Shown: positions 1 to 64,000 of the stretch, one piece after another | Layout: the number at the start of each line of letters is the position of its first letter | Position numbering within the stretch: the first letter of the stretch is position 1 | NCBI GenBank assembly: GCA_020073005.1 | Contig: JAIQFX010000027.1 | Location: 120-64,119 of the forward strand | From: Terriglobia bacterium | GTDB taxonomy: Bacteria; Acidobacteriota; Vicinamibacteria; Vicinamibacterales; CAVVIG01 | Direction of reading: 5' to 3' | Length of the DNA stretch: 64,000 nt | Notes under the pieces: generated by a model | Seen by the model: the letters and a program-made list of their open reading frames with translations, nothing else | The model's database searches: none | Told to the model about the DNA's origin: nothing | Position numbers and translations under genes: made by a program

Positions 1-1
1 G

Positions 2-247
2 TCGGTCGCCGCAATGCTGGAAGAGGCTCGCGCGGCTGAGAGCGATCGCGATTTCATTTCAAAATGCAGCATCGGACTGAAAGAAGCACGTGAAGCCCAC
101 GTCAGGCTTCGCCTTCATGAAGCCTGTCGCATCGGGCCAGCCCCGGAAGCGGTGGCGCTTCGGGAGGAAGCCAACGCTCTGGTGTCAATCATCGGGACCA
201 TCGTCCGGAATAAGCGTGCGAACATGGCCCTAATTCTTCATTCCTAA
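2..247 (+). CDS. four-helix-bundle protein (TIGR02436 / 23S rRNA intervening-sequence protein family), 5'-truncated by window edge
   Basis: Frame is open from the window edge to TAA 245-247. 'DFISKCSIGLKEAREAHVRLRL' resembles the conserved F-I-x-K-L-x-I-A-x-K-E-x-x-E helix of the family. The ORF ends inside a TAATTCY array. Confidence 0.55.
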   Translation, partial: SVAAMLEEARAAESDRDFISKCSIGLKEAREAHVRLRLHEACRIGPAPEAVALREEANALVSIIGTIVRNKRANMALILHS

Positions 248-250
248 TTC
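231..250. repeat. TAATTCY heptamer array (single arm at end of four-helix-bundle gene)
   Basis: taattcttcattcctaattc; it contains the TAA stop of the upstream ORF. Confidence 0.7.
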
Positions 251-257
251 GACCGCC

Positions 258-1151
258 CTACTGCGGCTTCGCCGTTCCCGGTGTCGCCGACCGGCGCACG
301 GCGCTGATCGCGACGGCGAGCGCGGTCTTGGCCGCGATGCCGGTGTAGACCAGCGCGCGCTCGACGGCGCCCGCCGCCGGCGCGCGGTGCTTGCGGTAGA
401 AGATCCACATCGCGCGGTGCCACTCGATCGTCGCGTTCACGCGCATCGTGCCCGTGCCGCCCTGGCCGCCGAAGTGCGTGATGACCGCCTGCGGATAGTA
501 GACGACCTTCCAGCCCGCCAGCTTCGTCCGCCAGCAGAAGTCCATGTCTTCGCCGTAGAGGAAGTAGTCCTCGTCGAAGCCGTGCACTGTCTCCAGCACC
601 GATCGCCGCACCAGCAGACACGCGCCTGACACGGAGTCGACCTCGGTCGTCGCGTTCTCGTCGGCCGCGGTCATCAGGTAGCCCGCCACGTTCGGATTCT
701 TCGGAAAGAGCTTCGCGACGCCGGTGAAGTAGAGGAGCGCCGCCATCGGCGTGGGAATCCGGCGCCGGCACTGCTGCTGCAGCGATCCGTCGCCGCTGAG
801 CACTTTCGGTCCGACGATGCCGGTGTCGGGATGCGCGTCGAGGTAGCCGATCAGCGCGTCGAGCGCGCCCGCGTGCATCCACGTGTCGTTGTTGAGGACG
901 AGGATGTACTCGCCCTTCGACGCCTTCAGGCCGGCGTTGACGGTCCTGCCGAATCCAAGATTCTTCTCGTTCGAGAAGACACGCACGTCCGGGAATGTGT
1001 CGCGCACGATCGCGACCGTGTCGTCGCTGGACGTGTCGTCGACCGCGATGACCTCGTAGTCGGCCGTGGGCCGGTGCGCGCGGATCGAATCGAGGCACTG
1101 CGCGATCCACTCGTGCGCGTTGTACGTCGGAATGACGATGGAGAGTTTCAC
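258..1151 (-). CDS. family 2 glycosyltransferase
   Basis: N-terminal 'LSIVIPTYN', 'VDDTSSDDT' and 'YGEDMDF' (DxD) motifs typical of GT2. 297 aa. Confidence 0.85.
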   Translation of the reverse strand: MKLSIVIPTYNAHEWIAQCLDSIRAHRPTADYEVIAVDDTSSDDTVAIVRDTFPDVRVFSNEKNLGFGRTVNAGLKASKGEYILVLNNDTWMHAGALDALIGYLDAHPDTGIVGPKVLSGDGSLQQQCRRRIPTPMAALLYFTGVAKLFPKNPNVAGYLMTAADENATTEVDSVSGACLLVRRSVLETVHGFDEDYFLYGEDMDFCWRTKLAGWKVVYYPQAVITHFGGQGGTGTMRVNATIEWHRAMWIFYRKHRAPAAGAVERALVYTGIAAKTALAVAISAVRRSATPGTAKPQ

Positions 1152-1156
1152 GAGGG

Positions 1157-1242
1157 CTAATTAAGAATGAAGAATCATGAATTATGAAAGGGACGCCTGC
1201 GAGCGTTCGTCATTCTTAATTCCTAATTCTCCATTCTTAATT
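1157..1242. repeat. inverted pair of TAATTCY/GAATTAR heptamer arrays (long imperfect hairpin) filling an intercistronic gap
   Basis: Left arm is ctaattaagaatgaagaatcatgaattatgaa. Right arm is cattcttaattcctaattctccattcttaatt. It lies between the PGT stop (1253) and the GT2 start (1151). Confidence 0.8.
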
Positions 1243-1252
1243 GGACCGTTCC

Positions 1253-2632
1253 CTATCTTCCCCGGGCTCCGACCAGTGTTCTTGTCGTCCTGAGGAGTAT
1301 CGCGAGGTCGAGCAGGAACGACGCGTTCTTCACGTAGAAGAGATCGTACTCGAGCTTTTCGCGCGTCTGCTCGCGCGACGCGGCGTAGTCGTAGTGGATC
1401 TGGCCCCAGCCGGTGATGCCGGGCCGCAGGCCGTGCCGCTGGTTGTACATCGGCACGGCGGTGAGGAACTCGTTGACGAACACGCTGCGCTCGGGCCGCG
1501 GGCCGACGAGGCTCATGTCGCCCTTGATGACGTTGATCAGCTGCGGCAGCTCATCGAGCCGCCAGCGGCGCAGCCAGCGCCCGAGTCCGGTGACGCGCGG
1601 ATCGTCCTCGCTCGCCCACACCGGACCCGACGCGTCCTCCGCGCCCTCGACCATCGACCGGAACTTCACGACGTGGAACGGCCGGTTGTGCAGGCCGATC
1701 CGCTCCTGCGTGTAGAGCACCGGCCCCGTGCTCGTCATCCGGATCAACAGCGCGATGAGCAGCAGCAGTGGCGACAGGACGATCAGCAGCACGCTCGCGA
1801 GCACGAAATCGACGAGCCGCTTGAGGCTCGTCACGTACAGCGACGACCGGCCCATCAATCCCCACAGCAGCCACATCTCCGTGATCTGATCGCAGGGAAT
1901 GCGATTGAGGAAGCGCTCGCAGACGCTGGCGAGATCGACGATCTCCACGCCGCGGTTGCGCGCGGCGATGAGCGCCTGCAGGTACCGGTTCCAGCACTCC
2001 ATGCTGCTGCTGACGATGACGGTGTCGACCTTGCGGCTGGCGATCAGCTCGGCCAGATCCGATCCGTCGCCGAGCCACGGCGCGGTGTTGGGCGCGCTCA
2101 TGTCGCGGGCGGGCGCGACGTAGCCCTGAATCTGATAGACCGCGCCGGCCGCGCGCTTCAGCTCGCCGAGCAAGGCCGCGCCGACGTCGCCCGAGGTCAC
2201 GACGATCGCCTGGCGCTTGAAGAAATCGGCGCCGACGAGCGCGTAGACGAAGCGCCCGGCCATCGCGATGCCCGCGAAGATCGCGACGTTCAGGACGAAC
2301 ACGCCGCGGCCGACCGCGGGCTCGGTGCGGAAGAAGAAGATCAGCAGCTCCGCCAGCCCGGCGAGCAGGTAACACCCGGCGAGCTTGCGCAGCTCGATCC
2401 AGCTCGCGTACCGGCGGCGCGGATCGTAGGTCTCGAACAGGATGCCGGCGATGAAGAACACCGCCGCGTGGATCGCCAGCACGTTCCAATACTTAACGAG
2501 CTGGTCGTTCACCCAATACGATCCGAACCGCAGCGTGAAAGCGAGCTGCCACCCGGCCCACAACGCCACCAGATCGAGCGCGACGAGCGCGATCGTTCGC
2601 ATCGACATCTGCGTGCGAGGCGTGGGGATCAT
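1253..2632 (-). CDS. undecaprenyl-phosphate sugar phosphotransferase (initiating polyprenyl glycosylphosphotransferase, 'bacterial sugar transferase' family)
   Basis: C-terminal 'LVGPRPERSVFV', 'RPGITGWGQI' and 'KLEYDLFYVKN', with N-terminal TM helices. Start ATG 2632 forms an ATGA overlap with the upstream stop. The longer 737-aa ORF N-terminus is Arg-rich junk overlapping the neighbouring gene. Confidence 0.85.
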   Translation of the reverse strand: MIPTPRTQMSMRTIALVALDLVALWAGWQLAFTLRFGSYWVNDQLVKYWNVLAIHAAVFFIAGILFETYDPRRRYASWIELRKLAGCYLLAGLAELLIFFFRTEPAVGRGVFVLNVAIFAGIAMAGRFVYALVGADFFKRQAIVVTSGDVGAALLGELKRAAGAVYQIQGYVAPARDMSAPNTAPWLGDGSDLAELIASRKVDTVIVSSSMECWNRYLQALIAARNRGVEIVDLASVCERFLNRIPCDQITEMWLLWGLMGRSSLYVTSLKRLVDFVLASVLLIVLSPLLLLIALLIRMTSTGPVLYTQERIGLHNRPFHVVKFRSMVEGAEDASGPVWASEDDPRVTGLGRWLRRWRLDELPQLINVIKGDMSLVGPRPERSVFVNEFLTAVPMYNQRHGLRPGITGWGQIHYDYAASREQTREKLEYDLFYVKNASFLLDLAILLRTTRTLVGARGR

Positions 2633-4014
2633 AGGGCGGGTGGGGGAGCTGGGGCGGGTAAGGCAGGTGGGGAGACAGCCGCCTGCCACGCGTCCGCCGA
2701 GACGCGCGTGCCGGCCGCGATCACCATCCAGAACATGCCCATGATTTTGTACGAGACGAACGCGTCGACGAGCACGGCGCTGACCGACGTGGCCACCACG
2801 GCGAGCGCCGCTCCATACACGATAGCACGCGGCAGCGGCCCCGCACTGTGAGGAGTGCGGCGCGCGGCGCGGACGAGCATCCACAGCAGCGCCGCGAGAA
2901 GGACGATGAAGGTCACGAATCCGGCGACGCCCGTGTCCGCCAGCACGCGGACGTACCAGCCGTCGGGCGAGGCGGGCAGATCGTACTGGCGGACGTACGC
3001 GAGGTAGCCGCCGAGGCCGTCGCCGAGGAAGGGCCGCGCGAGCCAGTGATCGAACGCGAGCCGCCAGTTCTTCGCGCGCAGCGCCAGGCTCGGATCGGTC
3101 GCGATCGCCTGCCGGATGACGTCGGGATCGAGCGTCGTCGCGAGCGACACGACGCCGTGCACGAGCGTCAGCATCTTCTTCGACGTGATCACGTACGGCG
3201 CCGCGGCCGCGGCGACGCCCATCGTCAACAGCGTTCGCCACCGCGCGTGCCAGACGAGATCGATCGCGACGATCAGCACCAGCCCGAGCAGCGACGCGCG
3301 CGACTCGGAATTCGCCGTCACGATCGCGCCGGCCGCGAGCGCCAGCGTCGTCAACGGACCGCGGCTGCCGCCGGCGCTCCACAGCGCGTACATCAGGATC
3401 GTCGCGAGCATCATGTAGCCGCCGAAGTCGTACGAGGCCGAGAACGTCGGATAGAGCGTCGCCCACGGCGTGGGCGGTCCGGCGGCGGGCGCGTGCGTCC
3501 AGTGCTGCGCGAGCCAGATCGCGCAGATCAGCAGCAGTGCGGTGCGCGCGACCTCGACGAAGCGATTGAATTCGTCCGGCGCGAGCGCGCTATAGAAGAA
3601 GTAGTAGAGCAGGCCGTACTGGACGAGACGGCCCGCGTGAAACACGCCCGTCAGCGGCTCAGTCGACAGCGCGGCCACGCCGATCAACGTGCACGCGATC
3701 GCGACGCCCCAGTAGATCAATAGAAAGAATGTCGCGGGCGAGGGAGGCGCCGTGGCGTCCCCCGGATTCGTGGTGTCCGGCTTCAGCCGGATCCCGGGCC
3801 GGACCCTGAAGAACTTCCGCGCCCACCAGATCAGCACGAGCGCGAGCACGACATCGTCGACGCGGATCGGCGTCGTGTTGCCCGGCACGGCGGCGAGCGG
3901 CACCTTCGGCATCAGCGCGATGAACAGGACGAGAAACGCCCAGACGCGCGGCACGCGCCGGAGTTGGTAGGCCGAAACAACGACGCACGCGGCGATGATG
4001 ACGATGGGCGACAT
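2629..4014 (-). CDS. O-antigen ligase / Wzy-like polymerase family membrane protein
   Basis: About 10-12 hydrophobic helices in a polysaccharide locus. It carries an in-frame hairpin-repeat insertion ('RLKPDTTNPGDATAP'). Confidence 0.6.
   Translation of the reverse strand: MSPIVIIAACVVVSAYQLRRVPRVWAFLVLFIALMPKVPLAAVPGNTTPIRVDDVVLALVLIWWARKFFRVRPGIRLKPDTTNPGDATAPPSPATFFLLIYWGVAIACTLIGVAALSTEPLTGVFHAGRLVQYGLLYYFFYSALAPDEFNRFVEVARTALLLICAIWLAQHWTHAPAAGPPTPWATLYPTFSASYDFGGYMMLATILMYALWSAGGSRGPLTTLALAAGAIVTANSESRASLLGLVLIVAIDLVWHARWRTLLTMGVAAAAAPYVITSKKMLTLVHGVVSLATTLDPDVIRQAIATDPSLALRAKNWRLAFDHWLARPFLGDGLGGYLAYVRQYDLPASPDGWYVRVLADTGVAGFVTFIVLLAALLWMLVRAARRTPHSAGPLPRAIVYGAALAVVATSVSAVLVDAFVSYKIMGMFWMVIAAGTRVSADAWQAAVSPPALPAPAPPPAL
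3751..3805. repeat. CGTGG-GTCCGGCTTCAGCCGGAY hairpin unit inserted in-frame in the Wzy-like CDS
   Basis: cgtggcgtcccccggattcgtggtgtccggcttcagccggatcccgggccggacc. The same unit occurs at 29197, 30813-30873 and 56909. Confidence 0.75.
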
Positions 4015-4015
4015 G

Positions 4016-4118
4016 GAAATTATGAATTGGGAATTAGGAATTAAGAATGGAATCCCTGACTGTCTTCTCGCTAATTCTGAATTCTGAATTCTTAATTCTT
4101 AATTCCTAATTCCTAATT
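4016..4118. repeat. inverted pair of TAATTCY heptamer arrays
   Basis: Left arm is gaaattatgaattgggaattaggaattaagaatggaat. Right arm is ctaattctgaattctgaattcttaattcttaattcctaattcctaatt. It spans from the Wzy-like start (4014) into the last codons and TAG (4106-4108) of the Wzz-like gene. Confidence 0.8.
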
Positions 4119-4795
4119 ACCTGCCGCGCCGCGACGAACGCCGTCGCCATCAGAACACCGAGTCCCAACCCGACGGCGAGATTTACAGCGCGGCGCGGAT
4201 AGCCCGGCGCCGCCGGAAGCGCCGGTGGATCGACGACGACGACGCGTCGATGGACCGCGGGCGCGATGACCTCGGCTTCGTCGCGGCGGTTCGCCTCCAG
4301 CCCGCGCGCGACGATCGCCTCGGCGAGTTTCAGCGCGGCGTCCGGAGCCGGTTGCCACACGGTCAGCCGCACGAGATCCGCGCCGTCGATCGCATCGGCG
4401 GTCACCCACGCGGCCGCCTGTCTGTCGTCGAGCGATTGGCCCGCGGACAGCAGACCAGCATCGCGCGCGGCGAGCGTCACGAGGCCCGGCGCGGCGAGGC
4501 GCGGCGCCCAGCGGCCGGGCCCGCTCTGCCGCAGCGGATCGTTCTCATCGTAGAGGCGTCCGTCGGCGCCGATCTTCGGCTGATGTGTGCGCAGGAATTC
4601 GGCGACGACCTCCGGCGGCGGCCGGACGCTGAGGAGCGCGCGCGACGCGTAGAGCGGCGTCTGCAGCGCGGTGACGATCGCCGCGATCGCCACGCATGCC
4701 GCGACGATGATCAGGATTGGGAGTCGCGCAGTCCAGAGGAGTCGAAGGTACCACCCGGCCGGAGAGCGCGGCCGGTCCGTGGCAGCGTCGGTCAC
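4106..4795 (-). CDS. polysaccharide chain-length determinant (Wzz/PCP-like) protein
   Basis: N-terminal TM 'LPILIIVAACVAIAAIV' followed by 'LQTPLYASRALLSV', plus a C-terminal TM. GTG 4795 makes a GTGA overlap with the pseB stop. The start is inferred. Confidence 0.5.
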   Translation of the reverse strand: MTDAATDRPRSPAGWYLRLLWTARLPILIIVAACVAIAAIVTALQTPLYASRALLSVRPPPEVVAEFLRTHQPKIGADGRLYDENDPLRQSGPGRWAPRLAAPGLVTLAARDAGLLSAGQSLDDRQAAAWVTADAIDGADLVRLTVWQPAPDAALKLAEAIVARGLEANRRDEAEVIAPAVHRRVVVVDPPALPAAPGYPRRAVNLAVGLGLGVLMATAFVAARQVIRN

Positions 4796-5853
4796 ACGCG
4801 TGGGGCCGCCGGCTGGCCCGCGATGTCTCGCAGTTCGTCCATGCTCAGCCAGTGGTCGTTCGTGTCGCTCGCGTACGTGAAGTTCTCCGCCACCGGCCGG
4901 CCGCCGTTCGAGCGATAGTCGGCCAGCGTCCACTCGTGAAACGCGGGCGTGATCACGTAGTGCGTGTCGAACTCGAACGTGTAGCGCCACTCGTCGGCGG
5001 GAATCATCACTTCATGGAGCTTCTCGCCTGGGCGGATGCCGACGATGTCCAGCCGGCACTCGGGCGCGATCGCGCGCGCGAGGTCGATGGTCTTCATGCT
5101 CGGGATCTTCGGCACGAAGATCTCGCCGCCGCGCATCCAGTCGAGCGCCGCGAGGACCAGCGTCGCGCCCTGATCGAGCGTGATCCAGAACCGCGTCATG
5201 TCGGGATGCGTGATCGGCAGCACGCCCGACGCCCGCTTGGCCTGAAAGAACGGGATCACGCTCCCGCGGCTGCCGACGACGTTGCCGTAGCGCACGCAGG
5301 CGAAGCGCGTGCCGTGGCCACCGCCGTAGGAATTCGCGGCGACGAAGAGTTTGTCGGCGCAGAGCTTGGTCGCGCCGTAGAGATTGAGCGGATTCGCGGC
5401 CTTGTCCGTGCTGAGCGCGACGACGGTCTTCACGCCGGCATCGAGCGCGACCTCGATGATGTTCTGCGCGCCGATGACGTTGGTCTTGATGACCTCGAAC
5501 GGGTTGTATTCCGCCGCCGGCACCTGCTTGAGCGCGGCCGCGTGAACGACGATGTCCACGCCCTGAAACGCGCGGTGCAGCCGGTCGCGATCGCGCACGT
5601 CGCCGAGGAAGAAGCGCAGGCGCGGGTCGTCATTGAAGTGCTGCGCCATCTCGTTCTGCTTCATCTCGTCGCGGCTCAGGATGGCCAGCCGCTTCGGATT
5701 GGCGTGAGCGAGCGCGATTTCGCTGAACCGGCGGCCGAACGAGCCGGTGCCGCCGGTGACGAGCACCGACTTTCCTTCGAAGCAATTCGTGGCGATGCGG
5801 CGGGAGTCGAGCGACCCGCAGTACGTACGACGAACGGGGTTGGATTCAGTCAA
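4792..5853 (-). CDS. pseB: UDP-N-acetylglucosamine 4,6-dehydratase (inverting)
   Basis: 'VLVTGGTGSFG', 'LSTDKAANPLNLYGATK', 'RYGNVVGSRGSVIPFF' and 'MTRFWITL' are characteristic of PseB/FlaA1. Confidence 0.85.
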   Translation of the reverse strand: MTESNPVRRTYCGSLDSRRIATNCFEGKSVLVTGGTGSFGRRFSEIALAHANPKRLAILSRDEMKQNEMAQHFNDDPRLRFFLGDVRDRDRLHRAFQGVDIVVHAAALKQVPAAEYNPFEVIKTNVIGAQNIIEVALDAGVKTVVALSTDKAANPLNLYGATKLCADKLFVAANSYGGGHGTRFACVRYGNVVGSRGSVIPFFQAKRASGVLPITHPDMTRFWITLDQGATLVLAALDWMRGGEIFVPKIPSMKTIDLARAIAPECRLDIVGIRPGEKLHEVMIPADEWRYTFEFDTHYVITPAFHEWTLADYRSNGGRPVAENFTYASDTNDHWLSMDELRDIAGQPAAPRV

Positions 5854-5899
5854 GATCTTGTAGCATCGAGGGTTAGCGCGCCGGAGTGACTAGAAAATT

Positions 5900-7429
5900 T
5901 TAGTGGCCGGCGTCCACGCTGTCAACCCGAACACGGCCGACGGCCCGGAGCAGCAAGGGGACCGCCAGCGCGCCGGCGGCGAGGAGCCGCCAGCCGCCGA
6001 CAACCGCAATCGCCACCGGTCCGGGCGGGACGAAGCGGTCGATCGCCAGAACCATCCCGACGCCGGCGGCGGCCGTGACCGCGACGGCCGCGATGCGGCG
6101 CGCGATGATGCCCGCGCCGGCGAAGTGACTGAAGGCGTACGCGTTGATCGCGACGAACTCCGCGACGCACGCGATCGAGACGCCCGCGGCCACGCCGGCG
6201 AGGCCGTCGCCGGCGCCGATGTACGCGGCGCCGAGCGCGAGCAGCATTGCGGGCACGCTGATGAAGAGCGCGCGCACCTGCTTGTGCACCGTGAGCAGGA
6301 ACTGCGCGGCCGGCGGCGTGAGGCACAGGAAGTACGTGCCGACGAGCAGGATGCGAAGCGGCGGCACCGTCTCGATGTACTTCGGGAAGAACGCGGCGAT
6401 CGCCGGCGGGAGCGCGGCGTAAAGGACGATGATCGCCGCCAGCAGGACGTCGGCGAGCACGAGCAGCTGCACCTCGACGAACCGCCGCAGCGACTGCACG
6501 CTGTCGGTCGTCGCGAATCGCTCCTGGAACCTCGGGTACATCACCGTCGAGAGCACGTTCGGGATGGAGAAGAGGCCGGAGCAGACGATCGACGTCAGGC
6601 TGTAGACGCCGAGCGCGGTCGGTCCGAGCCGCGCCAGGATCATCATCTGATCGGCGCCGCGCAGCGTTTCGAACGCGACGGCACCGGCGACCATCGGCAC
6701 GCCGGCCGCGATGAGCGGCGGCAGCAGCGCCGCGTCGAACGCGCGCGAGAAGGGCTCGCGCAGTCCCGCGTGGAGCACGATCGCGAGCAGCAGCGCCGCC
6801 GCGAGCTCGACCGCGAGCACGCCGGGCAGCCCGAATCCGTACGCGCCGGCCACGAGCAGCACGGCCTTGATCACGTTGCTGCCGCCCTGGCGCGCGCTCA
6901 GCTCGCCGAACCGCTTCCGCGCCCGGTACAGCACGACGTAGTACGTCGCCGCGAGCTGCGCCCAGAGAATCGGCGCGTACAGCAGCATGCCGGCGAACGT
7001 CTGCGCTTCGACGCGCGATCGCAGCGCGATTGCGGCGACGGCCAGCGCCAGCGCGAGCGTCACGCCGACGCCGTGGACGAACCAGAACAGCGTGTGCTTG
7101 AGCGCGTCGAAGTCGCGCTCGCGTTTCGCGCCGAGCAGGAACGGCAGCTCGCGCTCGGCCGCGGTGAGCGCGCCGAAATGCCCGTACGTGCCGACGTAGG
7201 TCGGCAGCAGCTCGAGGCCGGTCCAGATGCCGGTGAGGTACGGACCGAGAGAGCGGCGCAGCACGAGCGCCGTGCTGAGCAGGAGGACGAGCGACACGCT
7301 GTTGAGGCCGGAGTACGTGAAGTCGCGCGCGACCGACACGTGCTCGTGATGGCGCACGCCGAGCCGCGCGAGGAGGCGATTCACCTGATAAACTATACCG
7401 TCCCTTGCCTGAGGATCTGAAAACCGCAC
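5900..7429 (-). CDS. oligosaccharide flippase (Wzx / MOP superfamily)
   Basis: About 12-14 TM helices in a polysaccharide locus. The 5' end overlaps the divergent pseC start, so the true start is probably downstream of 7429. Confidence 0.6.
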   Translation of the reverse strand: MRFSDPQARDGIVYQVNRLLARLGVRHHEHVSVARDFTYSGLNSVSLVLLLSTALVLRRSLGPYLTGIWTGLELLPTYVGTYGHFGALTAAERELPFLLGAKRERDFDALKHTLFWFVHGVGVTLALALAVAAIALRSRVEAQTFAGMLLYAPILWAQLAATYYVVLYRARKRFGELSARQGGSNVIKAVLLVAGAYGFGLPGVLAVELAAALLLAIVLHAGLREPFSRAFDAALLPPLIAAGVPMVAGAVAFETLRGADQMMILARLGPTALGVYSLTSIVCSGLFSIPNVLSTVMYPRFQERFATTDSVQSLRRFVEVQLLVLADVLLAAIIVLYAALPPAIAAFFPKYIETVPPLRILLVGTYFLCLTPPAAQFLLTVHKQVRALFISVPAMLLALGAAYIGAGDGLAGVAAGVSIACVAEFVAINAYAFSHFAGAGIIARRIAAVAVTAAAGVGMVLAIDRFVPPGPVAIAVVGGWRLLAAGALAVPLLLRAVGRVRVDSVDAGH

Positions 7430-8643
7430 AGCTCGCCCTGCACGGCGGCGCGCCCGTCCGCGCCACGCTCCTGCCGTACGGCCGCCACGAGATCGACGAG
7501 GACGATGTCGCCGCGGTCGCGCGCGTGCTGCGGTCGGACTGGCTGACGGGCGGACCGGCGGTCGGCGAGTTCGAAGCGGCGTTCGCGCGGGCCGTCGGCG
7601 CGCCCGACGCGGTCGCCGTCAGCAACGGCACCGCGGCGCTGCACGCGGCGATGTTCGCGATCGGCATCGGGCCCGGCGACGAAGTGATCGTCCCGCCGAT
7701 GACGTTCGCGGCGTCGGCGAACGCCGCCGTCTATCAGGGCGGGACGCCGGTCTTCGCGGACGTCGGCGCGGACACGCTGCTGATCGATCCGGCGCGGGTC
7801 GCGGAGAAGATGACCGCGCGGACCAGAGCGATCGTCGCCGTGGACTACACGGGCCAGCCGTGCGACTACGACGCGCTCCGCCGGCTGACGGCGACCCGGC
7901 CGGACGTCACGATCGTCGCCGACGCGTGTCACGCGCTCGGCGCGCGCGATCGCGATCGGCGCGTGGGCACGCTGGCCGATCTCAGCGTGTTCAGCCTGCA
8001 TCCGGTCAAGCACGTCACGACGGGCGAGGGCGGCGTCGTGACGACGGCGGATCCCGCGCTCGCGGGGCGGATGCGCATGTTCCGCAACCACGGCATCACC
8101 GTCGATCAGACGCAGCGCGGCGCGCGGGCGTCGTGGCTGTACGAGATCGTCGAGCTCGGCCACAACTACCGGCTCACGGACATCCAGTGCGCGCTCGGGC
8201 TCAGCCAGCTCGGCAAGCTGGCCGCGCGCGTCGCGCGCCGCCAGGCCATCGCGCAGGAGTACACGCGGGCGTTCGCCTCGCTTCCGGAAGTGCGGCCGCT
8301 GGCCGTGCGCGCGGACGCGAGCCACGCGTACCATCTCTTCGTGGTCCGCGTGGACACGGCGCGGCTGTCGGCGGATCGCGCGACGATCTTCGCCGCGCTG
8401 CGGCGCGAGAACATCGGCGTCAACGTCCACTACATCCCCGTGCACTACCATCCGTTCTACCGCCGGCGCTTCGGGTTCGGGCCCGGCCTCTGTCCGGTGG
8501 CCGAAGCCGCGTACGAGCAGATCCTCACGCTGCCGATGTTCCCGGCGATGACCGCGCGCGACGTGCAGGATGTCGTCGACGCCGTGACCAAGGTCGTGGA
8601 GGCGTTCAGACGCGACGACGAGGCCCCGCGACGCCGATCATGA
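7405..8643 (+). CDS. pseC: DegT/DnrJ/EryC1 aminotransferase, UDP-4-amino-4,6-dideoxy-N-acetyl-beta-L-altrosamine transaminase-like
   Basis: 'LPYGRHEIDEDD', 'VSNGTAALH' and 'FSLHPVKHVTTGEGG' (PLP lysine). TTG start. Confidence 0.8.
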   Translation: MPEDLKTAQLALHGGAPVRATLLPYGRHEIDEDDVAAVARVLRSDWLTGGPAVGEFEAAFARAVGAPDAVAVSNGTAALHAAMFAIGIGPGDEVIVPPMTFAASANAAVYQGGTPVFADVGADTLLIDPARVAEKMTARTRAIVAVDYTGQPCDYDALRRLTATRPDVTIVADACHALGARDRDRRVGTLADLSVFSLHPVKHVTTGEGGVVTTADPALAGRMRMFRNHGITVDQTQRGARASWLYEIVELGHNYRLTDIQCALGLSQLGKLAARVARRQAIAQEYTRAFASLPEVRPLAVRADASHAYHLFVVRVDTARLSADRATIFAALRRENIGVNVHYIPVHYHPFYRRRFGFGPGLCPVAEAAYEQILTLPMFPAMTARDVQDVVDAVTKVVEAFRRDDEAPRRRS

Positions 8644-9494
8644 CGACGTTCGTCGCCGAGGTCTCGAGCAACCACCACCGCGATCTCAATCGCGCCGTGG
8701 CGTTCGTCGAAACGGCGTCGCGCCTGGGCTGCGCGGCGGTCAAGTTTCAGCTGTTCAAGATCGAGGAGCTGTTCGCGCCCGAGATCCTCGAGAAGAGCCC
8801 GAAGCACCGGGCGCGCGCGCAGTGGGAGCTGCCCGAGTCGTTCCTGCCGGCGCTCGCCGCGCGCAGCCGCGATCTCGGCATTCAGTTCGCCTGCACGCCG
8901 TTCTCGCTCCGCGCGGTGGACGTCCTGCAGCCGCACGTGGACTTCTACAAGATCGCGTCCTACGAGCTGCCGTGGACCGATCTGCTGCGCGCGTGCGCGC
9001 GCACGGGCAAGCCCGTGGTGCTCGCGACCGGAATGGCGACGCTCGACGAAGTCGTGCGCGCCGCGGACACGCTGCGCGGCGCCGGCTGCGCGGATCCGCT
9101 GCTGCTGCACTGCACCTCCGGCTATCCGACGCCGGTGGAGCAGTGCAATCTCGCGGCGATCGAGACCATCCGGACCGCGACCGGCGCGCGCGTCGGCTGG
9201 TCCGATCACAGCGTGAGCCCCGCGGTGATCTACCGCGCCGTGCACCGCTGGCGCGCGGAGATGATCGAGTTTCATCTCGATCTCGACGGGACCGGCGCGG
9301 AGTTCGGCGCCGGGCACTGCTGGCTGCCGAAGCAGATCGGGCCCGTGATCGAAACCATCCTGCACGGCGTCGCGGCCGACGGCACCGGCGAGAAGCAGCC
9401 CGTGGACGCCGAGCGCGACGATCGCGCGTGGCGCGCCGATCCGAGCGACGGTCTGCGGCCCACGGTCGCGATCAGGAAGACGTGGACGCCGTGA
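8640..9494 (+). CDS. NeuB-family nonulosonic acid synthase (pseudaminic acid synthase-like, no SAF domain)
   Basis: 'AEVSSNHHRDL', 'AVKFQLF', 'FYKIASYE', 'LLHCTSGYPTP' and 'GWSDHS'. ATGA overlap with the pseC stop. The upstream part of ORF 7860..9494 is out-of-frame overlap with pseC. Confidence 0.75.
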   Translation: MTTFVAEVSSNHHRDLNRAVAFVETASRLGCAAVKFQLFKIEELFAPEILEKSPKHRARAQWELPESFLPALAARSRDLGIQFACTPFSLRAVDVLQPHVDFYKIASYELPWTDLLRACARTGKPVVLATGMATLDEVVRAADTLRGAGCADPLLLHCTSGYPTPVEQCNLAAIETIRTATGARVGWSDHSVSPAVIYRAVHRWRAEMIEFHLDLDGTGAEFGAGHCWLPKQIGPVIETILHGVAADGTGEKQPVDAERDDRAWRADPSDGLRPTVAIRKTWTP

Positions 9495-9496
9495 CG

Positions 9497-9607
9497 AAAT
9501 TGCGGAACGCGGAATGCGGAGCGCGGAGGTCTGGCGACGGAACAGCGCGAGCAATCGAGACGTTCGACGAGTCTCAATCCGCATTCCGCAATCCTCAATC
9601 CGCAATG
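9497..9607. repeat. inverted GCGGAAT/GCGGAGY heptamer arrays with about a 42-nt spacer
   Basis: Left arm is aaattgcggaacgcggaatgcggagcgcggagg. Right arm is tctcaatccgcattccgcaatcctcaatccgcaatg. It starts 3 nt after the synthase stop. Confidence 0.8.
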
Positions 9608-9624
9608 TTGTGGTGGAGCGCTGC

Positions 9625-10962
9625 ATGAGCGTGAAGGTCAAGTCATCGACCGCGAAAGGCCAGGAGCTCTACCGCCGCGCGAAGAAGCTGATCCCGGGCG
9701 GGACGCAGCTGCTGTCGAAGCGGCCGGAAATGTTCCTGCCCGATCAGTGGCCCTCGTACTACTCGAAGGCGCGCGGCGTCGAGGTCACCGACGTCGACGG
9801 CAACACGTACGTCGACATGTCGATGATGGCGATCGGCGCGTGCGTGCTCGGCTACGCCGATCCGGACGTCGACGCGGCGGCGAAGGCGGCAATCGACGCC
9901 GGGTCCGCCACGACCCTCAACGCGCCCGAGGAAGTCGAGCTCGCCGAGCTGTTGTGCGAGCTGCATCCGTGGGCGCAGATGGTCCGCTACGCGCGCTCGG
10001 GCGGCGAGGCGATGATGATGGCCGTCCGCATCGCGCGCGCACACACGCGCAAGGACAAGATCGCGTTCTCCGGCTACCACGGCTGGTGCGATTGGTACCT
10101 GGCGGCCAACCTCTCGGATGAACGCGCGCTCGACGGCCAGCTGATGCCCGGCCTCGATCCCGCCGGCGTGCCGCGCGGCCTGAAGGGCACGGCGCTGCCG
10201 TTCCACTACAACCGGCTCGATCAGCTGAAGGCGATCGTCGACGCCACGCGCGGCGAGCTCGGCGTCATTGTCATGGAGCCGCGGCGCGGCGACGCGCCGG
10301 CGCCGGGCTTCCTCGAAGCGGTGCGCGCGATCGCGACCGACATCGGTGCCGTGCTGGTCTTCGACGAAGTGACGACCGGCTTCCGCATGACCGACGGCGG
10401 CATCCACAAGCTCCTCGGCGTCAACCCGGACATCGCCGTCTTCGCGAAGGCGATGGCCAACGGCTATCCGATGGCCGCCGTCATCGGCACGTCGACCGTG
10501 ATGGAAGCCGCGCAATCCACGTTCATCAGCAGCACCAACTGGACCGAGCGCGTTGGCACGGTCGCGGCGATCGCGACGATCCGCAAGATCCGCCGCGAGC
10601 GCGTGACGGATCACCTGATCCGCATCGGCGAGCTGACGTTCGCCGGCTGGAAGGCCGCCGCCGCGAAGGCCGGCCTCGCGCTGCACACCGAAGGCCTGCC
10701 GAGCCTGACGCACTTCGGCTTCGAGCATCCGGACGAGCCCGCGCTGACGACGCTCTTCACGCAGGACATGCTGGAGCGCGGCTATCTCGCGTACAGCCAG
10801 TTCAAGCCGTCGTTCGCGCATCAGCCGTCGCACGTCGACGCGTACATGAAGGCCGTCGCATCGTCGTTCGCGATGATCGCGGACGCGATCAAGGCGGGCG
10901 ACTATGGATCGCGATTGAAAGGGCCGTCCGCAAGGCGCGGGTTTTATCGATTGACGTCGTAA
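9625..10962 (+). CDS. class III (glutamate-1-semialdehyde aminomutase-like) PLP aminotransferase
   Basis: 'SGGEAMMMAVRIARAHT', 'VFDEVTTGFR' and 'FAKAMANGYP'. ATG 9625 was chosen because upstream ORF codons are translated repeat array. Confidence 0.8.
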   Translation: MSVKVKSSTAKGQELYRRAKKLIPGGTQLLSKRPEMFLPDQWPSYYSKARGVEVTDVDGNTYVDMSMMAIGACVLGYADPDVDAAAKAAIDAGSATTLNAPEEVELAELLCELHPWAQMVRYARSGGEAMMMAVRIARAHTRKDKIAFSGYHGWCDWYLAANLSDERALDGQLMPGLDPAGVPRGLKGTALPFHYNRLDQLKAIVDATRGELGVIVMEPRRGDAPAPGFLEAVRAIATDIGAVLVFDEVTTGFRMTDGGIHKLLGVNPDIAVFAKAMANGYPMAAVIGTSTVMEAAQSTFISSTNWTERVGTVAAIATIRKIRRERVTDHLIRIGELTFAGWKAAAAKAGLALHTEGLPSLTHFGFEHPDEPALTTLFTQDMLERGYLAYSQFKPSFAHQPSHVDAYMKAVASSFAMIADAIKAGDYGSRLKGPSARRGFYRLTS

Positions 10963-11040
10963 TGAAGAATTAAGAATGAAGAATTACGAATTATGAATTC
11001 CGAACCATTCTTAATTCCCAATTCCTAATTCTTAATTTCA
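10961..11040. repeat. inverted pair of TAATTCY heptamer arrays
   Basis: aatgaagaattaagaatgaagaattacgaattatgaattc / attcttaattcccaattcctaattcttaatttcac. It includes the TAA stop 10960-10962. Confidence 0.8.
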
Positions 11041-11042
11041 CT

Positions 11043-11990
11043 GTGCATTACCGTCCCCTCGGCCGCACCGGCCTCGCCGTCTCCGCTCTCTCGCTCGGCA
11101 CGGTTTCCCTGGGCGTCGACTATGGCATCCAGGCGCCGGGCGAATTCGGCCGGCCAGACGAGGCGGAGGCGATCCGGCTGCTGCGCGCGGCGGTCGACCG
11201 CGGCATCACGCTCGTCGACACGGCGCCGACCTACGGCGAGAGCGAGCGCCTCGTCGGACGTGCGTTGGGCCGCGACGCGCGCATGCTGTTCGCGACCAAG
11301 GTCGGCTCCGCGCTGCACGAACGGCCCGGCGAGCTTCGCGGCCCCACGCTTCGCGCGGAGCTCCTCGCGTCGATCGACCGCAGCCGTCGCGCGTTCGGAC
11401 GCGACGTGATCGATATCCTTCAGTTCCACAACGCGACGCGCGAGCTGATCGACGCCGGCGAGGTGACCGACATTCTGCTGGACGTCAAACGCCGCGGCCT
11501 CGTCCGCGTGCTCGGCGCCTCGGTCCTGAGCGCCGCCGCGGCGATGGCCGCGATAGCATCGGGAGAGTACGAGCAACTGCAGGTCGCGTTCAGCGCGCTG
11601 GACCAGCGGATGGCCCGCGACGTGCTGCCCGCCGCGCAGGCGGCGGGCGTCGGCGTCGTCGTCCGCTCCGCCCTGCTCAAGGGCGCGCTCACGCCCAAGG
11701 CGCAGTGGCTGCCAGAGGCGCTCGCGCCGTTGCGCGAGGCCGCGATCCGCGCGCGCGACGCGCTCGCGGGCGGCGTCTGGGATCGGTTGCCGGATGCGGC
11801 ATTGCGCTTCTGCCTCTCGACGCCCGGCGTCGCAACCGTGTTGACGGGCGCGAGGACGATGACGGAGCTCGACGCGGCGCTCGAAGCAGAAGCGGCAGGG
11901 CCGCTTGATGCGCCGACGGCCGACGCTGCCGGGCGGCTTGCAGTGGCTGACGAAGCGCTTCTGGACCCGTGGCATTGGCCTGTGCCGTGA
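11043..11990 (+). CDS. aldo/keto reductase
   Basis: 'YRPLGRTGLAVSALSLGT' and 'DTAPTYGESE' AKR signatures. GTG start. Confidence 0.8.
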   Translation: MHYRPLGRTGLAVSALSLGTVSLGVDYGIQAPGEFGRPDEAEAIRLLRAAVDRGITLVDTAPTYGESERLVGRALGRDARMLFATKVGSALHERPGELRGPTLRAELLASIDRSRRAFGRDVIDILQFHNATRELIDAGEVTDILLDVKRRGLVRVLGASVLSAAAAMAAIASGEYEQLQVAFSALDQRMARDVLPAAQAAGVGVVVRSALLKGALTPKAQWLPEALAPLREAAIRARDALAGGVWDRLPDAALRFCLSTPGVATVLTGARTMTELDAALEAEAAGPLDAPTADAAGRLAVADEALLDPWHWPVP

Positions 11991-13018
11991 TGCGATCGAT
12001 CCTCATCCGTTGCGACGGCGGCGCCGACATCGGCATGGGCCACGCGGTCCGATCGCTGGCGCTTGCCGACGAGCTGCGCGACGCGCACGGCTGCGCGATC
12101 GCGTTTGCGATGCGCGAGCCCGCCGGCGCGGGCGCGGCCGCCGTGCGCGCGGCGGGGTACGCAATCGACGTGATCGAGGCCGACGATCGCCACGACTATC
12201 CCGACGTCCTCGCCGCCCTCACCGCGTCGCGCAAGGCTGACGTGCTGATCGTCGACGTCCGCGACGCGCTGTCGCGCGCGGCGCTCGACCGTCTTCGTCA
12301 GGCCGGCGTCCACATCGTCACGATCGACGACATCTCCGAACGGCGGCTCGCGTCGGACCTCGCGTTCTATCCGCCCGTTCCGCACGTCGCGGCGATCGAT
12401 TGGACCGGATTCACCGGTCGCCGGTATGCGGGCTGGGAGTGGGTGATTCTCAGAAGAGAGTTTGGGGCAGGTGGGGCTGGTGGGGAGAGCCCCGCGATCG
12501 ACGTGCTCGTGACGATGGGCGGGAGCGACGCGGCGGGGATGACGGCGTTCACGCTCCAGGCCCTCGAGCTGCTGCCGATGCCGCTCTCGGTTCTCGTCGT
12601 GGTGGGACCGGCGTTCACCCACGCGCTCGAGCTCATCGACGCGGCCGCGCGCTCACGGCACAGCGTTCGGATCGCACGGACGCCCGGGTCGATGGCGGCG
12701 CTGATGCGCGGGAGCCGGATGGCCGTCGCGGCGTTCGGCGTCAGCGCGTATGAGCTCGCGGCCTGCGGCGTGCCGGCCGTCCATCTCTGCCTGACGAGCG
12801 ACCACGAGCGCTCATCGTCTGCCTTCGTCGAGGCCGGCATTGCGATCACCGCAGGTGTATTCGGACACGTGCTGCCGGAGCAGATTGCCGACTCGGTGAC
12901 GCGGCTGATGGGGAATGCCGGCCGCCGCGGCGAGATGGCGGAGCGCGCGCGGCGCCTGGTCGACGGCCGCGGCGCTCGACGCGTGGCCGACGAGATCGTC
13001 AGCCGGTTACTGAGCTGA
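11990..13018 (+). CDS. pseG: UDP-2,4-diacetamido-2,4,6-trideoxy-beta-L-altropyranose hydrolase-like (GT-B, PseG family)
   Basis: 'IRCDGGADIGMGHAVRSLALA' and 'VLVTMGGSD'. TGATG overlap with the AKR stop. Confidence 0.7.
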   Translation: MRSILIRCDGGADIGMGHAVRSLALADELRDAHGCAIAFAMREPAGAGAAAVRAAGYAIDVIEADDRHDYPDVLAALTASRKADVLIVDVRDALSRAALDRLRQAGVHIVTIDDISERRLASDLAFYPPVPHVAAIDWTGFTGRRYAGWEWVILRREFGAGGAGGESPAIDVLVTMGGSDAAGMTAFTLQALELLPMPLSVLVVVGPAFTHALELIDAAARSRHSVRIARTPGSMAALMRGSRMAVAAFGVSAYELAACGVPAVHLCLTSDHERSSSAFVEAGIAITAGVFGHVLPEQIADSVTRLMGNAGRRGEMAERARRLVDGRGARRVADEIVSRLLS

Positions 13019-13125
13019 CGGACGGACGGACGGACGGACGGACGAAGGTAACCACGGAGGACACAGAGGACACAGAGGACACGGAGGAAGAGAATCCAGC
13101 CACAGAGACACCGAGACACAGAGAG
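13019..13125. repeat. (ACGG)n, GAGGACACA and CACAGAGA tandem arrays
   Basis: cggacggacggacggacggacg; then accacggaggacacagaggacacagaggacacggaggaag; then cagccacagagacaccgagacacagagag. It starts directly after the pseG TGA. Confidence 0.8.
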
Positions 13126-13174
13126 CGGCCGACACCGTGAAACTCCGTGTGCGACTGGCCCGCGAAGCGGGCCA

Positions 13175-13256
13175 CACTGCGGAAAAAGGCCGACGCAATC
13201 ACAAACGTTGATTCAATGCAGCGTCGTTTGTGTTGCGCCGGCCTTTTTTCGCAGTG
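13175..13256. terminator. bidirectional intrinsic terminator-like long hairpin between convergent genes
   Basis: cactgcggaaaaaggccgacgcaatcacaaacg pairs with cgtttgtgttgcgccggccttttttcgcagtg (2 mismatches and 1 bulge). The A-tract/T-tract geometry gives a U-run on both strands. Confidence 0.6.
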
Positions 13257-13294
13257 CGACGGCCGGCTCCGCCGGCCGCCGGTCGCACACGCTT

Positions 13295-13319
13295 CAACTC
13301 CTCCGTGTCCTCCGTGGTT
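13295..13319. repeat. inverted partner of the GAGGACACA array
   Basis: caactcctccgtgtcctccgtggtt is the reverse complement of aaccacggaggacacggaggagttg (compare 13050-13075). Confidence 0.75.
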
Positions 13320-13372
13320 TCATTTCTTCTGCGGTTTCCGCGAGTTCTGCGTTGATCGTCGTTCGTTGTGAA

Positions 13373-15244
13373 TCAACGAGTCTCGGCGACCAGCGCGGCG
13401 ACGCGGTCGGTCGCGTGGCCGTCCAGCTCGGACACGTACGCGCGCAGCTCGGCGCTGCGCGCAAGCGCCCCGCGATCCAGCCCGGCCGCGCCGGCGCGCC
13501 GCGCGGTGAGCTGTTGCCCGAGTTCCTCGATCGAGTACGCGATCGCGATCCCCGGCACGCGATCGAGCGGCAGCAGCTTCCGGCGGAAGACGGCATCGAA
13601 GACGATCGCCGGTGTGCCGAGCGCGATCGACTCGAGCACGGTCGTCGAGTACGCGGCGACGAGCACGTGCGACTTCTCGAGGATGTCGTACAGAATCGGC
13701 TCGCGGATCGTCGTCAACGTCAGCGGATCCCACCCCAGCGCCCGCGCGGCCTCCGCGTAGTACTCCGCTTCCTCGCCCGGATGCATCTTGTGAATGACGC
13801 GGACGTCGGTCTGCGTCCGGGCCCACGCGAGGACCGCGTCGATCATCAGCAGGTTCTCGTACTCGGACGCGCCCATCGAGTAGTCCGTCATGAAGCCGGA
13901 GCAGATCGTAACGGTGAATGTGGCTGGTGCCTGGTGACTGGTGGCTGGTGACTGACTCCCGACTCCCGACTCCCGACTCCCGACTCGCGCGGCGAGCGCG
14001 TCAAAGCGCGGGTTACCCGTTACAACAAAGCTCGCTGTCTGCGCGCCTTGCGCGCGATACCACGTCTCGGTCCAGTCCCCCCACGTGGCGAGCCGGTCCA
14101 CGTGCGCGACGGAATGCCCGTTCGGCTCGCCCGTGATGCCGTGCTGGATTCCCGTCGACGCCACGCCGAAGCGGCGCGCCGTGTCGATGAGCACGCGGTT
14201 GTACGCCGTCACGTCGCTCGACGTGAGCACTCGCCCGCCGGCGCACGCGTCGGTGAGCGACTGCAGGTGACGCAGCGCCGGGACCCACGCCGCGATGTGC
14301 AGCCACACCGTGCGGCCGACGAGCGGCCAGTACGGCACGCCGGCCACGGTGAACTGGCCGGCGTGCGCGCGATCGCCGCTCAACGAGAGCGCCTGCGCCA
14401 CGGCGTCGGCGAGCGCGCCCAGCCAGCGGATCGGATCGACGAGATCGGTGAACGCTTCCAGTGGGATGAGGTCGCGCGGTTGAAACAGCGCGCGCCCGGG
14501 CTGCGTCGCCCCCGCGATCACGATGGGACGCGCGGCGCCCTGAAGCCGCTCGACGACATCCGCGGTGAAGCGATCGCCGACGACGATCAGCGCGCGAGCG
14601 CCTGGCGACGGCATCGCACCGCGCGCGATCCGGCGCCACAGGCCCGTGAAGAACGTCAACCAGATGAAGCCCGGCTCGAGCACGAGCGCGCGAAATTCCG
14701 TGTTGACCCACTTCGTCGCGCGGCCGGCCCGAAGGCGCGCGAACGCCTGCGCCGCGCGCTGAAGGACGTCACCGCCGACGATCTCGGTCGTCAACCCGCG
14801 ACGGCTCGCCACGAGGCGCGCGGCGTCCACGAGCGGCCCGCCGCCGACGAGCACGAGGCGGCCCGGCGCGGATCGCGTCAGCTCGTCGTCGATCGCGGTG
14901 ACGTTGCGCACGGCGCGGCTGAACGACGGGATGAGCGTGTACTGCAGGTATGGGCCGAAGTTCGTGCCCATGGCTTCGGCGTGCTTGCCCGCGGCGCGCG
15001 TGACGCCGTCGAGCATCGCGCGATCGCGCTCGACGATGAGATCCGGCGTGAGGCCGTCGGTCGTCAGGCGCGCGTCGATTCCTTCGCGGCGCAGCCGCAT
15101 CGCGAGCAGCGCGTCGCCGGTCAGGACGGCGGCCGACGCGCCCCGCAGCCGCGCCGGCGCCAGCGCTTCCCGCAGCGCGCGTTCCGCGTGACGGTCCTCG
15201 ACGATCAGCAGCTGGTCCGTGATACGGCGAGCGTACCACGACAT
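13373..15244 (-). CDS. hypothetical two-domain protein, C-terminal half GT-B/Rossmann-like (candidate glycosyl- or nonulosonate-transferase)
   Basis: 623-aa ORF with normal composition in a sugar locus. The C-terminal 'VLVAAYSTTVLESIALGTPAIVF' resembles the GT-B donor-binding helix. No family was recognised with certainty. Confidence 0.45.
   Translation of the reverse strand: MSWYARRITDQLLIVEDRHAERALREALAPARLRGASAAVLTGDALLAMRLRREGIDARLTTDGLTPDLIVERDRAMLDGVTRAAGKHAEAMGTNFGPYLQYTLIPSFSRAVRNVTAIDDELTRSAPGRLVLVGGGPLVDAARLVASRRGLTTEIVGGDVLQRAAQAFARLRAGRATKWVNTEFRALVLEPGFIWLTFFTGLWRRIARGAMPSPGARALIVVGDRFTADVVERLQGAARPIVIAGATQPGRALFQPRDLIPLEAFTDLVDPIRWLGALADAVAQALSLSGDRAHAGQFTVAGVPYWPLVGRTVWLHIAAWVPALRHLQSLTDACAGGRVLTSSDVTAYNRVLIDTARRFGVASTGIQHGITGEPNGHSVAHVDRLATWGDWTETWYRAQGAQTASFVVTGNPRFDALAARVGSRESGVGSQSPATSHQAPATFTVTICSGFMTDYSMGASEYENLLMIDAVLAWARTQTDVRVIHKMHPGEEAEYYAEAARALGWDPLTLTTIREPILYDILEKSHVLVAAYSTTVLESIALGTPAIVFDAVFRRKLLPLDRVPGIAIAYSIEELGQQLTARRAGAAGLDRGALARSAELRAYVSELDGHATDRVAALVAETR
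13920..13986. repeat. GGTGRCT and GACTCCC heptamer arrays, in-frame inside the 623-aa CDS
   Basis: gtggctggtgcctggtgactggtggctggtgactgactcccgactcccgactcccgactcccgactc. On the minus strand it is translated as 'SRESGVGSQSPATSHQAPAT'. Confidence 0.8.
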
Positions 15245-15261
15245 CGTGTAACCTTTTATCG

Positions 15262-16209
15262 ATGCCCAAACGCAAGGCGTGGCAGGGTCACGCCGGAGAG
15301 GCGCTGGACACCGTCGACCAGTTCACGGTCATCGATTGCGACGCGTGCCGCTTCAAGCACATCGTTCCGATTCCCACGCCGGCCGAGCTCGAGCACACGT
15401 ACGGGCACGAGTACTACTCGACGACCAAGCCGCTCTACATCGAGCGCGACCTCGAAGATCGCGACTGGCTGAATCTCGTGTACTCGGAGCGGTACGACGC
15501 GTTCGAGCGGCTGCTCGGACTGAAGCGGCGCCGGCTGCTCGACGTGGGATCGGGCCCCGGGCTGTTCCTGCGCCACGGCGTCGAGCGCGGCGGGTGGAAG
15601 GTCAAAGGACTCGAGCCGTCGACGCAGGCCGTCGCCCACAGTCACACAATCGGGCTCGACGTCACGCAGGCGTTCCTGAATGAAGAGACCGCGGCCGCGC
15701 TCGGCCGGTTCGACGTCGTGCATCTGAGCGAAGTCCTCGAGCACGTGCCCGATCCGCTGGGCATGGTCAAGATCGCGCACGGCCTGCTCGATCCGGGCGG
15801 GCTGCTCGCCGTCATGGTGCCGAACGACTACAGTCCGATTCAGTCGGCGCTGCGCGACGGGTGCGGCTTCAGTCCATGGTGGGTCGCGCCGCCGCATCAC
15901 GTGAACTACTTCGACGTCCCGTCGATCCAGCGGGTGCTGAAGCCGCGCTTCGACGTCGTGTCCGTCGACACGTCGTTTCCCATCGATCTGTTTCTGCTGA
16001 TGGGCGACAACTACGTCGGCAACGACGCACTCGGGCGCGCGTGCCACGCGAAACGCAAAACGATGGAGCTGCATCTGGCGCGGGCCGGAAAATCAGGACT
16101 GAAGCAGGCGATGTACCGGAGCCTCGCGCAACTGGGCGTGGGCCGCGACGTGTTCGTCATCGCGCGCAGGCGCGGCGGGCGACGTGCACGGCGGAGCGGT
16201 GGGAAATGA
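15262..16209 (+). CDS. class I SAM-dependent methyltransferase with N-terminal C-x2-C zinc-ribbon-like motif
   Basis: 'LLDVGSGPGLF' (motif I), 'VHLSEVLEHVPDP' and 'IDCDACRFKH'. Confidence 0.8.
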   Translation: MPKRKAWQGHAGEALDTVDQFTVIDCDACRFKHIVPIPTPAELEHTYGHEYYSTTKPLYIERDLEDRDWLNLVYSERYDAFERLLGLKRRRLLDVGSGPGLFLRHGVERGGWKVKGLEPSTQAVAHSHTIGLDVTQAFLNEETAAALGRFDVVHLSEVLEHVPDPLGMVKIAHGLLDPGGLLAVMVPNDYSPIQSALRDGCGFSPWWVAPPHHVNYFDVPSIQRVLKPRFDVVSVDTSFPIDLFLLMGDNYVGNDALGRACHAKRKTMELHLARAGKSGLKQAMYRSLAQLGVGRDVFVIARRRGGRRARRSGGK

Positions 16210-17432
16210 AGCGGCGACGCCTTTTGCTGCTCGGCGCCGGCTTCGAGCAGATCGCCGCGATGGACGTCGCGCGCGATCTCGGCCTGCACGTGACCGCGTT
16301 CGACAACAATCCTCGCGCCGAAGGCGGCACGCGCTGCCACGAATTCGCGCCGGTCGATCTGCGGAATCCAGCCGCGCTCCTCGATGCCGCCAGGCGGGCA
16401 CGGCCGGACGCCGTGTTCGTGCACGCCGTCGAGCTCGCGGTCGAATGCGCGTCGGTCGCGGCGGCGCTCGGACTCCCGGGATTGACGCGCGAGTCCGCGA
16501 TCGCCGGAACAGACAAGGCGGTGCGCGTGGCCGCGCTGTCGAAGGCCGGCGTGCCGGTGCCGCGCTGGGCGCCGCTTCCTTCGTCCGGTCCGGCGGCGGC
16601 GTGGCTCGAGATCGCGACGACGCTCGCGCCGCCGTGGGTGATCAAGCCGACCGATCAGCGCGGCGCCATCGGCGTCCGGCGCTGCGAGACGGCAGACGAC
16701 GTCGCGCGGTACTTTCGCGATCGTGATGTGTCGTTCGGCGGCTTTCTGATCGAAGAATGGATTCCCGGTTCGCAGTTCAGCACCGAAAGCGTCGCCGTGA
16801 ACGGATCCGTCCGCCACACGGCGGTGGCGCTGCGCCACTACGACACGACCGGCGATCTGCTGCCGTGTCTGATTGAAGACGGCCACTCGATGCCGATCGC
16901 GCTCGCGCCCGCGACGCAGCAGGCGATGGATCGCGCGATCGCGCGCTCGTTCACGGCGCTCGGCATCCGCGACGGCGTCCTGAAGGGCGACCTCGTCGTC
17001 CGCGGCGACGGCGACGTCGTCGTGCTCGAGATGGCGGTGCGCACGTCCGGCGGACGCTTCGCGGACACCGTCGTCCCATTATCGAGTGGCGTCAACATTC
17101 TGTATCCGCTGATCCTGCAGGCGCTTGGTGAGACGCCCGCCGATCGCTGGTTCGCGCCGACGCGGACGGCCGGCGTGTCGCAACGATTCATCTTTCTGCC
17201 GCCGGGCCGCGTTCTCACGCGGTTTCCCGAGTTTTCCAGAATATTCGCGCGTCCGGGCCTCCACGAGTGGCGGATATCGGACACACTGTTCGGGAGCGGC
17301 GTCACACCGTCGGTCCGGAGTCACCGCGATCGCATCGGCTACGCGATCGCGTCCGCGGCGGATCGCGAGCAGGCGGACCGGCTGGTCCGCGACGTCCTGG
17401 CCGGGATTGAATGGAGCTATGAGCGCGCCTGA
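16206..17432 (+). CDS. ATP-grasp domain protein (carboxylate-amine ligase-like)
   Basis: 'PWVIKPTDQRGAIGV', 'FLIEEWIPG' and 'VVLEMAVRTSGG'. ATGA overlap with the methyltransferase stop. Confidence 0.75.
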   Translation: MKRRRLLLLGAGFEQIAAMDVARDLGLHVTAFDNNPRAEGGTRCHEFAPVDLRNPAALLDAARRARPDAVFVHAVELAVECASVAAALGLPGLTRESAIAGTDKAVRVAALSKAGVPVPRWAPLPSSGPAAAWLEIATTLAPPWVIKPTDQRGAIGVRRCETADDVARYFRDRDVSFGGFLIEEWIPGSQFSTESVAVNGSVRHTAVALRHYDTTGDLLPCLIEDGHSMPIALAPATQQAMDRAIARSFTALGIRDGVLKGDLVVRGDGDVVVLEMAVRTSGGRFADTVVPLSSGVNILYPLILQALGETPADRWFAPTRTAGVSQRFIFLPPGRVLTRFPEFSRIFARPGLHEWRISDTLFGSGVTPSVRSHRDRIGYAIASAADREQADRLVRDVLAGIEWSYERA

Positions 17433-18573
17433 TCGCATCGTGGTCGTCGGCAGCGGCGCGTACGTGATCGGCGACACGTACGGCCCGGGCGTCGTGCTGC
17501 GCAGCATTCTGGCGTGGCTCGATTCGCGCGGCCGCGCGGGCGACGTCGTGCTGACGTCGCGGACTGCGGCGCGCCGCGAGGAGGCCGCGCGCGGCGCGGC
17601 TGAAGCGGCCGCCGACCTCGGATCGCGCACGCCGGTCTCGGTCGTCGCGGCCGACGACGTGGAGCGGCTGCTCGGCGGGCGGCCGCTGGCGGTCTTCGTG
17701 TGCGTGCCCGATCAGGCGCATCAGCATTACGTCGAAGCGGCCGCCCGCGCGGGCGTTCCGGCCTGGCTCGTGAAGCCGGTCACGGGCGATCTCGCGACCG
17801 CGCGCGTGCTGGAAGCGTCCTGCCGCGCGAAGGGCGCCGCCGTCTGGGTCGACTATCACAAGCGGTTCGACGCGTCGAATCTGCTGCTGCGTTGGTCGGT
17901 CGAACGCGGCGAGCACGGCCGCCCGCTGCACTACTTCGTGCAGTTCTCGCAGCCGCGCGACCTGCCGATGCAGCACTTCGCCTGGGCCGTGGACGTCGAT
18001 CCGCTGACGTACATCGGCTGCCACTACCTCGATCAGATCGCGTTCGTGTTTCCCGGCGTGATCGCCGAGCGCGCGATGGCGATTACGATCGACGGCCCGG
18101 TCCGCCACGCGGTCGGCGGGCGGGCGCACGACAAGGTGATTTGCGACGTCGTGCTGCGGTACAGGAATCAGCCGCTGGTGGCGTCGCTGCACGTGGGGTG
18201 GGCGAACCCGCTCGGCGCGCCGGCCAAGAGCGTTCAGCGCGTCGAGCTCGACTTCGAGCAGGGAAAAGTCGTCGCGGATCAGACGGCGCGCGGCTATCAG
18301 GTCTGGACCGACGCGGGCACGCGCGAAGTGAATCCGTACTTCTTCCAGCGCCTGCCCGATCCGGTGACCGGCGCCGCGACCGTGACCGGGTACGGCTACG
18401 ACAGCGTCGCGCGTTTTCTCGACTACTGCGTGGCTGACGCAGACGAGCAGCACCGGCTGCGCGCGAGCGCGACGCTGCCGTGGATCGAGCACGCCGTGTT
18501 CGCCGAGCGCGTGCTCGCGGCCGCGACGGCCTCGATCGCCGCCGGCGGCCGCTGGGTGGACATCGCGTCATGA
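17419..18573 (+). CDS. Gfo/Idh/MocA-like NAD(P)-dependent oxidoreductase
   Basis: 'IVVVGSGAYVIG', 'VCVPDQAHQHYV' and 'VDYHKRF'. 14-nt overlap with the ATP-grasp gene. Confidence 0.65.
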   Translation: MSAPDRIVVVGSGAYVIGDTYGPGVVLRSILAWLDSRGRAGDVVLTSRTAARREEAARGAAEAAADLGSRTPVSVVAADDVERLLGGRPLAVFVCVPDQAHQHYVEAAARAGVPAWLVKPVTGDLATARVLEASCRAKGAAVWVDYHKRFDASNLLLRWSVERGEHGRPLHYFVQFSQPRDLPMQHFAWAVDVDPLTYIGCHYLDQIAFVFPGVIAERAMAITIDGPVRHAVGGRAHDKVICDVVLRYRNQPLVASLHVGWANPLGAPAKSVQRVELDFEQGKVVADQTARGYQVWTDAGTREVNPYFFQRLPDPVTGAATVTGYGYDSVARFLDYCVADADEQHRLRASATLPWIEHAVFAERVLAAATASIAAGGRWVDIAS

Positions 18574-19814
18574 TCACCGCGAAGGACGCGCTCGCCGCCG
18601 ATCTCGCGAAACTGACACCGGCCTCGCTCAAGACGGCGCCGCTCGCCGAGCTGACGGCGATCGCGCAGAAGATCCGCCAGCTCCTCATCGGCACCCGGCC
18701 GCAGGCGGATCGCGCGCTGGCGGCGAATCTCTCGAACGTCGAGCTGACGCTCGCGCTCCACCGCGCCTTCGACTGGCCGGACGATCGCATCGTCTGGGAC
18801 GGCGGCCATCAGATGGACACGCACCGGATCGTGACCGGACGCGTGGATCGCTTCGCGACGCCGGCGTTCGAGGCGTCGGGCCGCGCCGTGATGAAGACGG
18901 AAGGCGGCCCGGAGGTGATCGAGGCCGCGCGCGGCGGCACGTCGATCTCGATCGCGCTCGGGATCGCGCTCGGCCGCGCGCTCAAGGGCGACACGCGGCC
19001 GGTCGTGTGCGTCATTGGCGACGGCGCGCTCGCGCAGGGCGTCGCGCTCGAGGCACTCAATCACGCGGCGAGCGTGCCGCACGTGAATCTGATCGTCGTG
19101 CTGAACGACAACAGCGATTCGACCGGCGGCGGGGCGTTGCACGCGTACTTGCGCTCGCTCGCGGTCGGGCGGCGCGATCCCGAGGCGTTGTTTACGTCGC
19201 TCGGGTTCGATTACATCGGGCCTGTCGACGGTCACAGCGTCGAAGCTCTCTCGCAGGCGCTCGATCGCGCCAGGGTCTCGACGCAGATCCCGATCGTCCA
19301 CGTCAAGACGCAGCGAGGGTACGGCAGCAAGCCGCAGCCGGTCCGGCGCGACACGAATCGCTTCGCGGACGCGGCCGCGGCGATCGTCGCCGACGAGATG
19401 GCGCGCGACGAGCGTCTGGTCGTCGTCGTGCCGGCGCCCGCCGAAGAGCTCGGATTCGCCGCGCTGCTCGCGAAGCTGCCGGATCGCGTCTTCGCGCCGC
19501 GGCTCGACGAGCCGCATTCCTTCGCCGCGACGGTCGGGCTCGTGTCCGAGCGCTACAAACCGGTGGTCGTCGCGGACAGCGCGTTTCTCGAGCGCGCCTT
19601 CGATCACGTCGCGCGCGATCTCTGCGCGGGCAACGTGCCGGTCGTCGTGCTGGCGATCGGACGGCTGACGGAGCCGAAGGCCTGGCAGGGCCTGCCGCAC
19701 GTGCGCGTGCTCATGCCCGCGACGAAGGCCGAGCTCGACAAGACGCTGCGCGAGGCGCTGCGCGAAGTGCCGGGGCCGACGCTCTTCGTCCTGTCCGCCG
19801 GGCCGGCCGCGTGA
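18570..19814 (+). CDS. truncated 1-deoxy-D-xylulose-5-phosphate synthase-like thiamine-diphosphate enzyme (PP + Pyr domains, no C-terminal domain)
   Basis: 'NLSNVELTLALHRAFDWPDDRIVWDGGHQMDTHRIVTGR', 'GGTSISIALG', 'VIGDGALAQGVALEALNHA' and 'VLNDN'. Only about 414 aa. ATGA overlap with the upstream gene. Confidence 0.7.
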   Translation: MITAKDALAADLAKLTPASLKTAPLAELTAIAQKIRQLLIGTRPQADRALAANLSNVELTLALHRAFDWPDDRIVWDGGHQMDTHRIVTGRVDRFATPAFEASGRAVMKTEGGPEVIEAARGGTSISIALGIALGRALKGDTRPVVCVIGDGALAQGVALEALNHAASVPHVNLIVVLNDNSDSTGGGALHAYLRSLAVGRRDPEALFTSLGFDYIGPVDGHSVEALSQALDRARVSTQIPIVHVKTQRGYGSKPQPVRRDTNRFADAAAAIVADEMARDERLVVVVPAPAEELGFAALLAKLPDRVFAPRLDEPHSFAATVGLVSERYKPVVVADSAFLERAFDHVARDLCAGNVPVVVLAIGRLTEPKAWQGLPHVRVLMPATKAELDKTLREALREVPGPTLFVLSAGPAA

Positions 19815-19816
19815 AC

Positions 19817-21796
19817 ATGCTCCAGCTGTTCTCGATTTTTCATCTGAACCTCGCGTACTCCTCGATCGAAGAGGCCCAGCGGCCCGACGTCGTCCACCGG
19901 TGCTACTGGCCGCTCGTGCGCCTGATCGAGCGGACGGGGGCGCCGATTGGCATCGAGGCCAGCGGCTTCACGCTCGAAACCGCGGCGGCGATTGATCCCG
20001 CGTGGCTGCGCGCGCTGCGCGACCTCGTGTCGGCGGGCCGGTGCGAGTTCGTCGCGAGCGGCTACGCGCAGATCATCGGTCCGCTGGTGCCCGCGGCGGT
20101 CAACGCCGCCAACCTCCGTCTCGGACACGAGGTCTATCAACGGCTCCTCGGCGTCCGGCCGCGCCTCGCGTTCGTCAACGAGCAGGCGTACTCGGCCGGC
20201 CTCATCCAGCACTATCTCGACGCGCGCAGTGACGCGATCGTCATGGAGTGGGACAACCCAGCGCGGGCGCACGCCGAGTGGAACCCCGGCTGCCGCTACT
20301 TCCCACAGATGGCGGCCGGACAACACGGCGAAACCATTCCGCTCATCTGGAACACGGCGATCGCGTTCCAGCAGTTCCAGCGCTACGCGCACGACGAAGC
20401 GTCGCTCGACGAGTACCTGTCGTACCTGGGAGACAAGGCCGTCGCCACGCCGCGCGTGCTGGCGATGTACGGCAACGACGCCGAGATCTTCGACTTCCGG
20501 CCCGGCCGCTATCACACCGAAGCGCCGGTCGCGGCGGCAGGCGAGTGGAATCGCATCAACACGTTGTTCGATGCGCTGCAGGCGGACCCGCGCTTCGCGT
20601 TGATTCCGCCCTCCGGCGCGCTTGCGCTCATGGATCAGCCGGACGCGGGACAACGGCTGCACCTTGAATCTGCGTCCGACCCGGCGCCCGTCAAGAAACA
20701 ACGGAAGTACAACATCACGCGATGGGCGGTCACCGGGCGCGACTCGCTCGCGATCAACACCGCGTGCTGGCGGCGATACGCCGCGCTCACGAAAGATCCC
20801 GGCGCGACCGACGCGGCGTGGCGGGAGCTCTGCGAGTTGTGGTCCAGCGATTACCGGACGCACATCACCGATGCGCGATGGGCCGCGTATCGGAAGCGGC
20901 TCGATGGTGTAGCGCGAGCCGCGGTTGTAGCGCGAGGCTTTCAGCCGAGCGTCGCCGGCTCGCCTGAAAGGCTCGCCCTGCAATCCATCGCATCGGGCGA
21001 TCCCGGCGTCACGCGCGACGGCGCGTTCCTCACGCTGAAGCACGGCGCGGTCACGCTCGTCCTCAACTGCCGCCGCGGTCTCGCGATTCACGCGTTGTCG
21101 TTCGAAGGACGCGGCGATCATCCGCTCTGCGGCACGCTGCCGCACGGGTTCTACGACGACATCCACTGGGGCGCCGACTTTTACTCGGGAATGACGGTGA
21201 TGGAGTCGCCGGGGCGGCCGAAGATCACCGATCTGAACCGCGTGGAGCCGGTCGTCGGGCGCGACGATCAGGGCGCGCTCGTCGTCGAGGGCGCGATCGC
21301 GACCGACCTCGGCCCCGTCGTCAAGCGCGCGCGCGTCACGCCGTCCGCGGTGGACCTCGAGTACCGGCTGGAGTGGCCCGAGCGGCCGGTCGGCTCGCTG
21401 CGGCTGGGCGACGTCACGCTCCATCCGTCCGCGTTCGATCGCTCGACGCTTTTCTACCGCAGCCACAACGGCGGCGCGCGGCCCGAGACGTTTCCGCTGG
21501 ACGGCACGCGCGTGAGCCACGGCGACGCGGTGTCGTTCCTCGTGTCCGCGAGTCACGCGGTGGGCATCACCGAAGGCGTCGTGGAACTCGGCGATCGCGC
21601 GACCACGCTGCGCATCGAGGTCGACAAGACGCTCGCGGCCGTGGTGGGAATGGTGACGTACCAGCCGGTCGGCGACCGCTACTTCTGCCGCATCAGCTTT
21701 TCTGCAGGCGAAGTCGACGACACGCGCAAGCCCGCAGCCGCGACCGGCGCCGAGCCGCTCGTCTGCCGGTTTCGAATCACCGCGCAGCGCGCGTAA
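19817..21796 (+). CDS. glycoside hydrolase family 57-like protein
   Basis: The N-terminal 'FSIFHLNLAYSSIEE ... IEASGFTLE' resembles the GH57 catalytic-barrel start. GTG 19811 (GTGA overlap) is an alternative start. The upstream part of ORF 19007.. is out-of-frame overlap. Confidence 0.5.
   Translation: MLQLFSIFHLNLAYSSIEEAQRPDVVHRCYWPLVRLIERTGAPIGIEASGFTLETAAAIDPAWLRALRDLVSAGRCEFVASGYAQIIGPLVPAAVNAANLRLGHEVYQRLLGVRPRLAFVNEQAYSAGLIQHYLDARSDAIVMEWDNPARAHAEWNPGCRYFPQMAAGQHGETIPLIWNTAIAFQQFQRYAHDEASLDEYLSYLGDKAVATPRVLAMYGNDAEIFDFRPGRYHTEAPVAAAGEWNRINTLFDALQADPRFALIPPSGALALMDQPDAGQRLHLESASDPAPVKKQRKYNITRWAVTGRDSLAINTACWRRYAALTKDPGATDAAWRELCELWSSDYRTHITDARWAAYRKRLDGVARAAVVARGFQPSVAGSPERLALQSIASGDPGVTRDGAFLTLKHGAVTLVLNCRRGLAIHALSFEGRGDHPLCGTLPHGFYDDIHWGADFYSGMTVMESPGRPKITDLNRVEPVVGRDDQGALVVEGAIATDLGPVVKRARVTPSAVDLEYRLEWPERPVGSLRLGDVTLHPSAFDRSTLFYRSHNGGARPETFPLDGTRVSHGDAVSFLVSASHAVGITEGVVELGDRATTLRIEVDKTLAAVVGMVTYQPVGDRYFCRISFSAGEVDDTRKPAAATGAEPLVCRFRITAQRA
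20908..20977. repeat. TGTAGCGCGAGSC / GGCTCGCCTGAAAGGCTCGCC hairpin repeats in-frame inside the GH57-like CDS
   Basis: tgtagcgcgagccgcggttgtagcgcgaggctttcagccgagcgtcgccggctcgcctgaaaggctcgcc, translated 'VARAAVVARGFQPSVAGSPERLA'. A related unit lies at 41784-41807. Confidence 0.7.
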
Positions 21797-21822
21797 TCCG
21801 CATTCCCCACTCCGCACTCCGC
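21794..21822. repeat. single arm of GCGGAAT-type array
   Basis: taatccgcattccccactccgcactccgc. It begins with the TAA stop of the GH57-like gene. Confidence 0.65.
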
Positions 21823-21826
21823 CATG

Positions 21827-23806
21827 TCAGGGTCCCGTGACCGGATTCGTGACCTGGACGCCGAGAATCCGCACGTCGGCCTTCGGCTCGCCGGGCATGG
21901 CCGCCGGCGACCACGTCGGCGACGTGATGAGATCGATCCGCTGGTAGCCATCGTCTTCGGGCAGGAGCGGCAGGCGCAGCGACACCGGGACCCAGTCGTC
22001 GCGATGGAGAAGCACGCGATCGAGCGTGCGGCCGCCGATCGCGATCGTCACTTCCGTCGGCCCCGTGTTCGTGCCCAGGTGAATCGCGCGCAGCGTCAGG
22101 TGCAGCGCGTGCGCGTTCAGCGGCACGAAGAAGGTCCCGCGCCTCGCGGTCCAGCGGAACTGCACCCCGCTGTCCGCTTCCCACGGGTAGAAGCCGAACG
22201 TCTGCCTCGTCAGATCGAGATTGGCGATCTCGTGCCGCGCCCGCAGCGGCACCGACACGACGAGGGCGGCGGCGATCGCCGCGACCGCGATCGCCGCCGG
22301 TCTCGCGATCCACGCGGCGACGCCCGCTGACGCGCGGCCGGCCGCATGCGGCCGCGCCGCGAGCGGCGGCTGCGCGTCGCCGTCGGCGCGCGCCAGCGCG
22401 ACGCCCAGCAGGATCCAGAACGGGTACGCGACTTCCGCGACGAGCAGCGGATGGCTCGTCATCCACGTCGCGACGAACGTGGCGACGCCCGCGACGGCGC
22501 CGAGCAGCAGCACGTCGCGCGGATCCGCGCGGACGCCGCGGGCGAGCCGGATCGCCGCCGCGCCGAGCAGCCAGACGAACGCCGCGACGCCAATCAGGCC
22601 GAGCTCGCCGCCGATCTGCAGGAAGTTGTTGTGCGCGTTCTCGTGGAAGTAGAACCAGTAGATCGACTGCGGCATGAACTGGCCGGAGCGCTCGTAGTAG
22701 CGGCCGACGCCGACGCCGAAGACCGGCGCGCTCCGGATCATCCGCAGGCCCGTGATCATGAAGTCGCGGCGCATCGAGATCATGTTGGCCGCGGTGCGCG
22801 CGGCCGTCGGCCGCGGATCGATTCCCAGCGCGAGAACCGCGAGCGCGACGGCGACGGCGATCGCGACCGCGGCGGTCGCCCACGCCGGCCACCTGGCCGG
22901 ACGCAGCGGACTGATCGCGAACGCGACGATCACGCACGCGCCAATCGCGGAGACGAGCGCCACGCGCGATCCCGTCAGCCAGACGCCCGCCAGCAGCAGC
23001 GCGGTGATCACGCCCCAGGCCACGCGGGGCCACGACGGCCAGCGCGGCATGCGGCTCCAGCGCGTGTTCACGGCCAGCGTGAGCGCGATCAGCCCCGCCA
23101 TCGCGAAATACGATCCGGCCGCGTTGACGTCGGTGACGTGCACGCTTGTGCGGCTGGCGAGCAGTTGATGCAGGGACGCGGAGTGCGCGACGACGGCTCG
23201 AATCGTCAGGAGCGCCGCGCCGGCGGCGGCGAGCGTGGTCGCCGCGAGCAGGTGCACCGGCCGCAGCACGCCGTCGCGCGCGTGCCGGGCGACGAGCCAC
23301 GCGAGCGCCACGCCCTCGAGCAGCAGCGCGCCGTCGGCGACGCCGGTGTACGACGCGCCGGGCGGCTCGAGCAGGTAGTCGCGCGTCAGAAACATGAGGA
23401 AGTCGCGCAGGAACGGCCACGGCGCGTGCGTGCCCGTCTGCAGCACGCGGAGCGAGACGGCGATCGACGCGAGGACGATCGCCGTGAACACCGCGCCGGG
23501 CACGACGAGTCCCGGACGCTGACCGCCGAGCGGCGTGCGACGTGGCCGTCCGGCGGCGATGGCCAGCCCGGAGAGCGCGGCGAGGACGAGCGTTTCCGCG
23601 AGCCGCAGCCGCGTCGTGTCGGTCGCGATCAGCAGCCACGACGAGAACGGCGCCGTCACCGTCAGCGCGGCGATCGCCCAGTGCGGCCGGACGATGGCCA
23701 GCGCCCAGAAGGCGGCGAGCAGGATCCGGAGTTCGACGGGAACGGCGGCGGAGGTCAGCGCGGACAGGAGCGGGACGAGGAGCGCCGCTCCGCACAGCGT
23801 CGTCAT
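21827..23806 (-). CDS. O-antigen ligase/Wzy_C-domain membrane protein with C-terminal extracytoplasmic domain
   Basis: 'FHENAHNNFLQIGGELGLIG' (Wzy_C-like loop), at least 10 TM helices and a roughly 200-aa soluble C-terminus. Confidence 0.65.
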   Translation of the reverse strand: MTTLCGAALLVPLLSALTSAAVPVELRILLAAFWALAIVRPHWAIAALTVTAPFSSWLLIATDTTRLRLAETLVLAALSGLAIAAGRPRRTPLGGQRPGLVVPGAVFTAIVLASIAVSLRVLQTGTHAPWPFLRDFLMFLTRDYLLEPPGASYTGVADGALLLEGVALAWLVARHARDGVLRPVHLLAATTLAAAGAALLTIRAVVAHSASLHQLLASRTSVHVTDVNAAGSYFAMAGLIALTLAVNTRWSRMPRWPSWPRVAWGVITALLLAGVWLTGSRVALVSAIGACVIVAFAISPLRPARWPAWATAAVAIAVAVALAVLALGIDPRPTAARTAANMISMRRDFMITGLRMIRSAPVFGVGVGRYYERSGQFMPQSIYWFYFHENAHNNFLQIGGELGLIGVAAFVWLLGAAAIRLARGVRADPRDVLLLGAVAGVATFVATWMTSHPLLVAEVAYPFWILLGVALARADGDAQPPLAARPHAAGRASAGVAAWIARPAAIAVAAIAAALVVSVPLRARHEIANLDLTRQTFGFYPWEADSGVQFRWTARRGTFFVPLNAHALHLTLRAIHLGTNTGPTEVTIAIGGRTLDRVLLHRDDWVPVSLRLPLLPEDDGYQRIDLITSPTWSPAAMPGEPKADVRILGVQVTNPVTGP

Positions 23807-24420
23807 CAGCGCTCGAGCGTCTTCTGCAGGTCGAGAATCTGCTGGCGGAGCGCGGCGACGCTGGCTTCGAGATCCGACACGCGCATCTCGTGCCGGCGAT
23901 CGCGCGCCAGCATGGCGTCCGACTTCTTCAGCACTTCGTCGGCGACGGCGTTGATCGCGCCCGCGAGGCCGCGCGCGACGTCGCGGTGGCGCGCGTCGAC
24001 GTACGGCGCGATCTGCAGCAGGAACTCCAGCAGGCGGCGCTGCAGCTCGAGCAGCTCGGCCAGCATCTCACGCGTCGCGGCGATGGAGCGGCGTGTGTCG
24101 TTGGCGAAGCCCATCTGCCGGTTGAGGTGATCGACGACCGCGGCGTTGAAGGCTTCCTGCCGCCGGAAGAGCGGCGCGATGAACCGGCTCGCGAGATTGT
24201 TGAGCCAGCCTCGAAGGCCCGGCGCCGCGGCGGGGCGATCGGTCTTCCAGAGCGTGTTGAGCGCGGTGACCTGGTGCTCGTCCGGCGCGGGCGGCGGGAA
24301 CGGGAAGTCCGCCGGAAACACCTGCAGCGCGCGATCGAGCCGCGTCAGCGTCTCGGTGTACGCGCGCTCGACGGCGTCGCGTTCCGCCTTGAGCGCGGCG
24401 AGATCGTCGGGTCCTGGCAT
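23806..24420 (-). CDS. hypothetical coiled-coil protein
   Basis: 204 aa. Heptad-rich N- and C-termini ('LAALKAERDAVERAY', 'LEASVAALRQQILDLQKTLE'). 1-nt overlap with the downstream gene and 6 nt after thiG. Confidence 0.55.
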   Translation of the reverse strand: MPGPDDLAALKAERDAVERAYTETLTRLDRALQVFPADFPFPPPAPDEHQVTALNTLWKTDRPAAAPGLRGWLNNLASRFIAPLFRRQEAFNAAVVDHLNRQMGFANDTRRSIAATREMLAELLELQRRLLEFLLQIAPYVDARHRDVARGLAGAINAVADEVLKKSDAMLARDRRHEMRVSDLEASVAALRQQILDLQKTLER

Positions 24421-24426
24421 CGGACG

Positions 24427-25200
24427 TCAGCGACCGACCAACCCCTCGACCGGGCTGCTGGCGTTGGCGTACATCTTCCTGGGAATGCGCCCGGCGCGGT
24501 AGGCGAGCCGGCCCGCGCGCACGGCGAGCTTCATCGCTTCGGCCATCGCGACGGGATCCTGCGCGCCGGCGATCGCCGTGTTCATCAGCACGGCGTCCGC
24601 GCCGAGCTCCATGGCGAGCGCGGCATCCGACGCGGTGCCGACGCCGGCGTCGACGATGAGCGGGACGCGCGCGAATTCGCGGATGATGCGCAGGTTGTTG
24701 ACGTTCTGGATGCCGAGGCCCGATCCGATGGGCGCGCCGAGCGGCATGATCGCGGCGGCGCCGGCCTCCTCCAGCTTGCGGCAGACGATGGGATCGTCGC
24801 TCGTGTAGGGCAGGACGACGAAGCCCTCGCGCACGAGCACGTGCGTCGCTTCGAGCAGCGCGGCGTTGTCCGGGAAGAGCGTTTTTTCGTCGCCGATGAC
24901 TTCGAGCTTCACCCAGTTCGACAGTCCCGCCTCGCGCCCGAGCCGCGCGGTCCGCACGGCTTCATCCGCCGTGTAGCAGCCGGCCGTGTTGGGCAGCAGG
25001 AAGTACTTCGACGTGTCGATGTAATCGAGAAGCGATTCCTTGGTGCGATCGGAAATGTTCACGCGCCGCACGGCGACCGTGACCATCTCGGCGCCGGAAG
25101 CCTCGTGCGCCTTCACCATGATCGAGGGCGACGAGTACTTGCCCGTGCCGACGATCAGGCGCGAGGTGAACGTTTTGTCCGCAATCTTGAAAGAGTCCAT
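24427..25200 (-). CDS. thiG: thiazole synthase
   Basis: 'LLPNTAGC', 'VKLEVIGD', '[11 protein letters not shown]' and '[12 protein letters not shown]'. ATG 25200 was chosen because upstream ORF codons are translated repeat. Confidence 0.9.
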
Positions 25201-25204
25201 TGCC

Positions 25205-25298
25205 CTGCAGCTTTCAGCTGTCAGCACTCGGCTTTCAGCGCTCACTTCTTCCTTCTTCCTTCTTAATTCCTAATTCTTAATTCTTAATTCTCAATTCC
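25205..25298. repeat. concatenated arrays: CAGCTTTCAGCTG-type units, CTTCCTT heptamers and TAATTCY heptamers
   Basis: ctgcagctttcagctgtcagcactcggctttcagcgctcac; then ttcttccttcttccttctt; then aattcctaattcttaattcttaattctcaattcc. It abuts the thiS stop codon (TAG, 25298-25300). Confidence 0.8.
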
Positions 25299-25522
25299 TA
25301 CCCGCCGCCAACGAAGTTCACGATCTCGACCGCGTCGCCTTCACGAATCACCGTGCTCGCGAACGCATCGCGCTTGAGGACGACGAGGTTGAGCTCGACG
25401 GCCACGCGCCGCGCGTCGATCTGCAGGCTGGCCAGCAAATCGGTCACGCTCATGTTCGCTGTCGCCCCGGGGGGACCGGCGACGGCAATCTCGGTGCGGT
25501 CACCGTTCAGCGTAATCCACAC
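25298..25522 (-). CDS. thiS: sulfur carrier protein ThiS
   Basis: 74 aa ending in 'VGGG' (C-terminal Gly-Gly), upstream of thiG. GTG start. Confidence 0.8.
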   Translation of the reverse strand: MWITLNGDRTEIAVAGPPGATANMSVTDLLASLQIDARRVAVELNLVVLKRDAFASTVIREGDAVEIVNFVGGG

Positions 25523-25629
25523 GATCCAGAGGACATTCTAGCGCGACGGCGCACATTGACTCGCCTGAGAAATTCGACGTACCTTCATTCGATACTCTTA
25601 CCGCATTCATAGCAGCCGATTCCGTCCAT

Positions 25630-28600
25630 ATGCCGTCGCGTCCGACCGCTGATACCACGCCCGAGACCGCACTGGGCGTGCCGGGTTACACGTTCGCCGA
25701 TCTGCACGATCCGCCGAGGCTGGCGTCGCTCTACGAGCGCTTCTGCGAGGAAGTGGCCGCGGCCGATCCGGTTGTCTGGCGCGAGTGGGACGCGTATCGC
25801 CAGGCGCCGGATGCGCCGCGCGCGCCGCTCGCGGTGTCGAATCTGCTCACGAGCATGGCGCCGCACGTCAGCCGCTTCCTCACGCGCCTGTTTCAGGTGG
25901 AGCCGGACGCGCGCGCGATCGGCGACGCCACCCGCGCGCAGGACGATCTGTTCCGCTTCAAGGTGGACTTCGTGCGCCGCCGCGCGCTGCCGCTCGTCAA
26001 ACTAGACAAAGCAGGCGGCGCGCCCCTCACGGCAACGCCCGAAGACGATGCGATCGTCGACCAGCTGATCGCGCGATCGGCCGGCGTCGACCGCGAGCTC
26101 GCCGTCGCACGAGCAGGATGCGCGCTCCTCGATCAAGAGCGCGCCGAAGCCACCAGCCACCAGCCACCAGCCACCAGTCGCCAGGTCGATGCGCTCAAGC
26201 GCTGGTGCGCGTCGCGTCTGCACGACCGCGCGTACCGCGACTGGGTGATCTTCCGTTTTCCCGAGACGCTCGACTACTGGAAGCTCGTCGAGGTCCGGCG
26301 TCCCGAGCCGCGGCGGCCCGAGTCGATGCTCGGGCCTGATTGGCGGCGCCGCCGCCGCGATGGTTTCCTGCTCACGGACGCGCGCATGAATGCGCGCGAG
26401 ACGATGAGCGAGATCCATTACTGCGTGCTGTGCCACGAGCGCGACAAGGACTCGTGCTCGAAAGGCCTCTTCGAAAAAGATCTCACAGTTGTCGTCAACC
26501 CGCTCGGCATTCCGCTCGACGGCTGTCCCCTCGACGAGAAGATCTCCGAGATGCACACCTTGCGCAAGGCCGGCGACGCCGTCGGCGCGCTCGCGCTCGT
26601 CGTCGTCGACAACCCGATGTGTCCCGGCACCGGCCATCGCATCTGCAACGACTGCATGAAGTCGTGCATCTACCAGAAGCAGGAGCCGGTCAACATTCCG
26701 CAGATCGAAACGGGCGTGCTGACCGACGTCCTGCGGCTGCCGTGGGGCGTGGAGATCTTCGGTCTGCTCACGCGGTGGAATCCGCTCAACGTCCGCCGGC
26801 CGTACGCGCTGCCGTACAACGGCAAGAACGTCCTCGTCGTCGGCCTCGGCCCCGCGGGTTACACGCTCGCGCACTATCTGGTGAACGAAGGCTTCGGCGT
26901 CGTCGGCGTCGATGGACTCAAGATCGAGCCGCTGCCGCGCGACATCGTCGGCACCGACACCGTCGCGCCGCGGCCGATTCGCGACTGGGACGAAATCTAT
27001 CGCCGCCTCGACGAGCGCGTGCTCGAGGGATTCGGCGGCGTGTCCGAGTACGGGATCACCGTGCGATGGGACAAGAACTTCCTGACGCTGCTGCACCTGA
27101 CGCTCGCGCGGCGGCGCGGCCTGCGGATGTACGGCGGCGTCCGCTTCGGCGGCACGCTGCCCATCGAGGACGCGTGGACGTACGGCTTCGATCACGTGGC
27201 GATTGCCGCGGGCGCCGGACGGCCGACCGTCATCGACATGAAGAACAACCTGATCCGCGGGATCAGGAAGGCGAGCGATTTCCTGATGGCGCTGCAGCTG
27301 ACGGGCGCCTTCAAGCGCGACGCGCTTCCCAATCTGCAGGCGCGCCTGCCGGCGGTCGTCATCGGCGGCGGCCTCACGGCGATCGACACGGCGACCGAGC
27401 TGATGGCGTACTACCCGCTGCAGGCGGAGAAGACGCTGCGGCGGTACGAGACGCTCGTCGCCGAGATTGGCGAAGCGCGCGTGCGCGGCGCGTACGACGC
27501 CGAAGAGCTCGAGATTCTCGACGAGTCGCTCGCACACGGACGCGAGGTGCGCGCCGAGCGCGCGCGCGCCGCGACCGCCGGCGAGTCACCCGACTTCGTG
27601 CCGCTCGTGCGATCGTGGGGCGGCGTCACGATCGCGTACCGCAAGCGCATGGTCGATTCGCCGGCGTACCGGCTGAATCACGAGGAAGTGATCAAGGCGC
27701 TCGAAGAAGGCATCGTGTTCGCGGAGCTGCTGAATCCCGTTGAAGCAGTTTCGGACGCGCGGGGCGCGCTGAAAGAAGTGATCTTCAGGCGGGAAGGGCG
27801 GGAGAGGCAGGAAGGGCAGGAAGGGAACGTGACGCTCCCTGCGCGGACGCTGCTCGTGGCGGCGGGGACGACGCCCAACATCACGTGCGAGAAGGAAGCG
27901 CCGGGCCACTTCCAGCTCGACGCGAAGAAGAAATTCTTCCAGCCGCACGGCGTCACCGCGAACGGCGACGGCCGTTTCCATCTGACGCCCGATCCGAACG
28001 GCTTCTTCACGTCGTACGACGCCGACGGCCGGTTCGTCACGTACTACGGCGACAACCATCCGCGCTACGCCGGAAACGTCGTCAAGGCGATGGCCTCGGC
28101 CAAGCACGGCTTCCCGCAGGTGACGCGGCTGTTCGCGCGCGACCTCGCGTCGCTCGACGCGGGGAAGCAGGCCGATCGCGATCGCGCCTGGACGGCGCTC
28201 GTGCAGCGGCTCGACACCGATCTGCTCGCGCGCGTCGAGGACGTCGTGCGGCTGACGCCGACGATCGTCGAAGTCATCGTGAAGGCGCCGGCGGCCGCGC
28301 GCCATTTCCATCCGGGTCAGTTCTACCGGCTGCAGAACTTCGAATCGGTCGCGCGCCGCGTCGGCCCGACGCCGCTGCTGATGGAAGGCATCGCGCTCAC
28401 CGGCGCGTGGGTGGACAAGGAGCGCGGGCTGCTGTCGCTCATCGCGCTCGAGCTCGGCGTGTCGAGCCGGCTCGTCGCGTACCTGCAGAAGGGCGAGCCG
28501 GTCGTCGTCATGGGACCGACGGGCGCGCCGACGGACATCCCCGAGTGCCAGAACGTGCTGCTGCTCGGCGGCGGCCTCGGCAACGCCGTGCTCTTCTCGA

Positions 28601-29196
28601 TCGCGAAAGCGATGCGCGACCGCGGCAACAAGGTGATTTACTTCGCCGGCTACAAAAAGGGCGAAGACCTGTTCAAGCGCGAGGACATCGAGGCGGCGAC
28701 CGATCAGGTCATCTGGAGCACGGACACCGGCGCCGCGATCCCGCCCGGGCGTCCGCAGGACGCGCATTTCCGCGGCAACATCGTCCAGGCGATGATCGCG
28801 TATCAGAAGGGTGAGCTCGGCGATCGGCTCGTGCCGCTCGATTCCGTCGATCGGATCATCGCAATCGGATCAGATCGGATGATGGCGGCGGTCAAGGCGG
28901 CGCGCTACGGCGCGCTGGCGCCGTTCCTGAAGAAAGGTCACGTCGGCATCGCGAGCATCAACTCGCCGATGCAGTGCATGATGAAGGAAGTCTGCGCGCA
29001 GTGCCTGCAGAAGCACGTCGACCCCGCGACGGGGAAGGAAACGATCATCTTCTCGTGCTTCAACCAGGATCAGGAGATGGACCGCGTCGACTTCCCGAAC
29101 CTCGCGGCGCGGCTGCGGCAGAACACGGTGCAGGAGAAACTGTCGAATCTGTGGCTCGATCACTTGCTGCGTGGAGCGGCGCTGCCGCACATTTAG
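25630..29196 (+). CDS. large multidomain Fe-S flavoprotein oxidoreductase (GltD/DPD-like FAD-NAD(P) module fused to PyrK-like ferredoxin-reductase module)
   Basis: Cys clusters 'CVLCHERDKDSC' and 'CPGTGHRICNDCMKSC', dinucleotide fold 'VLVVGLGPAGYTLA', PyrK-like 'FHPGQFYRL' and 'LLGGGLGNA', and C-terminal 'CMMKEVCAQC'. 1188 aa. Confidence 0.7.
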   Translation: MPSRPTADTTPETALGVPGYTFADLHDPPRLASLYERFCEEVAAADPVVWREWDAYRQAPDAPRAPLAVSNLLTSMAPHVSRFLTRLFQVEPDARAIGDATRAQDDLFRFKVDFVRRRALPLVKLDKAGGAPLTATPEDDAIVDQLIARSAGVDRELAVARAGCALLDQERAEATSHQPPATSRQVDALKRWCASRLHDRAYRDWVIFRFPETLDYWKLVEVRRPEPRRPESMLGPDWRRRRRDGFLLTDARMNARETMSEIHYCVLCHERDKDSCSKGLFEKDLTVVVNPLGIPLDGCPLDEKISEMHTLRKAGDAVGALALVVVDNPMCPGTGHRICNDCMKSCIYQKQEPVNIPQIETGVLTDVLRLPWGVEIFGLLTRWNPLNVRRPYALPYNGKNVLVVGLGPAGYTLAHYLVNEGFGVVGVDGLKIEPLPRDIVGTDTVAPRPIRDWDEIYRRLDERVLEGFGGVSEYGITVRWDKNFLTLLHLTLARRRGLRMYGGVRFGGTLPIEDAWTYGFDHVAIAAGAGRPTVIDMKNNLIRGIRKASDFLMALQLTGAFKRDALPNLQARLPAVVIGGGLTAIDTATELMAYYPLQAEKTLRRYETLVAEIGEARVRGAYDAEELEILDESLAHGREVRAERARAATAGESPDFVPLVRSWGGVTIAYRKRMVDSPAYRLNHEEVIKALEEGIVFAELLNPVEAVSDARGALKEVIFRREGRERQEGQEGNVTLPARTLLVAAGTTPNITCEKEAPGHFQLDAKKKFFQPHGVTANGDGRFHLTPDPNGFFTSYDADGRFVTYYGDNHPRYAGNVVKAMASAKHGFPQVTRLFARDLASLDAGKQADRDRAWTALVQRLDTDLLARVEDVVRLTPTIVEVIVKAPAAARHFHPGQFYRLQNFESVARRVGPTPLLMEGIALTGAWVDKERGLLSLIALELGVSSRLVAYLQKGEPVVVMGPTGAPTDIPECQNVLLLGGGLGNAVLFSIAKAMRDRGNKVIYFAGYKKGEDLFKREDIEAATDQVIWSTDTGAAIPPGRPQDAHFRGNIVQAMIAYQKGELGDRLVPLDSVDRIIAIGSDRMMAAVKAARYGALAPFLKKGHVGIASINSPMQCMMKEVCAQCLQKHVDPATGKETIIFSCFNQDQEMDRVDFPNLAARLRQNTVQEKLSNLWLDHLLRGAALPHI
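26150..26184. repeat. CCAGCCA heptamer array in-frame in the oxidoreductase CDS
   Basis: ccaccagccaccagccaccagccaccagtcgccag, translated 'ATSHQPPATSRQ'. Confidence 0.8.
27788..27825. repeat. GGAAGGGC-type array in-frame in the oxidoreductase CDS
   Basis: ggcgggaagggcgggagaggcaggaagggcaggaaggg, translated 'REGRERQEGQEG'. Confidence 0.75.
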
Positions 29197-29216
29197 GGTC
29201 CGGCTTCAGCCGGACC
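29197..29216. terminator. GGTCCGGCTTCAGCCGGACC hairpin exactly filling the gap between two convergent stop codons
   Basis: 8-bp GC stem with a 4-nt loop between TAG 29194-29196 and TAA (minus strand) 29217-29219. There is no U-tract. Confidence 0.4.
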
Positions 29217-29438
29217 TTACGCGACGATCCAGCCGTCGCCGCGCAGCGTGTTCATGATCTTCACGGAGCGCTCGATGAGCTCGGTCGGCTCGTCGACTTC
29301 TTCCACTGATTCGGTCCCGTCGGGGTGGGTGATGACGACGCGGTAGCGGCCATCCGCGCGGTCGCGGGTGATCTCGTAGCGGAGCTTCTCGCCGTTGCGG
29401 TCGAAAAACCAGATCATTCGAACTTCAAGAATATTCAA
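29217..29438 (-). CDS. hypothetical small protein
   Basis: 73-aa ORF with ordinary composition ('MIWFFDRNGEKLRYEITRD...'). The internal ATG (MIWFF) may be the real start. Confidence 0.45.
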   Translation of the reverse strand: MNILEVRMIWFFDRNGEKLRYEITRDRADGRYRVVITHPDGTESVEEVDEPTELIERSVKIMNTLRGDGWIVA

Positions 29439-29492
29439 CCGCGGGAGCCCGGCGCAATTGGAAGTTTGCGTTCCGGTTGGTCGGTCGAGTCA

Positions 29493-31655
<2,163 letters not shown>

Positions 31656-31656
31656 G

Positions 31657-32628
31657 TCAGCGCAGGCTCGCCGCAAAGACGGCGGCGCCGAGCAGCCCGG
31701 CATTGTCGTTCAGGATCACGTGCACGGGCATCGAGGCGAGCAGATTCTCGAGCGGCGGTTTCGCGCGGAACGCGCGCATGAACGCGCCGGACGTCAGCGC
31801 CGGAAGGATCTTCGGCGCGATTCCGCCGCCGATGAAGACGCCGCCGGTCGCGACGCTGCGCAGCGCGAGATTGCCGGCCTGCGCGCCGTACGCCTCGACG
31901 AACAGATCGAGCGCCTCGACGCATCCAGGACAGCGTCGATCGAACGCCGCGGCCGTGATGGCCGCCGCCGCGTGCGGATCCTCGAGGTCGACGGCGGCCG
32001 CGCACCCGCCGGCGTGCGTCACGCGATGAACGTTGATCAGGCCGCGTCCCGAGACGACGTGTTCGACGTCGGCGCGGCCGTACCGCTTCGTCAGGTCGCG
32101 GACGACCGCGATTTCCCGCTCGGTGCGCGCGGCAAAGTCCGCGTGGCCGCCCTCGGACGCCGCCGGCACGTAGCGGCCGTCTACGTGGTGGATCAGTGCT
32201 TCGCCGAGACCGGTGCCGGCCGCGATGACCGCCATGTTGCCGCCGGGGACGGGCGACCCGCGCTGCAGGACGTGCAGCTCCGATTCCTGCAGCGCGGGCA
32301 CGGCCTGCGCCATCGCCTGCAGATCGTTGATCACGACGACGCGCGCGGCGCCGGTCGCGCGACTGATGCGCGCGCCGTCCACGCGCCACGGCACGGCGGT
32401 CAGTTCGGCGGCGTTGTCGATCACCGGTCCCGCGGCGCCGATGCACGTCACGCCGATCGTCGACGCGTCGACGGAGGCGCCGGACAGAAACGCCGCGATC
32501 ATCGCCTCGAGCGTCTCGTAGTCGAGCGTCCCGAACGATCGCGCGACGATCGGGCGCGGACGTACCGGATCCGCCTCGAAGAGTCCGAGCAGCGTCTTCG
32601 TTCCGCCGACGTCACCTGCGAGAATCAT
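31657..32628 (-). CDS. glk: glucokinase
   Basis: 'ILAGDVGGTKT' ATP-binding motif and Glk-family length (323 aa). Confidence 0.8.
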   Translation of the reverse strand: MILAGDVGGTKTLLGLFEADPVRPRPIVARSFGTLDYETLEAMIAAFLSGASVDASTIGVTCIGAAGPVIDNAAELTAVPWRVDGARISRATGAARVVVINDLQAMAQAVPALQESELHVLQRGSPVPGGNMAVIAAGTGLGEALIHHVDGRYVPAASEGGHADFAARTEREIAVVRDLTKRYGRADVEHVVSGRGLINVHRVTHAGGCAAAVDLEDPHAAAAITAAAFDRRCPGCVEALDLFVEAYGAQAGNLALRSVATGGVFIGGGIAPKILPALTSGAFMRAFRAKPPLENLLASMPVHVILNDNAGLLGAAVFAASLR

Positions 32629-32690
32629 TTCGTGGCCTTCTGCCTTCTTCCTTCTTCCTTCTTGACTTCGCTCTCATTCTCCATCATCTT
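32629..32690. repeat. CTTCCTT / GAAGGAA heptamer array in a divergent intergenic region
   Basis: ttcgtggccttctgccttcttccttcttccttcttgacttcgc. On the minus strand it gives GAAGGAA repeats (SD-like) directly upstream of the glk ATG. Confidence 0.75.
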
Positions 32691-32733
32691 TGGTTTTGTT
32701 CCGTCTCCCTCAGCGTTTCAGCGGAGAGGCCGT

Positions 32734-33873
32734 GTGACCTCATCCTCGCCTGACGTTCCGGGTTGTCCGCCGCTCGAGGGACAACTCGTCGTGTTCACCG
32801 GCAAACTCAGCTCGCTCGGCCGCCGCGACGCGCGCGCGCTCGTGGCGCGGCTCGGCGGCGCCACGGCCGACGACGTCAATGCGAAGACGACGATGCTCGT
32901 CATCGGCGCCGAGGGCTTCGGTCAGACGGACAAGAGCAACAAGCTGAAGCGCGCCGAGGAACTGAACGCGCAGGCCGGCAGCGTCGCAATCCGGATTCTC
33001 ACCGAGGAGGAATTCTGCCGCCTGACGGGCGTGCCGACGCCGGACACGCTGAAGCGCCAGTACCACGCGCTGCGCGATCTGCTGGCGCGGTACCGCGCGC
33101 TGCGCGAGGATCACGTCCGGTACCTCGTGAAGTGCGGCGTCCTGCGCCCGATGCTCCGCACCAACGCCGACACGTTCTTCGCGTTCCCGGACGTCGCCGT
33201 CATCAAGCAGGCGAACGAGGGTCTCGATCAGGGCGCGTCGTTCCGGAGCATCGTGCGCACGCTGCTGGCGTCGCGCGTGGGCCAGCTGGAGTTCGACTTC
33301 CGGCTCGACGCGGCGCCGGCGAAGATCATTGCGCTCCGTCGTCCGGCGGGCGAGAAACCCGCGGCGTCAGCGCCCGCGCCTGTGGAGTTGTCGCCGACCG
33401 CGCCGGTCGTGCGCGACACGGCGCTCGCCGAGGAGTACTTCCGCGCGGCGTCGGCGCTCGACGACGGCGAGTCGACGCAGGACGAAGCGGCGGCCGCGTA
33501 CCGCAAGGCGCTCGAGTTCGATCCGTACCTGGTCGCCGCGATCATCAATCTCGCGAACATTCACTACAGCCGCGACGAGCTGGCCGAGGCGCAGGCGCTC
33601 TACGAACGCGCCATCGGGCTCGAGTCCGATTTCTTCGAGGCGCACTTCAACCTCGGCAACATCTATCACGACCTCGGCCGCTACCCGGAGGCGCAGGCGT
33701 GCTATCGCGAGGCGCTGCGGCTCAATCCCTTCTACGCCGACGCGCACTTCTACCTGGCCGTCACATTCGAGAAGATGGGGCTCTCGCAGGACGCGCGGCC
33801 GCACTGGCGCGCGTATCAGCAGCTCGCGCCGCAGGGCGAGTGGGTGGAGCTGGCGAAGGAGTTTTCAGAGTAG
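32734..33873 (+). CDS. BRCT-domain / TPR-repeat protein
   Basis: 'LVVFTGKLSSLGRRDARALVARLGGATADDV' (BRCT, as in LigA) and C-terminal TPRs ('AIINLANIHY', 'AHFNLGNIYHDLGRYPEA', 'AHFYLAVTFEKMG'). GTG start follows GGAGAGG. Confidence 0.7.
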   Translation: MTSSSPDVPGCPPLEGQLVVFTGKLSSLGRRDARALVARLGGATADDVNAKTTMLVIGAEGFGQTDKSNKLKRAEELNAQAGSVAIRILTEEEFCRLTGVPTPDTLKRQYHALRDLLARYRALREDHVRYLVKCGVLRPMLRTNADTFFAFPDVAVIKQANEGLDQGASFRSIVRTLLASRVGQLEFDFRLDAAPAKIIALRRPAGEKPAASAPAPVELSPTAPVVRDTALAEEYFRAASALDDGESTQDEAAAAYRKALEFDPYLVAAIINLANIHYSRDELAEAQALYERAIGLESDFFEAHFNLGNIYHDLGRYPEAQACYREALRLNPFYADAHFYLAVTFEKMGLSQDARPHWRAYQQLAPQGEWVELAKEFSE

Positions 33874-33883
33874 ATGGCAGCCA

Positions 33884-34174
33884 TTAGTACCGGTAATCGT
33901 CGGGACTGCGCTTCTTCGGCGTGCGCCGGAGCTTGTAGAACGTGCAGTCGGGACACCAGGCTTCAGGGTTGAAGTTGATACCCGCGATCGGCAGGACGTC
34001 GCGGTGGCCGCAGCATTCCGGACCGTCTTCGGGCGGCCGCCGCCAGCGGCACGACTTGAAGCGCGCCACCGCCGGCGACATCTCGACATTCGGCGTCGCG
34101 GCCGGGGCGCCAGGCGCCGCGGGCGCGCCGGGCGGCGGATTCGACGTGCCGAACGGATCCGACATCGAACTCAT
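33884..34174 (-). CDS. hypothetical Cys-rich small protein
   Basis: 96 aa with 'CRWRRPPEDGPECCGH...WCPDCTFY'. ATGA overlap with the helicase stop. Confidence 0.5.
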   Translation of the reverse strand: MSSMSDPFGTSNPPPGAPAAPGAPAATPNVEMSPAVARFKSCRWRRPPEDGPECCGHRDVLPIAGINFNPEAWCPDCTFYKLRRTPKKRSPDDYRY

Positions 34175-35511
34175 TCTAATGGAACGCCGACGGACTTGGC
34201 CAGAAACGCCAGCGCGCGCCGCTCTTCCGGCGCGACCAGCGTGATCGCCTGTCCGACCTGATCGGCGCGGCCCGTGCGGCCCACGCGATGCACGTACGCA
34301 TCGGGCGAGTCCGGCACTTCGTAATTGATGACGGTGTGGATCGCGTCGATGTCCAGCCCGCGCGCGGCGATGTCGGTCGCGACGAGCACCTTGTACTTCC
34401 CGCTCTTGAATCCCTCGACGGCGATGCGCCGCTGATCCTGGCTGCGATCGGCGTGGAGCGCCGTGCACTTGACGCCCGCCGCGGCGAGCCGGCGCGCCAG
34501 GCGATCGGCGCCGATCTTCGTCCGCGAAAAGATCAGCACGGGCCCTTCCGGCCGGCGCAGATGATCGATCAGCCATTCGACCTTGCGCGACGCGGCGACG
34601 GCTTCGACGCGGTGCGTGATGCTCTTGGGCGGCGCGCTGCGCTGGCCGACCTGGATGTATTTCGCGGCGCGCGTGATTTCCAGCGCGTCGTGCACGACCT
34701 CGTCGGGCATCGTCGCCGAGAAGAGGAGCGTCTGGCGCACCGGCGGCAGCGCCGTGATGATCCGGCGGACGTCGGGCCAGAAGCCCATGTCCATCATGCG
34801 GTCCGCTTCGTCGAGGACGAGCAGCTCGACGGCGCTCAGGTCCGCGTTCTGCTGCCGCATGTGATCCATCAGCCGGCCCGGCGTGGCGACGATGATGTCG
34901 ACGCCGGCTTTCAGCGCGCGCTCCTGCATGCCCATCTCGACGCCGCCGTAGACCGCGGCGCTCGTGACGCTCGTGTGGTACGCGAGGCCGTGGATTTCGT
35001 CTTCGATCTGGACCGCGAGCTCGCGCGTCGGCGCGAGCACGAGCACGCGCGATTTGTTAGGGGGACGGGAGTCGGGCGGCAGGGGACGGGTCTCGCTGGC
35101 GGTCTCGGCGCGAGACCCGTCCCCTGTACTCCGACTCCCGTCCCCCGCGATCAGCCGCTGCAGCGTCGGCACGACGAACGCCGCGGTCTTTCCCGTGCCC
35201 GTCTCGGCGCACGCGATGAGATCCTGGCCGGCGAGCGCGAGCGGGATCACCGCCGTCTGAATCGGCCGCGTGTCGGTCCATCCGAGGTCGCGCGTGCCTT
35301 CGAGCAGCCGCGGATCCAGGCCGAGCGAGGCGAAAGGAACGGGCGTGGTGTCGCACGCGATCGGCTCGAGCGATAGCGGGGGACGGGTCTCCGAGCGACG
35401 TACGTGCGGAGACCCGTCCCCCGACCGTCTGGACCCGCGGCGCGGACCGCCGCGTGATCCGCGGCGGTGTCCGCCGTGCCCTTGTCCTCGACCAGTTGTC
35501 TTGGAGTTCAA
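34171..35511 (-). CDS. DEAD-box ATP-dependent RNA helicase (start uncertain)
   Basis: Q-motif 'TRPIQ', 'AETGTGKTAAF', 'PTRELA', 'LDEADRM', 'SAT' and 'HRVGRTGRA'. The ORF N-terminus overlaps infA out of frame. TTG 35511 is the first in-frame start after infA. Confidence 0.8.
   Translation of the reverse strand: MNSKTTGRGQGHGGHRRGSRGGPRRGSRRSGDGSPHVRRSETRPPLSLEPIACDTTPVPFASLGLDPRLLEGTRDLGWTDTRPIQTAVIPLALAGQDLIACAETGTGKTAAFVVPTLQRLIAGDGSRSTGDGSRAETASETRPLPPDSRPPNKSRVLVLAPTRELAVQIEDEIHGLAYHTSVTSAAVYGGVEMGMQERALKAGVDIIVATPGRLMDHMRQQNADLSAVELLVLDEADRMMDMGFWPDVRRIITALPPVRQTLLFSATMPDEVVHDALEITRAAKYIQVGQRSAPPKSITHRVEAVAASRKVEWLIDHLRRPEGPVLIFSRTKIGADRLARRLAAAGVKCTALHADRSQDQRRIAVEGFKSGKYKVLVATDIAARGLDIDAIHTVINYEVPDSPDAYVHRVGRTGRADQVGQAITLVAPEERRALAFLAKSVGVPLE
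35060..35146. repeat. 87-nt nested perfect hairpin (GGGGACG/GACTCCC type) in-frame between helicase motifs I and Ia
   Basis: gggggacgggagtcgg...aggggacgggtctcg...cgagacccgtcccct...ccgactcccgtccccc. It is 29 codons, translated 'GDGSRSTGDGSRAETASETRPLPPDSRPP'. Confidence 0.85.
35377..35421. repeat. perfect 16-bp hairpin of the same GGGGACGGGTCTC family
   Basis: gggggacgggtctccg-agcgacgtacgtg-cggagacccgtccccc, between infA and the conserved helicase core. Confidence 0.8.
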
Positions 35512-35524
35512 ACTGTTTTTGTGG

Positions 35525-35743
35525 CTAGCGTGCGCGGAACGTGATGATGCCCCTGACCGGATCGTAGGGCGAGACGCCCACCGTGACGCGATCGCCCGGA
35601 ACCACCTTGATGCGGAAGCGGCGCATGCGGCCGCTGAGCTGGGCAAGCACTTCGTGGCCGGCGTCGCACTGCACGCGGTAGAGCCCGCCGCTGTGCACGG
35701 CGACCACGGTGCCCTGCATGTCGATCAGATCATCCTTACTCAA
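35525..35743 (-). CDS. infA: translation initiation factor IF-1
   Basis: 'MQGTVVAVHSGGLYRVQCDAGHEVLAQLSGRMRRFRIKVVPGDRVTVGVSPYD' (S1-like fold). TTG start preceded by GAAGGAAGG. Confidence 0.9.
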   Translation of the reverse strand: MSKDDLIDMQGTVVAVHSGGLYRVQCDAGHEVLAQLSGRMRRFRIKVVPGDRVTVGVSPYDPVRGIITFRAR

Positions 35744-35791
35744 ATGCTAGCAGTCCTTCCTTCAAACAATGATTGTGCCATACGGGGCCAA

Positions 35792-36112
35792 TCATCGCCA
35801 GTGTCCTTCGACGAAATACCAGCCGCGCCGCTCGCGCTCCCAGTGGGCCGGAACCCAGCGTGCGCGGGGCCGCGGCGGCCGCGCCCAGGCGCCCGGCATC
35901 CACACGTAGGCCCGCCCATCCCACCGGTGGTAGCCCGCCACCCAGATGTACCCCGGCCCCGGCGCGACCACGCGCGCCTCGACGATCGGCGGCGGCGGCG
36001 CGACGACGACGTACATGCGCCCGCGCGGCGCGGCGCACGCCGACTCGATCAGAATTGATGCGCTCATTACAACGATGGCTGTCGCGATCCGGCGAAGATC
36101 TCGTAGCGTCAT
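35792..36112 (-). CDS. YXWGXW-repeat lipoprotein-like protein
   Basis: Signal/lipobox-like 'AIVVMSASILIESAC', with repeats 'GYIWVAGYHRWDGRAYVW' and 'WVPAHWERERRGWYFVEGHW'. Confidence 0.6.
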   Translation of the reverse strand: MTLRDLRRIATAIVVMSASILIESACAAPRGRMYVVVAPPPPIVEARVVAPGPGYIWVAGYHRWDGRAYVWMPGAWARPPRPRARWVPAHWERERRGWYFVEGHWR

Positions 36113-36116
36113 CGGG

Positions 36117-36135
36117 TGACCTCCGCGGGAGGTCA
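36117..36135. promoter_or_regulatory. 8-bp hairpin whose 3' arm (mRNA sense) contains the Shine-Dalgarno sequence of the lipoprotein gene
   Basis: The minus strand reads tgacctcc-cgc-ggaggtca-cccg-ATG. It also lies downstream of the stop of the upstream fusion gene. Confidence 0.35.
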
Positions 36136-36174
36136 AATGCACGATTGGTACCTGAGGGAATACGGAAGAATGGG

Positions 36175-38688
36175 TTACAGAGCGCGAACGGCGGCCTCGA
36201 CTTGTTGCGCGAGCGCCTCATAGTTGTCGCCCGTGAGCCGCATCGGCGCGCCGAACGCCACCCGCACGCGTCCCGGCCGCGCCATGTGCCAGCCGACACC
36301 GAGCACTTTTTGCAGCCCCTCCAGCCGCACCGGGATCACCGTCGCGCCGAGCCGCCCCGCAATCATGCCGATGCCGGGGCGAAACGTCTCGATCGCGCCC
36401 GTCTCCGATCGACGGCCTTCGGGAAAGATCAACACGGACGTGCCGTCGCCGAGCAGCTCGCCGATGTACCGCAGCGTCTGCCGCGCGCCCGCTTCGCGCT
36501 GCGGCAGCGGGAACGCGTTGAAGAAAAGGACGGCGAGGCTGTAGCTGATGCTGTTGGTCAGCCACGCGAGCCGGCCGTGCTGCGCCGGAAAGAAATGCGC
36601 GGCGAACATTTCCTTGCCCATCGCGGGCGCGAGACGGTAGCGCCAGCGCGCGGGCAGCGCGGCCATGATCACCGGGCCGTCCATGATGCTCTGGTGATTG
36701 GACGCGAAGATCACCGGGCCCTCGAGATCGCGCAGGTGCTCGAGACCGTCGACGCGCAGCCACGCGAACAGCCGCGCGATCGGCAGAATCCACGTCGGCA
36801 GGCTGACGCGGCGAATCGCGCGCGCGGGCCACGCCCGGCTCCACGTCGGAAAGCTGACCGGCTCCGCGGGCGCCGCGTCGCTCGCCGACGCGCGCGCCAC
36901 GAGCGTGCGCAGCTGGCCGAGGTCGCGCGCCTCCGAGAACGCGCGCTCGTCGATCCGCGTCTGGAACGTGTCTTCCATCGCCACCATCAGCTCGACGCGT
37001 TCGAGCGAGCTGAGGCCGAGCTCCTCGATCGTCGTCGTCGCAGAGATGTCCGGCCGGCCCGCGTACTTGGCGAGGAGCGCCGTCAGCGAGTCGCCGCCGG
37101 CCTTGACTATGCTCACAGGGCGCGGCGTCGCGCCGCCCGTCCTCGCCCAGTCGCGAATGACCGTGCGCTTCAGCTTGTCGGTCCCTTCCGTGCGGGGCAG
37201 CGCCGGCTCGGGCCAGACGAGCGCGCGGCGAATCTTCTGGTAGTCCTCCAGATGCGCGTTGGCCTCGCGGACGATCGCGTCAAGATCGGCGCCGGGCTCG
37301 AGCACGAGCACGGCGTGGACGCGCTCCTCTGATCCGATCGACACGCCGACGACGGCCGACTCGCGCACGCCGGCGACGTGGGCGAGGGCTTTCTCGACGT
37401 CCTCGGGAAAGACGTTCAGCCCTTCGGGCGTGACGATCATTTCCTTCTTGCGGCCGCGGATGTAGATCTGGCCGTCCGCGCCCATCTCGCCGATGTCGCC
37501 GGTGTGGAACCAGCCGTCCTCGAACGCGCGCGCCGTTTCCTCGGCGGCGTTGAAGTAGCCGCGCGTGACGTTCTCGCCGCGGACGAGGATCTCGCCGTCC
37601 GGCGCGATCTTGATCTCGACGCCGGCGATCGCCTTGCCGACCGAGCCTTTCTTCATCGCGAACGGGTGATTCAGGGTGACGATCGGCGCGGTTTCCGTCA
37701 GGCCGTAGCCCTGGATCACGGCGAAGCCGAGCTCGGACCAGAAGGCTTCGAGCTCGGCGTCGAGCGGCGCCGCGCCGACGATGCACGCCCAGAACTTGAG
37801 ACCGAACGCGCGATGCACGCGGCGATAGCGCCACCAGCGCCGTGTGAAATGCTGTGTCGGTCCGGGCGTTTTCGTTTCAGGCGCGAGACGCCAGACGTGA
37901 TCGCGCAGCACGTCGAGAATCTTCGGCACCGAGACGAGCACCGAGATCCGCCGCAGCTTGATCTGCTCGACGATCTCCGTCGGGTTGTAGCCGCGCATGA
38001 AGACGACGGTGCCCGTGAGCATCGGCGGGATGAAGGTGGCCATGGCCTGGCCGAACATGTGGCTGAGCGGGAGGAGGTTCAGGAACCTCAATGGATAGAA
38101 TGGTTTGCCCCACTTCCTGTACTTCAGGATCTCGCGCTCGACGGGCACGATGTTCGCCAGCACGTTGCGATGCGTGATGACGACGCCCTTGGGTTCCGCC
38201 GTGGCGCCTGACGTGAAGATGATCTCGACGATATCGTCGCGCGCGATCGCGATCCGCTGATCGGGCGCGGTCGGTCCCGGCGACGTGTCGTGCCAGTCGA
38301 TCGCGTTCAGCTTCCAGACGGGCGCGGTGATCGAAGTCGGCGGCGGCGCAACGTCCTGACCGATCAGGATGCCCTTCGCGTCGACGATGCGCGCGACGCG
38401 CGCCAGAAAATCCGGCGACGCGCGGTAATCGATCGGAACGACGACGACGCCGCGCAACAGACAGCCCCAGAACGCGACGATCCATTCCGGACGATTTTCC
38501 GACCAGAAGACAATCTTGTCGCCTTTCCGGATTCCTTGCAGATCGAGGCGCGCGGCGAATCCGTGCGCGGCGCGGCCGACCTCGGCGTACGTGTACGTCC
38601 GGCTCCGGAACCCGTCGTCGTACACGAGGAAGTCACCGCGCGCGGCGGCGAGATCGCCGAAAAAGTCAATGAGCGTGTCACGGACCAC
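36175..38688 (-). CDS. tri-domain fusion: AMP-dependent acyl ligase + acyl carrier (PP-binding) + PlsC-type lysophospholipid acyltransferase
   Basis: 'IIFTSGATAEPKGV', 'QGYGLTE', 'HTGDIG', 'GRKKEM', 'EELGLSSLERVEL', 'FASNHQSIMDG' (HX4D) and 'IFPEGRRS'. GTG 38688 was chosen. Confidence 0.8.
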   Translation of the reverse strand: MVRDTLIDFFGDLAAARGDFLVYDDGFRSRTYTYAEVGRAAHGFAARLDLQGIRKGDKIVFWSENRPEWIVAFWGCLLRGVVVVPIDYRASPDFLARVARIVDAKGILIGQDVAPPPTSITAPVWKLNAIDWHDTSPGPTAPDQRIAIARDDIVEIIFTSGATAEPKGVVITHRNVLANIVPVEREILKYRKWGKPFYPLRFLNLLPLSHMFGQAMATFIPPMLTGTVVFMRGYNPTEIVEQIKLRRISVLVSVPKILDVLRDHVWRLAPETKTPGPTQHFTRRWWRYRRVHRAFGLKFWACIVGAAPLDAELEAFWSELGFAVIQGYGLTETAPIVTLNHPFAMKKGSVGKAIAGVEIKIAPDGEILVRGENVTRGYFNAAEETARAFEDGWFHTGDIGEMGADGQIYIRGRKKEMIVTPEGLNVFPEDVEKALAHVAGVRESAVVGVSIGSEERVHAVLVLEPGADLDAIVREANAHLEDYQKIRRALVWPEPALPRTEGTDKLKRTVIRDWARTGGATPRPVSIVKAGGDSLTALLAKYAGRPDISATTTIEELGLSSLERVELMVAMEDTFQTRIDERAFSEARDLGQLRTLVARASASDAAPAEPVSFPTWSRAWPARAIRRVSLPTWILPIARLFAWLRVDGLEHLRDLEGPVIFASNHQSIMDGPVIMAALPARWRYRLAPAMGKEMFAAHFFPAQHGRLAWLTNSISYSLAVLFFNAFPLPQREAGARQTLRYIGELLGDGTSVLIFPEGRRSETGAIETFRPGIGMIAGRLGATVIPVRLEGLQKVLGVGWHMARPGRVRVAFGAPMRLTGDNYEALAQQVEAAVRAL

Positions 38689-38712
38689 GAGTGAACTATG
38701 ATATACGGCCCG

Positions 38713-39636
38713 ATGCGGATCTTCCTGACAGGCGCCACCGGTTACATCGGTTCGGCCGTGCTCGACGCGCTCGTGCGCGGCGGCCACGATGTGACGGCCC
38801 TCGTGCGCGACAACGAGAAGGCGCGGCGCGTCGCGAAACGCGGCGCGCATCCGGTGATCGGCAATCTGGCCGAGCCCGACTCGTTTCGCGGCAGCGCCGA
38901 CGGGCAGGACGGCTACGTGCTCACCGCGTTCGACTCGACGTCGGGCCGCGGACCGGCGATCGATCGCGCGGTGCTCGAGACGATTCTCGCGGCGGCGAAG
39001 CGCCCGCGCACGGCGGGCTCCGCGGCGCCGGCGCAGCGCTTCATTATCTATACGTCCGGCGTCTGGGTGCTCGGCCGGACTCCGGATCCGGCGGCGGAAG
39101 ACGCGTCGCTGAATCCGATCGACCTCGTCTCGTGGCGTCCGGATCACGAGCAGTTCGTGGTGGACTCCGCCAACGCCGCGCTGCGGACGGTCGTCGTGCG
39201 GCCGGGCGTCGTGTACGGCAGCAGCAACGGCATCGTCGGCGACCTGTTCAAGTCAGCCAGCAACGGCCTCGTCCGGGTCGTCGGCGACGGCAACAACCAC
39301 TGGCCGCTCGTGTACGACCGCGACCTCGCCGATCTCTATGCGAAGCTCGCCGCCAGCGCCGATGCCGGCGGCGTGTTCCACGCCAATGACGAAGGCGACG
39401 AGCGCGTCAACGACATCGTCGACGCCATCAAGCCGTACCTGCCCGTGCGCCCCGACGTGCGCCACGTCCCCATCGACGAGGCGCGCAGCAAGATGGGCGC
39501 GTACGCCGACGCCCTCGCGCTGGATCAGCTGGTCCGCAGCCCGCGCGCCCGCGCGCTGGGCTGGACGCCGACGCTGAAGTCAGTCGCCGGGAACGCCGCT
39601 CGGCTGCTGGAAGAATGGCGCGCCGAGCGGAACTGA
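38713..39636 (+). CDS. NAD-dependent epimerase/dehydratase (atypical SDR) family protein
   Basis: 'MRIFLTGATGYIGS' Rossmann motif. Confidence 0.7.
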   Translation: MRIFLTGATGYIGSAVLDALVRGGHDVTALVRDNEKARRVAKRGAHPVIGNLAEPDSFRGSADGQDGYVLTAFDSTSGRGPAIDRAVLETILAAAKRPRTAGSAAPAQRFIIYTSGVWVLGRTPDPAAEDASLNPIDLVSWRPDHEQFVVDSANAALRTVVVRPGVVYGSSNGIVGDLFKSASNGLVRVVGDGNNHWPLVYDRDLADLYAKLAASADAGGVFHANDEGDERVNDIVDAIKPYLPVRPDVRHVPIDEARSKMGAYADALALDQLVRSPRARALGWTPTLKSVAGNAARLLEEWRAERN

Positions 39637-39675
39637 AAACCGAAAAGTGAAAACTGAAAAGTGAAGGAGGAAGTG
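39634..39675. repeat. GAAAAST heptamer array
   Basis: tgaaaaccgaaaagtgaaaactgaaaagtgaaggaggaagtg. It begins with TGA 39634-39636 and ends as the SD of the next ORF. Confidence 0.75.
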
Positions 39676-40172
39676 ATGAAGTTGCGTCTCGCCCTCGCGG
39701 CCGTGGCATTGGCCGGGCTGGGTGTATCGCCGCGCCCGCGCCGAACGACATGAAGCTCCCGGCCGACGAGGAGGGCGCGAAGGCGCGCCTGGGCTCGTCG
39801 CCGCGGCACAGTGAATGGGTGAAGGTCAACGCGGTCTCGCAGCCCGGATTGAGTGCGGCCGTCGTGTACTACGGCACGGCGCCGAACGCACCGGGCGGCG
39901 CGCAGGGCTCGTTCACGCCGGCCGACACGCTCGCGCAGATCAAGGCGCCGGTGCTCGGGCTGTACGGCGGCGCGGACGCGCGCATCGGCGCGACGATTCC
40001 GGCGATGGACGCGAAGATGAAAGCGCTCGGGAAGCCGTACGAGCCGCACACGTTCGAGAACGCGGGCCACGGATTTCTCCGCGCGCAGACGGGCCAGAAC
40101 GGCGCGAACATGAAGGCCAGCGAGCAGGCGTGGCCGATGACGATCGCGTTCCTCAAGAAGCACACCAGCTAG
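39676..40172 (+). pseudogene. dienelactone hydrolase family remnant (frameshifted signal peptide, internal deletion of the nucleophile region)
   Basis: Signal peptide 'MKLRLALAAVALAGLGVS' (ATG 39676) stops at 39748-39750. A different frame continues 'AAPAPNDMKLPADEEGAKARLGSSPRHSEWVKV' and jumps straight to the C-terminal 'VYYGTAP...APVLGLYGGADARI...GHGF'. Confidence 0.5.
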
Positions 40173-40399
40173 TCCCCGAATGTCTCGACGTCTTCTTCTT
40201 CCGCTCCGGGGAGCAGATCGAAGAAGGCGTCGAGACTTCGATCGAGCGACCGCCGCAGCTGCGGGATCGTCCCGTCGAACGTGTGCAGCGTCAGCCCCGC
40301 GGTCGATCCATCAGCGAGCTTGAGCGTTCCTTCCTCGACGCCGCGCAGCGTGCCCTCCGGAATCAATCGCACTCCGTAAACCATCGTGTATCGCGCCAT
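40169..40399 (-). CDS. hypothetical small protein
   Basis: 76-aa ORF directly downstream of cca. No recognisable motif. Confidence 0.35.
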   Translation of the reverse strand: MARYTMVYGVRLIPEGTLRGVEEGTLKLADGSTAGLTLHTFDGTIPQLRRSLDRSLDAFFDLLPGAEEEDVETFGD

Positions 40400-40405
40400 A
40401 TCTCA

Positions 40406-41776
40406 TTAGACCATGCGTGTGGCCTGCTCGATGGCCTCGTCCAGGTTCGTCACTCGTCCATCCAACTGCAGTTCGTAAACCGCTTTCACGATCTCGCCGA
40501 CGCGCGGACCGGGCTTCAGGCCGAGCGCGAGGACGTGGCGGCCGAGGAGTAACGGCGCGGGCGGACCTTTATCCGCGCCGATCGAGCGCGCACGGTCGAG
40601 AAACCAGTCCATCGCGTCGCAGTTGAAACGACCGGGCTCGCGTCCGAGGCAGTCTGATTTCGCGAGGCGCGCGAGCAGCTCGAGATCGACTTTGGCGGCC
40701 AGCCGCCTGAACGCGCCGTCGCCGACCTCATCCCTCACCTTGAACCACATGCCCGGCTTCAGGTGCTGCGCCGTGAAGCCGAGCACCTGCTTGCGCACGT
40801 CGTAGCCGTCGATCGTGTGGACGTTGAGCCGGTCGAGCAGCAGCGTCGCCGGCGCGACGCCTTGCTCCTCGTGATCGATCGACCGGATCCGTCCGTCGCT
40901 GAACGCCGTCGTCGCCGGCTTGCCGAGGTCGTGACAGACGGCGCCGAGCATGATCGCGATCTGCTGCGGCCGCGGCAGATCGTCGATGCGCGTGCGCGCC
41001 TGATCGATCACCTGGAGCGTGTGCCCCCAGACGTCGCCCTCGGGATGCCACTCCGGCTCCTGCGGGCAGCCCGAGAGCGCCTGCAGCTCGGGCCAGAGTT
41101 TCGCGACGATCCGCAGATCCATCGCGAGCGCGAAGCCGATCGACGGCCGGCGCGCGAACAGCAGCTTTTCGACTTCGCCCCAGATGCGCTCGGCCGGCAG
41201 ATCGTCGAGCGCGATGCCGCGGCAGAGTGTTCGCGTGGGCTCGTCGAGGTCGAATTCGAGGCGCGCGGCGAACTGCACGGCGCGGAGCACGCGCAGGCTG
41301 TCGTCGGGGAACGTCGCCGGATCGACGGCGCGGAGCAACCGGCGCTCGATGTCGGCGCGGCCGCCGAATGGATCGAAGTACTCGTCGGCGAGTGGATCCC
41401 ACGAGATCGCGTTGACCGTGAAGTCGCGGCGCCGCGCGGCGTCCTCGATCGACATGTCCGGATCGCCGACGACGACGAAGCCGCGGTGGCCGCGTCCGGC
41501 CTTCGAATCGCGGCGCGGCAGCGAGACGTCGAGGTCGCCGAGCTTGTAGACCTGAAAGCTTTCGCCGACGGCTTCGACCTTGCCCTGCGCGTCGAGCAGC
41601 GCGCGCAGCCGGTCGGGCGCCACGCCGAAGACCTCGAGGTCGATGTTCTTGGCGACGTCGTCCGATGAAGGGCGGATCAGCCGGTCGCGTACCCAACCGC
41701 CGACGATGAGCGCGCGGCCGCCCGCGTCGCGGACGGCGGTGGCGATGGCGCGCGCGTGTTCGAGCGGTGCTGTCAT
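40406..41776 (-). CDS. cca: CCA-adding tRNA nucleotidyltransferase with HD domain
   Basis: 'LIVGGWVRDRL', 'DLEVFG', 'RDFTVNA' and HD 'VCHDLGK'. Confidence 0.8.
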   Translation of the reverse strand: MTAPLEHARAIATAVRDAGGRALIVGGWVRDRLIRPSSDDVAKNIDLEVFGVAPDRLRALLDAQGKVEAVGESFQVYKLGDLDVSLPRRDSKAGRGHRGFVVVGDPDMSIEDAARRRDFTVNAISWDPLADEYFDPFGGRADIERRLLRAVDPATFPDDSLRVLRAVQFAARLEFDLDEPTRTLCRGIALDDLPAERIWGEVEKLLFARRPSIGFALAMDLRIVAKLWPELQALSGCPQEPEWHPEGDVWGHTLQVIDQARTRIDDLPRPQQIAIMLGAVCHDLGKPATTAFSDGRIRSIDHEEQGVAPATLLLDRLNVHTIDGYDVRKQVLGFTAQHLKPGMWFKVRDEVGDGAFRRLAAKVDLELLARLAKSDCLGREPGRFNCDAMDWFLDRARSIGADKGPPAPLLLGRHVLALGLKPGPRVGEIVKAVYELQLDGRVTNLDEAIEQATRMV

Positions 41777-41783
41777 TGTGTGT

Positions 41784-41807
41784 GGCGCGAGCCTTTCAGG
41801 CGAGCGG
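41784..41807. repeat. GGCGAGCCTTTCAGGCGAGC unit
   Basis: ggcgcgagcctttcaggcgagcgg overlaps the SDR stop. The reverse-complement copy is at 20957-20977. Confidence 0.55.
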
Positions 41808-42596
41808 TCCGACTGGCTTTCGCCCGAATCGTTTGACGATCCGGTCGCAGAAGCCGGGCGCGATCGCGTTGACGACCGCGAGCGCTTTCGACCGCGGATA
41901 GGGATACACCTCCGGCACCGGACGATCGATGGCGCGCGCGATGGCGTCGGCGACGATCGTCGCGTCCTGGCGCGGACCGTAGGCGCGCGTGATCTCGAGG
42001 CCGGTCTGCTTCGACATGACGTCGAAGAACTCGGTCTCGGTGGAGACGGGATAGACGACCGTGACGTGGATGTCCGAGCCGGAGACCTCGGCGCGCAGGC
42101 ACTCGGCGAGACCGACCTGCGCGAACTTCGTCGCGGAATACGCGCCCATGTACGGCACGCCGCGCTTGCCGACGATCGACGACACCATGATGACGTGACC
42201 GCGGCCCTGCTTCCGGAAGACCGGCATCGCCGCGCGCGCGGCGTAGAAGGTGCCCATGTAGTTGACGTCCATCAGCCGCCGCATCTGGTCCGATGTGATG
42301 TCGTCGATCGCGCCGGCGACGCCGAAGCCCGCGTTGCACAACATGACGTCGAGCCGCCCGAAGCGCTCGACGGCCTTCGCGACCAGCTGCGTCATGTCGG
42401 CCTCGCGCGTGACGTCGGCGACGATCGGCAGCGCCTGACCGCCGGCGGCGGCGATCTCCCCGGCCACGGCGCGCAGCGCCGCCTCGCGCCGCGCGCAGAT
42501 CACGACGCGCGCGCCGTCGCGCGCCACGCGCACGGCGGTGGCGCGGCCGATGCCGGCCGACGCGCCGGTGATCGCCACAACGCGGTTGGGGTTCAT
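41796..42596 (-). CDS. short-chain dehydrogenase/reductase
   Basis: 'VVAITGASAGIG', 'NAG' and 'YSATK'. ATG 42596 was chosen because upstream ORF codons are translated array. Confidence 0.85.
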   Translation of the reverse strand: MNPNRVVAITGASAGIGRATAVRVARDGARVVICARREAALRAVAGEIAAAGGQALPIVADVTREADMTQLVAKAVERFGRLDVMLCNAGFGVAGAIDDITSDQMRRLMDVNYMGTFYAARAAMPVFRKQGRGHVIMVSSIVGKRGVPYMGAYSATKFAQVGLAECLRAEVSGSDIHVTVVYPVSTETEFFDVMSKQTGLEITRAYGPRQDATIVADAIARAIDRPVPEVYPYPRSKALAVVNAIAPGFCDRIVKRFGRKPVGPLA

Positions 42597-42623
42597 GTGC
42601 TGGCAGGATAGCATTGTCACGCT

Positions 42624-42694
42624 GGGTGGCTGGTGACTGGTGGCTGGTGACTGACGAGAAACGCTCAACGACCAATGACCAACGACTGACGACC
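42624..42694. repeat. two different heptamer arrays (GGTGRCT x4 and CAAYGAC x4) in a divergent intergenic region
   Basis: gggtggctggtgactggtggctggtgactgac and ctcaacgaccaatgaccaacgactgacgacc. They are not complementary to each other. Confidence 0.8.
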
Positions 42695-43840
42695 ATGGAT
42701 TCCTGCATCGCGCTTCTCCGCGATCTCGTCGCGATCAACTCGGTCAATCCCACGCTCGTGCCGGGCGCGCCGGGCGAGCGCGCGGTCGCCGAGTTCATCG
42801 CGGCCGACATGCGCACGCACGGTCTCGACGTTTCGATCGAGCCCGTCGTGCCGGATCGACCGAACGTCGTCGGCGTCCTCGAGGGGCGCGCGCCGGGGCG
42901 GACGCTGATGTTCTGCGGCCACACCGACACCGTCGGCGTCGCGGGCATGACCGATCCGTTCGCGCCGGTCGAACGTGACGGCCGTCTGTACGCGCGCGGC
43001 GCGCAGGACATGAAGGGCGGCGTCGCCGCGATGATGAGCGCGGCCGCGGAGATCGCGGCGCGCGGCGGCCTCGCGAAAGGCCGATTGATCGTCGCGGCCG
43101 TTGTCGATGAAGAGCACTCGAGCATCGGCGCGGACGCGCTCGTCACGAAGTGGCGCGCCGACGCGGCAATCGTGACGGAGCCGACCGACCTCGCGATCGC
43201 GGTCGGACACAAGGGTTTCGCGTGGGTGCGCGTCGATGTCGAAGGCAAGGCCGCGCACGGCAGTCGTCCGGCGGAAGGGCAGGACGCGATTCTGCGGCTC
43301 GGCCGCGTCCTCGCGCGGCTCGAGGCGCTGGACGCGACGCTGCAGGCGCAGCCGCCGCACGCGCTGATGGGCACCGGATCGCTGCACGCGTCGCTCATCG
43401 AAGGCGGACACGAGCTGAGCAGCTATCCCGATCATGCGACGCTGCAGATGGAGCGGCGGACGCTGCCCGGCGAGCCCGAATCGAAAGCGCTGGCGGAAGT
43501 GCAGCAGATTCTCGACGCGCTCGCGCGCGAGGATCCGACGTTCCGCGGCACGGCGACGGCGAGGTTCAGCCGGCCGGCGTACGAAGTCCCCGCGAATCAT
43601 GAGCTGCCGCGCGCGCTGACAGCCGCGCTGGCGCGCGCCGGAGGCCAGCCGCGCATCGCGGGCGCGAGTTTCTGGACCGACGCCGCAGTCCTCGGCCACG
43701 CCGGGATTCCCTCGATCCTCTTTGGACCGGGTGGGGCTGGACTTCACTCGACGGTCGAATACGTCAACGTGCGGGATGTGTTGACGTGTCGAGACGCGTT
43801 GATCGAGTTGGCAAAGAACTACTGCGGGTCAATTGGGTAG
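42695..43840 (+). CDS. M20 family metallopeptidase (ArgE/DapE-type deacylase)
   Basis: 'FCGHTDTV', 'ARGAQDMKGG' and 'VVDEEHSS'. Confidence 0.8.
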   Translation: MDSCIALLRDLVAINSVNPTLVPGAPGERAVAEFIAADMRTHGLDVSIEPVVPDRPNVVGVLEGRAPGRTLMFCGHTDTVGVAGMTDPFAPVERDGRLYARGAQDMKGGVAAMMSAAAEIAARGGLAKGRLIVAAVVDEEHSSIGADALVTKWRADAAIVTEPTDLAIAVGHKGFAWVRVDVEGKAAHGSRPAEGQDAILRLGRVLARLEALDATLQAQPPHALMGTGSLHASLIEGGHELSSYPDHATLQMERRTLPGEPESKALAEVQQILDALAREDPTFRGTATARFSRPAYEVPANHELPRALTAALARAGGQPRIAGASFWTDAAVLGHAGIPSILFGPGGAGLHSTVEYVNVRDVLTCRDALIELAKNYCGSIG

Positions 43841-44229
43841 TTGAGTAATTGGGTAGGTGGGTAATTGCCGTGACGTTGCCAGTATCGGATTGAACGCACT
43901 CGGATTCAGCGCGTTCGTTCGGGGACACCGTCGTTGTCGTGGAGAGACACCAGTGATGTGGCTTCCGAGTCGATCACAATAGGCGCTGATATGGATTGCC
44001 CTCGTCGGCGGGTGCGCGCTTGCTGCCGTCTCAATCAGCTACAGCGATCAAACGGCAACTGCTGAAGGCGGCAACATCAGTGTTGTGACCGAGGAGGCCG
44101 ACGAGTGTCAGTACTGGCTGAACCTCGTTGCGGATGCAAAACTGGCGACGAGTCCTGAGCGGAGCGGCGATGATTGCGGCGGGAAGCGATTACCCAATTA
44201 CCCAACCTTACTCAATTCCCCGATTCACC
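43831..44229. mobile_element. candidate palindromic element: inverted GGGTAATT arrays bracketing a decayed four-helix-bundle gene
   Basis: Arms are 43831-43867 (aattgggtagttgagtaattgggtaggtgggtaattg) and 44188-44229 (gattacccaattacccaaccttactcaattccccgattcacc). The interior looks lower in GC and has only broken ORFs. Confidence 0.45.
43983..44186 (+). pseudogene. degenerate four-helix-bundle (TIGR02436-like) gene fragment
   Basis: The frame reads '...AAVSISYSDQTATAEGGN...EEADECQYWLNLVADAKL', reminiscent of the 'AAxSIxxNIAEG' and 'KEAxETxYWLxLL' motifs. There is no plausible full-length ORF. Confidence 0.35.
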
Positions 44230-45160
44230 GTTCTCCGAAGATCCCTTTCATGACGAACGTGACGTTCGCCGGCCGCTCGCCGAGCCGCCGCATGAAGTAG
44301 GGGAACCATTCGCGGCCGAACGGGATGTAGACGCGGACGCGGTAGCCTTCCTTCACCAGCTTCGCCTGCAGATCGCGGCGGATGCCGTAGAGCATCTGGA
44401 ACTCGAACGTGTCGCGCGCGACGCCGCGCTCGCGCGCGATCTTGCACGCGAGATCGATCATCGCGGGATCGTGCGTCGCGATCGCGGGATCGTGTCCTTC
44501 GGTCAGCAGCGTCGCCAGCATGCGCGCGTACGCCGCGTCGACGTCGGCCTTGTGTTGATAGGCGATCGCCTTCGGCTCCTTGTACGCGCCCTTGACGAGC
44601 CGCACGCCCGCGCCGAGCGCGTTCAGGCGCGCCAGGTCCTGCTCGCTGCGATGGAGCGCCGACTGCAGCACGACGCCAATCCGCCGGTGGCCGTGGCGCC
44701 AGAGCGTTTCGAAAATCTCGAGCGTCACGTCGGTGTAGGGCGAGTTCTCCATGTCCACGCGGACGAAGAACCCCGCGGGCTCGCTGCGCGCCAGAATCTT
44801 CCGCAGGTTGTCGACCGTGATCGCCTTGTCCACGTCGAGGCCGAGCTGCGTGAGCTTCAGCGACAGGCCGCGGCCGATGCCGGCGGCGCCGATCGCGTCG
44901 ATGACCTCGAGGTAGTCGCGCGTGGCGGCCTCGGCCTTCGCGAGGTCCGTCACGCTCTCGCCGAGCATGTCGAGCGTGTGCGTCATGTGGCGCGCTTCGA
45001 CCGCGCGCGCCGCGTCGATGGCCTCGGCGACGCTCTCGCCCGCGATGAACCGCCGCGCGAAGCTCGACGGCCGCCGCATGCCGTACCGTGACGCCAGTTT
45101 CTTGAGGGTTCCGCTTCGGGCGAGGACGTGAAAGAACGCCTTCGACGCGCTGTCCAGCAT
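44225..45160 (-). CDS. proline dehydrogenase
   Basis: '[11 protein letters not shown]', 'HTLDMLGE', 'RLVKGAY' and 'ATHD', with PutA-like PRODH length (311 aa). Confidence 0.8.
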
Positions 45161-46249
45161 CTAGTGGGTCCGGCCTGTCGTCACGAGCAGATGCTCGATC
45201 GTCCGCGCGTAGTAGCGCAGCACCGTCCGCTCGCGCACGCGGAAGCGGCTGCCTTCGGCGACGACGATCCCGCGCGTCTCGAGCGGCTCGGCCGCCTCCT
45301 CGATCGCCTGCCGTCCGCTCGTGACGCCGAGGTTGGCGTGGCGCGCGGCGAGCTCCTCGATGAGCCGGTCGATGCGCTCCGTGAGATCGCGCCGCGTGAT
45401 GGACGGCCGCATCGCGGACGCGAAGACGGCGGTCGGCAGCACCTTGTACAACGCGCCGATGCGCGCGCGTATCAGCCGCGCCAGCTCGAGAACGTCCGTG
45501 CGCGAATGGACGTCGCAGCCGGCGACCGAAATGGCCGCGCCGAACGTGACGAACGCGCGCGACCAGTACCCGACCGCGTAGCGGACCATCTCCGCCACTT
45601 CGCGCGTGAACGGCCGCTGGCGCTTCTTGATGCGCTGATGCGCGAGGATGTGATCTTCCAGCACGAGGTCGTACGCGATGGCGGTCGGGACGATGACCAG
45701 ATCCGGCCGCTCGGCGCTGAGCACGGCGTGGAGCAATCCGGTCTTCGCGGGTTTCAGCTCGCCGCTGTAGCTGCGGCCGCCCTCCGGATAGAAGAACAGA
45801 TCGTGCTGCTTGACGATCTCCGCGACGTACGCCTTGAGCGTCGTCAGGTACGCGGGATCTCTGCTGTTGCGGCGGATCGGAATCGCCCCGGTGACGTGGC
45901 GGTTCAGCAGCCCGAGCGGTCCGCCGTAGAGATTGATCCCCGCCGTCATCAGCGGCGGACGAATGCCGTTGTCGTCGAGCACGAGCGGCTCGACCAGATA
46001 GTCGCAGTGGCTCTTGTGGTTCGAGGCGTAGACGACGCGATGTTCGCGCACCGCCGCCTCGACGTGGTGCAGGTTCTCGTGCTTGCGCTCGATCTTGCGG
46101 AGGATCGGATACAGCGGATGCTGCAGGGCGCGGTAGAACTTGTGCCGCTGCGTCGTCCGCAGCTCGTCCAGGTACGCGGAGACCTGCTCGCGCGGGTATT
46201 TCAGAATCTCTTCGCGCGCAAGCACCGCCTCGGAGATGTCGTCCAGCAT
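45161..46249 (-). CDS. PlsB/PlsC-superfamily acyltransferase
   Basis: '[11 protein letters not shown]' (HX4D) and '[12 protein letters not shown]'. ATG 46249 is preferred because a TATAGT box lies 10 nt upstream. GTG 46273 is the alternative. Confidence 0.7.
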
Positions 46250-46259
46250 CGGAGATTGG

Positions 46260-46265
46260 ACTATA
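46260..46265 (-). promoter_or_regulatory. -10-like TATAGT, 10 nt upstream of ATG 46249 (leaderless candidate)
   Basis: The minus strand reads gctatagtccaatctccgATG. Confidence 0.3.
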
Positions 46266-46311
46266 GCACGCACGAAGTGCGGGGACGGCCGCAGACTTCA
46301 GCCATCACACT

Positions 46312-47316
46312 TCAGACTTCAATCGCCTGACAGACCGCGTCCGCAAACTCCTGCGTGGACGCGGTGCCTCCCAGGTCCCGCGTGCGGACACGGCGCGCGC
46401 TGAGCACCGCGCGCAGCGCCTGCATGACGCGATCGGCGGCGCCGCCCTCGTCGATGTGCCGGAGCATCATCACCGCGGAGAGCAGCAGCGCGGTCGGGTT
46501 CGCGATCTGCTTGCCCGCGATGTCGGGCGCGCTGCCGTGCACGGCCTCGAAGACCGCGCACTCGGTGCCGAGATTCGCCGCGCCCACCACGCCGAGCCCG
46601 CCGACGAGTCCCGCGCAGAGATCCGACACGATGTCGCCGTACAGATTCGGCAGCAGCAGGACGTCGAACTGCGACGGGTTCATCACCAGGTGCATGCACG
46701 CCGCGTCGACGATGCGCTCGTCGTACGCGATCTCGCCGTACTCGCGCGCCACGCGCCGGATGCTCTCGAGGAACAAGCCGTCGCCGAGCTTCATGATGTT
46801 GGCTTTGTGGATCGCGGTCACTTTCTTCCGGCCGTGGCGCCGCGCGTGCTGGAACGCGAAGTGCGCGATGCGCGTCGACGCGCGCTCGGTGATGATCTTC
46901 AGGCTCTCGACGACCCCGGGCACGACCTCGTGCTCGAGGCCCGCGTAGAGATCTTCCGTGTTCTCGCGGACGATGACGAGGTCGAGCCCCTGGAACTTCG
47001 CGTCGACGCCCGGCAGGTTGCTCACGGGCCGCAGGTTCGCGTAGAGATCCAGCGCCTTGCGCAGGCCGACGTTCACGCTCGTGAAGCCCTGGCCGATCGG
47101 CGTCGTGACGGGGCCCTTCAGCGCGACCTTGTTGCGCCGGATGGAGTCGATGAGCGCGGCCGGCAGCGATTCGCCCGACCGCTCGAACGCCGTCAGGCCG
47201 GCGGCGTGCGTCTCCCAGTCGATCGCGACGCCCGCCGCGGCGATGATGCGCACGACCGCGTCGGTGACTTCCGGACCGATGCCGTCGCCGGGAACGAGCG
47301 TGATTGCGTGGGCCAT
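46312..47316 (-). CDS. isocitrate/isopropylmalate dehydrogenase family enzyme (NAD-IDH-like, 334 aa)
   Basis: 'LVPGDGIGPE', 'NLRP', 'VRENTEDLY' and 'NLYGDIVSD'. The ORF N-terminal extension was rejected. Confidence 0.85.
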   Translation of the reverse strand: MAHAITLVPGDGIGPEVTDAVVRIIAAAGVAIDWETHAAGLTAFERSGESLPAALIDSIRRNKVALKGPVTTPIGQGFTSVNVGLRKALDLYANLRPVSNLPGVDAKFQGLDLVIVRENTEDLYAGLEHEVVPGVVESLKIITERASTRIAHFAFQHARRHGRKKVTAIHKANIMKLGDGLFLESIRRVAREYGEIAYDERIVDAACMHLVMNPSQFDVLLLPNLYGDIVSDLCAGLVGGLGVVGAANLGTECAVFEAVHGSAPDIAGKQIANPTALLLSAVMMLRHIDEGGAADRVMQALRAVLSARRVRTRDLGGTASTQEFADAVCQAIEV

Positions 47317-47342
47317 GGGAGGATCGGGCGGAACGCCTCTCA

Positions 47343-47350
47343 TTATAATC
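47343..47350. promoter_or_regulatory. palindromic ATTATAAT -10 box shared by divergent genes
   Basis: TATAAT reads on both strands. It is 7 nt upstream of TTG 47357 (+) and 26 nt upstream of ATG 47316 (-). Confidence 0.35.
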
Positions 47351-47356
47351 GGCAGG

Positions 47357-48229
47357 TTGTCTGCGTTCTTGAACGCCGAACTGGAGTCGATCACCGCGGT
47401 CGTGCTGGACGCGCTCGACGTGCTCGCCCGGGCGCGCGCCGGCGGCGCGGATGCGGTTCCCGATCCCGCCGCGCTGATCTTCCTGCTCCGGCGATATCTG
47501 GCGAGCGATCGCGACGATCTGCGCGACGCGCTGGGCGAGGCGCTGGCGCCGGCCCTCGCGCGCGCCGCGGCCGAAACGCGCAGCCTCGAGTGCGCCGCCT
47601 GGCTCACGCTCTTCTCGGAAGCCAGCGCGATCTCCGACGATGACCGTCTTCCTTCAGCCGCCGCCGCGCTGATCGCCGACCTGCGGCGCGCCTGGCCGTC
47701 GACGGACGTCGTCGAACAGGGCATGGCGTCGGTCGACGCGTGCCTGCGCGCCGCGAACCTCGTCGATCCGCAGGACCTCGTGCCCGCCGCCATCGACGAG
47801 CTCGAGCGCGTCGTCGGCCATGCGTATCAGCCGGGCGACGGCATCGCCCACACGATTCATTCGCACGTGCACGCGCGCGGGAGCCTCGGCGATCACGTGC
47901 GGTCGGCGTCGGCGCTCCTCACGGCCTTCGAGATCAGCGGTCGCCTGCCCTATTCGATGCTGGCCGAGGAGTTGATGCAGACCGCTCGTCGAGATCTGCA
48001 GGGCGCGACGGACTTCATCGCGCGCTGCGAAGGCTGCCGGGTGCTGAGCCGCCTCGCCGCGCTGCACGCGGACGAGGCGTACCGCGGCGCGGCCGTCATC
48101 GCGCCGCATGTCGATTACCGGGCGGATGCCGAACGCGTAATCACGGCGCTCTCATCGGATCCGCTCGCGCGCGGATCCGGCGCCGGGGAGTACGGGCTGG
48201 CGCTGCTCGCGGCGCTGGACGCGCGATGA
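47357..48229 (+). CDS. hypothetical protein
   Basis: About 290-aa alpha-helical-looking ORF with normal composition. The start is TTG 47357 or 47369. No family was recognised. Confidence 0.45.
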   Translation: MSAFLNAELESITAVVLDALDVLARARAGGADAVPDPAALIFLLRRYLASDRDDLRDALGEALAPALARAAAETRSLECAAWLTLFSEASAISDDDRLPSAAAALIADLRRAWPSTDVVEQGMASVDACLRAANLVDPQDLVPAAIDELERVVGHAYQPGDGIAHTIHSHVHARGSLGDHVRSASALLTAFEISGRLPYSMLAEELMQTARRDLQGATDFIARCEGCRVLSRLAALHADEAYRGAAVIAPHVDYRADAERVITALSSDPLARGSGAGEYGLALLAALDAR

Positions 48230-48277
48230 GATTTCAGATTTGAGAATTCAGAATTCAGAATACAATTCCCTTCTCCC
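48227..48277. repeat. AGAWTTC heptamer array
   Basis: tgagatttcagatttgagaattcagaattcagaatacaattcccttctccc. It begins with TGA 48227-48229 and ends at the tkt ATG. Confidence 0.75.
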
Positions 48278-50152
48278 ATGTCCACCGACCGCGCCTCTCT
48301 GATTCCCGCTCTCAAGAACATCGCCACGCGGCTGCGCATCGATTCCCTGCGGTCGACGTCGCAGACCGGCACCGGCCATCCGACGAGCTGCTGCTCGATG
48401 GCCGACCTCACCGCGGCGCTGTTCTTCGCCGAGATGCGCTTCGATCCGAAGGATCCGCGCAACACCGAAAACGATCGCTTCGTGCTGTCGAAGGGACACG
48501 CGGCGCCGATTCTGTACGCCGCGTGGGCTGAAGCCGGCTTGTTCGATCGATCGGACCTGCTGAAGCTGCGCAGCATCGGATCCGATCTCGAAGGCCATCC
48601 GACGCCGCGGCTGTCGTTCGTCGACGTCGCGACCGGATCGCTCGGCCAGGGCATCTGCGCCGCGATCGGCAGCGCGCTGAACGCGCGGCGCATCGGATCG
48701 GACTATCGCACCTACGTGCTGCTCGGCGACGGCGAATCGGCGGAAGGCTCCGTCTGGGAAGCCGCCGACGTCGCGACGATGGACAAGCTCGACAACCTGT
48801 GCGGCATCACGGACGTCAACGGGCTCGGCCAGAGCCGCGCGACGATGTGGCGGCACGACATGGAGCAGTTCGCGCGCCGCTGGCGCGCGTTCGGCTGGCA
48901 CGCGATCGTGATCGACGGCCACGACATGTCGGCGATTCTCGACGCGCTCGCCGAAGCGCGGCGGACCAAGGGCCAGCCGACGATGATCCTCGCCCGGACG
49001 ATCAAGGGGAAGGGCGTGTCGTTCGTCGAGGGCAAGGACGGCTGGCACGGCAAGGCGTTCAAGAAAGGTGAAGAGCTCGATCGCGCGCTCGCGGAGCTCG
49101 AGAAGCAGTTCGTGCCCGCGCCCGCGAACGGACCGAATCTCGCCGCGCAGATCGCGAAGCCGGCGTCGACGCCGCGTCCAGTGGCGGCGCCGAAGCCCGT
49201 CGCGCCGCCCACGTACGCCAAGGGCGATCAGGTCGCCACGCGCGAAGCCTACGGCGTCGCGATCGCCAAGCTCGGCGAAGCGGATCCGCGCGTGGTCGCG
49301 CTGGACGCCGACGTCAAGAACTCCACCTTCAGCGACAAGTTCGAAAAGGCGCTGCCCGATCGCTTCTATCAGAATTTCATCGCGGAGCAGGTGATGGTCG
49401 GCGCCGCGATGGGGCTGGCCGCGCGCGGCGCGATTCCGTTCCCGTCGACGTTCGCGTGTTTCCTGACGCGCGCGTCCGATTTCATCCGCATGGCGGCGAT
49501 CAGCAACGTGAACGTCAAGTTCGCCGGGTCGCACGCCGGCGTCTCGATTGGGGAAGACGGTCCGTCCCAGATGGCGCTCGAGGATCTGGCCATGTGCCGC
49601 GCCCAGCCGAATTACACGGTGCTGTATCCGAGCGACGCGGTGAGCGCCGAGCGGCTCGTCGTCCTGGCCGCGTACCATCCCGGTCCGGCGTACATCCGCA
49701 CGAGCCGTCCGAAGACGCCGGTCATCTATTCCAACGACGAGACGTTCACGATCGGCGGATTGAAAGTGCTGCGCGAGAGCGCGAACGACGCGGCGACCGT
49801 GATTGGGGCGGGCGTGACCGTGTTCGAAGCGCTGAAGGCGTACGATCAGCTGAAGGCGGCGGGCGTGCCGATTCGCGTGATCGATCTTTATTCAGTCGCG
49901 CCGGTCGATCGCGCCGGGCTCGTCGCGGCCGCCCGCGCGACGAAGGGCCGCGTCATCACGGTCGAGGATCATTACGCGGCCGGCGGCATCGGCGATGCCG
50001 TGGCGGAGGCCGTCGCCGACGCCGGCGTCACGGTCCACCGGCTCGCCGTCCGCGAGATCCCGCGCAGCGGAAAGCCCGACGAGCTCCTCGATCGCTTCGG
50101 GATCTCGGCGTCGCACATCGTCAGCGCCGTCCGCGCGGCGGTCCCCGCCTAG
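48278..50152 (+). CDS. tkt: transketolase
   Basis: 'GHPTSCCSMADL', 'LSKGHAAPILYA', 'ATGSLGQG' and 'LGDGESAEGSVWEA', with Pyr and C-terminal domains present (624 aa). Confidence 0.85.
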   Translation: MSTDRASLIPALKNIATRLRIDSLRSTSQTGTGHPTSCCSMADLTAALFFAEMRFDPKDPRNTENDRFVLSKGHAAPILYAAWAEAGLFDRSDLLKLRSIGSDLEGHPTPRLSFVDVATGSLGQGICAAIGSALNARRIGSDYRTYVLLGDGESAEGSVWEAADVATMDKLDNLCGITDVNGLGQSRATMWRHDMEQFARRWRAFGWHAIVIDGHDMSAILDALAEARRTKGQPTMILARTIKGKGVSFVEGKDGWHGKAFKKGEELDRALAELEKQFVPAPANGPNLAAQIAKPASTPRPVAAPKPVAPPTYAKGDQVATREAYGVAIAKLGEADPRVVALDADVKNSTFSDKFEKALPDRFYQNFIAEQVMVGAAMGLAARGAIPFPSTFACFLTRASDFIRMAAISNVNVKFAGSHAGVSIGEDGPSQMALEDLAMCRAQPNYTVLYPSDAVSAERLVVLAAYHPGPAYIRTSRPKTPVIYSNDETFTIGGLKVLRESANDAATVIGAGVTVFEALKAYDQLKAAGVPIRVIDLYSVAPVDRAGLVAAARATKGRVITVEDHYAAGGIGDAVAEAVADAGVTVHRLAVREIPRSGKPDELLDRFGISASHIVSAVRAAVPA

Positions 50153-50335
50153 TTCTTTATCGAATCCTTCTGTCCCGCCCGAACGCCCCTAAACGGACGG
50201 GCGTCCTCACTCGTATTGAGAGGAAGGGCGAGTGCGCGTGTGGCGATGACAAGCGCACACAAATCCAAGCCGATGCACGGCGTGCATCGTCCAAAGGTAA
50301 CGTCCAGGCCTGCCGCCTTGTCTGAGTTAGACATC

Positions 50336-51115
50336 ATGAATGTGTCGCCCGAATGGATCGCCAGTGAAAAGGCCGTGCCGCCGCGCGTGCTCGTGGTCGA
50401 GGACGAACCCAACATCCGCGAGCTGGTTTGCTTACATCTCGGATTGGAAGGGTATGCCTGTGACGGCGTTGGCGACGGTCCGGAAGCGCTGAAGCGGACC
50501 GAAGCGGAGCGGTTCGATCTGATCGTGCTCGACGTGATGATCCCCGGCCTCGACGGCCTCGCGGTGTGCCGCGCGGTGCGCAAGGGGCACACCAACCACG
50601 ACGTGCCCATCCTGATGCTGACGGCGCGACGCGAAGAATCGGACAAAGTCGCCGGCCTGGAGAGCGGCGCCGACGACTACCTGACCAAGCCGTTCGGCGT
50701 GCGCGAGCTGATCGCGCGGGCCCGCGCGCTGCTGCGGCGGCCGCGCGTGCCGGTCGCCGCCGCGGGCGCGCGTCTCATGACCGGCGTGAACGGCGACGAG
50801 GTCAGTCCGCCGATCCGCGTCCACGGCGTCGAGATCGATCCGGCGCGGCGCCGCGTGCGCATCGAGGGCCGCGACGTCGACCTGACCGATCAGGAATTCC
50901 GCCTGCTGTACCTGCTCGCCTCGCACGCGGGGATCGTGTTCAGTCGCGAAGCGCTGCTCTCGAAAATCTGGCGCGGTGACACATTCGTCACAGTCCGCAG
51001 CGTCGACACGCTGGTCAAGCGCCTGCGCCGCCGGATCGAGACCGCTCCCGCGCGCCCGCGCTTCCTGCTGACCATCTGGGGCGTCGGCTACAAGTTCGCC
51101 GACGTGCACGTCTGA
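50336..51115 (+). CDS. OmpR-family response regulator (no adjacent histidine kinase)
   Basis: 'RVLVVEDEPNI', 'DLIVLDVMIPGLDG', 'LTARREES', 'DDYLTKPF' and winged helix 'LTDQEFRLLYLLA...TIWGVGYKF'. Confidence 0.85.
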   Translation: MNVSPEWIASEKAVPPRVLVVEDEPNIRELVCLHLGLEGYACDGVGDGPEALKRTEAERFDLIVLDVMIPGLDGLAVCRAVRKGHTNHDVPILMLTARREESDKVAGLESGADDYLTKPFGVRELIARARALLRRPRVPVAAAGARLMTGVNGDEVSPPIRVHGVEIDPARRRVRIEGRDVDLTDQEFRLLYLLASHAGIVFSREALLSKIWRGDTFVTVRSVDTLVKRLRRRIETAPARPRFLLTIWGVGYKFADVHV

Positions 51116-51133
51116 GAGCTGACAGCTCACAGG

Positions 51134-51139
51134 TATAAT
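51134..51139 (+). promoter_or_regulatory. -10 TATAAT, 8 nt upstream of ATG 51148 (leaderless candidate)
   Basis: aggtataatccccgcccATG, with no SD. Confidence 0.4.
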
Positions 51140-51147
51140 CCCCGCCC

Positions 51148-52821
51148 ATGCGTCGTCTCTTTCTCGTCGCGTTCGCGGGATTCGTGTCGGTCGCAGCGTT
51201 CGTCTCGGGTCAGGAACCCGCGCCGTCGCGCATCGCCGCCGACGATCGCACGCCGAAGCTCATCGTGCTGCTGACCGTCGATCAGATGCGCGCCGACTAC
51301 ATCGAGAAGTTCCACGAGCAGTGGTCGCGCGGCCTGCGGCGTCTCGTGACCGAGGGCGCGTGGTTCCGCCAGGCGGATTATCCGTACTTCAACACCGTCA
51401 CCTGCGTCGGGCACTCGAGCATCAGCACGGGCGCCGTGCCGTCCATTCACGGGATGATCCTCAACGCGTGGTGGGATCGCGGCGCGGGCAAACAGATCAC
51501 GTGCACCGACGACGACCGCGCGTCGATCATCAGCTACGGCAAGCCCGTCAAGGCGCAGGGCGAGAGCGCGGCGCGCATGCTGGCGCCGGCGCTCGCCGAC
51601 GAACTGCGCGCGCAGCTCAGTCCCGCGGGCAAGACGATCGCGTTTTCGCTCAAGGCGCGATCGACCGTCACGCTCGGCGGTCATCGTCCCGACGCGATCG
51701 CGTGGTTCGACGACAGCGGCGCGTGGGTGACGTCGACGGCCTTTTCGCCGGCGCCCGTGCCCGAGGTCGCCGACTTCATCACGCGCAATCCGGTCGAGAA
51801 GGATTTCGGCAAGGTCTGGGATCGATCGCTGCCGAAGAGCCGCTACCTCTACGAGGACCCGGCGGTCGGCGCGCACCCGGCCAGAGGGCTGACGCCGGCG
51901 TTTCCGCACGCGCTGTCCGGCGCGAAAGGCTCGATCGATCGGACGTTCTACGATCAGTGGCAGAGCAGCCCGTTCGCCGACGAGTACCTCGCGCGGATGG
52001 CGCTCGACGTCGCGGATCACATGAAGCTGGCTTCGTCGGGCGGCCGCACGAACATGATCGCGGTCAGCTTCTCGTCACTCGACAAGGTGGGCCACGACTT
52101 CGGGCCGAACAGCCACGAGATCCAGGACATCCTGATTCGTCTCGATCGCACGCTCGGCGATTTCTTCGCCGGTCTCGATCGGCTTGCCGGCCCCGGCCGC
52201 TACACCGTCGCGCTGACCGCCGATCACGGCGTGTCGCCGATTCCCGAACGCGCGACCGCCGTAGGGCTCGACGCCGGGCGCATCGGGAGCAACAACGTCA
52301 CGTCCGCGGCCGAACGCGCGCTCACCAAAGCCTTCGGTCCCGGTTCCTGGGTCAACCGGATCATCTTCACCGAGCTGTACCTGCGTGCTGGCGCGTACGA
52401 GAGGCTGCGGGAGAATCCAGCGGCGATGGCCGACGTTCGCGCCGCCATCACCAATGTTCCCGGCGTGCTGAGCGTGTACACACGCGACGAACTGGCAGCC
52501 GGCCACTTCGACGGCGATCCGATCGGACGCCAGCTCGCGCGCGGCTACTTCGCGGATCGGAGCGGCGATCTCGCGGTCGTGCCGAAACCGTACTGGATGC
52601 TGCAGGCCGACGGCACGACGCACGGCACCGGCTACGGGTACGACACGCACGTGCCGCTGCTGCTGATGGGATCGGGGATCGCGAAGGGCGAGTACCTCGC
52701 GCCGGCGAGCCCGACCGATGTCGCGCCGACGCTCGCGTTTCTCGCCGGCATCACGCTGCCGCGCGCGCAGGGCCGCGCGCTGACGGAAGCGCTCGCGCCG
52801 CTGGCGAAGAAGGGCTTGTAG
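51148..52821 (+). CDS. alkaline phosphatase superfamily protein (nucleotide pyrophosphatase/phosphodiesterase-like)
   Basis: Signal peptide, 'LLTVDQMRADY', 'TVTCVGHSSISTG' and 'ADHGVSP'. Confidence 0.75.
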   Translation: MRRLFLVAFAGFVSVAAFVSGQEPAPSRIAADDRTPKLIVLLTVDQMRADYIEKFHEQWSRGLRRLVTEGAWFRQADYPYFNTVTCVGHSSISTGAVPSIHGMILNAWWDRGAGKQITCTDDDRASIISYGKPVKAQGESAARMLAPALADELRAQLSPAGKTIAFSLKARSTVTLGGHRPDAIAWFDDSGAWVTSTAFSPAPVPEVADFITRNPVEKDFGKVWDRSLPKSRYLYEDPAVGAHPARGLTPAFPHALSGAKGSIDRTFYDQWQSSPFADEYLARMALDVADHMKLASSGGRTNMIAVSFSSLDKVGHDFGPNSHEIQDILIRLDRTLGDFFAGLDRLAGPGRYTVALTADHGVSPIPERATAVGLDAGRIGSNNVTSAAERALTKAFGPGSWVNRIIFTELYLRAGAYERLRENPAAMADVRAAITNVPGVLSVYTRDELAAGHFDGDPIGRQLARGYFADRSGDLAVVPKPYWMLQADGTTHGTGYGYDTHVPLLLMGSGIAKGEYLAPASPTDVAPTLAFLAGITLPRAQGRALTEALAPLAKKGL

Positions 52822-52823
52822 AT

Positions 52824-53825
52824 CTAGAGAATCGCTTCGGCGGCGGGAGATTCCGGCCAGACCGGCTCCGGCCGCGCGACGTACCCGGCGTGCGCGAACC
52901 GGCCCTGGAAGAGCGCGGTCTCCGACGCCCAGCACGTGAGCTTCACCCAGAGCCGCGCGATCACGTACGCCTGGCTGATCGCGGCGTCCGTCCACATCGA
53001 CACGCCCGCGCCGCCCGCGCCGGGCGCGACGGCAGCGTACAGCCCCACCGCGAGCAGGAACGCCCCGAAGTTCACGAGGAAGAGCAGCACGGCCGCGCCG
53101 GCGTTGCGCTGAATGAAGCGCAGCGCGCCCGCAATCGCCCCGAGCATGCTGCGGCGGTCTTCGACGACCGCCCGCACCTTCGCGTAGTCGAAGACGACCG
53201 TGCAGGCGGCCACGAGCGCGCCGAAGACGACATACAGCGCCGCGCGGTAGGCGAACGCCGTCGTCTCGACGGAGACGTCGTGGATCAGCCGCTCGTAGAG
53301 CCGATCGAACAGCCACCCGTGGACGACGCCGAACACGACGGCGTACACGATCCACTGGACGACGGCGAGCTGCAGGAAGCGGAAGAAGTACACGCCGCTG
53401 GCGGCGAAGAAGCCGTGCGCGCGCGTCGCGCGATCGCGCGCGTAGCGATCGATGAGGCCGCCGGCGACGAAGATCCACAGCACGACGTACGCGGACGCGG
53501 CGCCGACGATGACCGCCGGCCGCGTGGTGTTGTCGAGAAACGCGCTCAGGTTGTCCAGCACGGCGCCGAAGCCGATCACGGTCGGCTTGAACGTGACGCC
53601 GAGGCCGGTCGCCTGATCGCTGAACTCCTGCATCCAGTCGGAGTTCACGCCGCTCGCGGCCGTGTCCGCCGCGAGGCTGCGGCCGAGATGCTGATCGATC
53701 ATGCCGCGCAGCGCGATGGTGAGCGGCAGGCTGACGAGCAGCGTCAGCGCCCACATGCCCGCCAGCAGCGCGGGCGCGCGATTCACCCGGCCGGCGCCGT
53801 CCCGCCACGCGGACAGCGCGGTCAT
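52824..53825 (-). CDS. hypothetical integral membrane protein
   Basis: 333 aa with about 6 TM helices. ATGA overlap with the upstream M1 peptidase stop. Confidence 0.55.
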   Translation of the reverse strand: MTALSAWRDGAGRVNRAPALLAGMWALTLLVSLPLTIALRGMIDQHLGRSLAADTAASGVNSDWMQEFSDQATGLGVTFKPTVIGFGAVLDNLSAFLDNTTRPAVIVGAASAYVVLWIFVAGGLIDRYARDRATRAHGFFAASGVYFFRFLQLAVVQWIVYAVVFGVVHGWLFDRLYERLIHDVSVETTAFAYRAALYVVFGALVAACTVVFDYAKVRAVVEDRRSMLGAIAGALRFIQRNAGAAVLLFLVNFGAFLLAVGLYAAVAPGAGGAGVSMWTDAAISQAYVIARLWVKLTCWASETALFQGRFAHAGYVARPEPVWPESPAAEAIL

Positions 53826-55786
53826 ACGAGCGCCACCCACGAGAGCAGGCAATCCTCCAGCCAGACCATCCACTTCAGCGACCACTTCGTCGCCGCCGCC
53901 GATCCCTTCGGCTTGAGTGTCTTCGAGTTGTTCGTGTAGTCGACGTCGAGCAGCAGCACGCGATTCGGATCGACCTGCGCCGACAGCGCCGCCGCGGGGC
54001 GCTGGTACGTGTAGAGCTTCCAGCGATCCGTGCCGTCCCAATGTTCGGTGACGTGGTCGCCGCCCGTGAACGTCACGAGCACGTCGACGGGGAAGATCGC
54101 TTCGCCGTACCGCCGCACGATGACCGTCGTCCGGTAGCCGTCGCCCTCGCGCGCGGTCTGCAGACTCTGCACGCCGTAGTCGAAGACGTTCGAGCTGCGG
54201 TAGACCTGATCGAAGAACGGCGTCAGGTCGCGGCCGGCGACGGCCGAGGCGGTGTCGAAGAAATCCTGCGGCGCGGGATGCTTGAACTTCCACTTCTCGA
54301 AATGCGCCGCCATGATGCGCTGCACCGTGGGCCAGCCGATCCAGCGCTCGAGCGTATTCAGCCAGAGCCCCGTCTTGTTGTACGTGATGCTGCCGCCGGT
54401 GGACGGAAAGTACCGGAACGTCGGCGTCGACTGCGCGTCGGTGCGCGCGTCTCGACGGTAGCCCGCGAGCCGGTTGCCGTCGGTCTCGCGACTGACGACG
54501 ACGTCCTTGAACACCCACGGGATGAAGCCGCCGAAGTACCGGACGGCAAGGTAGTTGGGATCGTAGACCTGCGCGATGGCGCGCGCCGTGGAGAACGTGT
54601 TGAAGCCCTCGTCCATCCACGCGTCTTCGAATTCGTTGTTGCCCACGATGCCGTACCAGAACTGGTGGCCGGCTTCGTGCACGGTGACGCCTTCGGGCGT
54701 CGTCACGTGCGCCGGCGCGAGCCACCGCGTGCCGGCGGTGAAGAGCGTCGGATACTCCATGCCGCCGGCGCCGCTCTGGAACGCGGGATCGACGATCGTG
54801 ATGTGCCCGTACGGATACGCGCCGTACCACTCGCCGTAGTACTTGAGCGTCGTCCGCGTCGCGTCGAAGTGCCGCGCTTCCTGGCCGGCGTGCTCCGGCT
54901 GCAGCAGCAGGCGCATGTCGACCGGCGGCAGCGTCGGATGCTCGAAGCGCGCGGTGCGCACGAGATAGTCCGGACTCGTCGTCCACGCGAAGTCGTGCAC
55001 GTCCTCCTGGTAGTAGCGATGCGTAGTCGTGCCGTCGGCCCCGGAGACATTGTCGCGCTTCTCGCGCAGCACGCCGGTCGCGCCCACGACGAAGGCCTTC
55101 GGCAGGGTCAACGAGACGTCGTAGACGCCGTAGTCGGAGAAGAACTCCGTACCGGAATGGAATTGATGACAGTTCCAGCCGGCGTCCTGCAAGACGCCGA
55201 GCTTGGGAAACCACTGCGCGATGAAGAAGACGTTGCCGATGGCGCCCGTGCGCGCGAACGTTCGCGGCACGTGTGCGGTCCACTTCACTTCGATCGTCAG
55301 CGTCTCGCCTGGCGCGACCGGCTGCGGCAGCGGCACGGCCATCACCGTCTCGTCGTCGGGGTTGTCATCGTCTGGCGCGATGAAGCGCTTCGACGCCGTC
55401 AGCGCCGCGGGCGCGGATCCGGATCGCGAGACGACGATCGACGAGACGTCGATGCGCGACCAATCGTCGGCGGCGGGAGACTGTCCGCCGCCCTGCCGCG
55501 AGAAGGCGCGCTCGCGCATGAACGTCGATCGCGCGTTCTTCCACGCGTTCCAGTAGAGATGGAACTCGAGATCGGCCGCGGGCGTCGCCGTGATGTTGCG
55601 CCAGACGATGGTCTCGGAGCCGGTGATCGTGCGCGTCGCCGGATCGAGTTGCGCGGCGATCGTGTAGTTGGCGTTGCGCGGCGAGAGCGGCGGAGCGATC
55701 GCGCCGGTCGTGCCCGGCTGGGCCGACGCCCGCGAAGTTGCCGCGGTCAGAACGATCGCCATCAGCGCACGGCGCATCCGCTGCAT
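53822..55786 (-). CDS. M1 family zinc metallopeptidase (secreted)
   Basis: Signal peptide 'ALMAIVLTAATSRASA', 'HEAGHQFWYG' and 'WMDEGFNTF' (HExxH-x18-E). Confidence 0.85.
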   Translation of the reverse strand: MQRMRRALMAIVLTAATSRASAQPGTTGAIAPPLSPRNANYTIAAQLDPATRTITGSETIVWRNITATPAADLEFHLYWNAWKNARSTFMRERAFSRQGGGQSPAADDWSRIDVSSIVVSRSGSAPAALTASKRFIAPDDDNPDDETVMAVPLPQPVAPGETLTIEVKWTAHVPRTFARTGAIGNVFFIAQWFPKLGVLQDAGWNCHQFHSGTEFFSDYGVYDVSLTLPKAFVVGATGVLREKRDNVSGADGTTTHRYYQEDVHDFAWTTSPDYLVRTARFEHPTLPPVDMRLLLQPEHAGQEARHFDATRTTLKYYGEWYGAYPYGHITIVDPAFQSGAGGMEYPTLFTAGTRWLAPAHVTTPEGVTVHEAGHQFWYGIVGNNEFEDAWMDEGFNTFSTARAIAQVYDPNYLAVRYFGGFIPWVFKDVVVSRETDGNRLAGYRRDARTDAQSTPTFRYFPSTGGSITYNKTGLWLNTLERWIGWPTVQRIMAAHFEKWKFKHPAPQDFFDTASAVAGRDLTPFFDQVYRSSNVFDYGVQSLQTAREGDGYRTTVIVRRYGEAIFPVDVLVTFTGGDHVTEHWDGTDRWKLYTYQRPAAALSAQVDPNRVLLLDVDYTNNSKTLKPKGSAAATKWSLKWMVWLEDCLLSWVALV

Positions 55787-55847
55787 GCTACACCAGGCTC
55801 GGGCGGGAGCCCATGGACGCCGTGCATGCCGGTGGCCGGCCTCGCGC

Positions 55848-55853
55848 TATAAT
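55848..55853 (+). promoter_or_regulatory. -10 TATAAT, 9 nt upstream of ATG 55863 (leaderless candidate)
   Basis: gcgctataatccgattcttATG, with no SD. Confidence 0.4.
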
Positions 55854-55862
55854 CCGATTCTT

Positions 55863-56867
55863 ATGCCGCACATCAAAGTCATGCACTTCGGGCTCGGCCC
55901 GATTGGCGCCGCCATCGTCAAGCAGGTGGCCGCGCGCCCCGGTTTCAAGATCGTGGGCGCGATCGACATCGACGCCGCCAAGATCGGCCGCGATCTCGGC
56001 GACGTCGTCGGGCTGCCGAAGCGCCTGGACGTCAAGGTCTCCGGCGACGCGGCGAAGGCGCTGAAGTCGGCGAAGCCGGACGTCGTCGTGCTGTGCACGA
56101 ACTCGTCGATCAAGAAGGTGATGCCGCAGATCGAGACGATCCTCAAGGCGAAGTGCGCGATCGTCTCGACGACCGAGGAGCTGTCGTACCCGAGCTACAC
56201 GCACGTGCGGCCGTCGAAGCAGATCGACGCCTGGGCGAAGAAGGCCAAGGTCGCCGTGCTCGGCACCGGCGTCAATCCGGGCTTCGCGATGGACGCGCTG
56301 CCCATCGCGCTGACTGCGGTCTGCGAGCGCGTCGATCGCGTCGCGGTCCAGCGCGTGCAGGACGCGCGCATCCGCCGGCTGCCGTTCCAGCAGAAGATCG
56401 GCGCGGGCCTGACGACCGAGCAGTTCCAGAAGAAGGTGGAGGACGGAAGCGTCCGCCACGTCGGCCTGACGGAATCGATCGCGATGATCGCCGACGCGCT
56501 CGGCTGGCGGCTCGATCGCATCACGGACGAGATTCAGCCGAAGCTCGCCACCGTGACGATCTCGAGCGAGTTCCTCGCAGTCGATCCGGGGTACGTCTGC
56601 GGGATCATTCAGGACGGCGTCGGGTACCGCAAGGGCGAGCCCGCGATTCGCCTGCACATGGAGGCGTATCTCGGATCGCCGGAGACCTATGACGCGGTGG
56701 AGATTGAAGGATCGCCGAGTCTGTCGATGAAGATCGCCGGCGGCATCCACGGCGACGTGGCGACCGCCTCGATCGTCGTCAACTCGATCCCGAAGGTGCT
56801 GAGCGCGGCGCCCGGCCTGCACACGATGCGCGACCTCGCGCTGCCGTCGTTCTATCCGGGAAAATGA
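55863..56867 (+). CDS. DapB-like NAD(P)-dependent (amine) dehydrogenase family protein
   Basis: 'KVMHFGLGPIGAAI' Rossmann motif, with the overall pattern of the dihydrodipicolinate reductase-like / 2,4-diaminopentanoate dehydrogenase family. Confidence 0.6.
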   Translation: MPHIKVMHFGLGPIGAAIVKQVAARPGFKIVGAIDIDAAKIGRDLGDVVGLPKRLDVKVSGDAAKALKSAKPDVVVLCTNSSIKKVMPQIETILKAKCAIVSTTEELSYPSYTHVRPSKQIDAWAKKAKVAVLGTGVNPGFAMDALPIALTAVCERVDRVAVQRVQDARIRRLPFQQKIGAGLTTEQFQKKVEDGSVRHVGLTESIAMIADALGWRLDRITDEIQPKLATVTISSEFLAVDPGYVCGIIQDGVGYRKGEPAIRLHMEAYLGSPETYDAVEIEGSPSLSMKIAGGIHGDVATASIVVNSIPKVLSAAPGLHTMRDLALPSFYPGK

Positions 56868-56871
56868 TTCT

Positions 56872-56889
56872 GTCCGCCTGAAGGCGGAC
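56872..56889. terminator. GTCCGCCTGAAGGCGGAC hairpin after the stop of the + gene
   Basis: 7-bp stem with a 4-nt loop, 5 nt after TGA 56865-56867. There is no U-tract. Confidence 0.35.
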
Positions 56890-56908
56890 CCCACGACAGT
56901 GATTGGAT

Positions 56909-56934
56909 CCGTGGCGTCCGGCTTCAGCCGGACC
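56909..56934. repeat. CCGTGGC-GTCCGGCTTCAGCCGGACC unit abutting the stop of the minus-strand gene
   Basis: ccgtggcgtccggcttcagccggacc, immediately followed by TAA (minus strand) 56935-56937. Confidence 0.75.
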
Positions 56935-57261
56935 TTACCGCCTGCGCCGGTCGCGGCCGGTCCGGCGCTCGCCTTTTCGTCGCTCGACGCCGGTCGGACT
57001 GCCGAGATTCACTTTGCGGCGGTCGGCGTTGCGCCGCCGTTCCGCCGCGCGCCGTTCGCGCTCCGCCTTGGTAGCCGCCGCGGCCGCGGTCTTCGAGGCC
57101 GCCGCCATCTCCCGCTGCACCCGCGTCGCGCGTCGCGTCGGATCCAGGACGTCCAGCAATCCCTCGTAAATCGCCTTCGTGCGCGGGCCGTTGTCGCCTG
57201 CAGCAATCCGCTCGCGCATGTAACTCGCGGCGGACTTGATGTTCTCGCTCTGCCAACTCAT
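56935..57261 (-). CDS. hypothetical small basic protein
   Basis: 108 aa from ATG 57261, with an Arg-rich C-terminus containing 'ERRxxxDRR'-like repeats. Confidence 0.45.
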   Translation of the reverse strand: MSWQSENIKSAASYMRERIAAGDNGPRTKAIYEGLLDVLDPTRRATRVQREMAAASKTAAAAATKAERERRAAERRRNADRRKVNLGSPTGVERRKGERRTGRDRRRR

Positions 57262-57437
57262 ATGCCAAGACTGTAACCTATGGGCGCGCCGCAGCCGCAC
57301 ACTGTGCGATTACGATTCTGTCGGATACGCTTCCTCCCATAGATCATCTTTGCAGGAAATCCAGCGTGTCCTCCAATGCCGCTCGGGCGGAAGTCCGCTG
57401 CACAACTTTATTCCCATAGATTGTCTAGTGGAGTAAG

Positions 57438-57794
57438 ATGCCGGCCATGCCGAAGCGGGGAAATCCGCCCATCCAGGGAGAGATGCTGCAGGGCACGCTC
57501 GACCTGCTCATCCTCAAGACGCTCGTCGTCGGTCCGGCGCACGGGCACACCATCGCGTACGCCATCGAGCATCGATCGGAGGACGTGCTGCAGGTGGAGC
57601 ACGGGTCGCTCTATCCCGCGCTGCACCGGCTCGAGGACCGCGGGTGGATCGCGTCGTTCTGGGGCACGTCGGAGAACAACCGCAAGGCGCGCTACTACCG
57701 GCTGACGCCGAAGGGCCGCAAGCAGCTCACCGCGCAGACGAGCCGCTGGGACGAGATCGTCCGCGCGGTCAACCGCATTCTGAGACCCGCGTGA
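57438..57794 (+). CDS. PadR family transcriptional regulator
   Basis: '[23 protein letters not shown]' and '[16 protein letters not shown]...[12 protein letters not shown]'. Confidence 0.9.
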
Positions 57795-60487
57795 GCCTCA
57801 GGCGATTCTTCCGCCGGTCCCGCTGGGATGACGAGCGCGCGCGCGAGCTCGAGGCGCATCTCGCCATCGAGAGAGACGAGAACGTCGCGCGCGGGATGAC
57901 GCCGGACGAGGCGTGGGACGCCGCGCGCCGCAAGCTCGGCAACGCCACGCTCGTTCGGGAGGAGATCTACCGCATGAACACGATTGCGGTGCTCGAGACC
58001 GTCTGGCAGGACCTGCGCCACGGCGTGCGCCTGCTGCGACTGAATCCCGCGTTCGCCCTCGTCGCGATCCTGTCGCTCGCGCTCGGCGTCGGCGCCAACA
58101 CCGCGATCTTCCAGCTGCTGGACGCCGTGCGGCTCCGAACGCTGCCGGTCCAGAATCCGCGGCAGCTCGCCGAAGTGCGCATCGCCGTCGCGAAGGGCGG
58201 ACGCACGGGACATTTCACCAGCCGCCGCCCCATGCTCACGTATCCGATCTGGGAACAGATCCGCGATCGCCAGCAGGCGTTCTCGAGCGCGTTCGTCTGG
58301 GCCGCGAACGACTTCAACCTCACGACCGGCGGCGAGGGCCGCTACGCGCAGGGCCTGTGGGTGAGCGGCGACTTCTTCCAGACGCTCGGCGTGGCGGCGC
58401 TCGCCGGCCGCGTGCTGACGCGGGAAGACGATCGGCCCGGATGCGCGGCGCCGCCCGCCGTGATCAGCTCCGGCTTCTGGCAGCGCGAGTACGGCGGCGA
58501 GCCGTCGATCCTCGGACGCCAGATCCTGCTCGACGGCCACGCGTACGCCGTCGCCGGCGTGACGCCGCCGTCGTTCTTCGGCGTCGAAGTCGGCCGTGCG
58601 TTCGACGTCGCGATCCCGCTCTGCGCCGAGCCGCTGAGCCTCGGCGCCGACAGCGCGATCACCAGACCCGCGTCGTGGTTCCTGGCGATGTTCGGGCGGC
58701 TGAAACCGGGATGGACGGTGGAGAGCGCCGGCGCGCATCTCGCCACGCTCTCGGCGGCGATCTTCGCCGGGACCGTGCCGTCCGACTACCGCGCCGACGA
58801 CGCGGAGCACTACCGCGCGTTCAAGCTCGGCGCCTTCGCGGCGGACACCGGCGTCTCGAACCTGCGGCGCGATTACGAGTCGCCGTTGTGGCTCCTCCTC
58901 GGCACGACGGGACTGGTGCTGGTGATCGCGTGCGCCAATCTCGCCAACCTCATGCTCGCGCGCGCGACGGCGCGTGAGCGCGAGGTCGCCGTGCGGCTCG
59001 CCATCGGCGCGTCCCGCTGGCGCGTCGTCCGGCAGCTGCTCGCCGAGAGCCTGCTGCTCGCGGTCGCCGGCGCGGCCGCCGGCGCGCTGATCGCCCGCTG
59101 GCTGAGCGCGTTTCTGGTGGGCCTGCTCGCCACCGATCGCGATCCGATCTTCGTCGCGCTCGCGATCGACTGGCGCGTCTTCGCGTTCACCGCGGCGCTC
59201 GCCGTGCTGACGTGCGCCGTGTTCGGCCTCGCCCCGGCCATTCGCGTCACCGGACTGTCGCCGGGCGCGGCGATGAAGGCGGGCAGCCGCGGCAGCACGG
59301 ACGCGCGCGAGCGGTTCGGCCTGCGGCGCGCGCTCGTCGTCGCGCAGGTCGCGCTGTCGCTCGTGCTCGTGGCCGGCGCGCTGCTGTTCGTACGCAGCTT
59401 CCGCAACCTGATGACGGTCGACGCCGGGTTCCGTCAGGACGGCGTGCTCATGGTGCGGATGGATCTCACGCACACCGGCGTTCCGGCCGGACGCCAGATC
59501 GCGTTCCGTCAGGAGATCGTCGACCGGCTCGCGGCGCTGCCCGGCGTGACGTCGGCCGCGCAGACGAGGATGGTGCCGACGGGCGGCGGCTTCTGGAACG
59601 AGAACATCGTCGTGGCCGGCAAGGTTCTGCCGGATTACATCAACCTCAACGTCGTCAGCCCCGGGTACTTCAAGACGCTGGGCATGCCGATCCTGAACGG
59701 CCGTGACTTCGACGTCCGGCTCGACACGCCCGCGTCGGAGAACGTCGTGATCGTCAACCAGGCCTTCGCACGGAAAGTCTGGCCGGATCAGAATCCGATC
59801 GGGGAGGCGTTCCAGATCGACGAACCGCCAGGCGTGCCGCGTCCCGTGTTCCGGGTGATCGCGATCGTCAAGGACTCGAAGTACGACGATCTGCGAGAGA
59901 CGTTCGGTCCCATCGGCTTCTTCGCGGCGGCGCAGAATCCGAAGCCCCGTCCCGAGCTCCGCGTGGCGCTGCGTTACGAGGCGCCGACGGCGGCCGTTAC
60001 CGCCGCGGTGACCGGCGCCATGGCGGCGCTCGACCGCTCGATCGAGCTGCAGTTCCAGACGCTGGAAGCGCAGATTCGCAACTCGCTGCTGCGCGAGCGG
60101 CTGATGGCCACGCTTTCCGGCATCTTCGGCGCGCTCGCGGGCCTCATCGCCGCGATCGGTCTGTACGGCGTGATGTCGTACATGGTCGCGCGGCGCCGGA
60201 ACGAAATCGGCATTCGCATGGCGCTTGGCGCCGGCCGCGCGGACGTCCTGCGGATGGTGCTGCGCGAAGCCGGTGGGCTGCTCGCGGCCGGACTCGCGAT
60301 CGGGCTCGTGCTCGCCGTGGCGGCCTCGACGACGGCGCAGTCGCTGCTCTTCGGGTTGAAGCCGTGGGATCCCGCGACGCTCGCGCTCGGCGCCATCGGC
60401 CTCGGCGCCGTCGCGATGCTCGCGAGCTACCTGCCCGCGCTGCGCGCGTCGCGCCTCGAACCGACCGAAGCGCTACGCGAGGAGTAG
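57791..60487 (+). CDS. duplicated MacB-type ABC permease (ADOP family)
   Basis: N-terminal '[21 protein letters not shown]', '[26 protein letters not shown]', and two MacB-PCD/FtsX modules. GTGA overlap with the PadR stop. Confidence 0.85.
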
Positions 60488-60925
60488 CGGCGGGAACGGC
60501 CGCGCGAACGAGAACGCGTGCTGGCTGTCGCCGTGCGTACGGAGATAGGCGAGCTTCTTCTTCGCTTCCTCGACCGTCGGCTCGTGGCCGGCGGGAATCC
60601 ACCACATCGCCTGAAACGGTCCGTCGAATTTCTCGAACCACGAACTGCGCGCGCGCAGCAGCTCGCGGTGCGCGCTCGTGTACGCGTAGCGCTGCAGCGC
60701 CTCGACCGACGTCCAGACCGACATGTTGAAGATGATCAGCGGGTCGTCGTACGGCCGCAGGTACGTCGCGTTGCCGCCCTCGCCCTGGAAGCGCCACACG
60801 AAGCCCTCGCTCGCCTCGGCGAGCGCGTTGATCTCCGCGAGCCGCGCGACGAAGCCCGCCATGATCGGCGAATCGATCGGCGCGCGCATGCGCCCGATGT
60901 TCATCTGCGCGAGGTGAAGTGTCAT
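60473..60925 (-). CDS. DUF3291-like protein
   Basis: 'HLAQMNIGRMRAPIDSPIMAGFVARLAEINALAEASEGFVWR'. ATG 60925 was chosen. Confidence 0.6.
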   Translation of the reverse strand: MTLHLAQMNIGRMRAPIDSPIMAGFVARLAEINALAEASEGFVWRFQGEGGNATYLRPYDDPLIIFNMSVWTSVEALQRYAYTSAHRELLRARSSWFEKFDGPFQAMWWIPAGHEPTVEEAKKKLAYLRTHGDSQHAFSFARPFPPLLLA

Positions 60926-60928
60926 AAT
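60923..60928 (+). promoter_or_regulatory. -10-like CATAAT, 10 nt upstream of ATG 60939
   Basis: gtcataatcgaccgattgATG. It overlaps the start codon of the divergent gene. Confidence 0.3.
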
Positions 60929-60938
60929 CGACCGATTG

Positions 60939-61403
60939 ATGCAGATTATCGCGAAATGCCCGGCGTGCGACGCCGGGTTGCCCGTCTCCGCCCGTGAAGC
61001 GCCGTCCGCGATCAAGTGCGGCGGCTGCGGCCGCGACATCCCGCTGACGTTCTCCGAGGATCTGAAGGCCGACCGCGCGATCGATCGCTGTCCCGTCTGC
61101 GAGGGAACCGACTTCTATATCCGCAAGGATTTCGATCCGAAGATCGGCCTCACCGTCGTCGTCATCGGCGCGATCATCAGCGGCATCTTCTACTGGTTCG
61201 GCAAGGACCTCGTCGCCTACAGCATTCTCGCCGCCGCCGCGCTGATCGATCTCGTCGTCTACGGCCGGCTGAAGGATCTCACGGTCTGCTATCGCTGCCA
61301 CAGCGAATTCCGCGGCGCGTACGAACGCAAGGCGCCCGCATTCGATCTGCATACCGCGGATGTTCTTGAACTGGAGTATGAGAGGCGGATAGGACGTCGG
61401 TGA
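60939..61403 (+). CDS. hypothetical zinc-ribbon membrane protein
   Basis: 'CPACDAG...CGGCG', 'CPVCEG' and 'CYRCHSEF', with two TM helices. Confidence 0.5.
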   Translation: MQIIAKCPACDAGLPVSAREAPSAIKCGGCGRDIPLTFSEDLKADRAIDRCPVCEGTDFYIRKDFDPKIGLTVVVIGAIISGIFYWFGKDLVAYSILAAAALIDLVVYGRLKDLTVCYRCHSEFRGAYERKAPAFDLHTADVLELEYERRIGRR

Positions 61404-61508
61404 ATTGGGTGAGTGAGTAGTTGGGTAATTGAGTAATCGCGGCGGCATTTCGCCGCGGGCGACGCAGCCATTACCCAATTACCCAACTTCCCACTTACCC
61501 AATTCACC
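61400..61508. repeat. cargo-less inverted GGGTAATT arrays: about 39-nt imperfect hairpin spanning the gap between convergent stop codons
   Basis: Left arm is gtgaattgggtgagtgagtagttgggtaattgagtaat. The right arm's reverse complement is ggtgaattgggtaagtgggaagttgggtaattgggtaat. The arms touch TGA 61401-61403 and TGA (minus strand) 61509-61511. Confidence 0.85.
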
Positions 61509-62714
61509 TCAGAAGAGCGTGACCATCACCATTGCCCGCTCTTCAACCACGCTTTGATCGCTCGGAATCTCTATATATCCATCCGCCTGCGACAGGCTCG
61601 TGATGTCGCCGGATCCCTTGAACGCCGGGAAGGCGATGCCGTTGCGCAGGCGGACCGTGTAGAACTGGTGCCGGCCCGCGGCCGACACGATCCGGCGGCC
61701 GAGCGGCGCCTGCACCGTGCGCGGCGTGTGCGGCGGCAGCCGCGCGATCGCGCGCAGGAACGGCACGAGCAGGATGTACGCGTTCGACAGGCACGACGTC
61801 GGGTTGCCGGGCATCCCGAAAAACGGCGTGCCCTTCACGCGCGCGAACGCGGTCGGCTTCCCGGGACGCACGGCGATGCCGTGAAAGATCATCTCGCCGC
61901 GCAGGGCGATCGCGTCGACGACGAGGTCGCGCTCGCCGACGGAGCTCCCGCCCGAGAACACGACGAGATCCATCTGCGCGCACGTGTCGAGCGCGGCGAC
62001 GAGCGCGTCGACCGTGTCCTGCGCCGGATGCTGCGGCTCCGGCACGCCGCCGTGCGCGGAAACGATCGCGCCGAGCGTGAAGCGGTTGACGTCGAAGATC
62101 TGTCCCGGCTTCGGCGTCCGGCCCGGCTCGACGACCTCGTTGCCCGTCGAGAGAATCGCGACGCGCGGCTTCGCGAACACCTCGACGTCCACGCAGCCGA
62201 TCGCCGCGAGCGCGCCGACGCGGCTGGGCGACAACACGTCGCCGGAGGAGATGACGCGATCGCCCGCGGCGATGTCCGCGCCTCGACGGCCGACGTGGTG
62301 TCCCGCCGTGGCCGGCGCGAAGATCTGGATCTCGTCGCCGGTCTTCGCCGTCTCCTCGACCATCACGACCGCATCCGCGCCGGCGGGAAGCGGTGCGCCC
62401 GTCGCGATCTCCGCGCACGTGCCCGGCGCGATCGTCACCGACGAAGGCTGTCCCGTGTAGATCCGGTCGAGCTGACGCAGTCGCGCGGGCGTGGACTTCG
62501 ACGCGCCGGCGGTGTCGGCCGCGACGACCGCGTAGCCGTCCATCGCCGATCGCGCGAACGGCGGCACGTCCATCGGCGCGGTGACGTCGGACGCGGCCAC
62601 TCGTCCGGCCGCGTGCTCGATCGCCACGCGCTCGGTGCGCGCGATCGGACGCACGGCGGCGTCGAGGCGGCGCCGCGCTTCGTCCAGCGAAATGGTTGAC
62701 GTGAAGGGTCTCAC
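61509..62714 (-). CDS. moeA: molybdopterin molybdotransferase
   Basis: 'FARSAMDGYAV', 'STGNEV' and 'GMPGNPTS'. Confidence 0.85.
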   Translation of the reverse strand: MRPFTSTISLDEARRRLDAAVRPIARTERVAIEHAAGRVAASDVTAPMDVPPFARSAMDGYAVVAADTAGASKSTPARLRQLDRIYTGQPSSVTIAPGTCAEIATGAPLPAGADAVVMVEETAKTGDEIQIFAPATAGHHVGRRGADIAAGDRVISSGDVLSPSRVGALAAIGCVDVEVFAKPRVAILSTGNEVVEPGRTPKPGQIFDVNRFTLGAIVSAHGGVPEPQHPAQDTVDALVAALDTCAQMDLVVFSGGSSVGERDLVVDAIALRGEMIFHGIAVRPGKPTAFARVKGTPFFGMPGNPTSCLSNAYILLVPFLRAIARLPPHTPRTVQAPLGRRIVSAAGRHQFYTVRLRNGIAFPAFKGSGDITSLSQADGYIEIPSDQSVVEERAMVMVTLF

Positions 62715-63214
62715 CGCGACGCTTGCTGGACGAGATGTCCGAGCTCAGGGATGATGAGTTTATCCATCGCAAGCCGGACCGCCGCTTCCGATCCCGGCAG
62801 CGCGATGACGATCCGTCCGGCGACGAGGCCGGCGCACGCGCGGCTCATCATCGCGGCGGATCCGATCTGCTGATAGCTCAACATGCGGAACAGCTCGCCG
62901 AAGCCGTCGAGCCGCTTCTGCAGCAGCGCCGTCACCGCTTCGTACGTCGTGTCGCGCGACGTGATGCCGGTACCGCCCGTCGTGATGACGACCTGCACGT
63001 CCGGGTTCGCGAGCTGCCGCTCGACCGCGCCTCGCACCAGCTCGGGCTCGTCCTTCACGATCACACGCCCGCAGACGAAGTGTCCGGCGGCCGTCAGCAG
63101 ATCGTTGATGGCGTCGCCGCTCCGGTCGGTCGGCGCGGTGCGCGTGTCGCTGACCGTGACGATGAAGCACCGCACCGACTGCGGCGCGCGCGCCTTGTGT
63201 TCGGCGTCTGACAC
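62711..63214 (-). CDS. moaB: MoaB/MogA-family molybdenum cofactor biosynthesis protein
   Basis: 'FIVTVSDTR' and 'VVITTGGTGITSRD'. GTG 63214 is preferred (TACAAT 6 nt upstream). ATG 63256 is the alternative. Confidence 0.75.
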   Translation of the reverse strand: MSDAEHKARAPQSVRCFIVTVSDTRTAPTDRSGDAINDLLTAAGHFVCGRVIVKDEPELVRGAVERQLANPDVQVVITTGGTGITSRDTTYEAVTALLQKRLDGFGELFRMLSYQQIGSAAMMSRACAGLVAGRIVIALPGSEAAVRLAMDKLIIPELGHLVQQASR

Positions 63215-63220
63215 GGGGCC

Positions 63221-63247
63221 ATTGTAGCGTGTGGCACGTGTTACGAT
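63221..63247. promoter_or_regulatory. back-to-back -10 boxes (TACAAT minus strand, TACGAT plus strand) for divergent leaderless candidates
   Basis: attgta 63221-63226 lies 6 nt from GTG 63214. tacgat 63242-63247 lies 7 nt from ATG 63255. Confidence 0.35.
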
Positions 63248-63254
63248 CCGCCCC

Positions 63255-64000
63255 ATGACGATCGCCGGTGGCCACGAAGCCACGAAACCACGAGGAAGAA
63301 TATTTGGTACGTCTTCGCGTGTTCGTGTGTTCATGGTGGCATTTCTTGCAGCGGCAGGTGTCCTGGCGGCGCCGCGCGATCCGTTTCCGCTCGACCGCGC
63401 CGCCGAGCAGTGGGTCGCGCAGACGCTGAAGAAACTCACGCTCGACGAGAAAGTCGGCCAGCTCATCGTCCCCTCGTTCGAATCGAACTACCTCAGCACC
63501 GACAGCGACACGTTCGACGCGCTCACGCGGCTCGTCCGTGAGTACCACGTCGGCGGCTTCCACGTCTTCGGCGCGTCGATCCCCGCGCCGTCCGTCCTGC
63601 TCAACTCCGGCTACGGCACGGTCATTCTCGGCCAGCCGATGTCGGTCGCGTTTCTCGTCAACCGTCTGCAGGCGCTCTCGTCCGTGCCGCTGATGAACAC
63701 ATCGGATTTCGAGACGGGCGTCGGCTTCCGCCTCTTCGGCGCGACGAGCTTTCCGCGGCAGATGGCGATGGGCGCCATTCCAGGCGACGATGGCCTGCGG
63801 CTGGTGCGCGAGGAAGCGCGGATCACCGGAATCGAAGCGCGCGCGGTCGGCGTCCACGTGAACTTCGCGCCGATCGCCGACGTGAACAACAATCCGCGCA
63901 ACCCGGTCATCAACACGCGGTCGTACGGCGAGGATCCTGCGCGCGTCTCGGCGCTCGTGAGCGCGTACGTCGCGGGCGCGCGCGACGGCGGGATGATCGC
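63255..64000 (+). CDS. glycoside hydrolase family 3 (beta-N-acetylhexosaminidase/beta-glucosidase-like), 3'-truncated by window edge
   Basis: Not in the ORF track because there is no stop in the window. 'LDEKVGQLIV', 'HVNFAPIADV' and 'RSYGEDP' are GH3 N-terminal domain motifs. The alternative start is ATG 63333. Confidence 0.75.
   Translation, partial: MTIAGGHEATKPRGRIFGTSSRVRVFMVAFLAAAGVLAAPRDPFPLDRAAEQWVAQTLKKLTLDEKVGQLIVPSFESNYLSTDSDTFDALTRLVREYHVGGFHVFGASIPAPSVLLNSGYGTVILGQPMSVAFLVNRLQALSSVPLMNTSDFETGVGFRLFGATSFPRQMAMGAIPGDDGLRLVREEARITGIEARAVGVHVNFAPIADVNNNPRNPVINTRSYGEDPARVSALVSAYVAGARDGGMI
63267..63300. repeat. CCACGAAR octamer-like array at the 5' end of the GH3 gene
   Basis: ggtggccacgaagccacgaaaccacgaggaagaa. 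Confidence 0.6.

Follow-up and report, generated by a model that had tools for sequence, protein, structure and literature searches.

The window analyzed here, a stretch of 64,000 nucleotides from a Terriglobia bacterium contig, carries at 18570..19814 (+) a truncated DXS-like gene that is real and conserved, and that seems to be a retained leftover of a sugar-decoration pathway since swapped out. Its 414-aa product consists of a PP domain (~aa 16-255) and a reduced PYR domain (~aa 266-405) with no TKC domain, as delimited by Pfam, phmmer and alignments, and, judged by its sequence, it is no DXP synthase. We give a probability of roughly 0.45 to the reading that the protein would bind ThDP and serve as an accessory tailoring enzyme, streamlined and with its acceptor site opened up.

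The longer open reading frame at this position runs from 18480 to 19814 (+); the ATG at 18570 was picked as the start by the family-wide N-terminus MITAKDAL and gives the 414-aa protein. All of the peptides quoted in the initial annotation as evidence of a DXS-like N-terminus are found in the translation, Pfam matches DXP_synthase_N over aa 16-199 (E=9.3e-58), and phmmer against the PDB recovers DXPS structures with a best E of 8e-57, well past chance. The missing C-terminal domain, reduced Pyr domain and length of about 414 aa were also described correctly: the Pfam match to Transket_pyr is only partial (aa 266-361, profile positions 6-106 of 174), and a Transketolase_C match is absent from the 414-aa protein. 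The AF2 model (pLDDT 76.5, falling below 50 at residues 96-120) is compact and DXPS-like with two domains, and its best Foldseek matches are DXPS structures (TMq 0.75-0.84), such that Pfam and Foldseek together place the protein in the DXS/TK class with PP-then-PYR order.

Alignment with the closest full-length relatives, here called family B, stops at family-B residue ~447, which corresponds to E. coli residue ~482. The reading frame closes with a TGA at 19812-19814, and two bases on is the ATG of a gene for a 659-aa GH57-like protein (19817..21796, +). Four other assemblies carry orthologues of 414-417 aa that are 82-85% identical (L002, L083, L087 and, as a partial copy, L094), and the truncated form is seen at five independent metagenomic loci and in three read sets. 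Contigs from three sequencing runs (two studies) read without indels through the stop codon and on across the boundary to the GH57-like gene; together with the conserved short orthologues they rule out an assembly or sequencing artefact. The missing domain is not encoded nearby, since tblastn with full-length family B against the window matched only residues 1-447 at the locus, plus an unrelated transketolase at 48 kb. The initial annotation had considered that the gene might cluster with functional DXS and owe its length to a sequencing truncation, or that the downstream ORF might supply the missing domain. Neither holds: the gene falls in a separate clade with a conserved truncation, and the downstream ORF is GH57-like and also lies beside the full-length relatives. 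A metagenome pattern search across one internal deletion junction of the protein, that of the DRAG loop (RLxEPKAWQxLP), gave no match.

The window gene is no decayed housekeeping DXS. Family B, inside which the window protein nests, is a separate, uncharacterised clade of ~597-aa DXS-like proteins. In a phylogeny built by a distance method only (NJ), family B and the truncated clade are monophyletic with respect to canonical DXS at 97% bootstrap, which places the window gene outside canonical DXS, as the initial annotation had proposed to check, and the truncated clade is sister to P0038/40/42 (bootstrap 96.5%). The closest relatives of the window protein are family-B members such as P0036 from the Vicinamibacterales MAG GCA_035315685.1, with 47-54% identity over the whole query; they share with it the N-terminus MITAKDALAADLAKLTP, the lack of a ~37-aa canonical insertion and of an Arg at R478, and the synteny of u623, MT315, the GH57-like gene, u204 and thiG. 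Family B is always found in nonulosonic-acid loci beside an SDR, an ATP-grasp ligase and methyltransferases, and the full-length relatives lie in NeuB/PseB/DegT/CMP-transferase loci, where the next gene is the SDR, joined in Vicinamibacterales by a split transketolase. For synteny we used eight loci recovered from metagenomes with a family-B N-terminal pattern; a GTDB genome scan with the family-B alignment returned canonical dxs and no family-B locus among the matches listed. Whereas family B retains domain III, H49, H299, D427, H431 and R420, the window protein is without these (the R420 equivalent is ambiguous, a G/R lying one position off beside a deletion), and its gene is preceded by a GFO oxidoreductase gene instead of being followed by an SDR. 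Because the full length, H49/H299/D427/H431 and the downstream SDR are all absent, the window protein is filed as a derived family-B variant. The initial annotation saw in it a neofunctionalised DXS; its view of the gene as a paralogue of the DXS family within a glycan locus stands, but the move away from DXP synthesis came earlier, in the full-length 597-aa nonulosonic-acid-linked clade, and not with the truncation.

In the window copy, 36 of the 92 positions that are universally conserved in DXS (39%) are changed. What persists is the ThDP core, which in E. coli numbering comprises GDG-X26-NDN, H80, E370, F395 and R398. The ThDP/Mg2+ motif G150-D151-G152...N179-D180-N181 (GDG-X26-NDN; 19017..19112, +) is evident in the sequence, alignments and residue table and is kept in all truncated orthologues; D151, G152, N181, H80, E314, H316, F339 and R342 are retained in four of four. 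By alignment and residue table, codon E314 (19509..19511, +) is equivalent to the cofactor-activating E370 of E. coli DXPS, and it lies within the altered signature 'LDEPH', which aligns with E. coli IAEQH as the initial annotation had suggested. The DRAG motif, whose absence it had also noted, is gone through a 12-aa deletion at 19659..19670 (+), where the alignments show that the loop at E. coli ~421-432, including D427 and H431, is lost and ...AIGR runs directly into LTEP.... Codon A49 (18714..18716, +; alignment and residue table) stands in place of His49 (GGH to DRA), which E. coli DXPS reportedly cannot do without (PMC9068908, PMC12633525). The DXPS active-site network that gates LThDP decarboxylation, H49-R99-H299-D427-H431 (PMC12633525), is gone from all four orthologues, with A and P at its first two positions and deletions at the other three. 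D-GAP phosphate binding in DXPS involves R420 and R478 (plus Y392), and the window copy is also without Y392 (replaced by Asp), R478 (by Ala), H122 and I185; a 2-aa deletion adjoins the Mg-binding NDN loop, and the spoon/fork segment is absent. Retention of the active-site Glu and His residues, which the initial annotation had left to be checked, is mixed in the alignment, with E314, H80 and H316 kept and H49, H299 and H431 lost. The curated HMM scores of the window protein (226.2 and 228.4 bits) fall below the dxs equivalog cut-offs of TIGR00204 (at least 466 bits) and NF003933 (at least 395 bits), the canonical control P0074 scoring 856 bits.

The genes around the DXS-like gene are of pseudaminic-acid type. 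The initial annotation had placed this DXS paralogue in a glycan operon rather than in an isoprenoid context, and its claim is borne out and can be narrowed to a pseudaminic-acid locus with PseB (match score 506 bits), PseC (446 bits), PseG-like and NeuB-like genes. The pseudaminic-acid core as a whole (4792..13018) comprises PseB (4792-5889, -), a flippase (5900-7618, -), PseC (7405-8643, +), a NeuB/PseI-like protein (8637-9494, +), a class-III aminotransferase (9514-10962, +), an aldo-keto reductase (10980-11990, +) and a PseG-like protein (11951-13018, +). Next come a divergently transcribed gene for a conserved 623-aa protein with faint glycosyltransferase-like matches (13373..15244, -) and a 315-aa SAM-dependent methyltransferase (15262..16209, +), both of which, like the GH57-like gene, are common to all locus types. 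They are followed by a type (b) ATP-grasp amide ligase that resembles L-amino-acid ligases (16203..17432, +) and a 384-aa GFO/IDH/MocA oxidoreductase that belongs to an independent cassette (17419..18573, +). The stop of the oxidoreductase gene overlaps the start of the DXS-like gene in a 4-bp ATGA that is conserved in five loci, and a Wzy_C membrane protein of the O-antigen ligase/polymerase type (21827..23806, -) flanks the operon. A separate full transketolase, as previously noted, is encoded at ~48230-50152; it has three domains, and a link with the DXS-like gene was dropped, given that its neighbors are housekeeping genes. Downstream of the DXS-like gene, at a distance of 4.6 kb and on the other strand, lies thiG. 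A thiG/TPP-riboswitch link is unsupported, the thiG adjacency being lineage-specific, and an Rfam scan of the 64-kb window returned no matches. No promoter-like sites were found, terminator-like sites were no more frequent than in shuffled sequence, and no run among the RNA runs searched contains the gene sequence.

The four complete truncated copies are free of stops and frameshifts, their sole indel being in frame, and dN/dS is 0.20-0.30 in all six pairs at dS 0.33-0.54, which implies that the truncated protein is still under selection; the comparable values are 0.13-0.19 for the homologous domains of full-length relatives and 0.11-0.37 for neighboring genes. Domain III is the least constrained part of the full-length relatives (omega 0.23-0.56) and may be expendable. 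The stem branch of the truncated clade is long and accelerated; identity to full-length relatives is 50%, whereas the flanking MT315 and GH57 genes reach 69-76%. The loci can be ordered into a series, from the full cassette through the truncated gene with a 387-aa methyltransferase (L002, L083, L087) and the truncated gene alone (the window) to neither (L097), and the loss of the 387-aa methyltransferase from the window hints at ongoing reduction. The MT/ATP-grasp/GFO/GH57 cassette is present without a DXS-like gene in the related locus L097 and also in the flagellin-glycosylation loci L098 and L099, so the gene is dispensable for that cassette. In the window lineage, the family-B cassette (DXS-like gene, split transketolase, SDR and ATP-grasp) was swapped for this self-sufficient MT/ATP-grasp/GFO/GH57-like cassette, and what survives of the DXS-like gene is its first two domains only, which have undergone in-frame loop deletions, fast evolution and later purifying selection.

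As a tailoring enzyme, the window protein would bind and activate ThDP, as suggested by the complete retention of the cofactor core, and would serve in an accessory, non-essential tailoring of the pseudaminic-acid glycan. The likeliest chemistry would begin with pyruvate or another 2-oxoacid, which the enzyme would decarboxylate before passing the C2 unit on to an acceptor with a carbonyl group. With fork and DRAG loop gone, the active site is predicted to be wide open, and the GFO dehydrogenase, whose gene is translationally coupled, could supply the acceptor as its keto product; in sister loci, methylation of what is formed may then fall to the neighboring 387-aa methyltransferase, which is absent from the window. 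A precedent is siAniP, an active DXPS-like carboligase without the TK/DXPS substrate-recognition residues. Against the tailoring enzyme are the disappearance from the sequence of all five residues of the DXPS network, along with Y392, R478, H122 and I185, and the absence of domain III, which is the main dimer interface of DXPS.

These same losses sustain the alternative that comes closest, which we regard as somewhat less likely, namely that the protein is a non-catalytic pseudoenzyme kept for a part in structure, scaffolding or regulation, such as pairing with the GFO or ATP-grasp protein, and perhaps still binding ThDP. Purifying selection, which shows that the protein still matters, suits this alternative, as does the existence elsewhere of functioning cassettes without the gene. 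The sister clade P0038/40/42 also bears on it. H49 and the fork are missing there as well, and 68 of the 92 universal positions are kept, yet the clade has lost the GDG/N181/F395 cofactor positions while its ORF remains intact (68-84% mutual identity), and the common ancestor may therefore already have been non-catalytic. However, the difference between cofactor loss there and retention in the truncated clade argues for specific selection on cofactor binding, and the residues kept include a Glu known solely for cofactor activation; ThDP is intrinsically reactive once bound and activated, and siAniP indicates that DXPS-like activity is possible without the classical His cluster.

More specific versions of the tailoring enzyme are considerably less probable. 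A minimised PP + PYR carboligase that would place a pyruvate C2 unit on a GFO-made keto intermediate, and so give Acidobacteriota surface glycans a new pseudaminic-acid derivative, C-branched or decorated with an acyloin, is one such speculative candidate. The initial annotation had proposed a ThDP carboligase for sugar branching by the logic of yersiniose synthesis, in which YerE, a ThDP/FAD enzyme, adds a pyruvate-derived acyl-anion to a keto-sugar (the two-carbon branch) and a reductase (YerF) follows. A YerE-like addition of a two-carbon branch to a keto-sugar nucleotide is improbable for the window protein, even though the GFO/IDH/MocA family whose gene is coupled upstream includes sugar dehydrogenases with keto products, full-length relatives have an SDR gene right after the DXS-like one in an echo of the YerE/YerF logic, and an acceptor site without fork and DRAG loops would admit a bulky substrate. 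The acceptor itself is only putative, the window protein is not homologous to the ALS/POX-like enzymes of the YerE type, its catalytic histidines are lost, and the analogous Shewanella module suggests an acyl moiety joined by ATP-grasp and not a branched sugar. A carboligase role in sugar branching is possible, but less likely than had been assumed, owing to the earlier functional shift, the loss of nearly all substrate-handling residues and a GFO cassette that works without the gene.

We consider it just as improbable that the gene is a functionless relic of cassette-swapping recombination or deletion, held open by chance or translational coupling and heading for loss. The stepwise reduction in the locus series, the long accelerated stem branch and the lack of RNA evidence in the runs searched would fit such a relic, but the dN/dS values and intact copies described above do not, and coupling of translation would not by itself keep amino-acid changes in check. 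A true DXP synthase (housekeeping, or feeding the ThiG next door) or a truncation artefact of one is effectively refuted, for although the best database matches are DXS, thiG is near and full-length family B narrowly clears the NCBI dxs equivalog cut-off (515-535 versus 466 bits), the window protein scores far lower and lacks the active-site network and GAP-phosphate residues, its recurrent truncation marks a clade apart from canonical DXS, and other family-B lineages have no thiG adjacency.

Automated annotation labels the full-length clade, and probably the window gene too, as DXP synthase, and the evidence that this clade belongs to nonulosonic-acid decoration bears on the reconstruction of MEP and thiamin pathways in Acidobacteriota MAGs. 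Family B is the DXS-type counterpart of the genetically defined, chemically unsolved Sfm module of Shewanella, and it offers a second independent handle on the making of unusual acyl or carbon decorations of pseudaminic and legionaminic acids. The truncated protein is a natural experiment in how little of the TK/DXS scaffold selection keeps (no TKC, fork or DRAG loop), with a contrast pair in the sister clade, where the scaffold is kept and the cofactor site destroyed. Step by step, from the full cassette through the remnant with its methyltransferase and the remnant by itself to nothing at all, the loci record how a cassette of a glycan locus was replaced.

Compared with canonical DXPS (E. 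coli 2O1S, D. radiodurans 6OUV), the window protein shares the fold of domains I and II (Foldseek TMq up to 0.84), the PP-PYR order and the conserved GDG-X26-NDN, H80, E370, F395 and R398, at 28-37% identity. It differs in being 414 aa without TKC, as against a PP-PYR-TKC architecture of ~580-640 aa, in lacking domain III, spoon/fork, DRAG loop, H49, R99, H122, H299, Y392, D427, H431 and R478, and in its glycan rather than MEP context. YerE belongs to another ThDP superfamily (ALS/POX-like, with PYR, middle domain and PP, and FAD-binding) and has no kinship in sequence or domain order with the window protein. Split-gene transketolases, e.g., that of C. hydrogenoformans, show that PP and PYR/TKC modules are separable by gene (PMC7661550), and the family-B gene of L088 is itself split (268 + 316 aa), but both still encode three domains, whereas the window has no TKC at all.

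A literature search for a ThDP/transketolase enzyme in nonulosonic-acid pathways, or for PDB entry 9KPQ, found only papers on Shewanella and AniP. In Shewanella oneidensis, a 274-Da nonulosonic acid receives a 236-Da moiety, which is variably methylated, only when the flagellin-modification operon sfmABCDE is present (PMC3765264). At the level of Pfam domains only, its gene content is like that of family-B loci (NeuB-like, ThDP enzyme, SDR, ~390-aa SAM methyltransferase, ATP-grasp), and the window has NeuB-like, methyltransferase and ATP-grasp genes, a degenerate ThDP protein and a GFO oxidoreductase in the SDR's place. SfmB, however, is IlvB-like and of the ALS/IlvB class of ThDP enzymes, while the window protein is of the DXS/TK class, and the likeness is therefore one of analogy, not orthology. 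AniP/siAniP is a DXPS-like carboligase of anisomycin biosynthesis that needs no more than GDG...N and the Glu for activity, and in siAniP the replacement of R478 by Asp means that GAP is not used (PMC11387542). AniP is not specifically related to family B, and the DXPS-like PDB entry 9KPQ scores under canonical DXPS; AniP differs in its three domains (~607 aa), its aromatic 2-oxoacid donor and its Streptomyces natural-product cluster, where its gene is grouped with an aminotransferase and an SDR. Like the window protein, it is a DXS-clade paralogue in a specialised setting, with R478 replaced and the substrate residues gone.

The DXS-like gene at 18570-19814 (forward strand) is the fourth of five genes in a tightly packed operon, whose neighbouring members lie 2 nt apart or overlap by 4-14 nt: a methyltransferase (15262-16209), an ATP-grasp ligase (16203-17432), a GFO/IDH/MocA oxidoreductase (GFO, 17419-18573), the DXS-like gene itself, and a GH57-like gene (19817-21796). 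The glycan locus around it is of the pseudaminic-acid type, as indicated by genes for PseB (TIGR03589, 506 bits, cut-off 408), PseC (446 bits, cut-off 424), a PseG-like protein (134 bits, slightly under the cut-off) and a NeuB/PseI-like protein (8637-9494), together with a flippase, two Wzy_C proteins and one GT2. A tblastn search of the 64-kb window turned up no homologue of a CMP-nonulosonate synthetase (PseF/CTP_transf_3), and no PseH-type acetyltransferase was seen in the part of the cluster that was scanned. The lack of PseH would be consistent with N-acylation being done instead by the ATP-grasp ligase. At 9514-11990, flanked by the NeuB-like gene on one side and the PseG-like gene on the other, lie an aminotransferase of class III (GSA-aminomutase-like) and an aldo-keto reductase, a pair that is also kept in a related locus with a full-length DXS-like gene (the contig of relative P0031) and is probably part of an unusual side-chain pathway. 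A 623-aa protein (13373-15244, reverse strand), with no Pfam family above threshold and faint DUF6716 and GT1-like matches, recurs at 55-80% identity, divergently transcribed, in every Vicinamibacterales-type locus; it may act as glycosyltransferase for the modified sugar. Elsewhere, a 1188-aa Pyr_redox_2-containing protein (25630-29196) adjoins thiG, in the same position as in related contigs, and 36175-39252 (reverse strand) encodes an Aas-like protein of 1025 aa in which AMP-binding, PP-binding and acyltransferase domains are fused. A 37-nt palindromic REP-like element (GGCTTTCAGCCGAGCGTCGCCGGCTCGCCTGAAAGGC, 20936-20972) lies in frame inside the GH57-like ORF, with a partial copy at 41791-41806 (reverse strand); in metagenome contigs, depth jumps at the element from ~20x to ~370x and many contigs join there, which indicates that it is multi-copy and dispersed.

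The lack of a C-terminal domain, remarked on in the initial annotation, is real, as judged from conserved orthologues and contigs from separate sequencing runs. Orthologues of 414-417 aa and 82-85% identity are found in the metagenomic loci L002, L083 and L087, with a fifth, partial copy in L094, and contigs from three runs (two freshwater-sediment and wetland studies) continue, free of indels, across the stop codon and the 2 nt that separate it from the following gene. The truncated gene is not an artefact. Its enclosing ORF extends from 18480 to 19814 (forward strand), and since the N-terminus obtained from the ATG at 18570, MITAKDALAADLAKLTP, is common to all close relatives, the product is 414 aa long; every peptide quoted in the initial annotation occurs in this translation. 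Pfam matches consist of DXP_synthase_N (E=9.3e-58) and a partial Transket_pyr (aa 266-361, profile positions 6-106 of 174), with no match to Transketolase_C. A search of solved structures returned DXP synthases alone first (E down to 8e-57), followed by transketolases, and the AlphaFold2 model (pLDDT 76.5, pTM 0.72), in which residues 96-120 are poorly modelled, aligns structurally with the first two domains of DXPS (I and II) at TM 0.75-0.84.

Canonical DXS is only 33-37% identical to the 414-aa protein; its nearer group is family B, ~60 clusters of 575-600 aa with 40-54% identity and a C-terminal domain. With the transketolase of the window as root, a neighbour-joining tree (a distance method only) makes family B plus the truncated clade monophyletic with respect to canonical DXS in 97% of 200 bootstraps and the truncated clade by itself in 100%; the latter forms a long branch within family B whose sister is a small clade of three relatives, P0038, P0040 and P0042 (96.5%). 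Long-branch attraction is a concern here, although the two sister clades have indels in common: both have lost GGH, the fork segment and residues directly behind NDN. Family B lacks the ~37-aa insertion of canonical DXS, has replaced R478 by Tyr, R99 by Asn and Y392 by Gln, and retains H49, H80, H299, E370, R398, R420, D427 and H431. Its database name, dxs, arises because full-length members (515-535 bits) barely clear the NCBI equivalog cut-off of 466 bits, against which a canonical DXS scores 856 and the window protein 226. All placeable full-length family-B genes reside in nonulosonic-acid loci, among NeuB, PseB/DegT-type, CMP-sugar synthetase and MptE-like genes, with an SDR directly following and ATP-grasp, methyltransferase and GH57-like genes close by; in the Vicinamibacterales-type loci the SDR is separated from the DXS-like gene by a split transketolase (TK-N, TK-C). 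The 414-aa gene is a derived member of this nonulosonic-acid-associated clade and is not a DXP synthase. In one locus (L088:3872-5665), next to a split transketolase, a family-B gene itself falls into two ORFs, one of 268 aa for the PP domain and one of 316 aa for PYR+TKC. The full transketolase that had been placed separately at about 48 kb is indeed a three-domain gene (48230-50152), 47% and 41% identical to TK-N and TK-C, with housekeeping neighbours (isocitrate/isopropylmalate dehydrogenase, response regulator, phosphodiesterase).

Three types of locus can be told apart in a tblastn synteny table, all sharing as flanks the u623 gene (that of the 623-aa protein), the u204 gene, MT315 (a 315-aa methyltransferase), the GH57-like gene and thiG. 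The full type reads MT315, (MT387, a 387-aa methyltransferase), DXS-like (597 aa), TK-N, TK-C, SDR, ATP-grasp(a), GH57; the truncated type, found in the window, L002, L083, L087 and L094, reads MT315, ATP-grasp(b), GFO, DXS-like (414 aa), (MT387), GH57; and the L097 type reads MT315, ATP-grasp(b), GFO, GH57, without any DXS-like gene. ATP-grasp(b) is 31-33% identical to ATP-grasp(a), 73% to the L097 copy and 42-48% to copies in two flagellin-glycosylation loci, L098 and L099, where the methyltransferase/ATP-grasp/GFO/GH57-like quartet is surrounded by genes for NeuB, CMP-transferase, PseB, PseC and flagellin. These flagellin loci also carry FlaF, FlbT and FliX. Because the quartet occurs without a ThDP enzyme in L097 (2692-7959), L098 (6753-12758) and L099 (5900-12408), it is an old, self-sufficient cassette, and the 414-aa gene (with MT387 in three relatives, additionally lost in the window) is the remainder of a replaced family-B cassette.

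The remainder is still under selection. Pairwise NG86 dN/dS among the four complete truncated orthologues is 0.20-0.30 (dS 0.33-0.54), which together with the lack of any frameshift or premature stop in the truncated copies indicates maintenance at the amino-acid level and only mild relaxation; the corresponding two domains of full-length relatives give 0.13-0.19, GFO 0.11-0.22, ATP-grasp 0.17 and the GH57-like gene 0.37. The least constrained domain of the full-length relatives (0.23-0.56) is domain III, the one lost.

Residue states in these four orthologues (E. coli numbering via a 2O1S alignment) are Ala at H49, Pro at R99, Arg at H122, Asp at Y392 and Ala at R478; I185 and the fork segment including H299 and F304 are deleted, and domain III is absent. 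The missing DRAG-like motif noted at the outset reflects a 12-residue deletion that removes the loop with D427 and H431, and the altered LDEPH signature does align with IAEQH, its Glu retained. The EcH431-D427-R99-H49-H299 network that gates DXPS catalysis (PMC12633525) is wholly lost, as are the GAP-phosphate residues; according to PMC9068908, DXPS cannot do without H49 and dimerises mainly through domain III. Among 92 positions in domains I-II that are at least 95% conserved in 108 full-length family-B and canonical sequences, all four orthologues keep 56, including a cofactor core of H80, G150-D151-G152, N179-D180-N181, E314 (E370), H316, F339 (F395) and R342 (R398). The sister clade has the reverse pattern, with 68 of the 92 and domain III kept and GDG, N181 and F395 lost, and is probably a ThDP-free pseudoenzyme. 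Its members P0038, P0040 and P0042 (L084:10001-11734) are intact ORFs of 575-577 aa with 68-84% mutual identity in which H49 is lost too; the L084 locus is full of IS elements and gene fragments.

For its present-day role, we infer, with a probability of roughly 0.45, that the 414-aa product remains a working ThDP protein and serves as an accessory tailoring enzyme. Favouring this are the selective retention of cofactor-binding and -activating residues while substrate residues were wiped out, the reverse of the sister clade; the make-up of DXPS-type active sites, to which the PP and PYR domains of a single subunit contribute (PMC11387542, PMC7661550); the activity of siAniP without the classical histidines (PMC11387542); in-frame loop deletions that look like streamlining of a two-domain fold; and a start codon that overlaps the GFO stop in all five truncated-type loci. 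In the simplest chemistry, the enzyme would decarboxylate a 2-oxoacid (pyruvate) and, in the now-open site, pass the C2 unit on to a carbonyl compound, for which the GFO product is an obvious candidate. Counting against it are the loss of every known catalytic helper residue, the deletion adjoining the Mg loop, the poorly modelled 96-120 segment, the missing dimer interface, the dispensability of the gene in L097-type and flagellar cassettes and, judging by the sister clade, the possibility that catalysis had already been lost in the common ancestor. A serious, if less likely, rival is a role as pseudoenzyme or scaffold, against which the selectively kept cofactor core speaks. That the gene is a late-stage relic, the other serious rival, draws on the stepwise reduction across the locus types, has the maintained amino-acid sequence against it and seems distinctly improbable.

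Loss of the C-terminal domain is reportedly tolerated by E. coli transketolase. The two-carbon branch of yersiniose depends on the ThDP-enzyme/reductase logic of YerE and YerF, and branching of that kind, by analogy, would be one version of the C2 transfer envisaged for the tailoring enzyme. AniP and siAniP show that paralogues of the DXS clade lacking R478 can catalyse carboligation with non-phosphorylated acceptors (PMC11387542). In Shewanella oneidensis, the addition of a variably methylated moiety of 236 Da to a 274-Da nonulosonic acid on flagellin depends on sfmABCDE, an operon for a NeuB-like protein, a ThDP enzyme resembling IlvB, an SDR, a methyltransferase of 395 aa and an ATP-grasp protein (PMC3765264). 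The family-B loci are alike in gene content, homology being compared at the level of Pfam domains only, and by virtue of this mirrored content family B is most plausibly regarded as the DXS-type analogue of SfmB.

Follow-up and report, generated by a model that had tools for sequence, protein, structure and literature searches.

A nested hairpin in a DEAD-box RNA helicase gene of a Terriglobia bacterium as a probable copy of a dispersed small palindromic repeat

Small palindromic repeats in bacterial genes

The Rickettsia palindromic elements (RPEs; Ogata et al. 2000, via PMC10969869) are non-autonomous repeats that occur in frame in many unrelated housekeeping genes. As far as that account describes them, they are about 100-150 bp long, are confined to Rickettsia and carry a conserved peptide per family. 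The repeat family described here shares with the RPEs so characterized its palindromic structure and the presence of in-frame copies in unrelated genes at fold-compatible places. Its units, in contrast, measure only about 41-47 nt (87 nt when nested), are G-rich, are used in three frames and occur in Acidobacteriota and beyond.

Genes for helicases, repair proteins and pseudouridine synthases have been reported to contain intragenic REPs, which encode 20-30 amino acids (Di Nocera et al. 2013, PMC3733652; Bertels & Rainey 2011, PMC3116915), and in recB of two Xanthomonas species different REPs occupy the same site (PMC3733652; PMC3116915). As in the REP/REPIN systems, inverted pairs give long hairpins in the present family, and singles, dimers and clusters are found; the hairpins H1, H2 and H3 described below are such inverted pairs. 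Unlike a REP, the word of this family, GGGGACGGGWSTC(GG), is not self-complementary, so that a stem is formed only by a pair of words. A terminal GTAG or CGTC tag is also absent, CGTC being confined to the stem interior (CCCGTCCCC), and no RAYT turned up next to the family copies. The TIRYT-associated motif GGGGWSAS is similar to the GGGGACGGG word, with a mismatch at position 7.

With MITEs the family has in common short terminal inverted repeats (13-17 identical nt), the absence of coding capacity and the occurrence of nested insertions. One subfamily of 63 nt is present in unrelated contexts with an identical interior, which is not seen for units of the type found in our sequence; the interiors of the latter all differ. 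The family deviates from MITEs in its smaller units, in the lack of a target-site duplication (TSD) and in that no parental insertion sequence was found.

The GGGNATC heptamers of Xanthomonas and Nostoc form long tandem arrays, are under-represented in coding sequence and have been discussed as G-quadruplex formers; in Xanthomonas 70-75 convergent inverted heptamer pairs are able to form stem-loops (Rehm et al. 2015, PMC4692102). G-tract heptamers are present here as well (GGGGACG/GGGAGTC versus GGGGACT/GGGAATC), but with one or two words per arm and with many copies inside genes. Period-7 tandem arrays fill the window, i.e. the whole 64-kb stretch of DNA that was analysed; an example is (GACTCCC)x4.7, which corresponds to the GGGAGTC half of the word. 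The small dispersed repeats (SDRs) of heterocystous cyanobacteria are reportedly 21-27 nt long, nested, found in hairpins and located beside heptamer arrays; they differ from the present family in both lineage and sequence. The family itself was not described in the literature that we found on intragenic palindromes in Acidobacteria, and a full-text search with the 13-mers as strings returned only an unrelated mouse paper.

The helicase gene, its hairpins and its variable loop

The features on which the analysis is centred are the following (positions within the window).

34171-35511, minus strand: host gene, an RhlE-like DEAD-box RNA helicase of 446 amino acids (P0001), TTG start at 35511
35060-35146, minus strand: H1, nested hairpin of 87 nt, equal to 29 amino acids (P0001 residues 123-151), between helicase motifs I and Ia
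35060-35075, no strand assigned: outer left arm of H1, GGGGGACGGGAGTCGG, AGTC-type word, pairs with 35131-35146
35131-35146, no strand assigned: outer right arm of H1, CCGACTCCCGTCCCCC
35080-35126, no strand assigned: inner unit of H1, 47-nt hairpin with perfect 17-nt arms CAGGGGACGGGTCTCGC, a 13-nt loop and a TCTC-type word
35377-35423, minus strand: H2, second family hairpin in the helicase gene, perfect 17-nt arms CGGGGGACGGGTCTCCG, 13-nt loop, minimum free energy (MFE) -45.5 kcal/mol
30204-30307, minus strand: H3, third family hairpin, perfect 18-nt outer arms TACGGGGACGGGAGTCGC, MFE -68 kcal/mol
30813-30873, minus strand: H4, hairpin from a different family built of GTCCGGCTnnAGCCGGAC modules, in the S9 peptidase gene that also contains H3

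The gene comes from a genome of the Vicinamibacterales (Acidobacteriota). The translation of P0001 contains the DEAD-box signatures PIQ, AETGTGKT, PTRELA, DEAD, SAT and HRVGRTGR and has the domain records PF00270 and PF00271. Among solved structures it is closest to Hera and DDX3X (E about 1e-75), and many orthologues preserve its N-terminal extension at the protein level.

An earlier note on this DNA had described H1 as an 87-nt nested hairpin in frame between motifs I and Ia, and its position, its arms and the ORF translation were all confirmed. The 29 codons are translated in frame as GDGSRSTGDGSRAETASETRPLPPDSRPP within the minus-strand ORF 34171-35646 and are flanked by AETGTGKTAAF and PTRELA. 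The arms (35060-35096 and 35110-35146) measure 37 nt each and are 89% complementary around an apical loop of 13 nt, with perfect pairing in the outer 16 and the inner 17 nt and a non-complementary linker of 6 nt in between on each side. The inner unit, which occupies the loop of the outer one, has the geometry of H2. The high stability expected of the mRNA segment was also found: H1 as mRNA (minus strand) has an MFE of -82.1 kcal/mol versus a shuffle mean of -44.7 (z -11.2), and none of the 200 shuffles folded as stably.

All six frames are open through H1 and through H2, and a search for a programmed bypass or frameshift site at H1 was negative (no in-frame stop, no frame change). No terminator-like T-run was called after either hairpin; the sense strand 3' of H1 reads UAACAAAU, without a terminator-like U-run. 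Rfam 15 gave no match at gathering score in the whole 64-kb window.

The loop between GKT and PTREL, in which H1 is located, is hypervariable (25-71 amino acids in about 200 orthologues). It measures 51 amino acids here versus 25-26 in the shortest orthologues, a net gain of 25-26, and removal of 29 residues would leave a loop of 22, which is below the length in every orthologue. The clean 29-residue indel proposed in the earlier note was thus not recovered. In the predicted structure the insert lies beyond the helix that follows motif I and ahead of the strand that precedes motif Ia, with residues 125-152 predicted to be disordered (pLDDT < 50). Thermus Hera (4kbf) has nothing corresponding to query residues 122-145, and DDX3X has a natural long loop at the site of the H1 insert.

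A significant palindrome in this loop was detected in only 4 of 78 genome-derived orthologues, with differing sequences. At least three palindrome families occupy the loop in different lineages; those in lineages other than that of the window represent separate families, mostly in a decayed state. In the orthologues L001 and L029 the loop REP is of the GTAG-bearing kind (AAGGCCTGCGCTAC), and the peptides of P0003, from an independent ENA assembly, imply both the H1 and the H2 hairpin. The tolerance of palindromes in an essential-type domain, already suggested by H1 alone, is supported as a recurrent phenomenon by the presence of these families in the same loop and by the predicted disorder of the insert.

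That the H1 palindrome is an assembly artefact could be argued from the metagenome-type contig, from the exact protein being represented by one member on one contig and from the fact that palindromes can confuse assemblers. We attach almost no weight to this explanation: the reading frame is kept, both flanks are conserved, the family is found three times in the window and on at least 120 other contigs, and related palindromes are located at the same helicase site in independent assemblies (P0003, as peptide, and L058, L001, L029, L205 and L206).

The nearest relatives for which DNA is available, L081 and L082, share ~93% nucleotide identity with the window in the flanks and lack both H1 and H2. 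Relative to them, the hairpins resemble replacements of resident sequence rather than clean insertions. H2 is accompanied by no change in length and its loop resembles the sequence of both relatives. Its arm differs from L082 at 6 of 13 positions at a flank divergence of only ~7%. The residual homology of H1-H3 to L081 and L082 reaches z-scores of only 1.4-2.5, which therefore cannot separate replacement from an origin in place. An equivalent loop in orthologues that lack the palindrome, which the earlier note had named as evidence against its reading, was found in part: such loops are as long or longer, with 51 amino acids in L081 and L082 and up to 64 in others. The equal length of 51 amino acids in the window and in L082 was judged a coincidence, because other close relatives have loops of 31 and 56 amino acids.

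These comparisons also bear on the autoregulation proposed in the earlier note. Spelled out, H1 would be a cis-regulatory element of the helicase mRNA that stalls ribosomes or recruits an RNase and that is relieved by the helicase, giving negative feedback. The stability of H1 and H2 in one mRNA (-82 and -45 kcal/mol) and the recurrence of palindromes in the loop in several lineages would be in line with such a role. Autoregulation is nevertheless not supported, because the hairpin is absent in the closest relatives L081 and L082, because only 4 of the 78 genome-derived orthologues have a significant palindrome, and these differ, and because the same word is found in unrelated genes and in all three frames; moreover, the loop palindromes of other lineages are of different, mostly decayed families. 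We consider this role very improbable. There is no sign that H1 has been selected as a regulator; it may incidentally affect how fast the mRNA is translated or how it decays.

A repeat family in unrelated genes

The arms of H1, H2 and H3 carry a common word of 13 nt, GGGGACGGG(A/T)(G/C)TC, and H1 belongs, as one copy, to a family of small palindromic repeats that is dispersed and not specific to the helicase. The word occurs nine times in the 64-kb window versus 0.8 expected, and its inverted-pair pattern is present in three places versus 0.00 expected in window shuffles; the count of family copies for this genome covers the 64 kb of the window only. An isolated GGGGACGGG at 32245 is native glucokinase coding sequence and was taken as a chance occurrence. 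In the helicase, H2 encodes GDGSPHVRRSETRPP, part of the conserved N-terminal tail rich in Arg and Gly. H3 lies in frame within a prolyl oligopeptidase (S9) gene, 5 kb from the helicase gene, and is read in a different frame (peptide RGRES...TPVP). In both H1 and H3 GGGGACGGG-like words are spaced at 21 nt. The left arm of H4, in the same peptidase gene, uses GGTCCGGCTGA, which is also present in L081 without a hairpin, and L082 has H4 with a wholly different loop of 11 nt.

The inverted-pair pattern was found in at least 120 metagenome stretches, and the carriers are genomes of 28-71% GC. Of about 130 elements, at least 40 are located within ORFs whose frame runs on through the element, with coding-like GC3 before and after it. 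The hosts include Ser/Thr kinases, DNA ligase, UvrD- and RecD2-like helicases and MiaB-like enzymes, as well as a pseudouridine synthase, a glycerol-kinase-like protein and an OmpR-type regulator. Across these hosts the word is translated in all three frames (GDGS/GTGV/GRES), and thus no peptide is conserved. Since the metagenome loci were retrieved with the exact word, part of their arm conservation is built in; the higher conservation of arms than of flanks in metagenome pairs was discounted for this reason, and the unbiased arm comparisons are those between the window, L081 and L082.

In many loci the basic unit is about 41-47 nt long, and H1 equals one unit of ~43 nt nested in the loop of another. 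Similar nesting or replacement was observed in the kinase loci L092 versus L152 and in the helicase loops L205 and L206, and additional direct copies of the word on one arm were found in L157, L186, L199 and L143. The 63-nt member has an interior of 37 nt that is 100% identical in at least 10 loci with unrelated 250-nt flanks, and identical interiors in unrelated contexts indicate copy-and-paste spread. Among the window-type units every loop sequence is different, and copy-and-paste is demonstrated only for the sister subfamily of 63 nt. The latter gave no match in a BLAST search against plasmids. The commonest form, aaaaaGGGGACGGGAGTCtttt...ttttt, is mostly intergenic and has the look of a two-way terminator; A5/T5 flanks are found in many intergenic relatives of the element. 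The G-rich word is retained even in contigs of 29% GC that carry SpoIVA. A low-GC carrier contig was considered as a phage and rejected, with only weak gene-level matches to phages, and scans of viral contigs gave two matches with the real pattern and none with the permuted control, numbers too small to be of use.

Origin of the palindromes and meaning for the helicase loop

Taken over the loci compared, it is probable (roughly 70%) that H1 is an intragenic copy of a non-autonomous, REPIN/MITE-like palindromic repeat, analogous to the RPEs. H1 would then consist of two nested units of ~43 nt, a TCTC-type unit with the geometry of H2 inside the loop of an AGTC-type unit, each unit being an inverted pair of a 13-16-nt G-rich word, GGGGACGGG(A/T)(G/C)TC(GG), around a short non-conserved loop. 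The family would spread or be renewed at the DNA level by a trans-acting activity, for which a hairpin-recognising single-strand (HUH/RAYT-like) transposase is our leading guess, and transposed copies would be remodelled by palindrome-driven slippage, template switching and deletion. Intragenic copies would persist, presumably as neutral sequence, only where the protein tolerates them, in this case in a length-variable surface loop between the motif I helix and the Ia strand. The H1 copy would be translated as a disordered, Gly/Ser/Arg/Asp/Thr/Pro-rich stretch of 29 amino acids, for which the ribosome would have to unwind the mRNA hairpin, at a possible cost in speed or stability.

No transposase was found in the window or adjoining any copy, and all-against-all clustering of the neighbouring ORFs yielded no recurrent mobility gene. 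A RAYT-motif regular expression applied to all loci gave one ORF only, unassociated with the word. The sole Y1_Tnp gene (L133), at a distance of 3 kb from a copy, has GACCCCTGGGGTC palindromes and not the word on its flanks. At the element ends, including those of H1-H3, no TSD was detected, and the flanks are inverted complements (A-run/T-run), not direct repeats.

The lack of a TSD and of a transposase would also fit an origin in place, without a mobile element, in which replication slippage and intramolecular template switching extend and perfect short quasi-palindromes and heptamer arrays in G/P/R-rich coding loops and the shared word reflects mutational bias. The dense period-7 arrays in the window, the 21-nt spacing of the words in H1 and H3, the GGTCCGGCTGA arm of H4 in the hairpin-less L081, and the equal-length replacement by H2 with its relative-like loop all agree with this. 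However, the arms share 13-16 identical nt at three sites in the window and at no fewer than 120 metagenome loci over a range of 28-71% GC, and the 63-nt member recurs with an identical interior in at least 10 unrelated contexts. The 6 of 13 differences in the H2 arm at ~7% flank divergence make point-wise growth unlikely, and we regard an origin in place as unlikely too.

The word could also be a DNA or RNA signal maintained by the host (protein-binding or uptake-signal-like), kept by selection or biased gene conversion, with the intragenic copies as tolerated by-products. Such a signal would tend to occur as inverted pairs, in the way of Neisseria DUS pairs. Orthologous S9 sites retain the core or outer arms around a rewritten interior, the same persistence of arms is observed in L126/L136 and L095/L101 with one compensatory change, the commonest form resembles a mostly intergenic two-way terminator, and the G-rich word is kept in the SpoIVA-carrying contigs of 29% GC. 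On the other hand, arm conservation in the metagenome pairs mostly follows from the search itself, the close relatives simply lack H1 and H2 in the unbiased comparison, and identical whole elements in unrelated contexts fit copying better. We also know of no uptake or binding motif that spans Acidobacteriota and Bacillota, and find a host signal improbable.

A more far-reaching reading is that the 13-16-nt word is a tiny mobile or recombinogenic module across phyla (Acidobacteriota and the endospore-forming Bacillota contigs of 29% GC), which would act as a general source of disordered insertions in the loops of conserved enzymes such as helicases, ligases, kinases and peptidases, driven by an unrecognised enzyme. 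Inverted pairs of the word would be written into DNA, and at existing sites the arms would be renewed as the intervening sequence turns over. We put this forward as a speculation that is rather doubtful at present. Three points would be of specialist interest if they hold: the activity that mobilises the repeats, arms that persist around rewritten interiors, and the occurrence of one word in distant phyla.

For the annotation of these soil bacteria, the family is a warning that very stable intragenic hairpins are repeat copies and not regulators. In the helicase of the Vicinamibacterales, whose loop ranges from 25 to 71 amino acids with fresh or decayed palindromes of at least three families, it appears that length variation of a surface loop in the core of a conserved enzyme can be created and repeatedly renewed by palindromic selfish or semi-selfish DNA instead of by selection on the protein.

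A nested hairpin in an RhlE-like helicase gene

The 87-nt nested hairpin H1 is present at 35060-35146 with exactly the sequence given in the earlier note. It lies inside ORF 34171-35646(-), encoding GDGSRSTGDGSRAETASETRPLPPDSRPP, the translation of which bears out an in-frame location between AETGTGKTAAF (motif I) and PTRELA (motif Ia); the observation of the hairpin is confirmed. An inverted-repeat search gave arms of 37 nt, 89% complementary, around a 13-nt loop; pairing is perfect over the outer 16 nt of each arm and again over the inner 17 nt, and on either side 6 nt stay unpaired as a linker between these two blocks. The proposed stability also held when H1 was folded in the mRNA orientation (minus strand), with an MFE of -82.1 kcal/mol versus -44.7 in shuffles (z -11.2; none of 200 shuffles as stable).

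The gene product, P0001 (446 aa, TTG start at 35511, PF00270 and PF00271), is an RhlE-like DEAD-box helicase, the nearest named relatives of which are from the Vicinamibacterales (Acidobacteriota). Its Arg/Gly-rich N-terminal extension is conserved at the protein level in many orthologues (LNSNTT...PALEPxxCDTTPVPF) and is therefore coding. Directly upstream, with ~12 nt between its end and the helicase start, lies a 72-aa IF-1-like gene (PF01176, eIF-1a/S1-fold; ~35526-35743, minus strand), a pairing also found in the loci L081, L082 and L206, which looks like an operon of an IF-1 paralogue and a DEAD-box helicase.

H1 is not unique to the helicase site. Copies of the GGGGACGGG word number 9 in the window, the 64 kb of this genome covered here, versus an expected 0.8, and the inverted-pair pattern of the 13-nt form GGGGACGGG(A/T)(G/C)TC, for which 0.00 occurrences were expected in window shuffles, recovers H1, H2 and H3.

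Hairpins within coding genes of the window
H1, 35060-35146, minus strand: nested hairpin in the helicase gene
H2, 35377-35423, minus strand: perfect 17-nt arms, 13-nt loop, -45.5 kcal/mol; within the N-terminal tail of the helicase gene
H3, 30204-30307, minus strand: outer arms of 18 nt, perfectly paired, -68 kcal/mol; lies in frame within a prolyl oligopeptidase (S9) gene
H4, ~30813-30873, minus strand: belongs to another family (GTCCGGCTnnAGCCGGAC modules), in the S9 peptidase gene that also holds H3; counterparts at 10959-11015 in L082 and ~14700 in L081

H1 itself combines two units, one of TCTC type (35080-35126, with the geometry of H2) being lodged in the loop of one of AGTC type. The word is read as GDGS... 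in H1 and H2 and as RGRES... in H3, which are different frames of one DNA word. Both H1 and H2 are open in all six frames; no terminator-like features and no match to Rfam families were found for either.

The window (68% GC) holds further repeats. Long intergenic hairpins at gene ends (1154-1247, 4015-4121, 10961-11037, 61399-61508, 9499-9606, and 43831-43867 with 44189-44225) have arms of AT-rich 7- or 8-nt-phased arrays (GAATTnn, GGGTAAT/ATTACCCA, GCGGAAc/CAATCCG), despite the GC-rich genome, and look like a separate repeat class. There are ~20 period-7 arrays in the 64-kb window, some of them perfect or near-perfect and within long coding-like ORFs (13913-13986, 26148-26177): (GTGACTG)x5 plus (GACTCCC)x4.7 is translated as GSRESGVGSQSPATSHQAPAT in ORF 13373-15322(-), and (AGCCACC)x4.3 lies within ORF 25516-29196(+). 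Of the hairpin word, GGGAGTC makes up the second half. An ORF with a Wzy_C (O-antigen ligase-like) domain contains a pair of neighbouring, very GC-rich hairpins (22261-22380, MFE -90 kcal/mol over 120 nt) that fall outside the GGGGACGGG family. The hairpin at 13175-13256 (CACTGCGGAAAAAGGCCGACGCAA / TTGCGCCGGCCTTTTTTCGCAGTG), with 24-nt arms, 92% complementary, and internal A- and T-runs, looks terminator-like.

Hairpin turnover among relatives and orthologues

The closest relatives with DNA, L081 and L082, were fetched via protein and are hence unbiased as to the repeat. Both are syntenic with the window (~93% identity in flanking DNA) and lack H1 and H2. In the H1 and H2 segments they resemble each other (z 9-18) but are barely alignable with the window (z 1.4-2.5), and on these alignments the hairpins look like replacements rather than clean insertions. 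The clean 29-aa indel suggested previously does not hold: measured against the shortest loops, the helicase gains 25-26 aa net. H2 takes the place of an equal-length stretch in the relatives' N-terminal tail (L082 and L081, alignment columns 313-385); its apical loop CCGCACGTAC weakly resembles their CCGCACGCAC (z 2.5) and the protein retains Pro-His, as though overwriting had affected the arms alone. The peptides GDRSRDTGDGSRTTQVSETCPPISETCPP and GDGPPHASSRETRP of P0003, a helicase orthologue from an independent ENA assembly, imply both H1 and H2, which argues against an assembly artefact.

At the H3 site the core GGGG(A/G)CGGG...CCCGTCCCC is found in all three genomes, with different sub-arms and interior: the hairpin of L082 is perfect, with 22-nt arms, and that of L081 degenerate. 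At H4 the window and L082 have nearly identical arms around entirely different 11-nt loops (GGCCCCACTGA versus TACGGGGGTGG), and L081 carries a shortened form that is not palindromic. Hairpin sites can thus persist while their interiors are rewritten, and the three-genome comparison indicates that hairpins are gained and lost within ~7-10% nucleotide divergence.

The helicase segment from GKT to PTREL spans 25-69 aa (median 41) in 120 protein orthologues of 80-91% identity and 25-71 aa in 78 genome-derived loci, with a baseline of 25-26 aa in eight loci. Significant palindromes are confined to four of these 78 loops: those of the window (perfect stem of 17, z -9.7), L058 (AAAGGGGACGGGAGTC, z -4.8), and L001 and L029 (AAGGCCTGCGCTAC, of the GTAG-bearing REP type, z -4.9 and -4.0). 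A third palindrome family (GGGGGTCGGGAAC...) occupies the loop in L205 and L206 (z -6.5 and -8.1). Since several long non-palindromic loops keep REP-type peptide relics, e.g. VAQAFS, much of the length variation looks, from these sequences, like decayed palindromes. The alignment to Thermus Hera falls into two pieces with query residues 122-145 left out between them; in DDX3X a natural long loop occupies the insert point. In the AlphaFold model (47 orthologues), the insert falls in residues 125-152, which have pLDDT <50, form no secondary structure and separate helix 108-122 from strand 156-159; the H2-bearing N-terminal tail is likewise disordered. We infer that H1 is translated through and is neutral.

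The word family in metagenome contigs

The inverted-pair pattern was found in at least 120 metagenome stretches, on contigs of 28-71% GC. For at least 40 of ~130 elements, an ORF runs through in one frame and GC3 is coding-like to either side. The host proteins include Ser/Thr kinases, an ATP-dependent DNA ligase, UvrD-like and RecD2-like helicases, a MiaB-like methylthiotransferase, an RluA-type pseudouridine synthase, a glycerol-kinase-like protein, a carboxyltransferase and an OmpR-type regulator; across hosts the word is translated in all three frames (GDGS, GTGV, GRES). The suggestion that H1 could autoregulate the helicase is not supported, because H1 is not conserved and the same repeat is present within unrelated genes.

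The commonest form, aaaaaGGGGACGGGAGTCtttt...aaaaGACTCCCGTCCCCttttt, is mostly intergenic. One 63-nt member has a 37-nt interior that is 100% identical in at least 10 loci with unrelated 250-nt flanks, direct evidence of copy-and-paste for at least that subfamily. Window-type members are ~41-47-nt hairpins; their arms, of 15-17 nt, end in ...TCGG, and no two of their 9-17-nt loops are the same. The metagenome loci were picked by exact match to the arms, so that arm conservation among them is partly built in. Nesting or replacement like that of H1 was seen in a kinase (L092 versus L152) and in helicase loops (L205, L206). In some loci (L157, L186, L199, L143) one arm carries additional direct copies of the word, spaced 21 nt apart, which resembles REP clusters.

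In contigs of ~29% GC (L090, L091, L094, L108, L113, L114, L121, L122, L183, L202) the G-rich 13-mer GGGGACGGGTCTC occurs in inverted pairs; in these low-GC contigs it lies inside the loop that local GGGATTG/CAATCCC stems enclose. In L121 the element lies between convergent genes; the SpoIVA, RlmN and WhiA-like genes of this contig point to an endospore-forming member of the Bacillota as the probable carrier.

Origin of the repeats and relation to known systems

With a probability of roughly 0.7, H1 is a non-autonomous palindromic repeat (REPIN/MITE-like) that a factor acting in trans would have mobilised or renewed, with subsequent remodelling through palindrome-prone processes, its intragenic copies being retained only at permissive loops. 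Growth in place by slippage and template switching has some support from the many period-7 arrays in the window, including (GACTCCC)x4.7, half of the word, and from one H4 arm that uses native sequence, but identical dispersed copies and shared 13-16-mers speak against it as the whole story. Maintenance of the motif by the host is a further rival to a mobile repeat. No transposase was found neighbouring word copies. The sole Y1_Tnp gene found (L133, RAYT-like, ORF 5642-6346(-)) is flanked by a different palindrome, with self-complementary GGAAAATGACCCCTGGGGTCAATTTCC units at 5529-5551, 6424-6450 and 6502-6528; this arrangement is TIRtron/REPtron-like, and its GGGGTCA motif is close to the published GGGGWSAS.

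Palindromic repeats in frame in housekeeping genes are known as the RPEs of Rickettsia (PMC10969869). Intragenic REPs with a coding length of 20-30 aa are known as well, often from genes for helicases, repair and pseudouridine synthases, and in recB of two Xanthomonas species different REPs occupy the same site (PMC3733652). REPINs are inverted REP pairs mobilised by RAYTs (PMC3116915), and in Xanthomonas G-rich heptamers form convergent inverted pairs (PMC4692102). The word family works in a similar way. It differs from REPs in that its unit is not self-complementary and it has no GTAG or CGTC tag; from MITEs in that no target-site duplication was seen at the elements; and from RPEs by sequence and lineage. 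No RAYT was seen in the window or beside any of the copies. A full-text string search gave no match to the GGGGACGGG word in the papers covered. The word family belongs to the intragenic palindromic repeats, a known kind, of which it is a new family.

Follow-up and report, generated by a model that had tools for sequence, protein, structure and literature searches.

A decayed four-helix-bundle gene between inverted tandem arrays: a probable stem-loop element in an intergenic spacer of a Vicinamibacterales genome

Background

Two old puzzles meet at the locus described here. One is the abundance of intergenic arrays of 7-nt units: the tandem heptamer arrays of cyanobacteria, termed STRR, were described in 1990, and those of Xanthomonas and Beggiatoaceae in 2015. 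The other, standing since about 1990, is the nature and spread of ORF-bearing intervening sequences (IVS) in 23S rRNA. The results below turn the two into one testable question.

IVS with an S23p ORF are present in Coxiella burnetii, Leptospira, Brucella, and Xanthomonas (PMC4990558). In Coxiella, the IVS ends in a 28-bp terminal inverted repeat and contains heptamers repeated in tandem to a variable number, along with an S23p ORF in reductive evolution; RNase III excises it (PMC4990558). Intergenic arrays include the TAACTGA repeats of Beggiatoaceae (PMC4679880) and the GGGAATC repeats of Xanthomonas, which form 70-75 convergent inverted pairs (PMC4692102). In both papers the arrays are viewed as repeats with a regulatory or structural role, and a term search of each returned no mention of S23 or helix-bundle genes (PMC4679880, PMC4692102).

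Nowhere in the searchable literature is the IVS presented as an instance of a general kind of intergenic element. The Coxiella IVS note is the only text found there that links S23p-type genes to heptamer arrays, and nothing on such a link appears in work on intergenic heptanucleotide repeats or hairpins in Acidobacteria; with most subscription journals outside the search, both results are weak evidence.

The window is the whole stretch of DNA that was analysed, 64,000 nucleotides of a Vicinamibacterales genome. Its interval 43831-44229 is, at a probability of roughly three in four, the degenerate remains of a stem-loop element, a discrete unit in which a gene for a four-helix-bundle (4HB) protein lies between two inverted arrays of 7-9-nt tandem units. 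The protein is of the TIGR02436/PF05635 type, with an S23p / Avd-like fold, and its solved relatives are pentameric.

Inverted arrays around a dead gene

The interval fills the spacer between convergent genes for an M20/M28-type peptidase (M20) and proline dehydrogenase (Pro_dh; Table 1). Each arm is a run of 8-nt GGGTAATT-type units, and the two runs are inverted relative to each other. Arm A comprises 4.4 copies of the unit (in the forms AATTGGGT, AGTTGAGT, and AGGTGGGT), and its inverted match, in ATTACCCA units, spans 44189-44225. The stretches 43826-43870 and 44185-44232 (the latter reverse-complemented) align locally at a score of 42, with 35 of 42 aligned bases identical and one 2-nt gap; none of 2000 shuffles scored as high (maximum, 27). 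Across the window, this score is matched by the arms of one hairpin alone, at 61399-61508 (42 and 39); all others reach at most 20.

Table 1. Features of the window, in order of position
Feature	Position	Strand	Remarks
4HB gene, second subfamily	2..250	+	C-terminal 81 codons (2-247) of an intact 131-aa gene
Solo hairpin, AATTAGG/AAGAATT flavour	4014..4118		flavour as in the arms of the 4HB gene at the window start
Solo hairpin, AAGAATT flavour	10961..11037		loop of about 7 nt
M20/M28-type peptidase gene	42695..43840	+	same direction as 4HB remnant; stop TAG 43838-43840
Arm A, upstream of 4HB remnant	43831..43867	+	AATTGGGT AGTTGAGT AATTGGGT AGGTGGGT AATTG; includes M20 stop
Low-GC TIGR02436 4HB pseudogene	43868..44187	+	profile scores; match to intact L009 orthologue
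Remnant of 4HB residues 48-59	44047..44082	+	IKRQLLKAATSV; 12/12 identical to L009 orthologue
Remnant of 4HB residues 77-106	44070..44159	+	..VVTEEADECQYWLNLVADAKLATSPE; other frame; 70% identity to L009, E 9e-14
Arm B, inverted copy of arm A	44188..44229	+	ATTACCCA units; includes Pro_dh stop (TCA on +)
Proline dehydrogenase (Pro_dh) gene	44225..45160	-	convergent with M20; stop 44225-44227
Solo hairpin, GGGTAATT family	61399..61508		arms about 61399-61438 and 61469-61508; between convergent ORF154 and MoeA

The arms are paired in both the MFE and the centroid folds. The fold z-score is -5.0 for the window copy, -5.4 for an intact copy in a relative (locus L009), and -12.7 for the hairpin at 61399-61508 (-73.4 kcal/mol). 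GC content is 0.53-0.60 over the interval, against 0.68-0.74 in the flanking genes. The initial annotation, made from the window alone, had thus been right to describe imperfect inverted repeats that touch the stop codons of both convergent genes (each stop lies within an arm) and enclose an interior of lower GC. The last residues of M20 (..GSIG, then stop) come from arm A; the M20 of L009 and of the outgroups ends in ..YC or ..FC. A scan of 43600-44400 returned no sigma-70 promoter and no intrinsic terminator, and Rfam gave no family match anywhere in the window.

By homology at the orthologous site, the interior is descended from a 4HB gene. The damage is extensive: about 47 N-terminal codons are unrecognisable, residues 60-76 are deleted with a frameshift, and residues 107-139 are deleted. 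TIGR02436 scores 12.2 bits (E 0.16) against the raw reading frame of the remnant and 21.7 bits (E 1.8e-4) against a hand-joined translation of the two frames (curated cut-off, 24 bits), and PF05635 scores 17.2 bits (cut-off, 33.8). All these scores fall below the family cut-offs; the remnant is a pseudogene, no longer a member protein. Its intact counterpart at this site in L009 reaches 78.3 bits against TIGR02436, and the family profile matches the PDB pentamers 2GSC and 2RLD. The 4HB coding trace proposed for the interior is therefore borne out weakly by the profiles and strongly by the intact orthologue.

The same site in relatives

Three relatives, compared with the window, document the history of the site. 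In L009, whose Pro_dh is 91% identical, the same arms enclose an intact 4HB gene of 139 aa. L010 has a decayed copy whose decay is separate from that in the window: residues 48-59 and 77-106 persist in the window, residues 84-94 and 118-129 in L010. L012 has 39 bp in place of the element, and is nested within the clade in a tree of the flanking genes (4.2 kb), (L009,(window,(L010,L012))), at bootstrap 199-200 of 200. The 39 bp are a scar, since the L012 M20 retains the element-encoded C-terminal extension (GSMA, then stop, vs GSIG in the window). Outgroups have a different small gene between M20 and Pro_dh.

One copy thus entered the M20-Pro_dh spacer in an ancestor of this Vicinamibacterales lineage and stayed intact in one relative; its reading frame was lost through unlike deletions in the window and a second relative, and in a third it was removed with a scar. 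This is the presence/absence polymorphism that the element reading had called for. Close relatives that have the element all have it by inheritance, and no recent insertion was seen among them.

A purely vertical history, in which a normal gene of the chromosome, coding for a 4HB protein, decayed where it stood and local replication slippage made the arrays, would suit the presence of the interval in three of the four close relatives, and heptamer arrays are common throughout the genome. It is the least credible of the accounts weighed here: the outgroups hold another gene at the site, the same arms and subterminal sequence recur 17 kb away, genes of one subfamily with one type of arm occupy different loci (L078 and L091, below), and arms accompany 4HB genes across phyla.

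A second site, at L067, is occupied; its counterpart L075, which has the same two convergent stops, has a spacer of 11 bp. No target-site duplication is visible on comparing L012 with the window or L075 with L067, comparisons of little power since the empty alleles are a secondary scar or 25% diverged. Among the loci compared, none offers an empty orthologous site for the elements of L078, L049, or L003.

Solo hairpins

The hairpin at 61399-61508 shares with the L010 copy both the GGGTAATT arms and a unique subterminal segment, CGCAGCCATTACCC. Having the arms of the element and this segment, it is an interior-deleted copy, the second in the window, from which the whole interior has been lost. 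The initial annotation had described an empty hairpin of the same arm flavour here, and both the arm scores and the stable fold agree. Its spacer, between MoeA and ORF154, holds a GGGTAATT hairpin in the window and the L009 genome, is empty in two other relatives, and holds a hairpin of GCGGAGT flavour in one.

The window has many arrays of period 7 and period 8, in at least eight flavours. The initial annotation had also placed an intact family member, ending in an array at 231-250, at the window start. That gene is indeed intact and ends in an array (229-250), which encodes its last residues; the flavour, rather than GGGTAATT, is CCTAATT downstream and AAGAATT upstream, the upstream arm lying just beyond the window (about L003:11405-11445).

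Solo hairpins outnumber gene-bearing copies about sevenfold in the clade (about 50 vs 7), so hairpins may be the primary entity. They would then be autonomous intergenic repeats (REP- or MITE-like, or made by the host), with the 4HB cassette landing in their loops or being exchanged by homologous recombination between arms of like flavour, and the window interval would be a hairpin that once took in a cassette. The MoeA-ORF154 spacer, with two hairpin flavours in different relatives and a gene in neither, fits this account, as do a cupin gene that lies between two separate hairpins in L078 and the inverted GGGAATC pairs of Xanthomonas, whose description mentions no gene (PMC4692102). The empty site at L075, however, is a mere 11 bp with no hairpin, and the unique subterminal segment of 61399-61508 marks that hairpin as a deletion product, not a precursor. 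Moreover, the orthologous series at the M20-Pro_dh site runs from intact gene through decay to loss. Such a precedence of hairpins is the most serious of the competing accounts and, on this evidence, an unlikely one.

The gene-bearing element is thus preferred as the starting point. The proposed life cycle, which runs from cargo through decay to a residual hairpin and then loss, is documented at two loci; active transposition is inferred from the several copies and from gain and loss.

Arms accompany 4HB genes across phyla

The 1.5 Mb of Vicinamibacterales loci contain seven 4HB genes or pseudogenes whose two flanks can be seen, and every one lies between inverted arrays, which come in four flavours; an eighth gene (L054) has a downstream array, its upstream side being cut off. 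Conversely, six of the seven inverted array pairs in the clade with loops of 300-600 bp contain a 4HB gene or pseudogene, and the 4HB gene is the sole ORF of intact copies. L078 and L091, at different loci in different genomes, share a subfamily and GGTTCGTS arms. (A clade HMM built from four proteins missed 4HB genes of the classical type; L067 and L091 were recovered through their array pairs, and L078 by phmmer with L067.)

Arms also flank 10 of 10 plasmid-borne 4HB genes from four phyla (seven from Cyanobacteriota, the others from Azospirillum, Gemmatirosa, and Riemerella). In Azospirillum lipoferum (L098), a 4HB gene with GGACAGA/GGACGGA heptamer arms sits inside the LSU (23S) rRNA. Some copies lie within operons, between co-directional genes: ANA_RS23230 of Anabaena sp. 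90 separates cas6 from cas4, and AWQ21_RS15215 of Picosynechococcus separates cas10 from cmr3. NPUN_RS33770 of Nostoc punctiforme is a further intact copy. Metagenomic loci were scanned with a profile from a 7-sequence alignment, a 12-sequence alignment being too diverse. Arms were found at 47 of 69 4HB loci, as against 4 of 150 mismatched flank pairs and 1 of 101 shifted windows, and about one-third of the loci had no clear arms at the threshold used. The period was 7 nt in 36 of the 47, 8 nt in 10, and 6 nt in one. A classical 4HB query found no match in the phage collection. The 4HB family therefore has this architecture around it in five phyla or more, one copy being within a 23S rRNA gene, and the expectation that other 4HB genes would be array-flanked holds for every one found in the clade and for most in other phyla.

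This distribution bears on a simpler view, in which the arms are merely a bidirectional terminator or an mRNA-stabilising stem, the dead gene lies between them by chance, and there is no element. The stems are strong, and the window interval sits exactly between convergent stops, as do four of five clade copies. A terminator function nonetheless appears very improbable, with no U-tract or terminator-like site in evidence and the same design present within operons and 23S rRNA; it would also leave the tie to one protein family across phyla unexplained.

Arm sequence changes together with the protein, which suggests that arms and gene are inherited as one unit: arms match between 1% of locus pairs at protein identities below 45%, 16% at 55-70%, and 50% at 70% or more. 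Flavour-dependent recombination, as expected if hairpins came first, would also give this covariation; that account does less well with the near absence from such loops of any cargo other than 4HB. Genome background is a partial confounder of this co-divergence.

Expression and persistence

The window copy has neither promoter nor terminator of its own, and elements are mostly co-directional with the gene upstream; read-through transcription from that gene is therefore probable. The arms would then pair in the transcript as a stem of about 40 bp here and up to about 100 bp in other copies. By analogy with rRNA intervening sequences, RNase III might cut this stem and so separate the insert from the messages of its neighbours, making insertion nearly harmless; we give this step slightly less than an even chance. 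More doubtfully, the 4HB protein may be kept because it aids the persistence or spread of the element, perhaps by binding its own arrays.

Mismatches between the arms give no hint that an RNA stem is selected on one strand, those compatible with G:U being unbiased toward the sense RNA (32 sense, 29 antisense, with 63 transversions). Arm complementarity could be a by-product of arm formation, or could act in DNA. A role as translational insulator, with stops in every frame of the arms, was considered and rejected: frames with stops average 1.05 inward, fewer than the 1.53 outward (shuffles, 0.84).

New copies might arise through an enzyme acting in trans, through recombination of arms that share a flavour, or through reverse transcription. 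By the Pfam domains of the neighbouring genes, the element neither contains nor adjoins a transposase, a recombinase, or a reverse transcriptase; no RVT domain occurs among genes within 10 kb, and no template/variable repeat pair was found nearby.

The last route would make the element a retroelement that moves through an RNA intermediate; a reverse transcriptase encoded elsewhere, with the Avd-like 4HB protein as cofactor, would lay down the arrays by telomerase-like slippage synthesis. Avd, a reverse-transcriptase cofactor of diversity-generating retroelements, is reported to be a PF05635 member and a pentameric four-helix bundle; short units, repeated in tandem to a varying number, make up the arms, and the element seems to depend on read-through transcription. 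Yet no reverse transcriptase lies near any copy examined, and neither poly-A nor another mark of retro-insertion is present. Unit variants are mirrored between the arms, which an inverted duplication explains better than two independent syntheses. We regard a retroelement as quite improbable, and retain the stem-loop element with its 4HB gene as the reading of the interval.

Implications

If arms and 4HB gene form one unit, a very common family of hypothetical proteins (annotated as S23 ribosomal or four helix bundle protein) gains a context, and thousands of intergenic hairpins become readable as relics of 4HB elements. Elements inside operons, including CRISPR-cas operons on cyanobacterial plasmids, may affect the processing of polycistronic messages. 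For annotation, arms can encode the C-termini of neighbouring genes, as in M20, and pseudogenes like the 4HB remnant of the window stay unannotated.

A broader conjecture is that array-flanked 4HB elements are a widespread, so far unrecognised class, of which the 23S IVS and many intergenic heptamer arrays and hairpins (STRR, GGGAATC pairs) would be particular or decayed forms. In this scheme the 4HB pentamer recognises heptamer arrays that match its own flavour and helps them to be copied or retained, with no conventional transposase involved. As a whole this proposal is tentative, and we would sooner expect it to fail than to hold.

Comparison with known systems

The arrays themselves are of the STRR type: tandem 7-nt units, intergenic, of many flavours and variable copy number, and often in inverted pairs. 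They differ in serving here as the arms of a gene-carrying unit, and in the period of 8 nt in the window copy.

The solo hairpins of the window resemble MITEs and REP/BIME sequences in being short, multi-copy, palindromic, non-coding, and intergenic. In contrast to these, they have no matching transposase or RAYT here, and no cognate transposase of the IS/MITE kind is found among the neighbouring genes; no duplicated target site was seen; tandem arrays form the arms in place of a unique terminal inverted repeat; and the full-length form carries a 4HB gene, not a transposase. Eukaryotic foldback transposons likewise have long inverted arms made up of short subrepeats in tandem; some have a coding loop, and many are reduced to the arms. 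They are far larger and their loop encodes a transposase, so that no homology to 4HB elements is implied. Diversity-generating retroelements differ in their reverse transcriptase and template/variable repeats, neither of which lies near the window element.

The closest described system is the 23S rRNA IVS with an S23p ORF, a relative overlooked by the initial annotation, which knew of no described element with this organisation (PMC4990558). Both are inserts of 400-750 bp whose terminal inverted repeats form a stem around a PF05635 ORF. In Coxiella, heptamers of variable number adjoin the ORF, and the ORF degenerates. Both have a sporadic distribution and suspected horizontal transfer, and neither has a transposase. 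Moreover, the array-flanked 4HB gene of L098 sits in LSU rRNA itself. The two differ in location and in the arms. The window copy lies between M20 and Pro_dh, and nearly all others lie between protein-coding genes rather than in helices 25/45; here an entire array of 7-9-nt units makes up each arm, over a length of 25-100 nt. On our reading, the window element is the same kind of stem-loop element as the 23S IVS, placed in intergenic spacers.

A decayed gene between inverted arrays

The spacer between the convergent genes for an M20-type peptidase (M20) and proline dehydrogenase (Pro_dh) is very probably a decayed member of a family of elements in which inverted tandem arrays ("arms") flank a gene for a four-helix-bundle (4HB) protein of TIGR02436/PF05635, the S23p family. 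Over 44 alignment columns, which include one 2-nt gap, the arms are identical at 35 of 42 aligned bases. The alignment scores 42, against a maximum of 27 in 2000 shuffles; elsewhere in the window only the arms of a hairpin near 61400 are comparable (42 and 39), all others reaching at most 20. G+C drops to 0.53-0.60 across the interval, against about 70% for the window. These values confirm what the initial annotation had described: inverted arrays touching both stop codons, and an interior lower in GC. In the predicted RNA fold, arm A pairs with arm B in the minimum-energy and centroid structures (z = -5.0). No promoter-like site, terminator-like site, or Rfam family was found at this interval. 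The best protein matches to the window come from metagenome-assembled Acidobacteriota, order Vicinamibacterales.

The interior had also been read as a decayed TIGR02436-type gene. Comparison with the model itself falls short: the raw frame scores 12 bits and a hand-joined two-frame translation 21.7, slightly below the cut-off of 24. The reading is borne out mainly by an intact homologue. Relatives' contigs were picked through close homologues of the window Pro_dh gene, and one (L009; GCA_016195265.1; Pro_dh 91% identical) carries, between Pro_dh and M20, an intact 139-aa gene that scores 78 bits and is bounded by GGGTAATT arms like those of the window copy. The window interior matches its protein in two pieces, in different frames; it has lost residues 60-76 and 107-139, and nothing of the N-terminal part is recognisable.

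Coordinates of arms, gene remnants, and related features (window unless a locus is named)
Feature	Position	Description
Arm A	43831-43867	4.4 tandem copies of 8-nt unit (AATTGGGT / AGTTGAGT / AGGTGGGT)
Arm B	44189-44225	Repeated reverse complement of arm A-type 8-nt unit
M20 stop	43838-43840	TAG, inside arm A
Pro_dh stop	44225-44227	Opposite strand, inside arm B
Remnant of L009 residues 48-59	44047-44082	12/12 identical
Remnant of L009 residues 77-106	44070-44159	70% identity, E 9e-14
Solo hairpin (no 4HB gene)	61399-61508	-73.4 kcal/mol, z = -12.7; arms as in window copy
MoeA-ORF154 spacers compared	61399-61508; L183:3710-3766; L184; L185:3713-3786; L186	
Solo hairpins	4014-4118; 10961-11037	Arm flavour of L003 gene
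Intergenic arrays	229-250; 4014-4118; 9575-9606; 10961-11037; 13053-13124; 13913-13986; 25245-25297	
Intergenic arrays, continued	31331-31362; 32636-32663; 39631-39665; 42625-42695; 46292-46321; 48229-48261; 63271-63332	
300-600-bp loops holding 4HB	Window copy; L009	
300-600-bp loop holding 4HB	L049	AAGTTAAAA arms
300-600-bp loop holding 4HB	L067	GCCAGTN arms, intact classical gene
300-600-bp loop holding 4HB	L091	GGTTCGTS arms, frameshifted gene
300-600-bp loop, exception	L078	Cupin gene flanked by two separate hairpins

Gain, decay, and loss

The site is polymorphic among relatives, as a presence/absence comparison makes plain. L009 is intact and the window copy decayed. In L010 (Pro_dh 90% identical), window-type arms enclose a 455-bp interior that retains residues 84-94 and 118-129; because these are other pieces, its decay is independent of the window's. 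In L012 (also 90%), only 39 bp separate the two stop codons. A neighbour-joining tree of the four flanking genes (4.2 kb) gives (L009,(window,(L010,L012))), with bootstrap values of 199-200/200. The empty L012 allele is thus nested among occupied ones, which is most economically explained by a single gain and a single later loss. The window M20 gene ends ..YCGSIG*, its last codons being supplied by the arm's first unit; its counterparts in L009 and outgroup L030 (the one inspected) end ..YC*/..FC*. The L012 ending, ..YCGSMA*, is a scar of the lost element.

About 50 remoter relatives (Pro_dh 62-79% identical) have another interval of 450-700 bp, array-free; in the eight outgroup intervals translated, its frame specifies a conserved product of about 100 aa, MVTNYP...CGLHGHDTLLHFE...RCVSCGHETPGW. 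These different outgroup intervals, with the nested empty allele, indicate that the element was gained in the ancestor of the window's small clade, then inherited, decayed twice, and lost once. (The outgroup frame also has DRMSLRCVSCGHETPGWEL...RRIA after CGLHGHDTLLHFE, and is apparently a zinc-ribbon protein, at loci within L014-L088, for example L017:10934-11528. Most Vicinamibacterales have an interval of this length downstream of Pro_dh, before M20; the window's clade has lost it.)

The solo hairpin lies between MoeA and a 154-aa frame, ORF154. Immediately interior to one arm is a unique segment, CGCAGCCATTACCC, that also borders the L010 interior; this segment and the common arms mark the hairpin as an interior-deleted copy rather than an unrelated structure. 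The suspected kinship of the two window loci therefore holds, and this copy and the orthologous series support the proposed life cycle of cargo, decay, and residual hairpin. The same spacer in the L009 genome holds a still shorter GGGTAATT hairpin; it is empty (1-4 bp) in two relatives, one from L012's metagenome, and in L185 it holds a hairpin of GCGGAGT heptamers. Two flavours (unit sequence types) plus empty alleles mean that this junction was colonised more than once, and also cleared. In L185 the MoeA stop, TAA, lies at the hairpin edge and the TGA of the empty alleles beyond its far side; this looks like an insertion immediately ahead of the MoeA stop codon. Both GGGTAATT-family copies of relatives are missing at L012:6934-6972 and L184:3709-3711 (JGI sample 3300085377). 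Two clean losses in one lineage would hint that the family was removed as a whole, not deleted at random; or the two contigs may belong to different genomes.

Other 4HB genes and other arrays

The 4HB gene truncated by the window start (2-247) is complete in L003 (131 aa, 52 bits), with an AAGAATT-type array upstream and a downstream CCTAATT array that encodes its last residues; the window gene ends inside its arm (..ALILHS*). A scan of 1.51 Mb of Vicinamibacterales loci yielded 293 arrays and 82 inverted pairs, of which seven have 300-600-bp loops. Six of these hold a 4HB gene or pseudogene. The exception, L078, also has an intact 4HB gene that belongs to the L091 subfamily and shares its arm flavour, at a locus and in a genome other than those of L091. 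(At L078:3950-4451, minus strand, an intact 4HB frame continues through the downstream arm into a repetitive tail, ..EPNELNEPDELHEPDKPNEPNEPNELAEFNEP...) Every 4HB gene with both flanks visible in these loci has arms, so array flanking is general there.

In the main rival explanation, the basic repeat is the hairpin, and the 4HB gene inserts into hairpin loops as a cassette, possibly when two arms of one flavour recombine. Solo hairpins do outnumber gene-bearing copies, about 50 to 7, and relatives differ in which of two flavours occupies the MoeA spacer. However, the site that holds the L067 element between convergent stop codons measures only 11 bp in a relative, L075, and has no hairpin there; the 61399-61508 hairpin retains subterminal element sequence; and the orthologues form a series that leads from an intact gene to decayed ones.

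Window intergenic DNA is rich in 7-8-nt arrays, in eight or more flavours (AATTAGG, GGTGACT, GACTCCC, CCTTCTT, AACTGAA, CAGACTT, CAATCCG, GGACACAGA, and so on), many adjoining start or stop codons. Period 7 (237 arrays) exceeds periods 9 (130) and 8 (88) in 1.5 Mb of related loci. One array-bounded interval, 13017-13316, has cargo other than a 4HB gene. Here (GACG)7 precedes a GGACACAGA-type array whose inverted partner (CCTCCGTG units, 13299-13316) is about 175 bp off; between them lies an extended, imperfect palindrome containing A- and T-tracts (AAAAAGGCCGACGC...GCGCCGGCCTTTTTT). This palindrome resembles a bidirectional terminator for a convergent gene pair; L017:13550-13850 has a similar one, also long and flanked by arrays. 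At 39631-39665, AACTGAA/AAAGTGA heptamers span one gene's stop codon to the next gene's GGAGG ribosome-binding site; the TAACTGA repeats described upstream of Beggiatoaceae start codons (PMC4679880) belong to the same heptamer family. A perfect (AGCCACC)x4.3 array (26148-26177) lies within a 1227-codon open frame (25516-29196): either the true gene starts after it, or coding sequence can accommodate a period-7 repeat. L037:12600-13012 and L040:11700-12021 are 300-400-bp arrays of GGTCCTT/GGTCCGTCC-type units; at one end each has a short partner in inverted orientation, and the entire "loop" is made of repeat units.

Beyond the clade

A tblastn search of a plasmid collection gave 22 records. 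In all ten examined (Calothrix, Pseudanabaena, Geminocystis, Anabaena, Nostoc, Picosynechococcus, Stanieria, Azospirillum, Gemmatirosa, and Riemerella), the gene is flanked on both sides by inverted heptamer arrays (E 1e-3 to 1e-12; search space 270 x 290 nt). The Azospirillum copy, with GGACAGA/GGACGGA arms, lies inside LSU rRNA (RF02541, 1361 bits) and is a true intervening sequence (IVS). Several cyanobacterial copies lie inside operons (cas6-cas4 or cas10-cmr3); those on the Pseudanabaena (L094), Anabaena sp. 90 (L096), and Picosynechococcus (L099) plasmids are co-directional with the CRISPR-cas genes around them.

Scanning metagenome contigs with a 4HB alignment found 80 loci (35-65% identity), 69 with both flanks. 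Inverted arms were scored as present when the 250-nt flanks upstream and downstream match in inverted orientation at 24 bits or more; 47 of the 69 have them, versus 4/150 mismatched flank pairs and 1/101 windows shifted 900 bp. Units repeat every 7 nt in 36 loci, every 8 nt in 10, and every 6 nt in one; the median span is 462 bp. Arms match between 1% of locus pairs at protein identity below 45%, 16% at 55-70%, and 50% at 70% or above, so arms and gene diverge together.

Nature of the element

The element is built compactly: an arm, a spacer of at most about 50 nt, a reading frame of about 350 nt, a second spacer of no more than about 70 nt, and the other arm. It is gained, inherited, reduced to a hairpin, and lost. 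A pure terminator role is contradicted by the copies inside operons and rRNA, and purely vertical decay by copies at multiple loci. We put the probability of the whole reading, including a selfish, IVS-like nature, at roughly three in four.

By analogy with rRNA IVSs, the arms would pair within read-through transcripts; in 11 of 14 copies with known neighbours, the element runs in the same direction as the gene upstream. RNase III might then cut the paired stem, making insertion nearly neutral, a step we offer tentatively. The sense strand has no excess of G:U-compatible arm mismatches (32 versus 29; 63 transversions), which leaves the RNase III idea unsupported on this count; arm complementarity may therefore reflect the arm-making process or a role in DNA.

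Across phyla the 4HB protein is conserved as the sole cargo, with invariant residues S48, N52, E55, G56, S75, and E78; its solved relatives, 2GSC and 2RLD, are listed with five chains each. Together these features suggest that the protein works on the element's behalf; it may bind its own arrays. Among genes near the copies examined there is no transposase, recombinase, or reverse transcriptase, and the target-site duplication that the initial annotation proposed to look for was not seen at the two comparable sites (L012 versus window; L075 versus L067).

Relation to known systems

Heptamer arrays between genes have been reported from cyanobacteria, Beggiatoaceae, and Xanthomonas, the last with 70-75 inverted pairs (PMC4679880, PMC4692102); term searches of these two papers turned up no S23 or helix-bundle genes. 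The window copy is neither a MITE nor an IS in the usual sense.

The initial annotation knew of no element with this organisation. That is too strong, given the Coxiella IVS: a 428-nt element with a 28-bp terminal stem, tandem heptamers in variable number, and an S23p frame in reductive evolution, excised from the transcript by RNase III (PMC4990558). What stands is that a general rule, 4HB genes between inverted heptamer arrays with the rRNA IVS as one case, was not found in the open literature searched; most subscription journals lie outside it, and a prior description is possible. The closest described system is the 23S rRNA IVS. The window copy shares its structural features but lies outside rRNA, the defining location of an IVS. 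We take it to be an IVS-type stem-loop element that lives in the spacers between genes and whose arms consist of tandem arrays.
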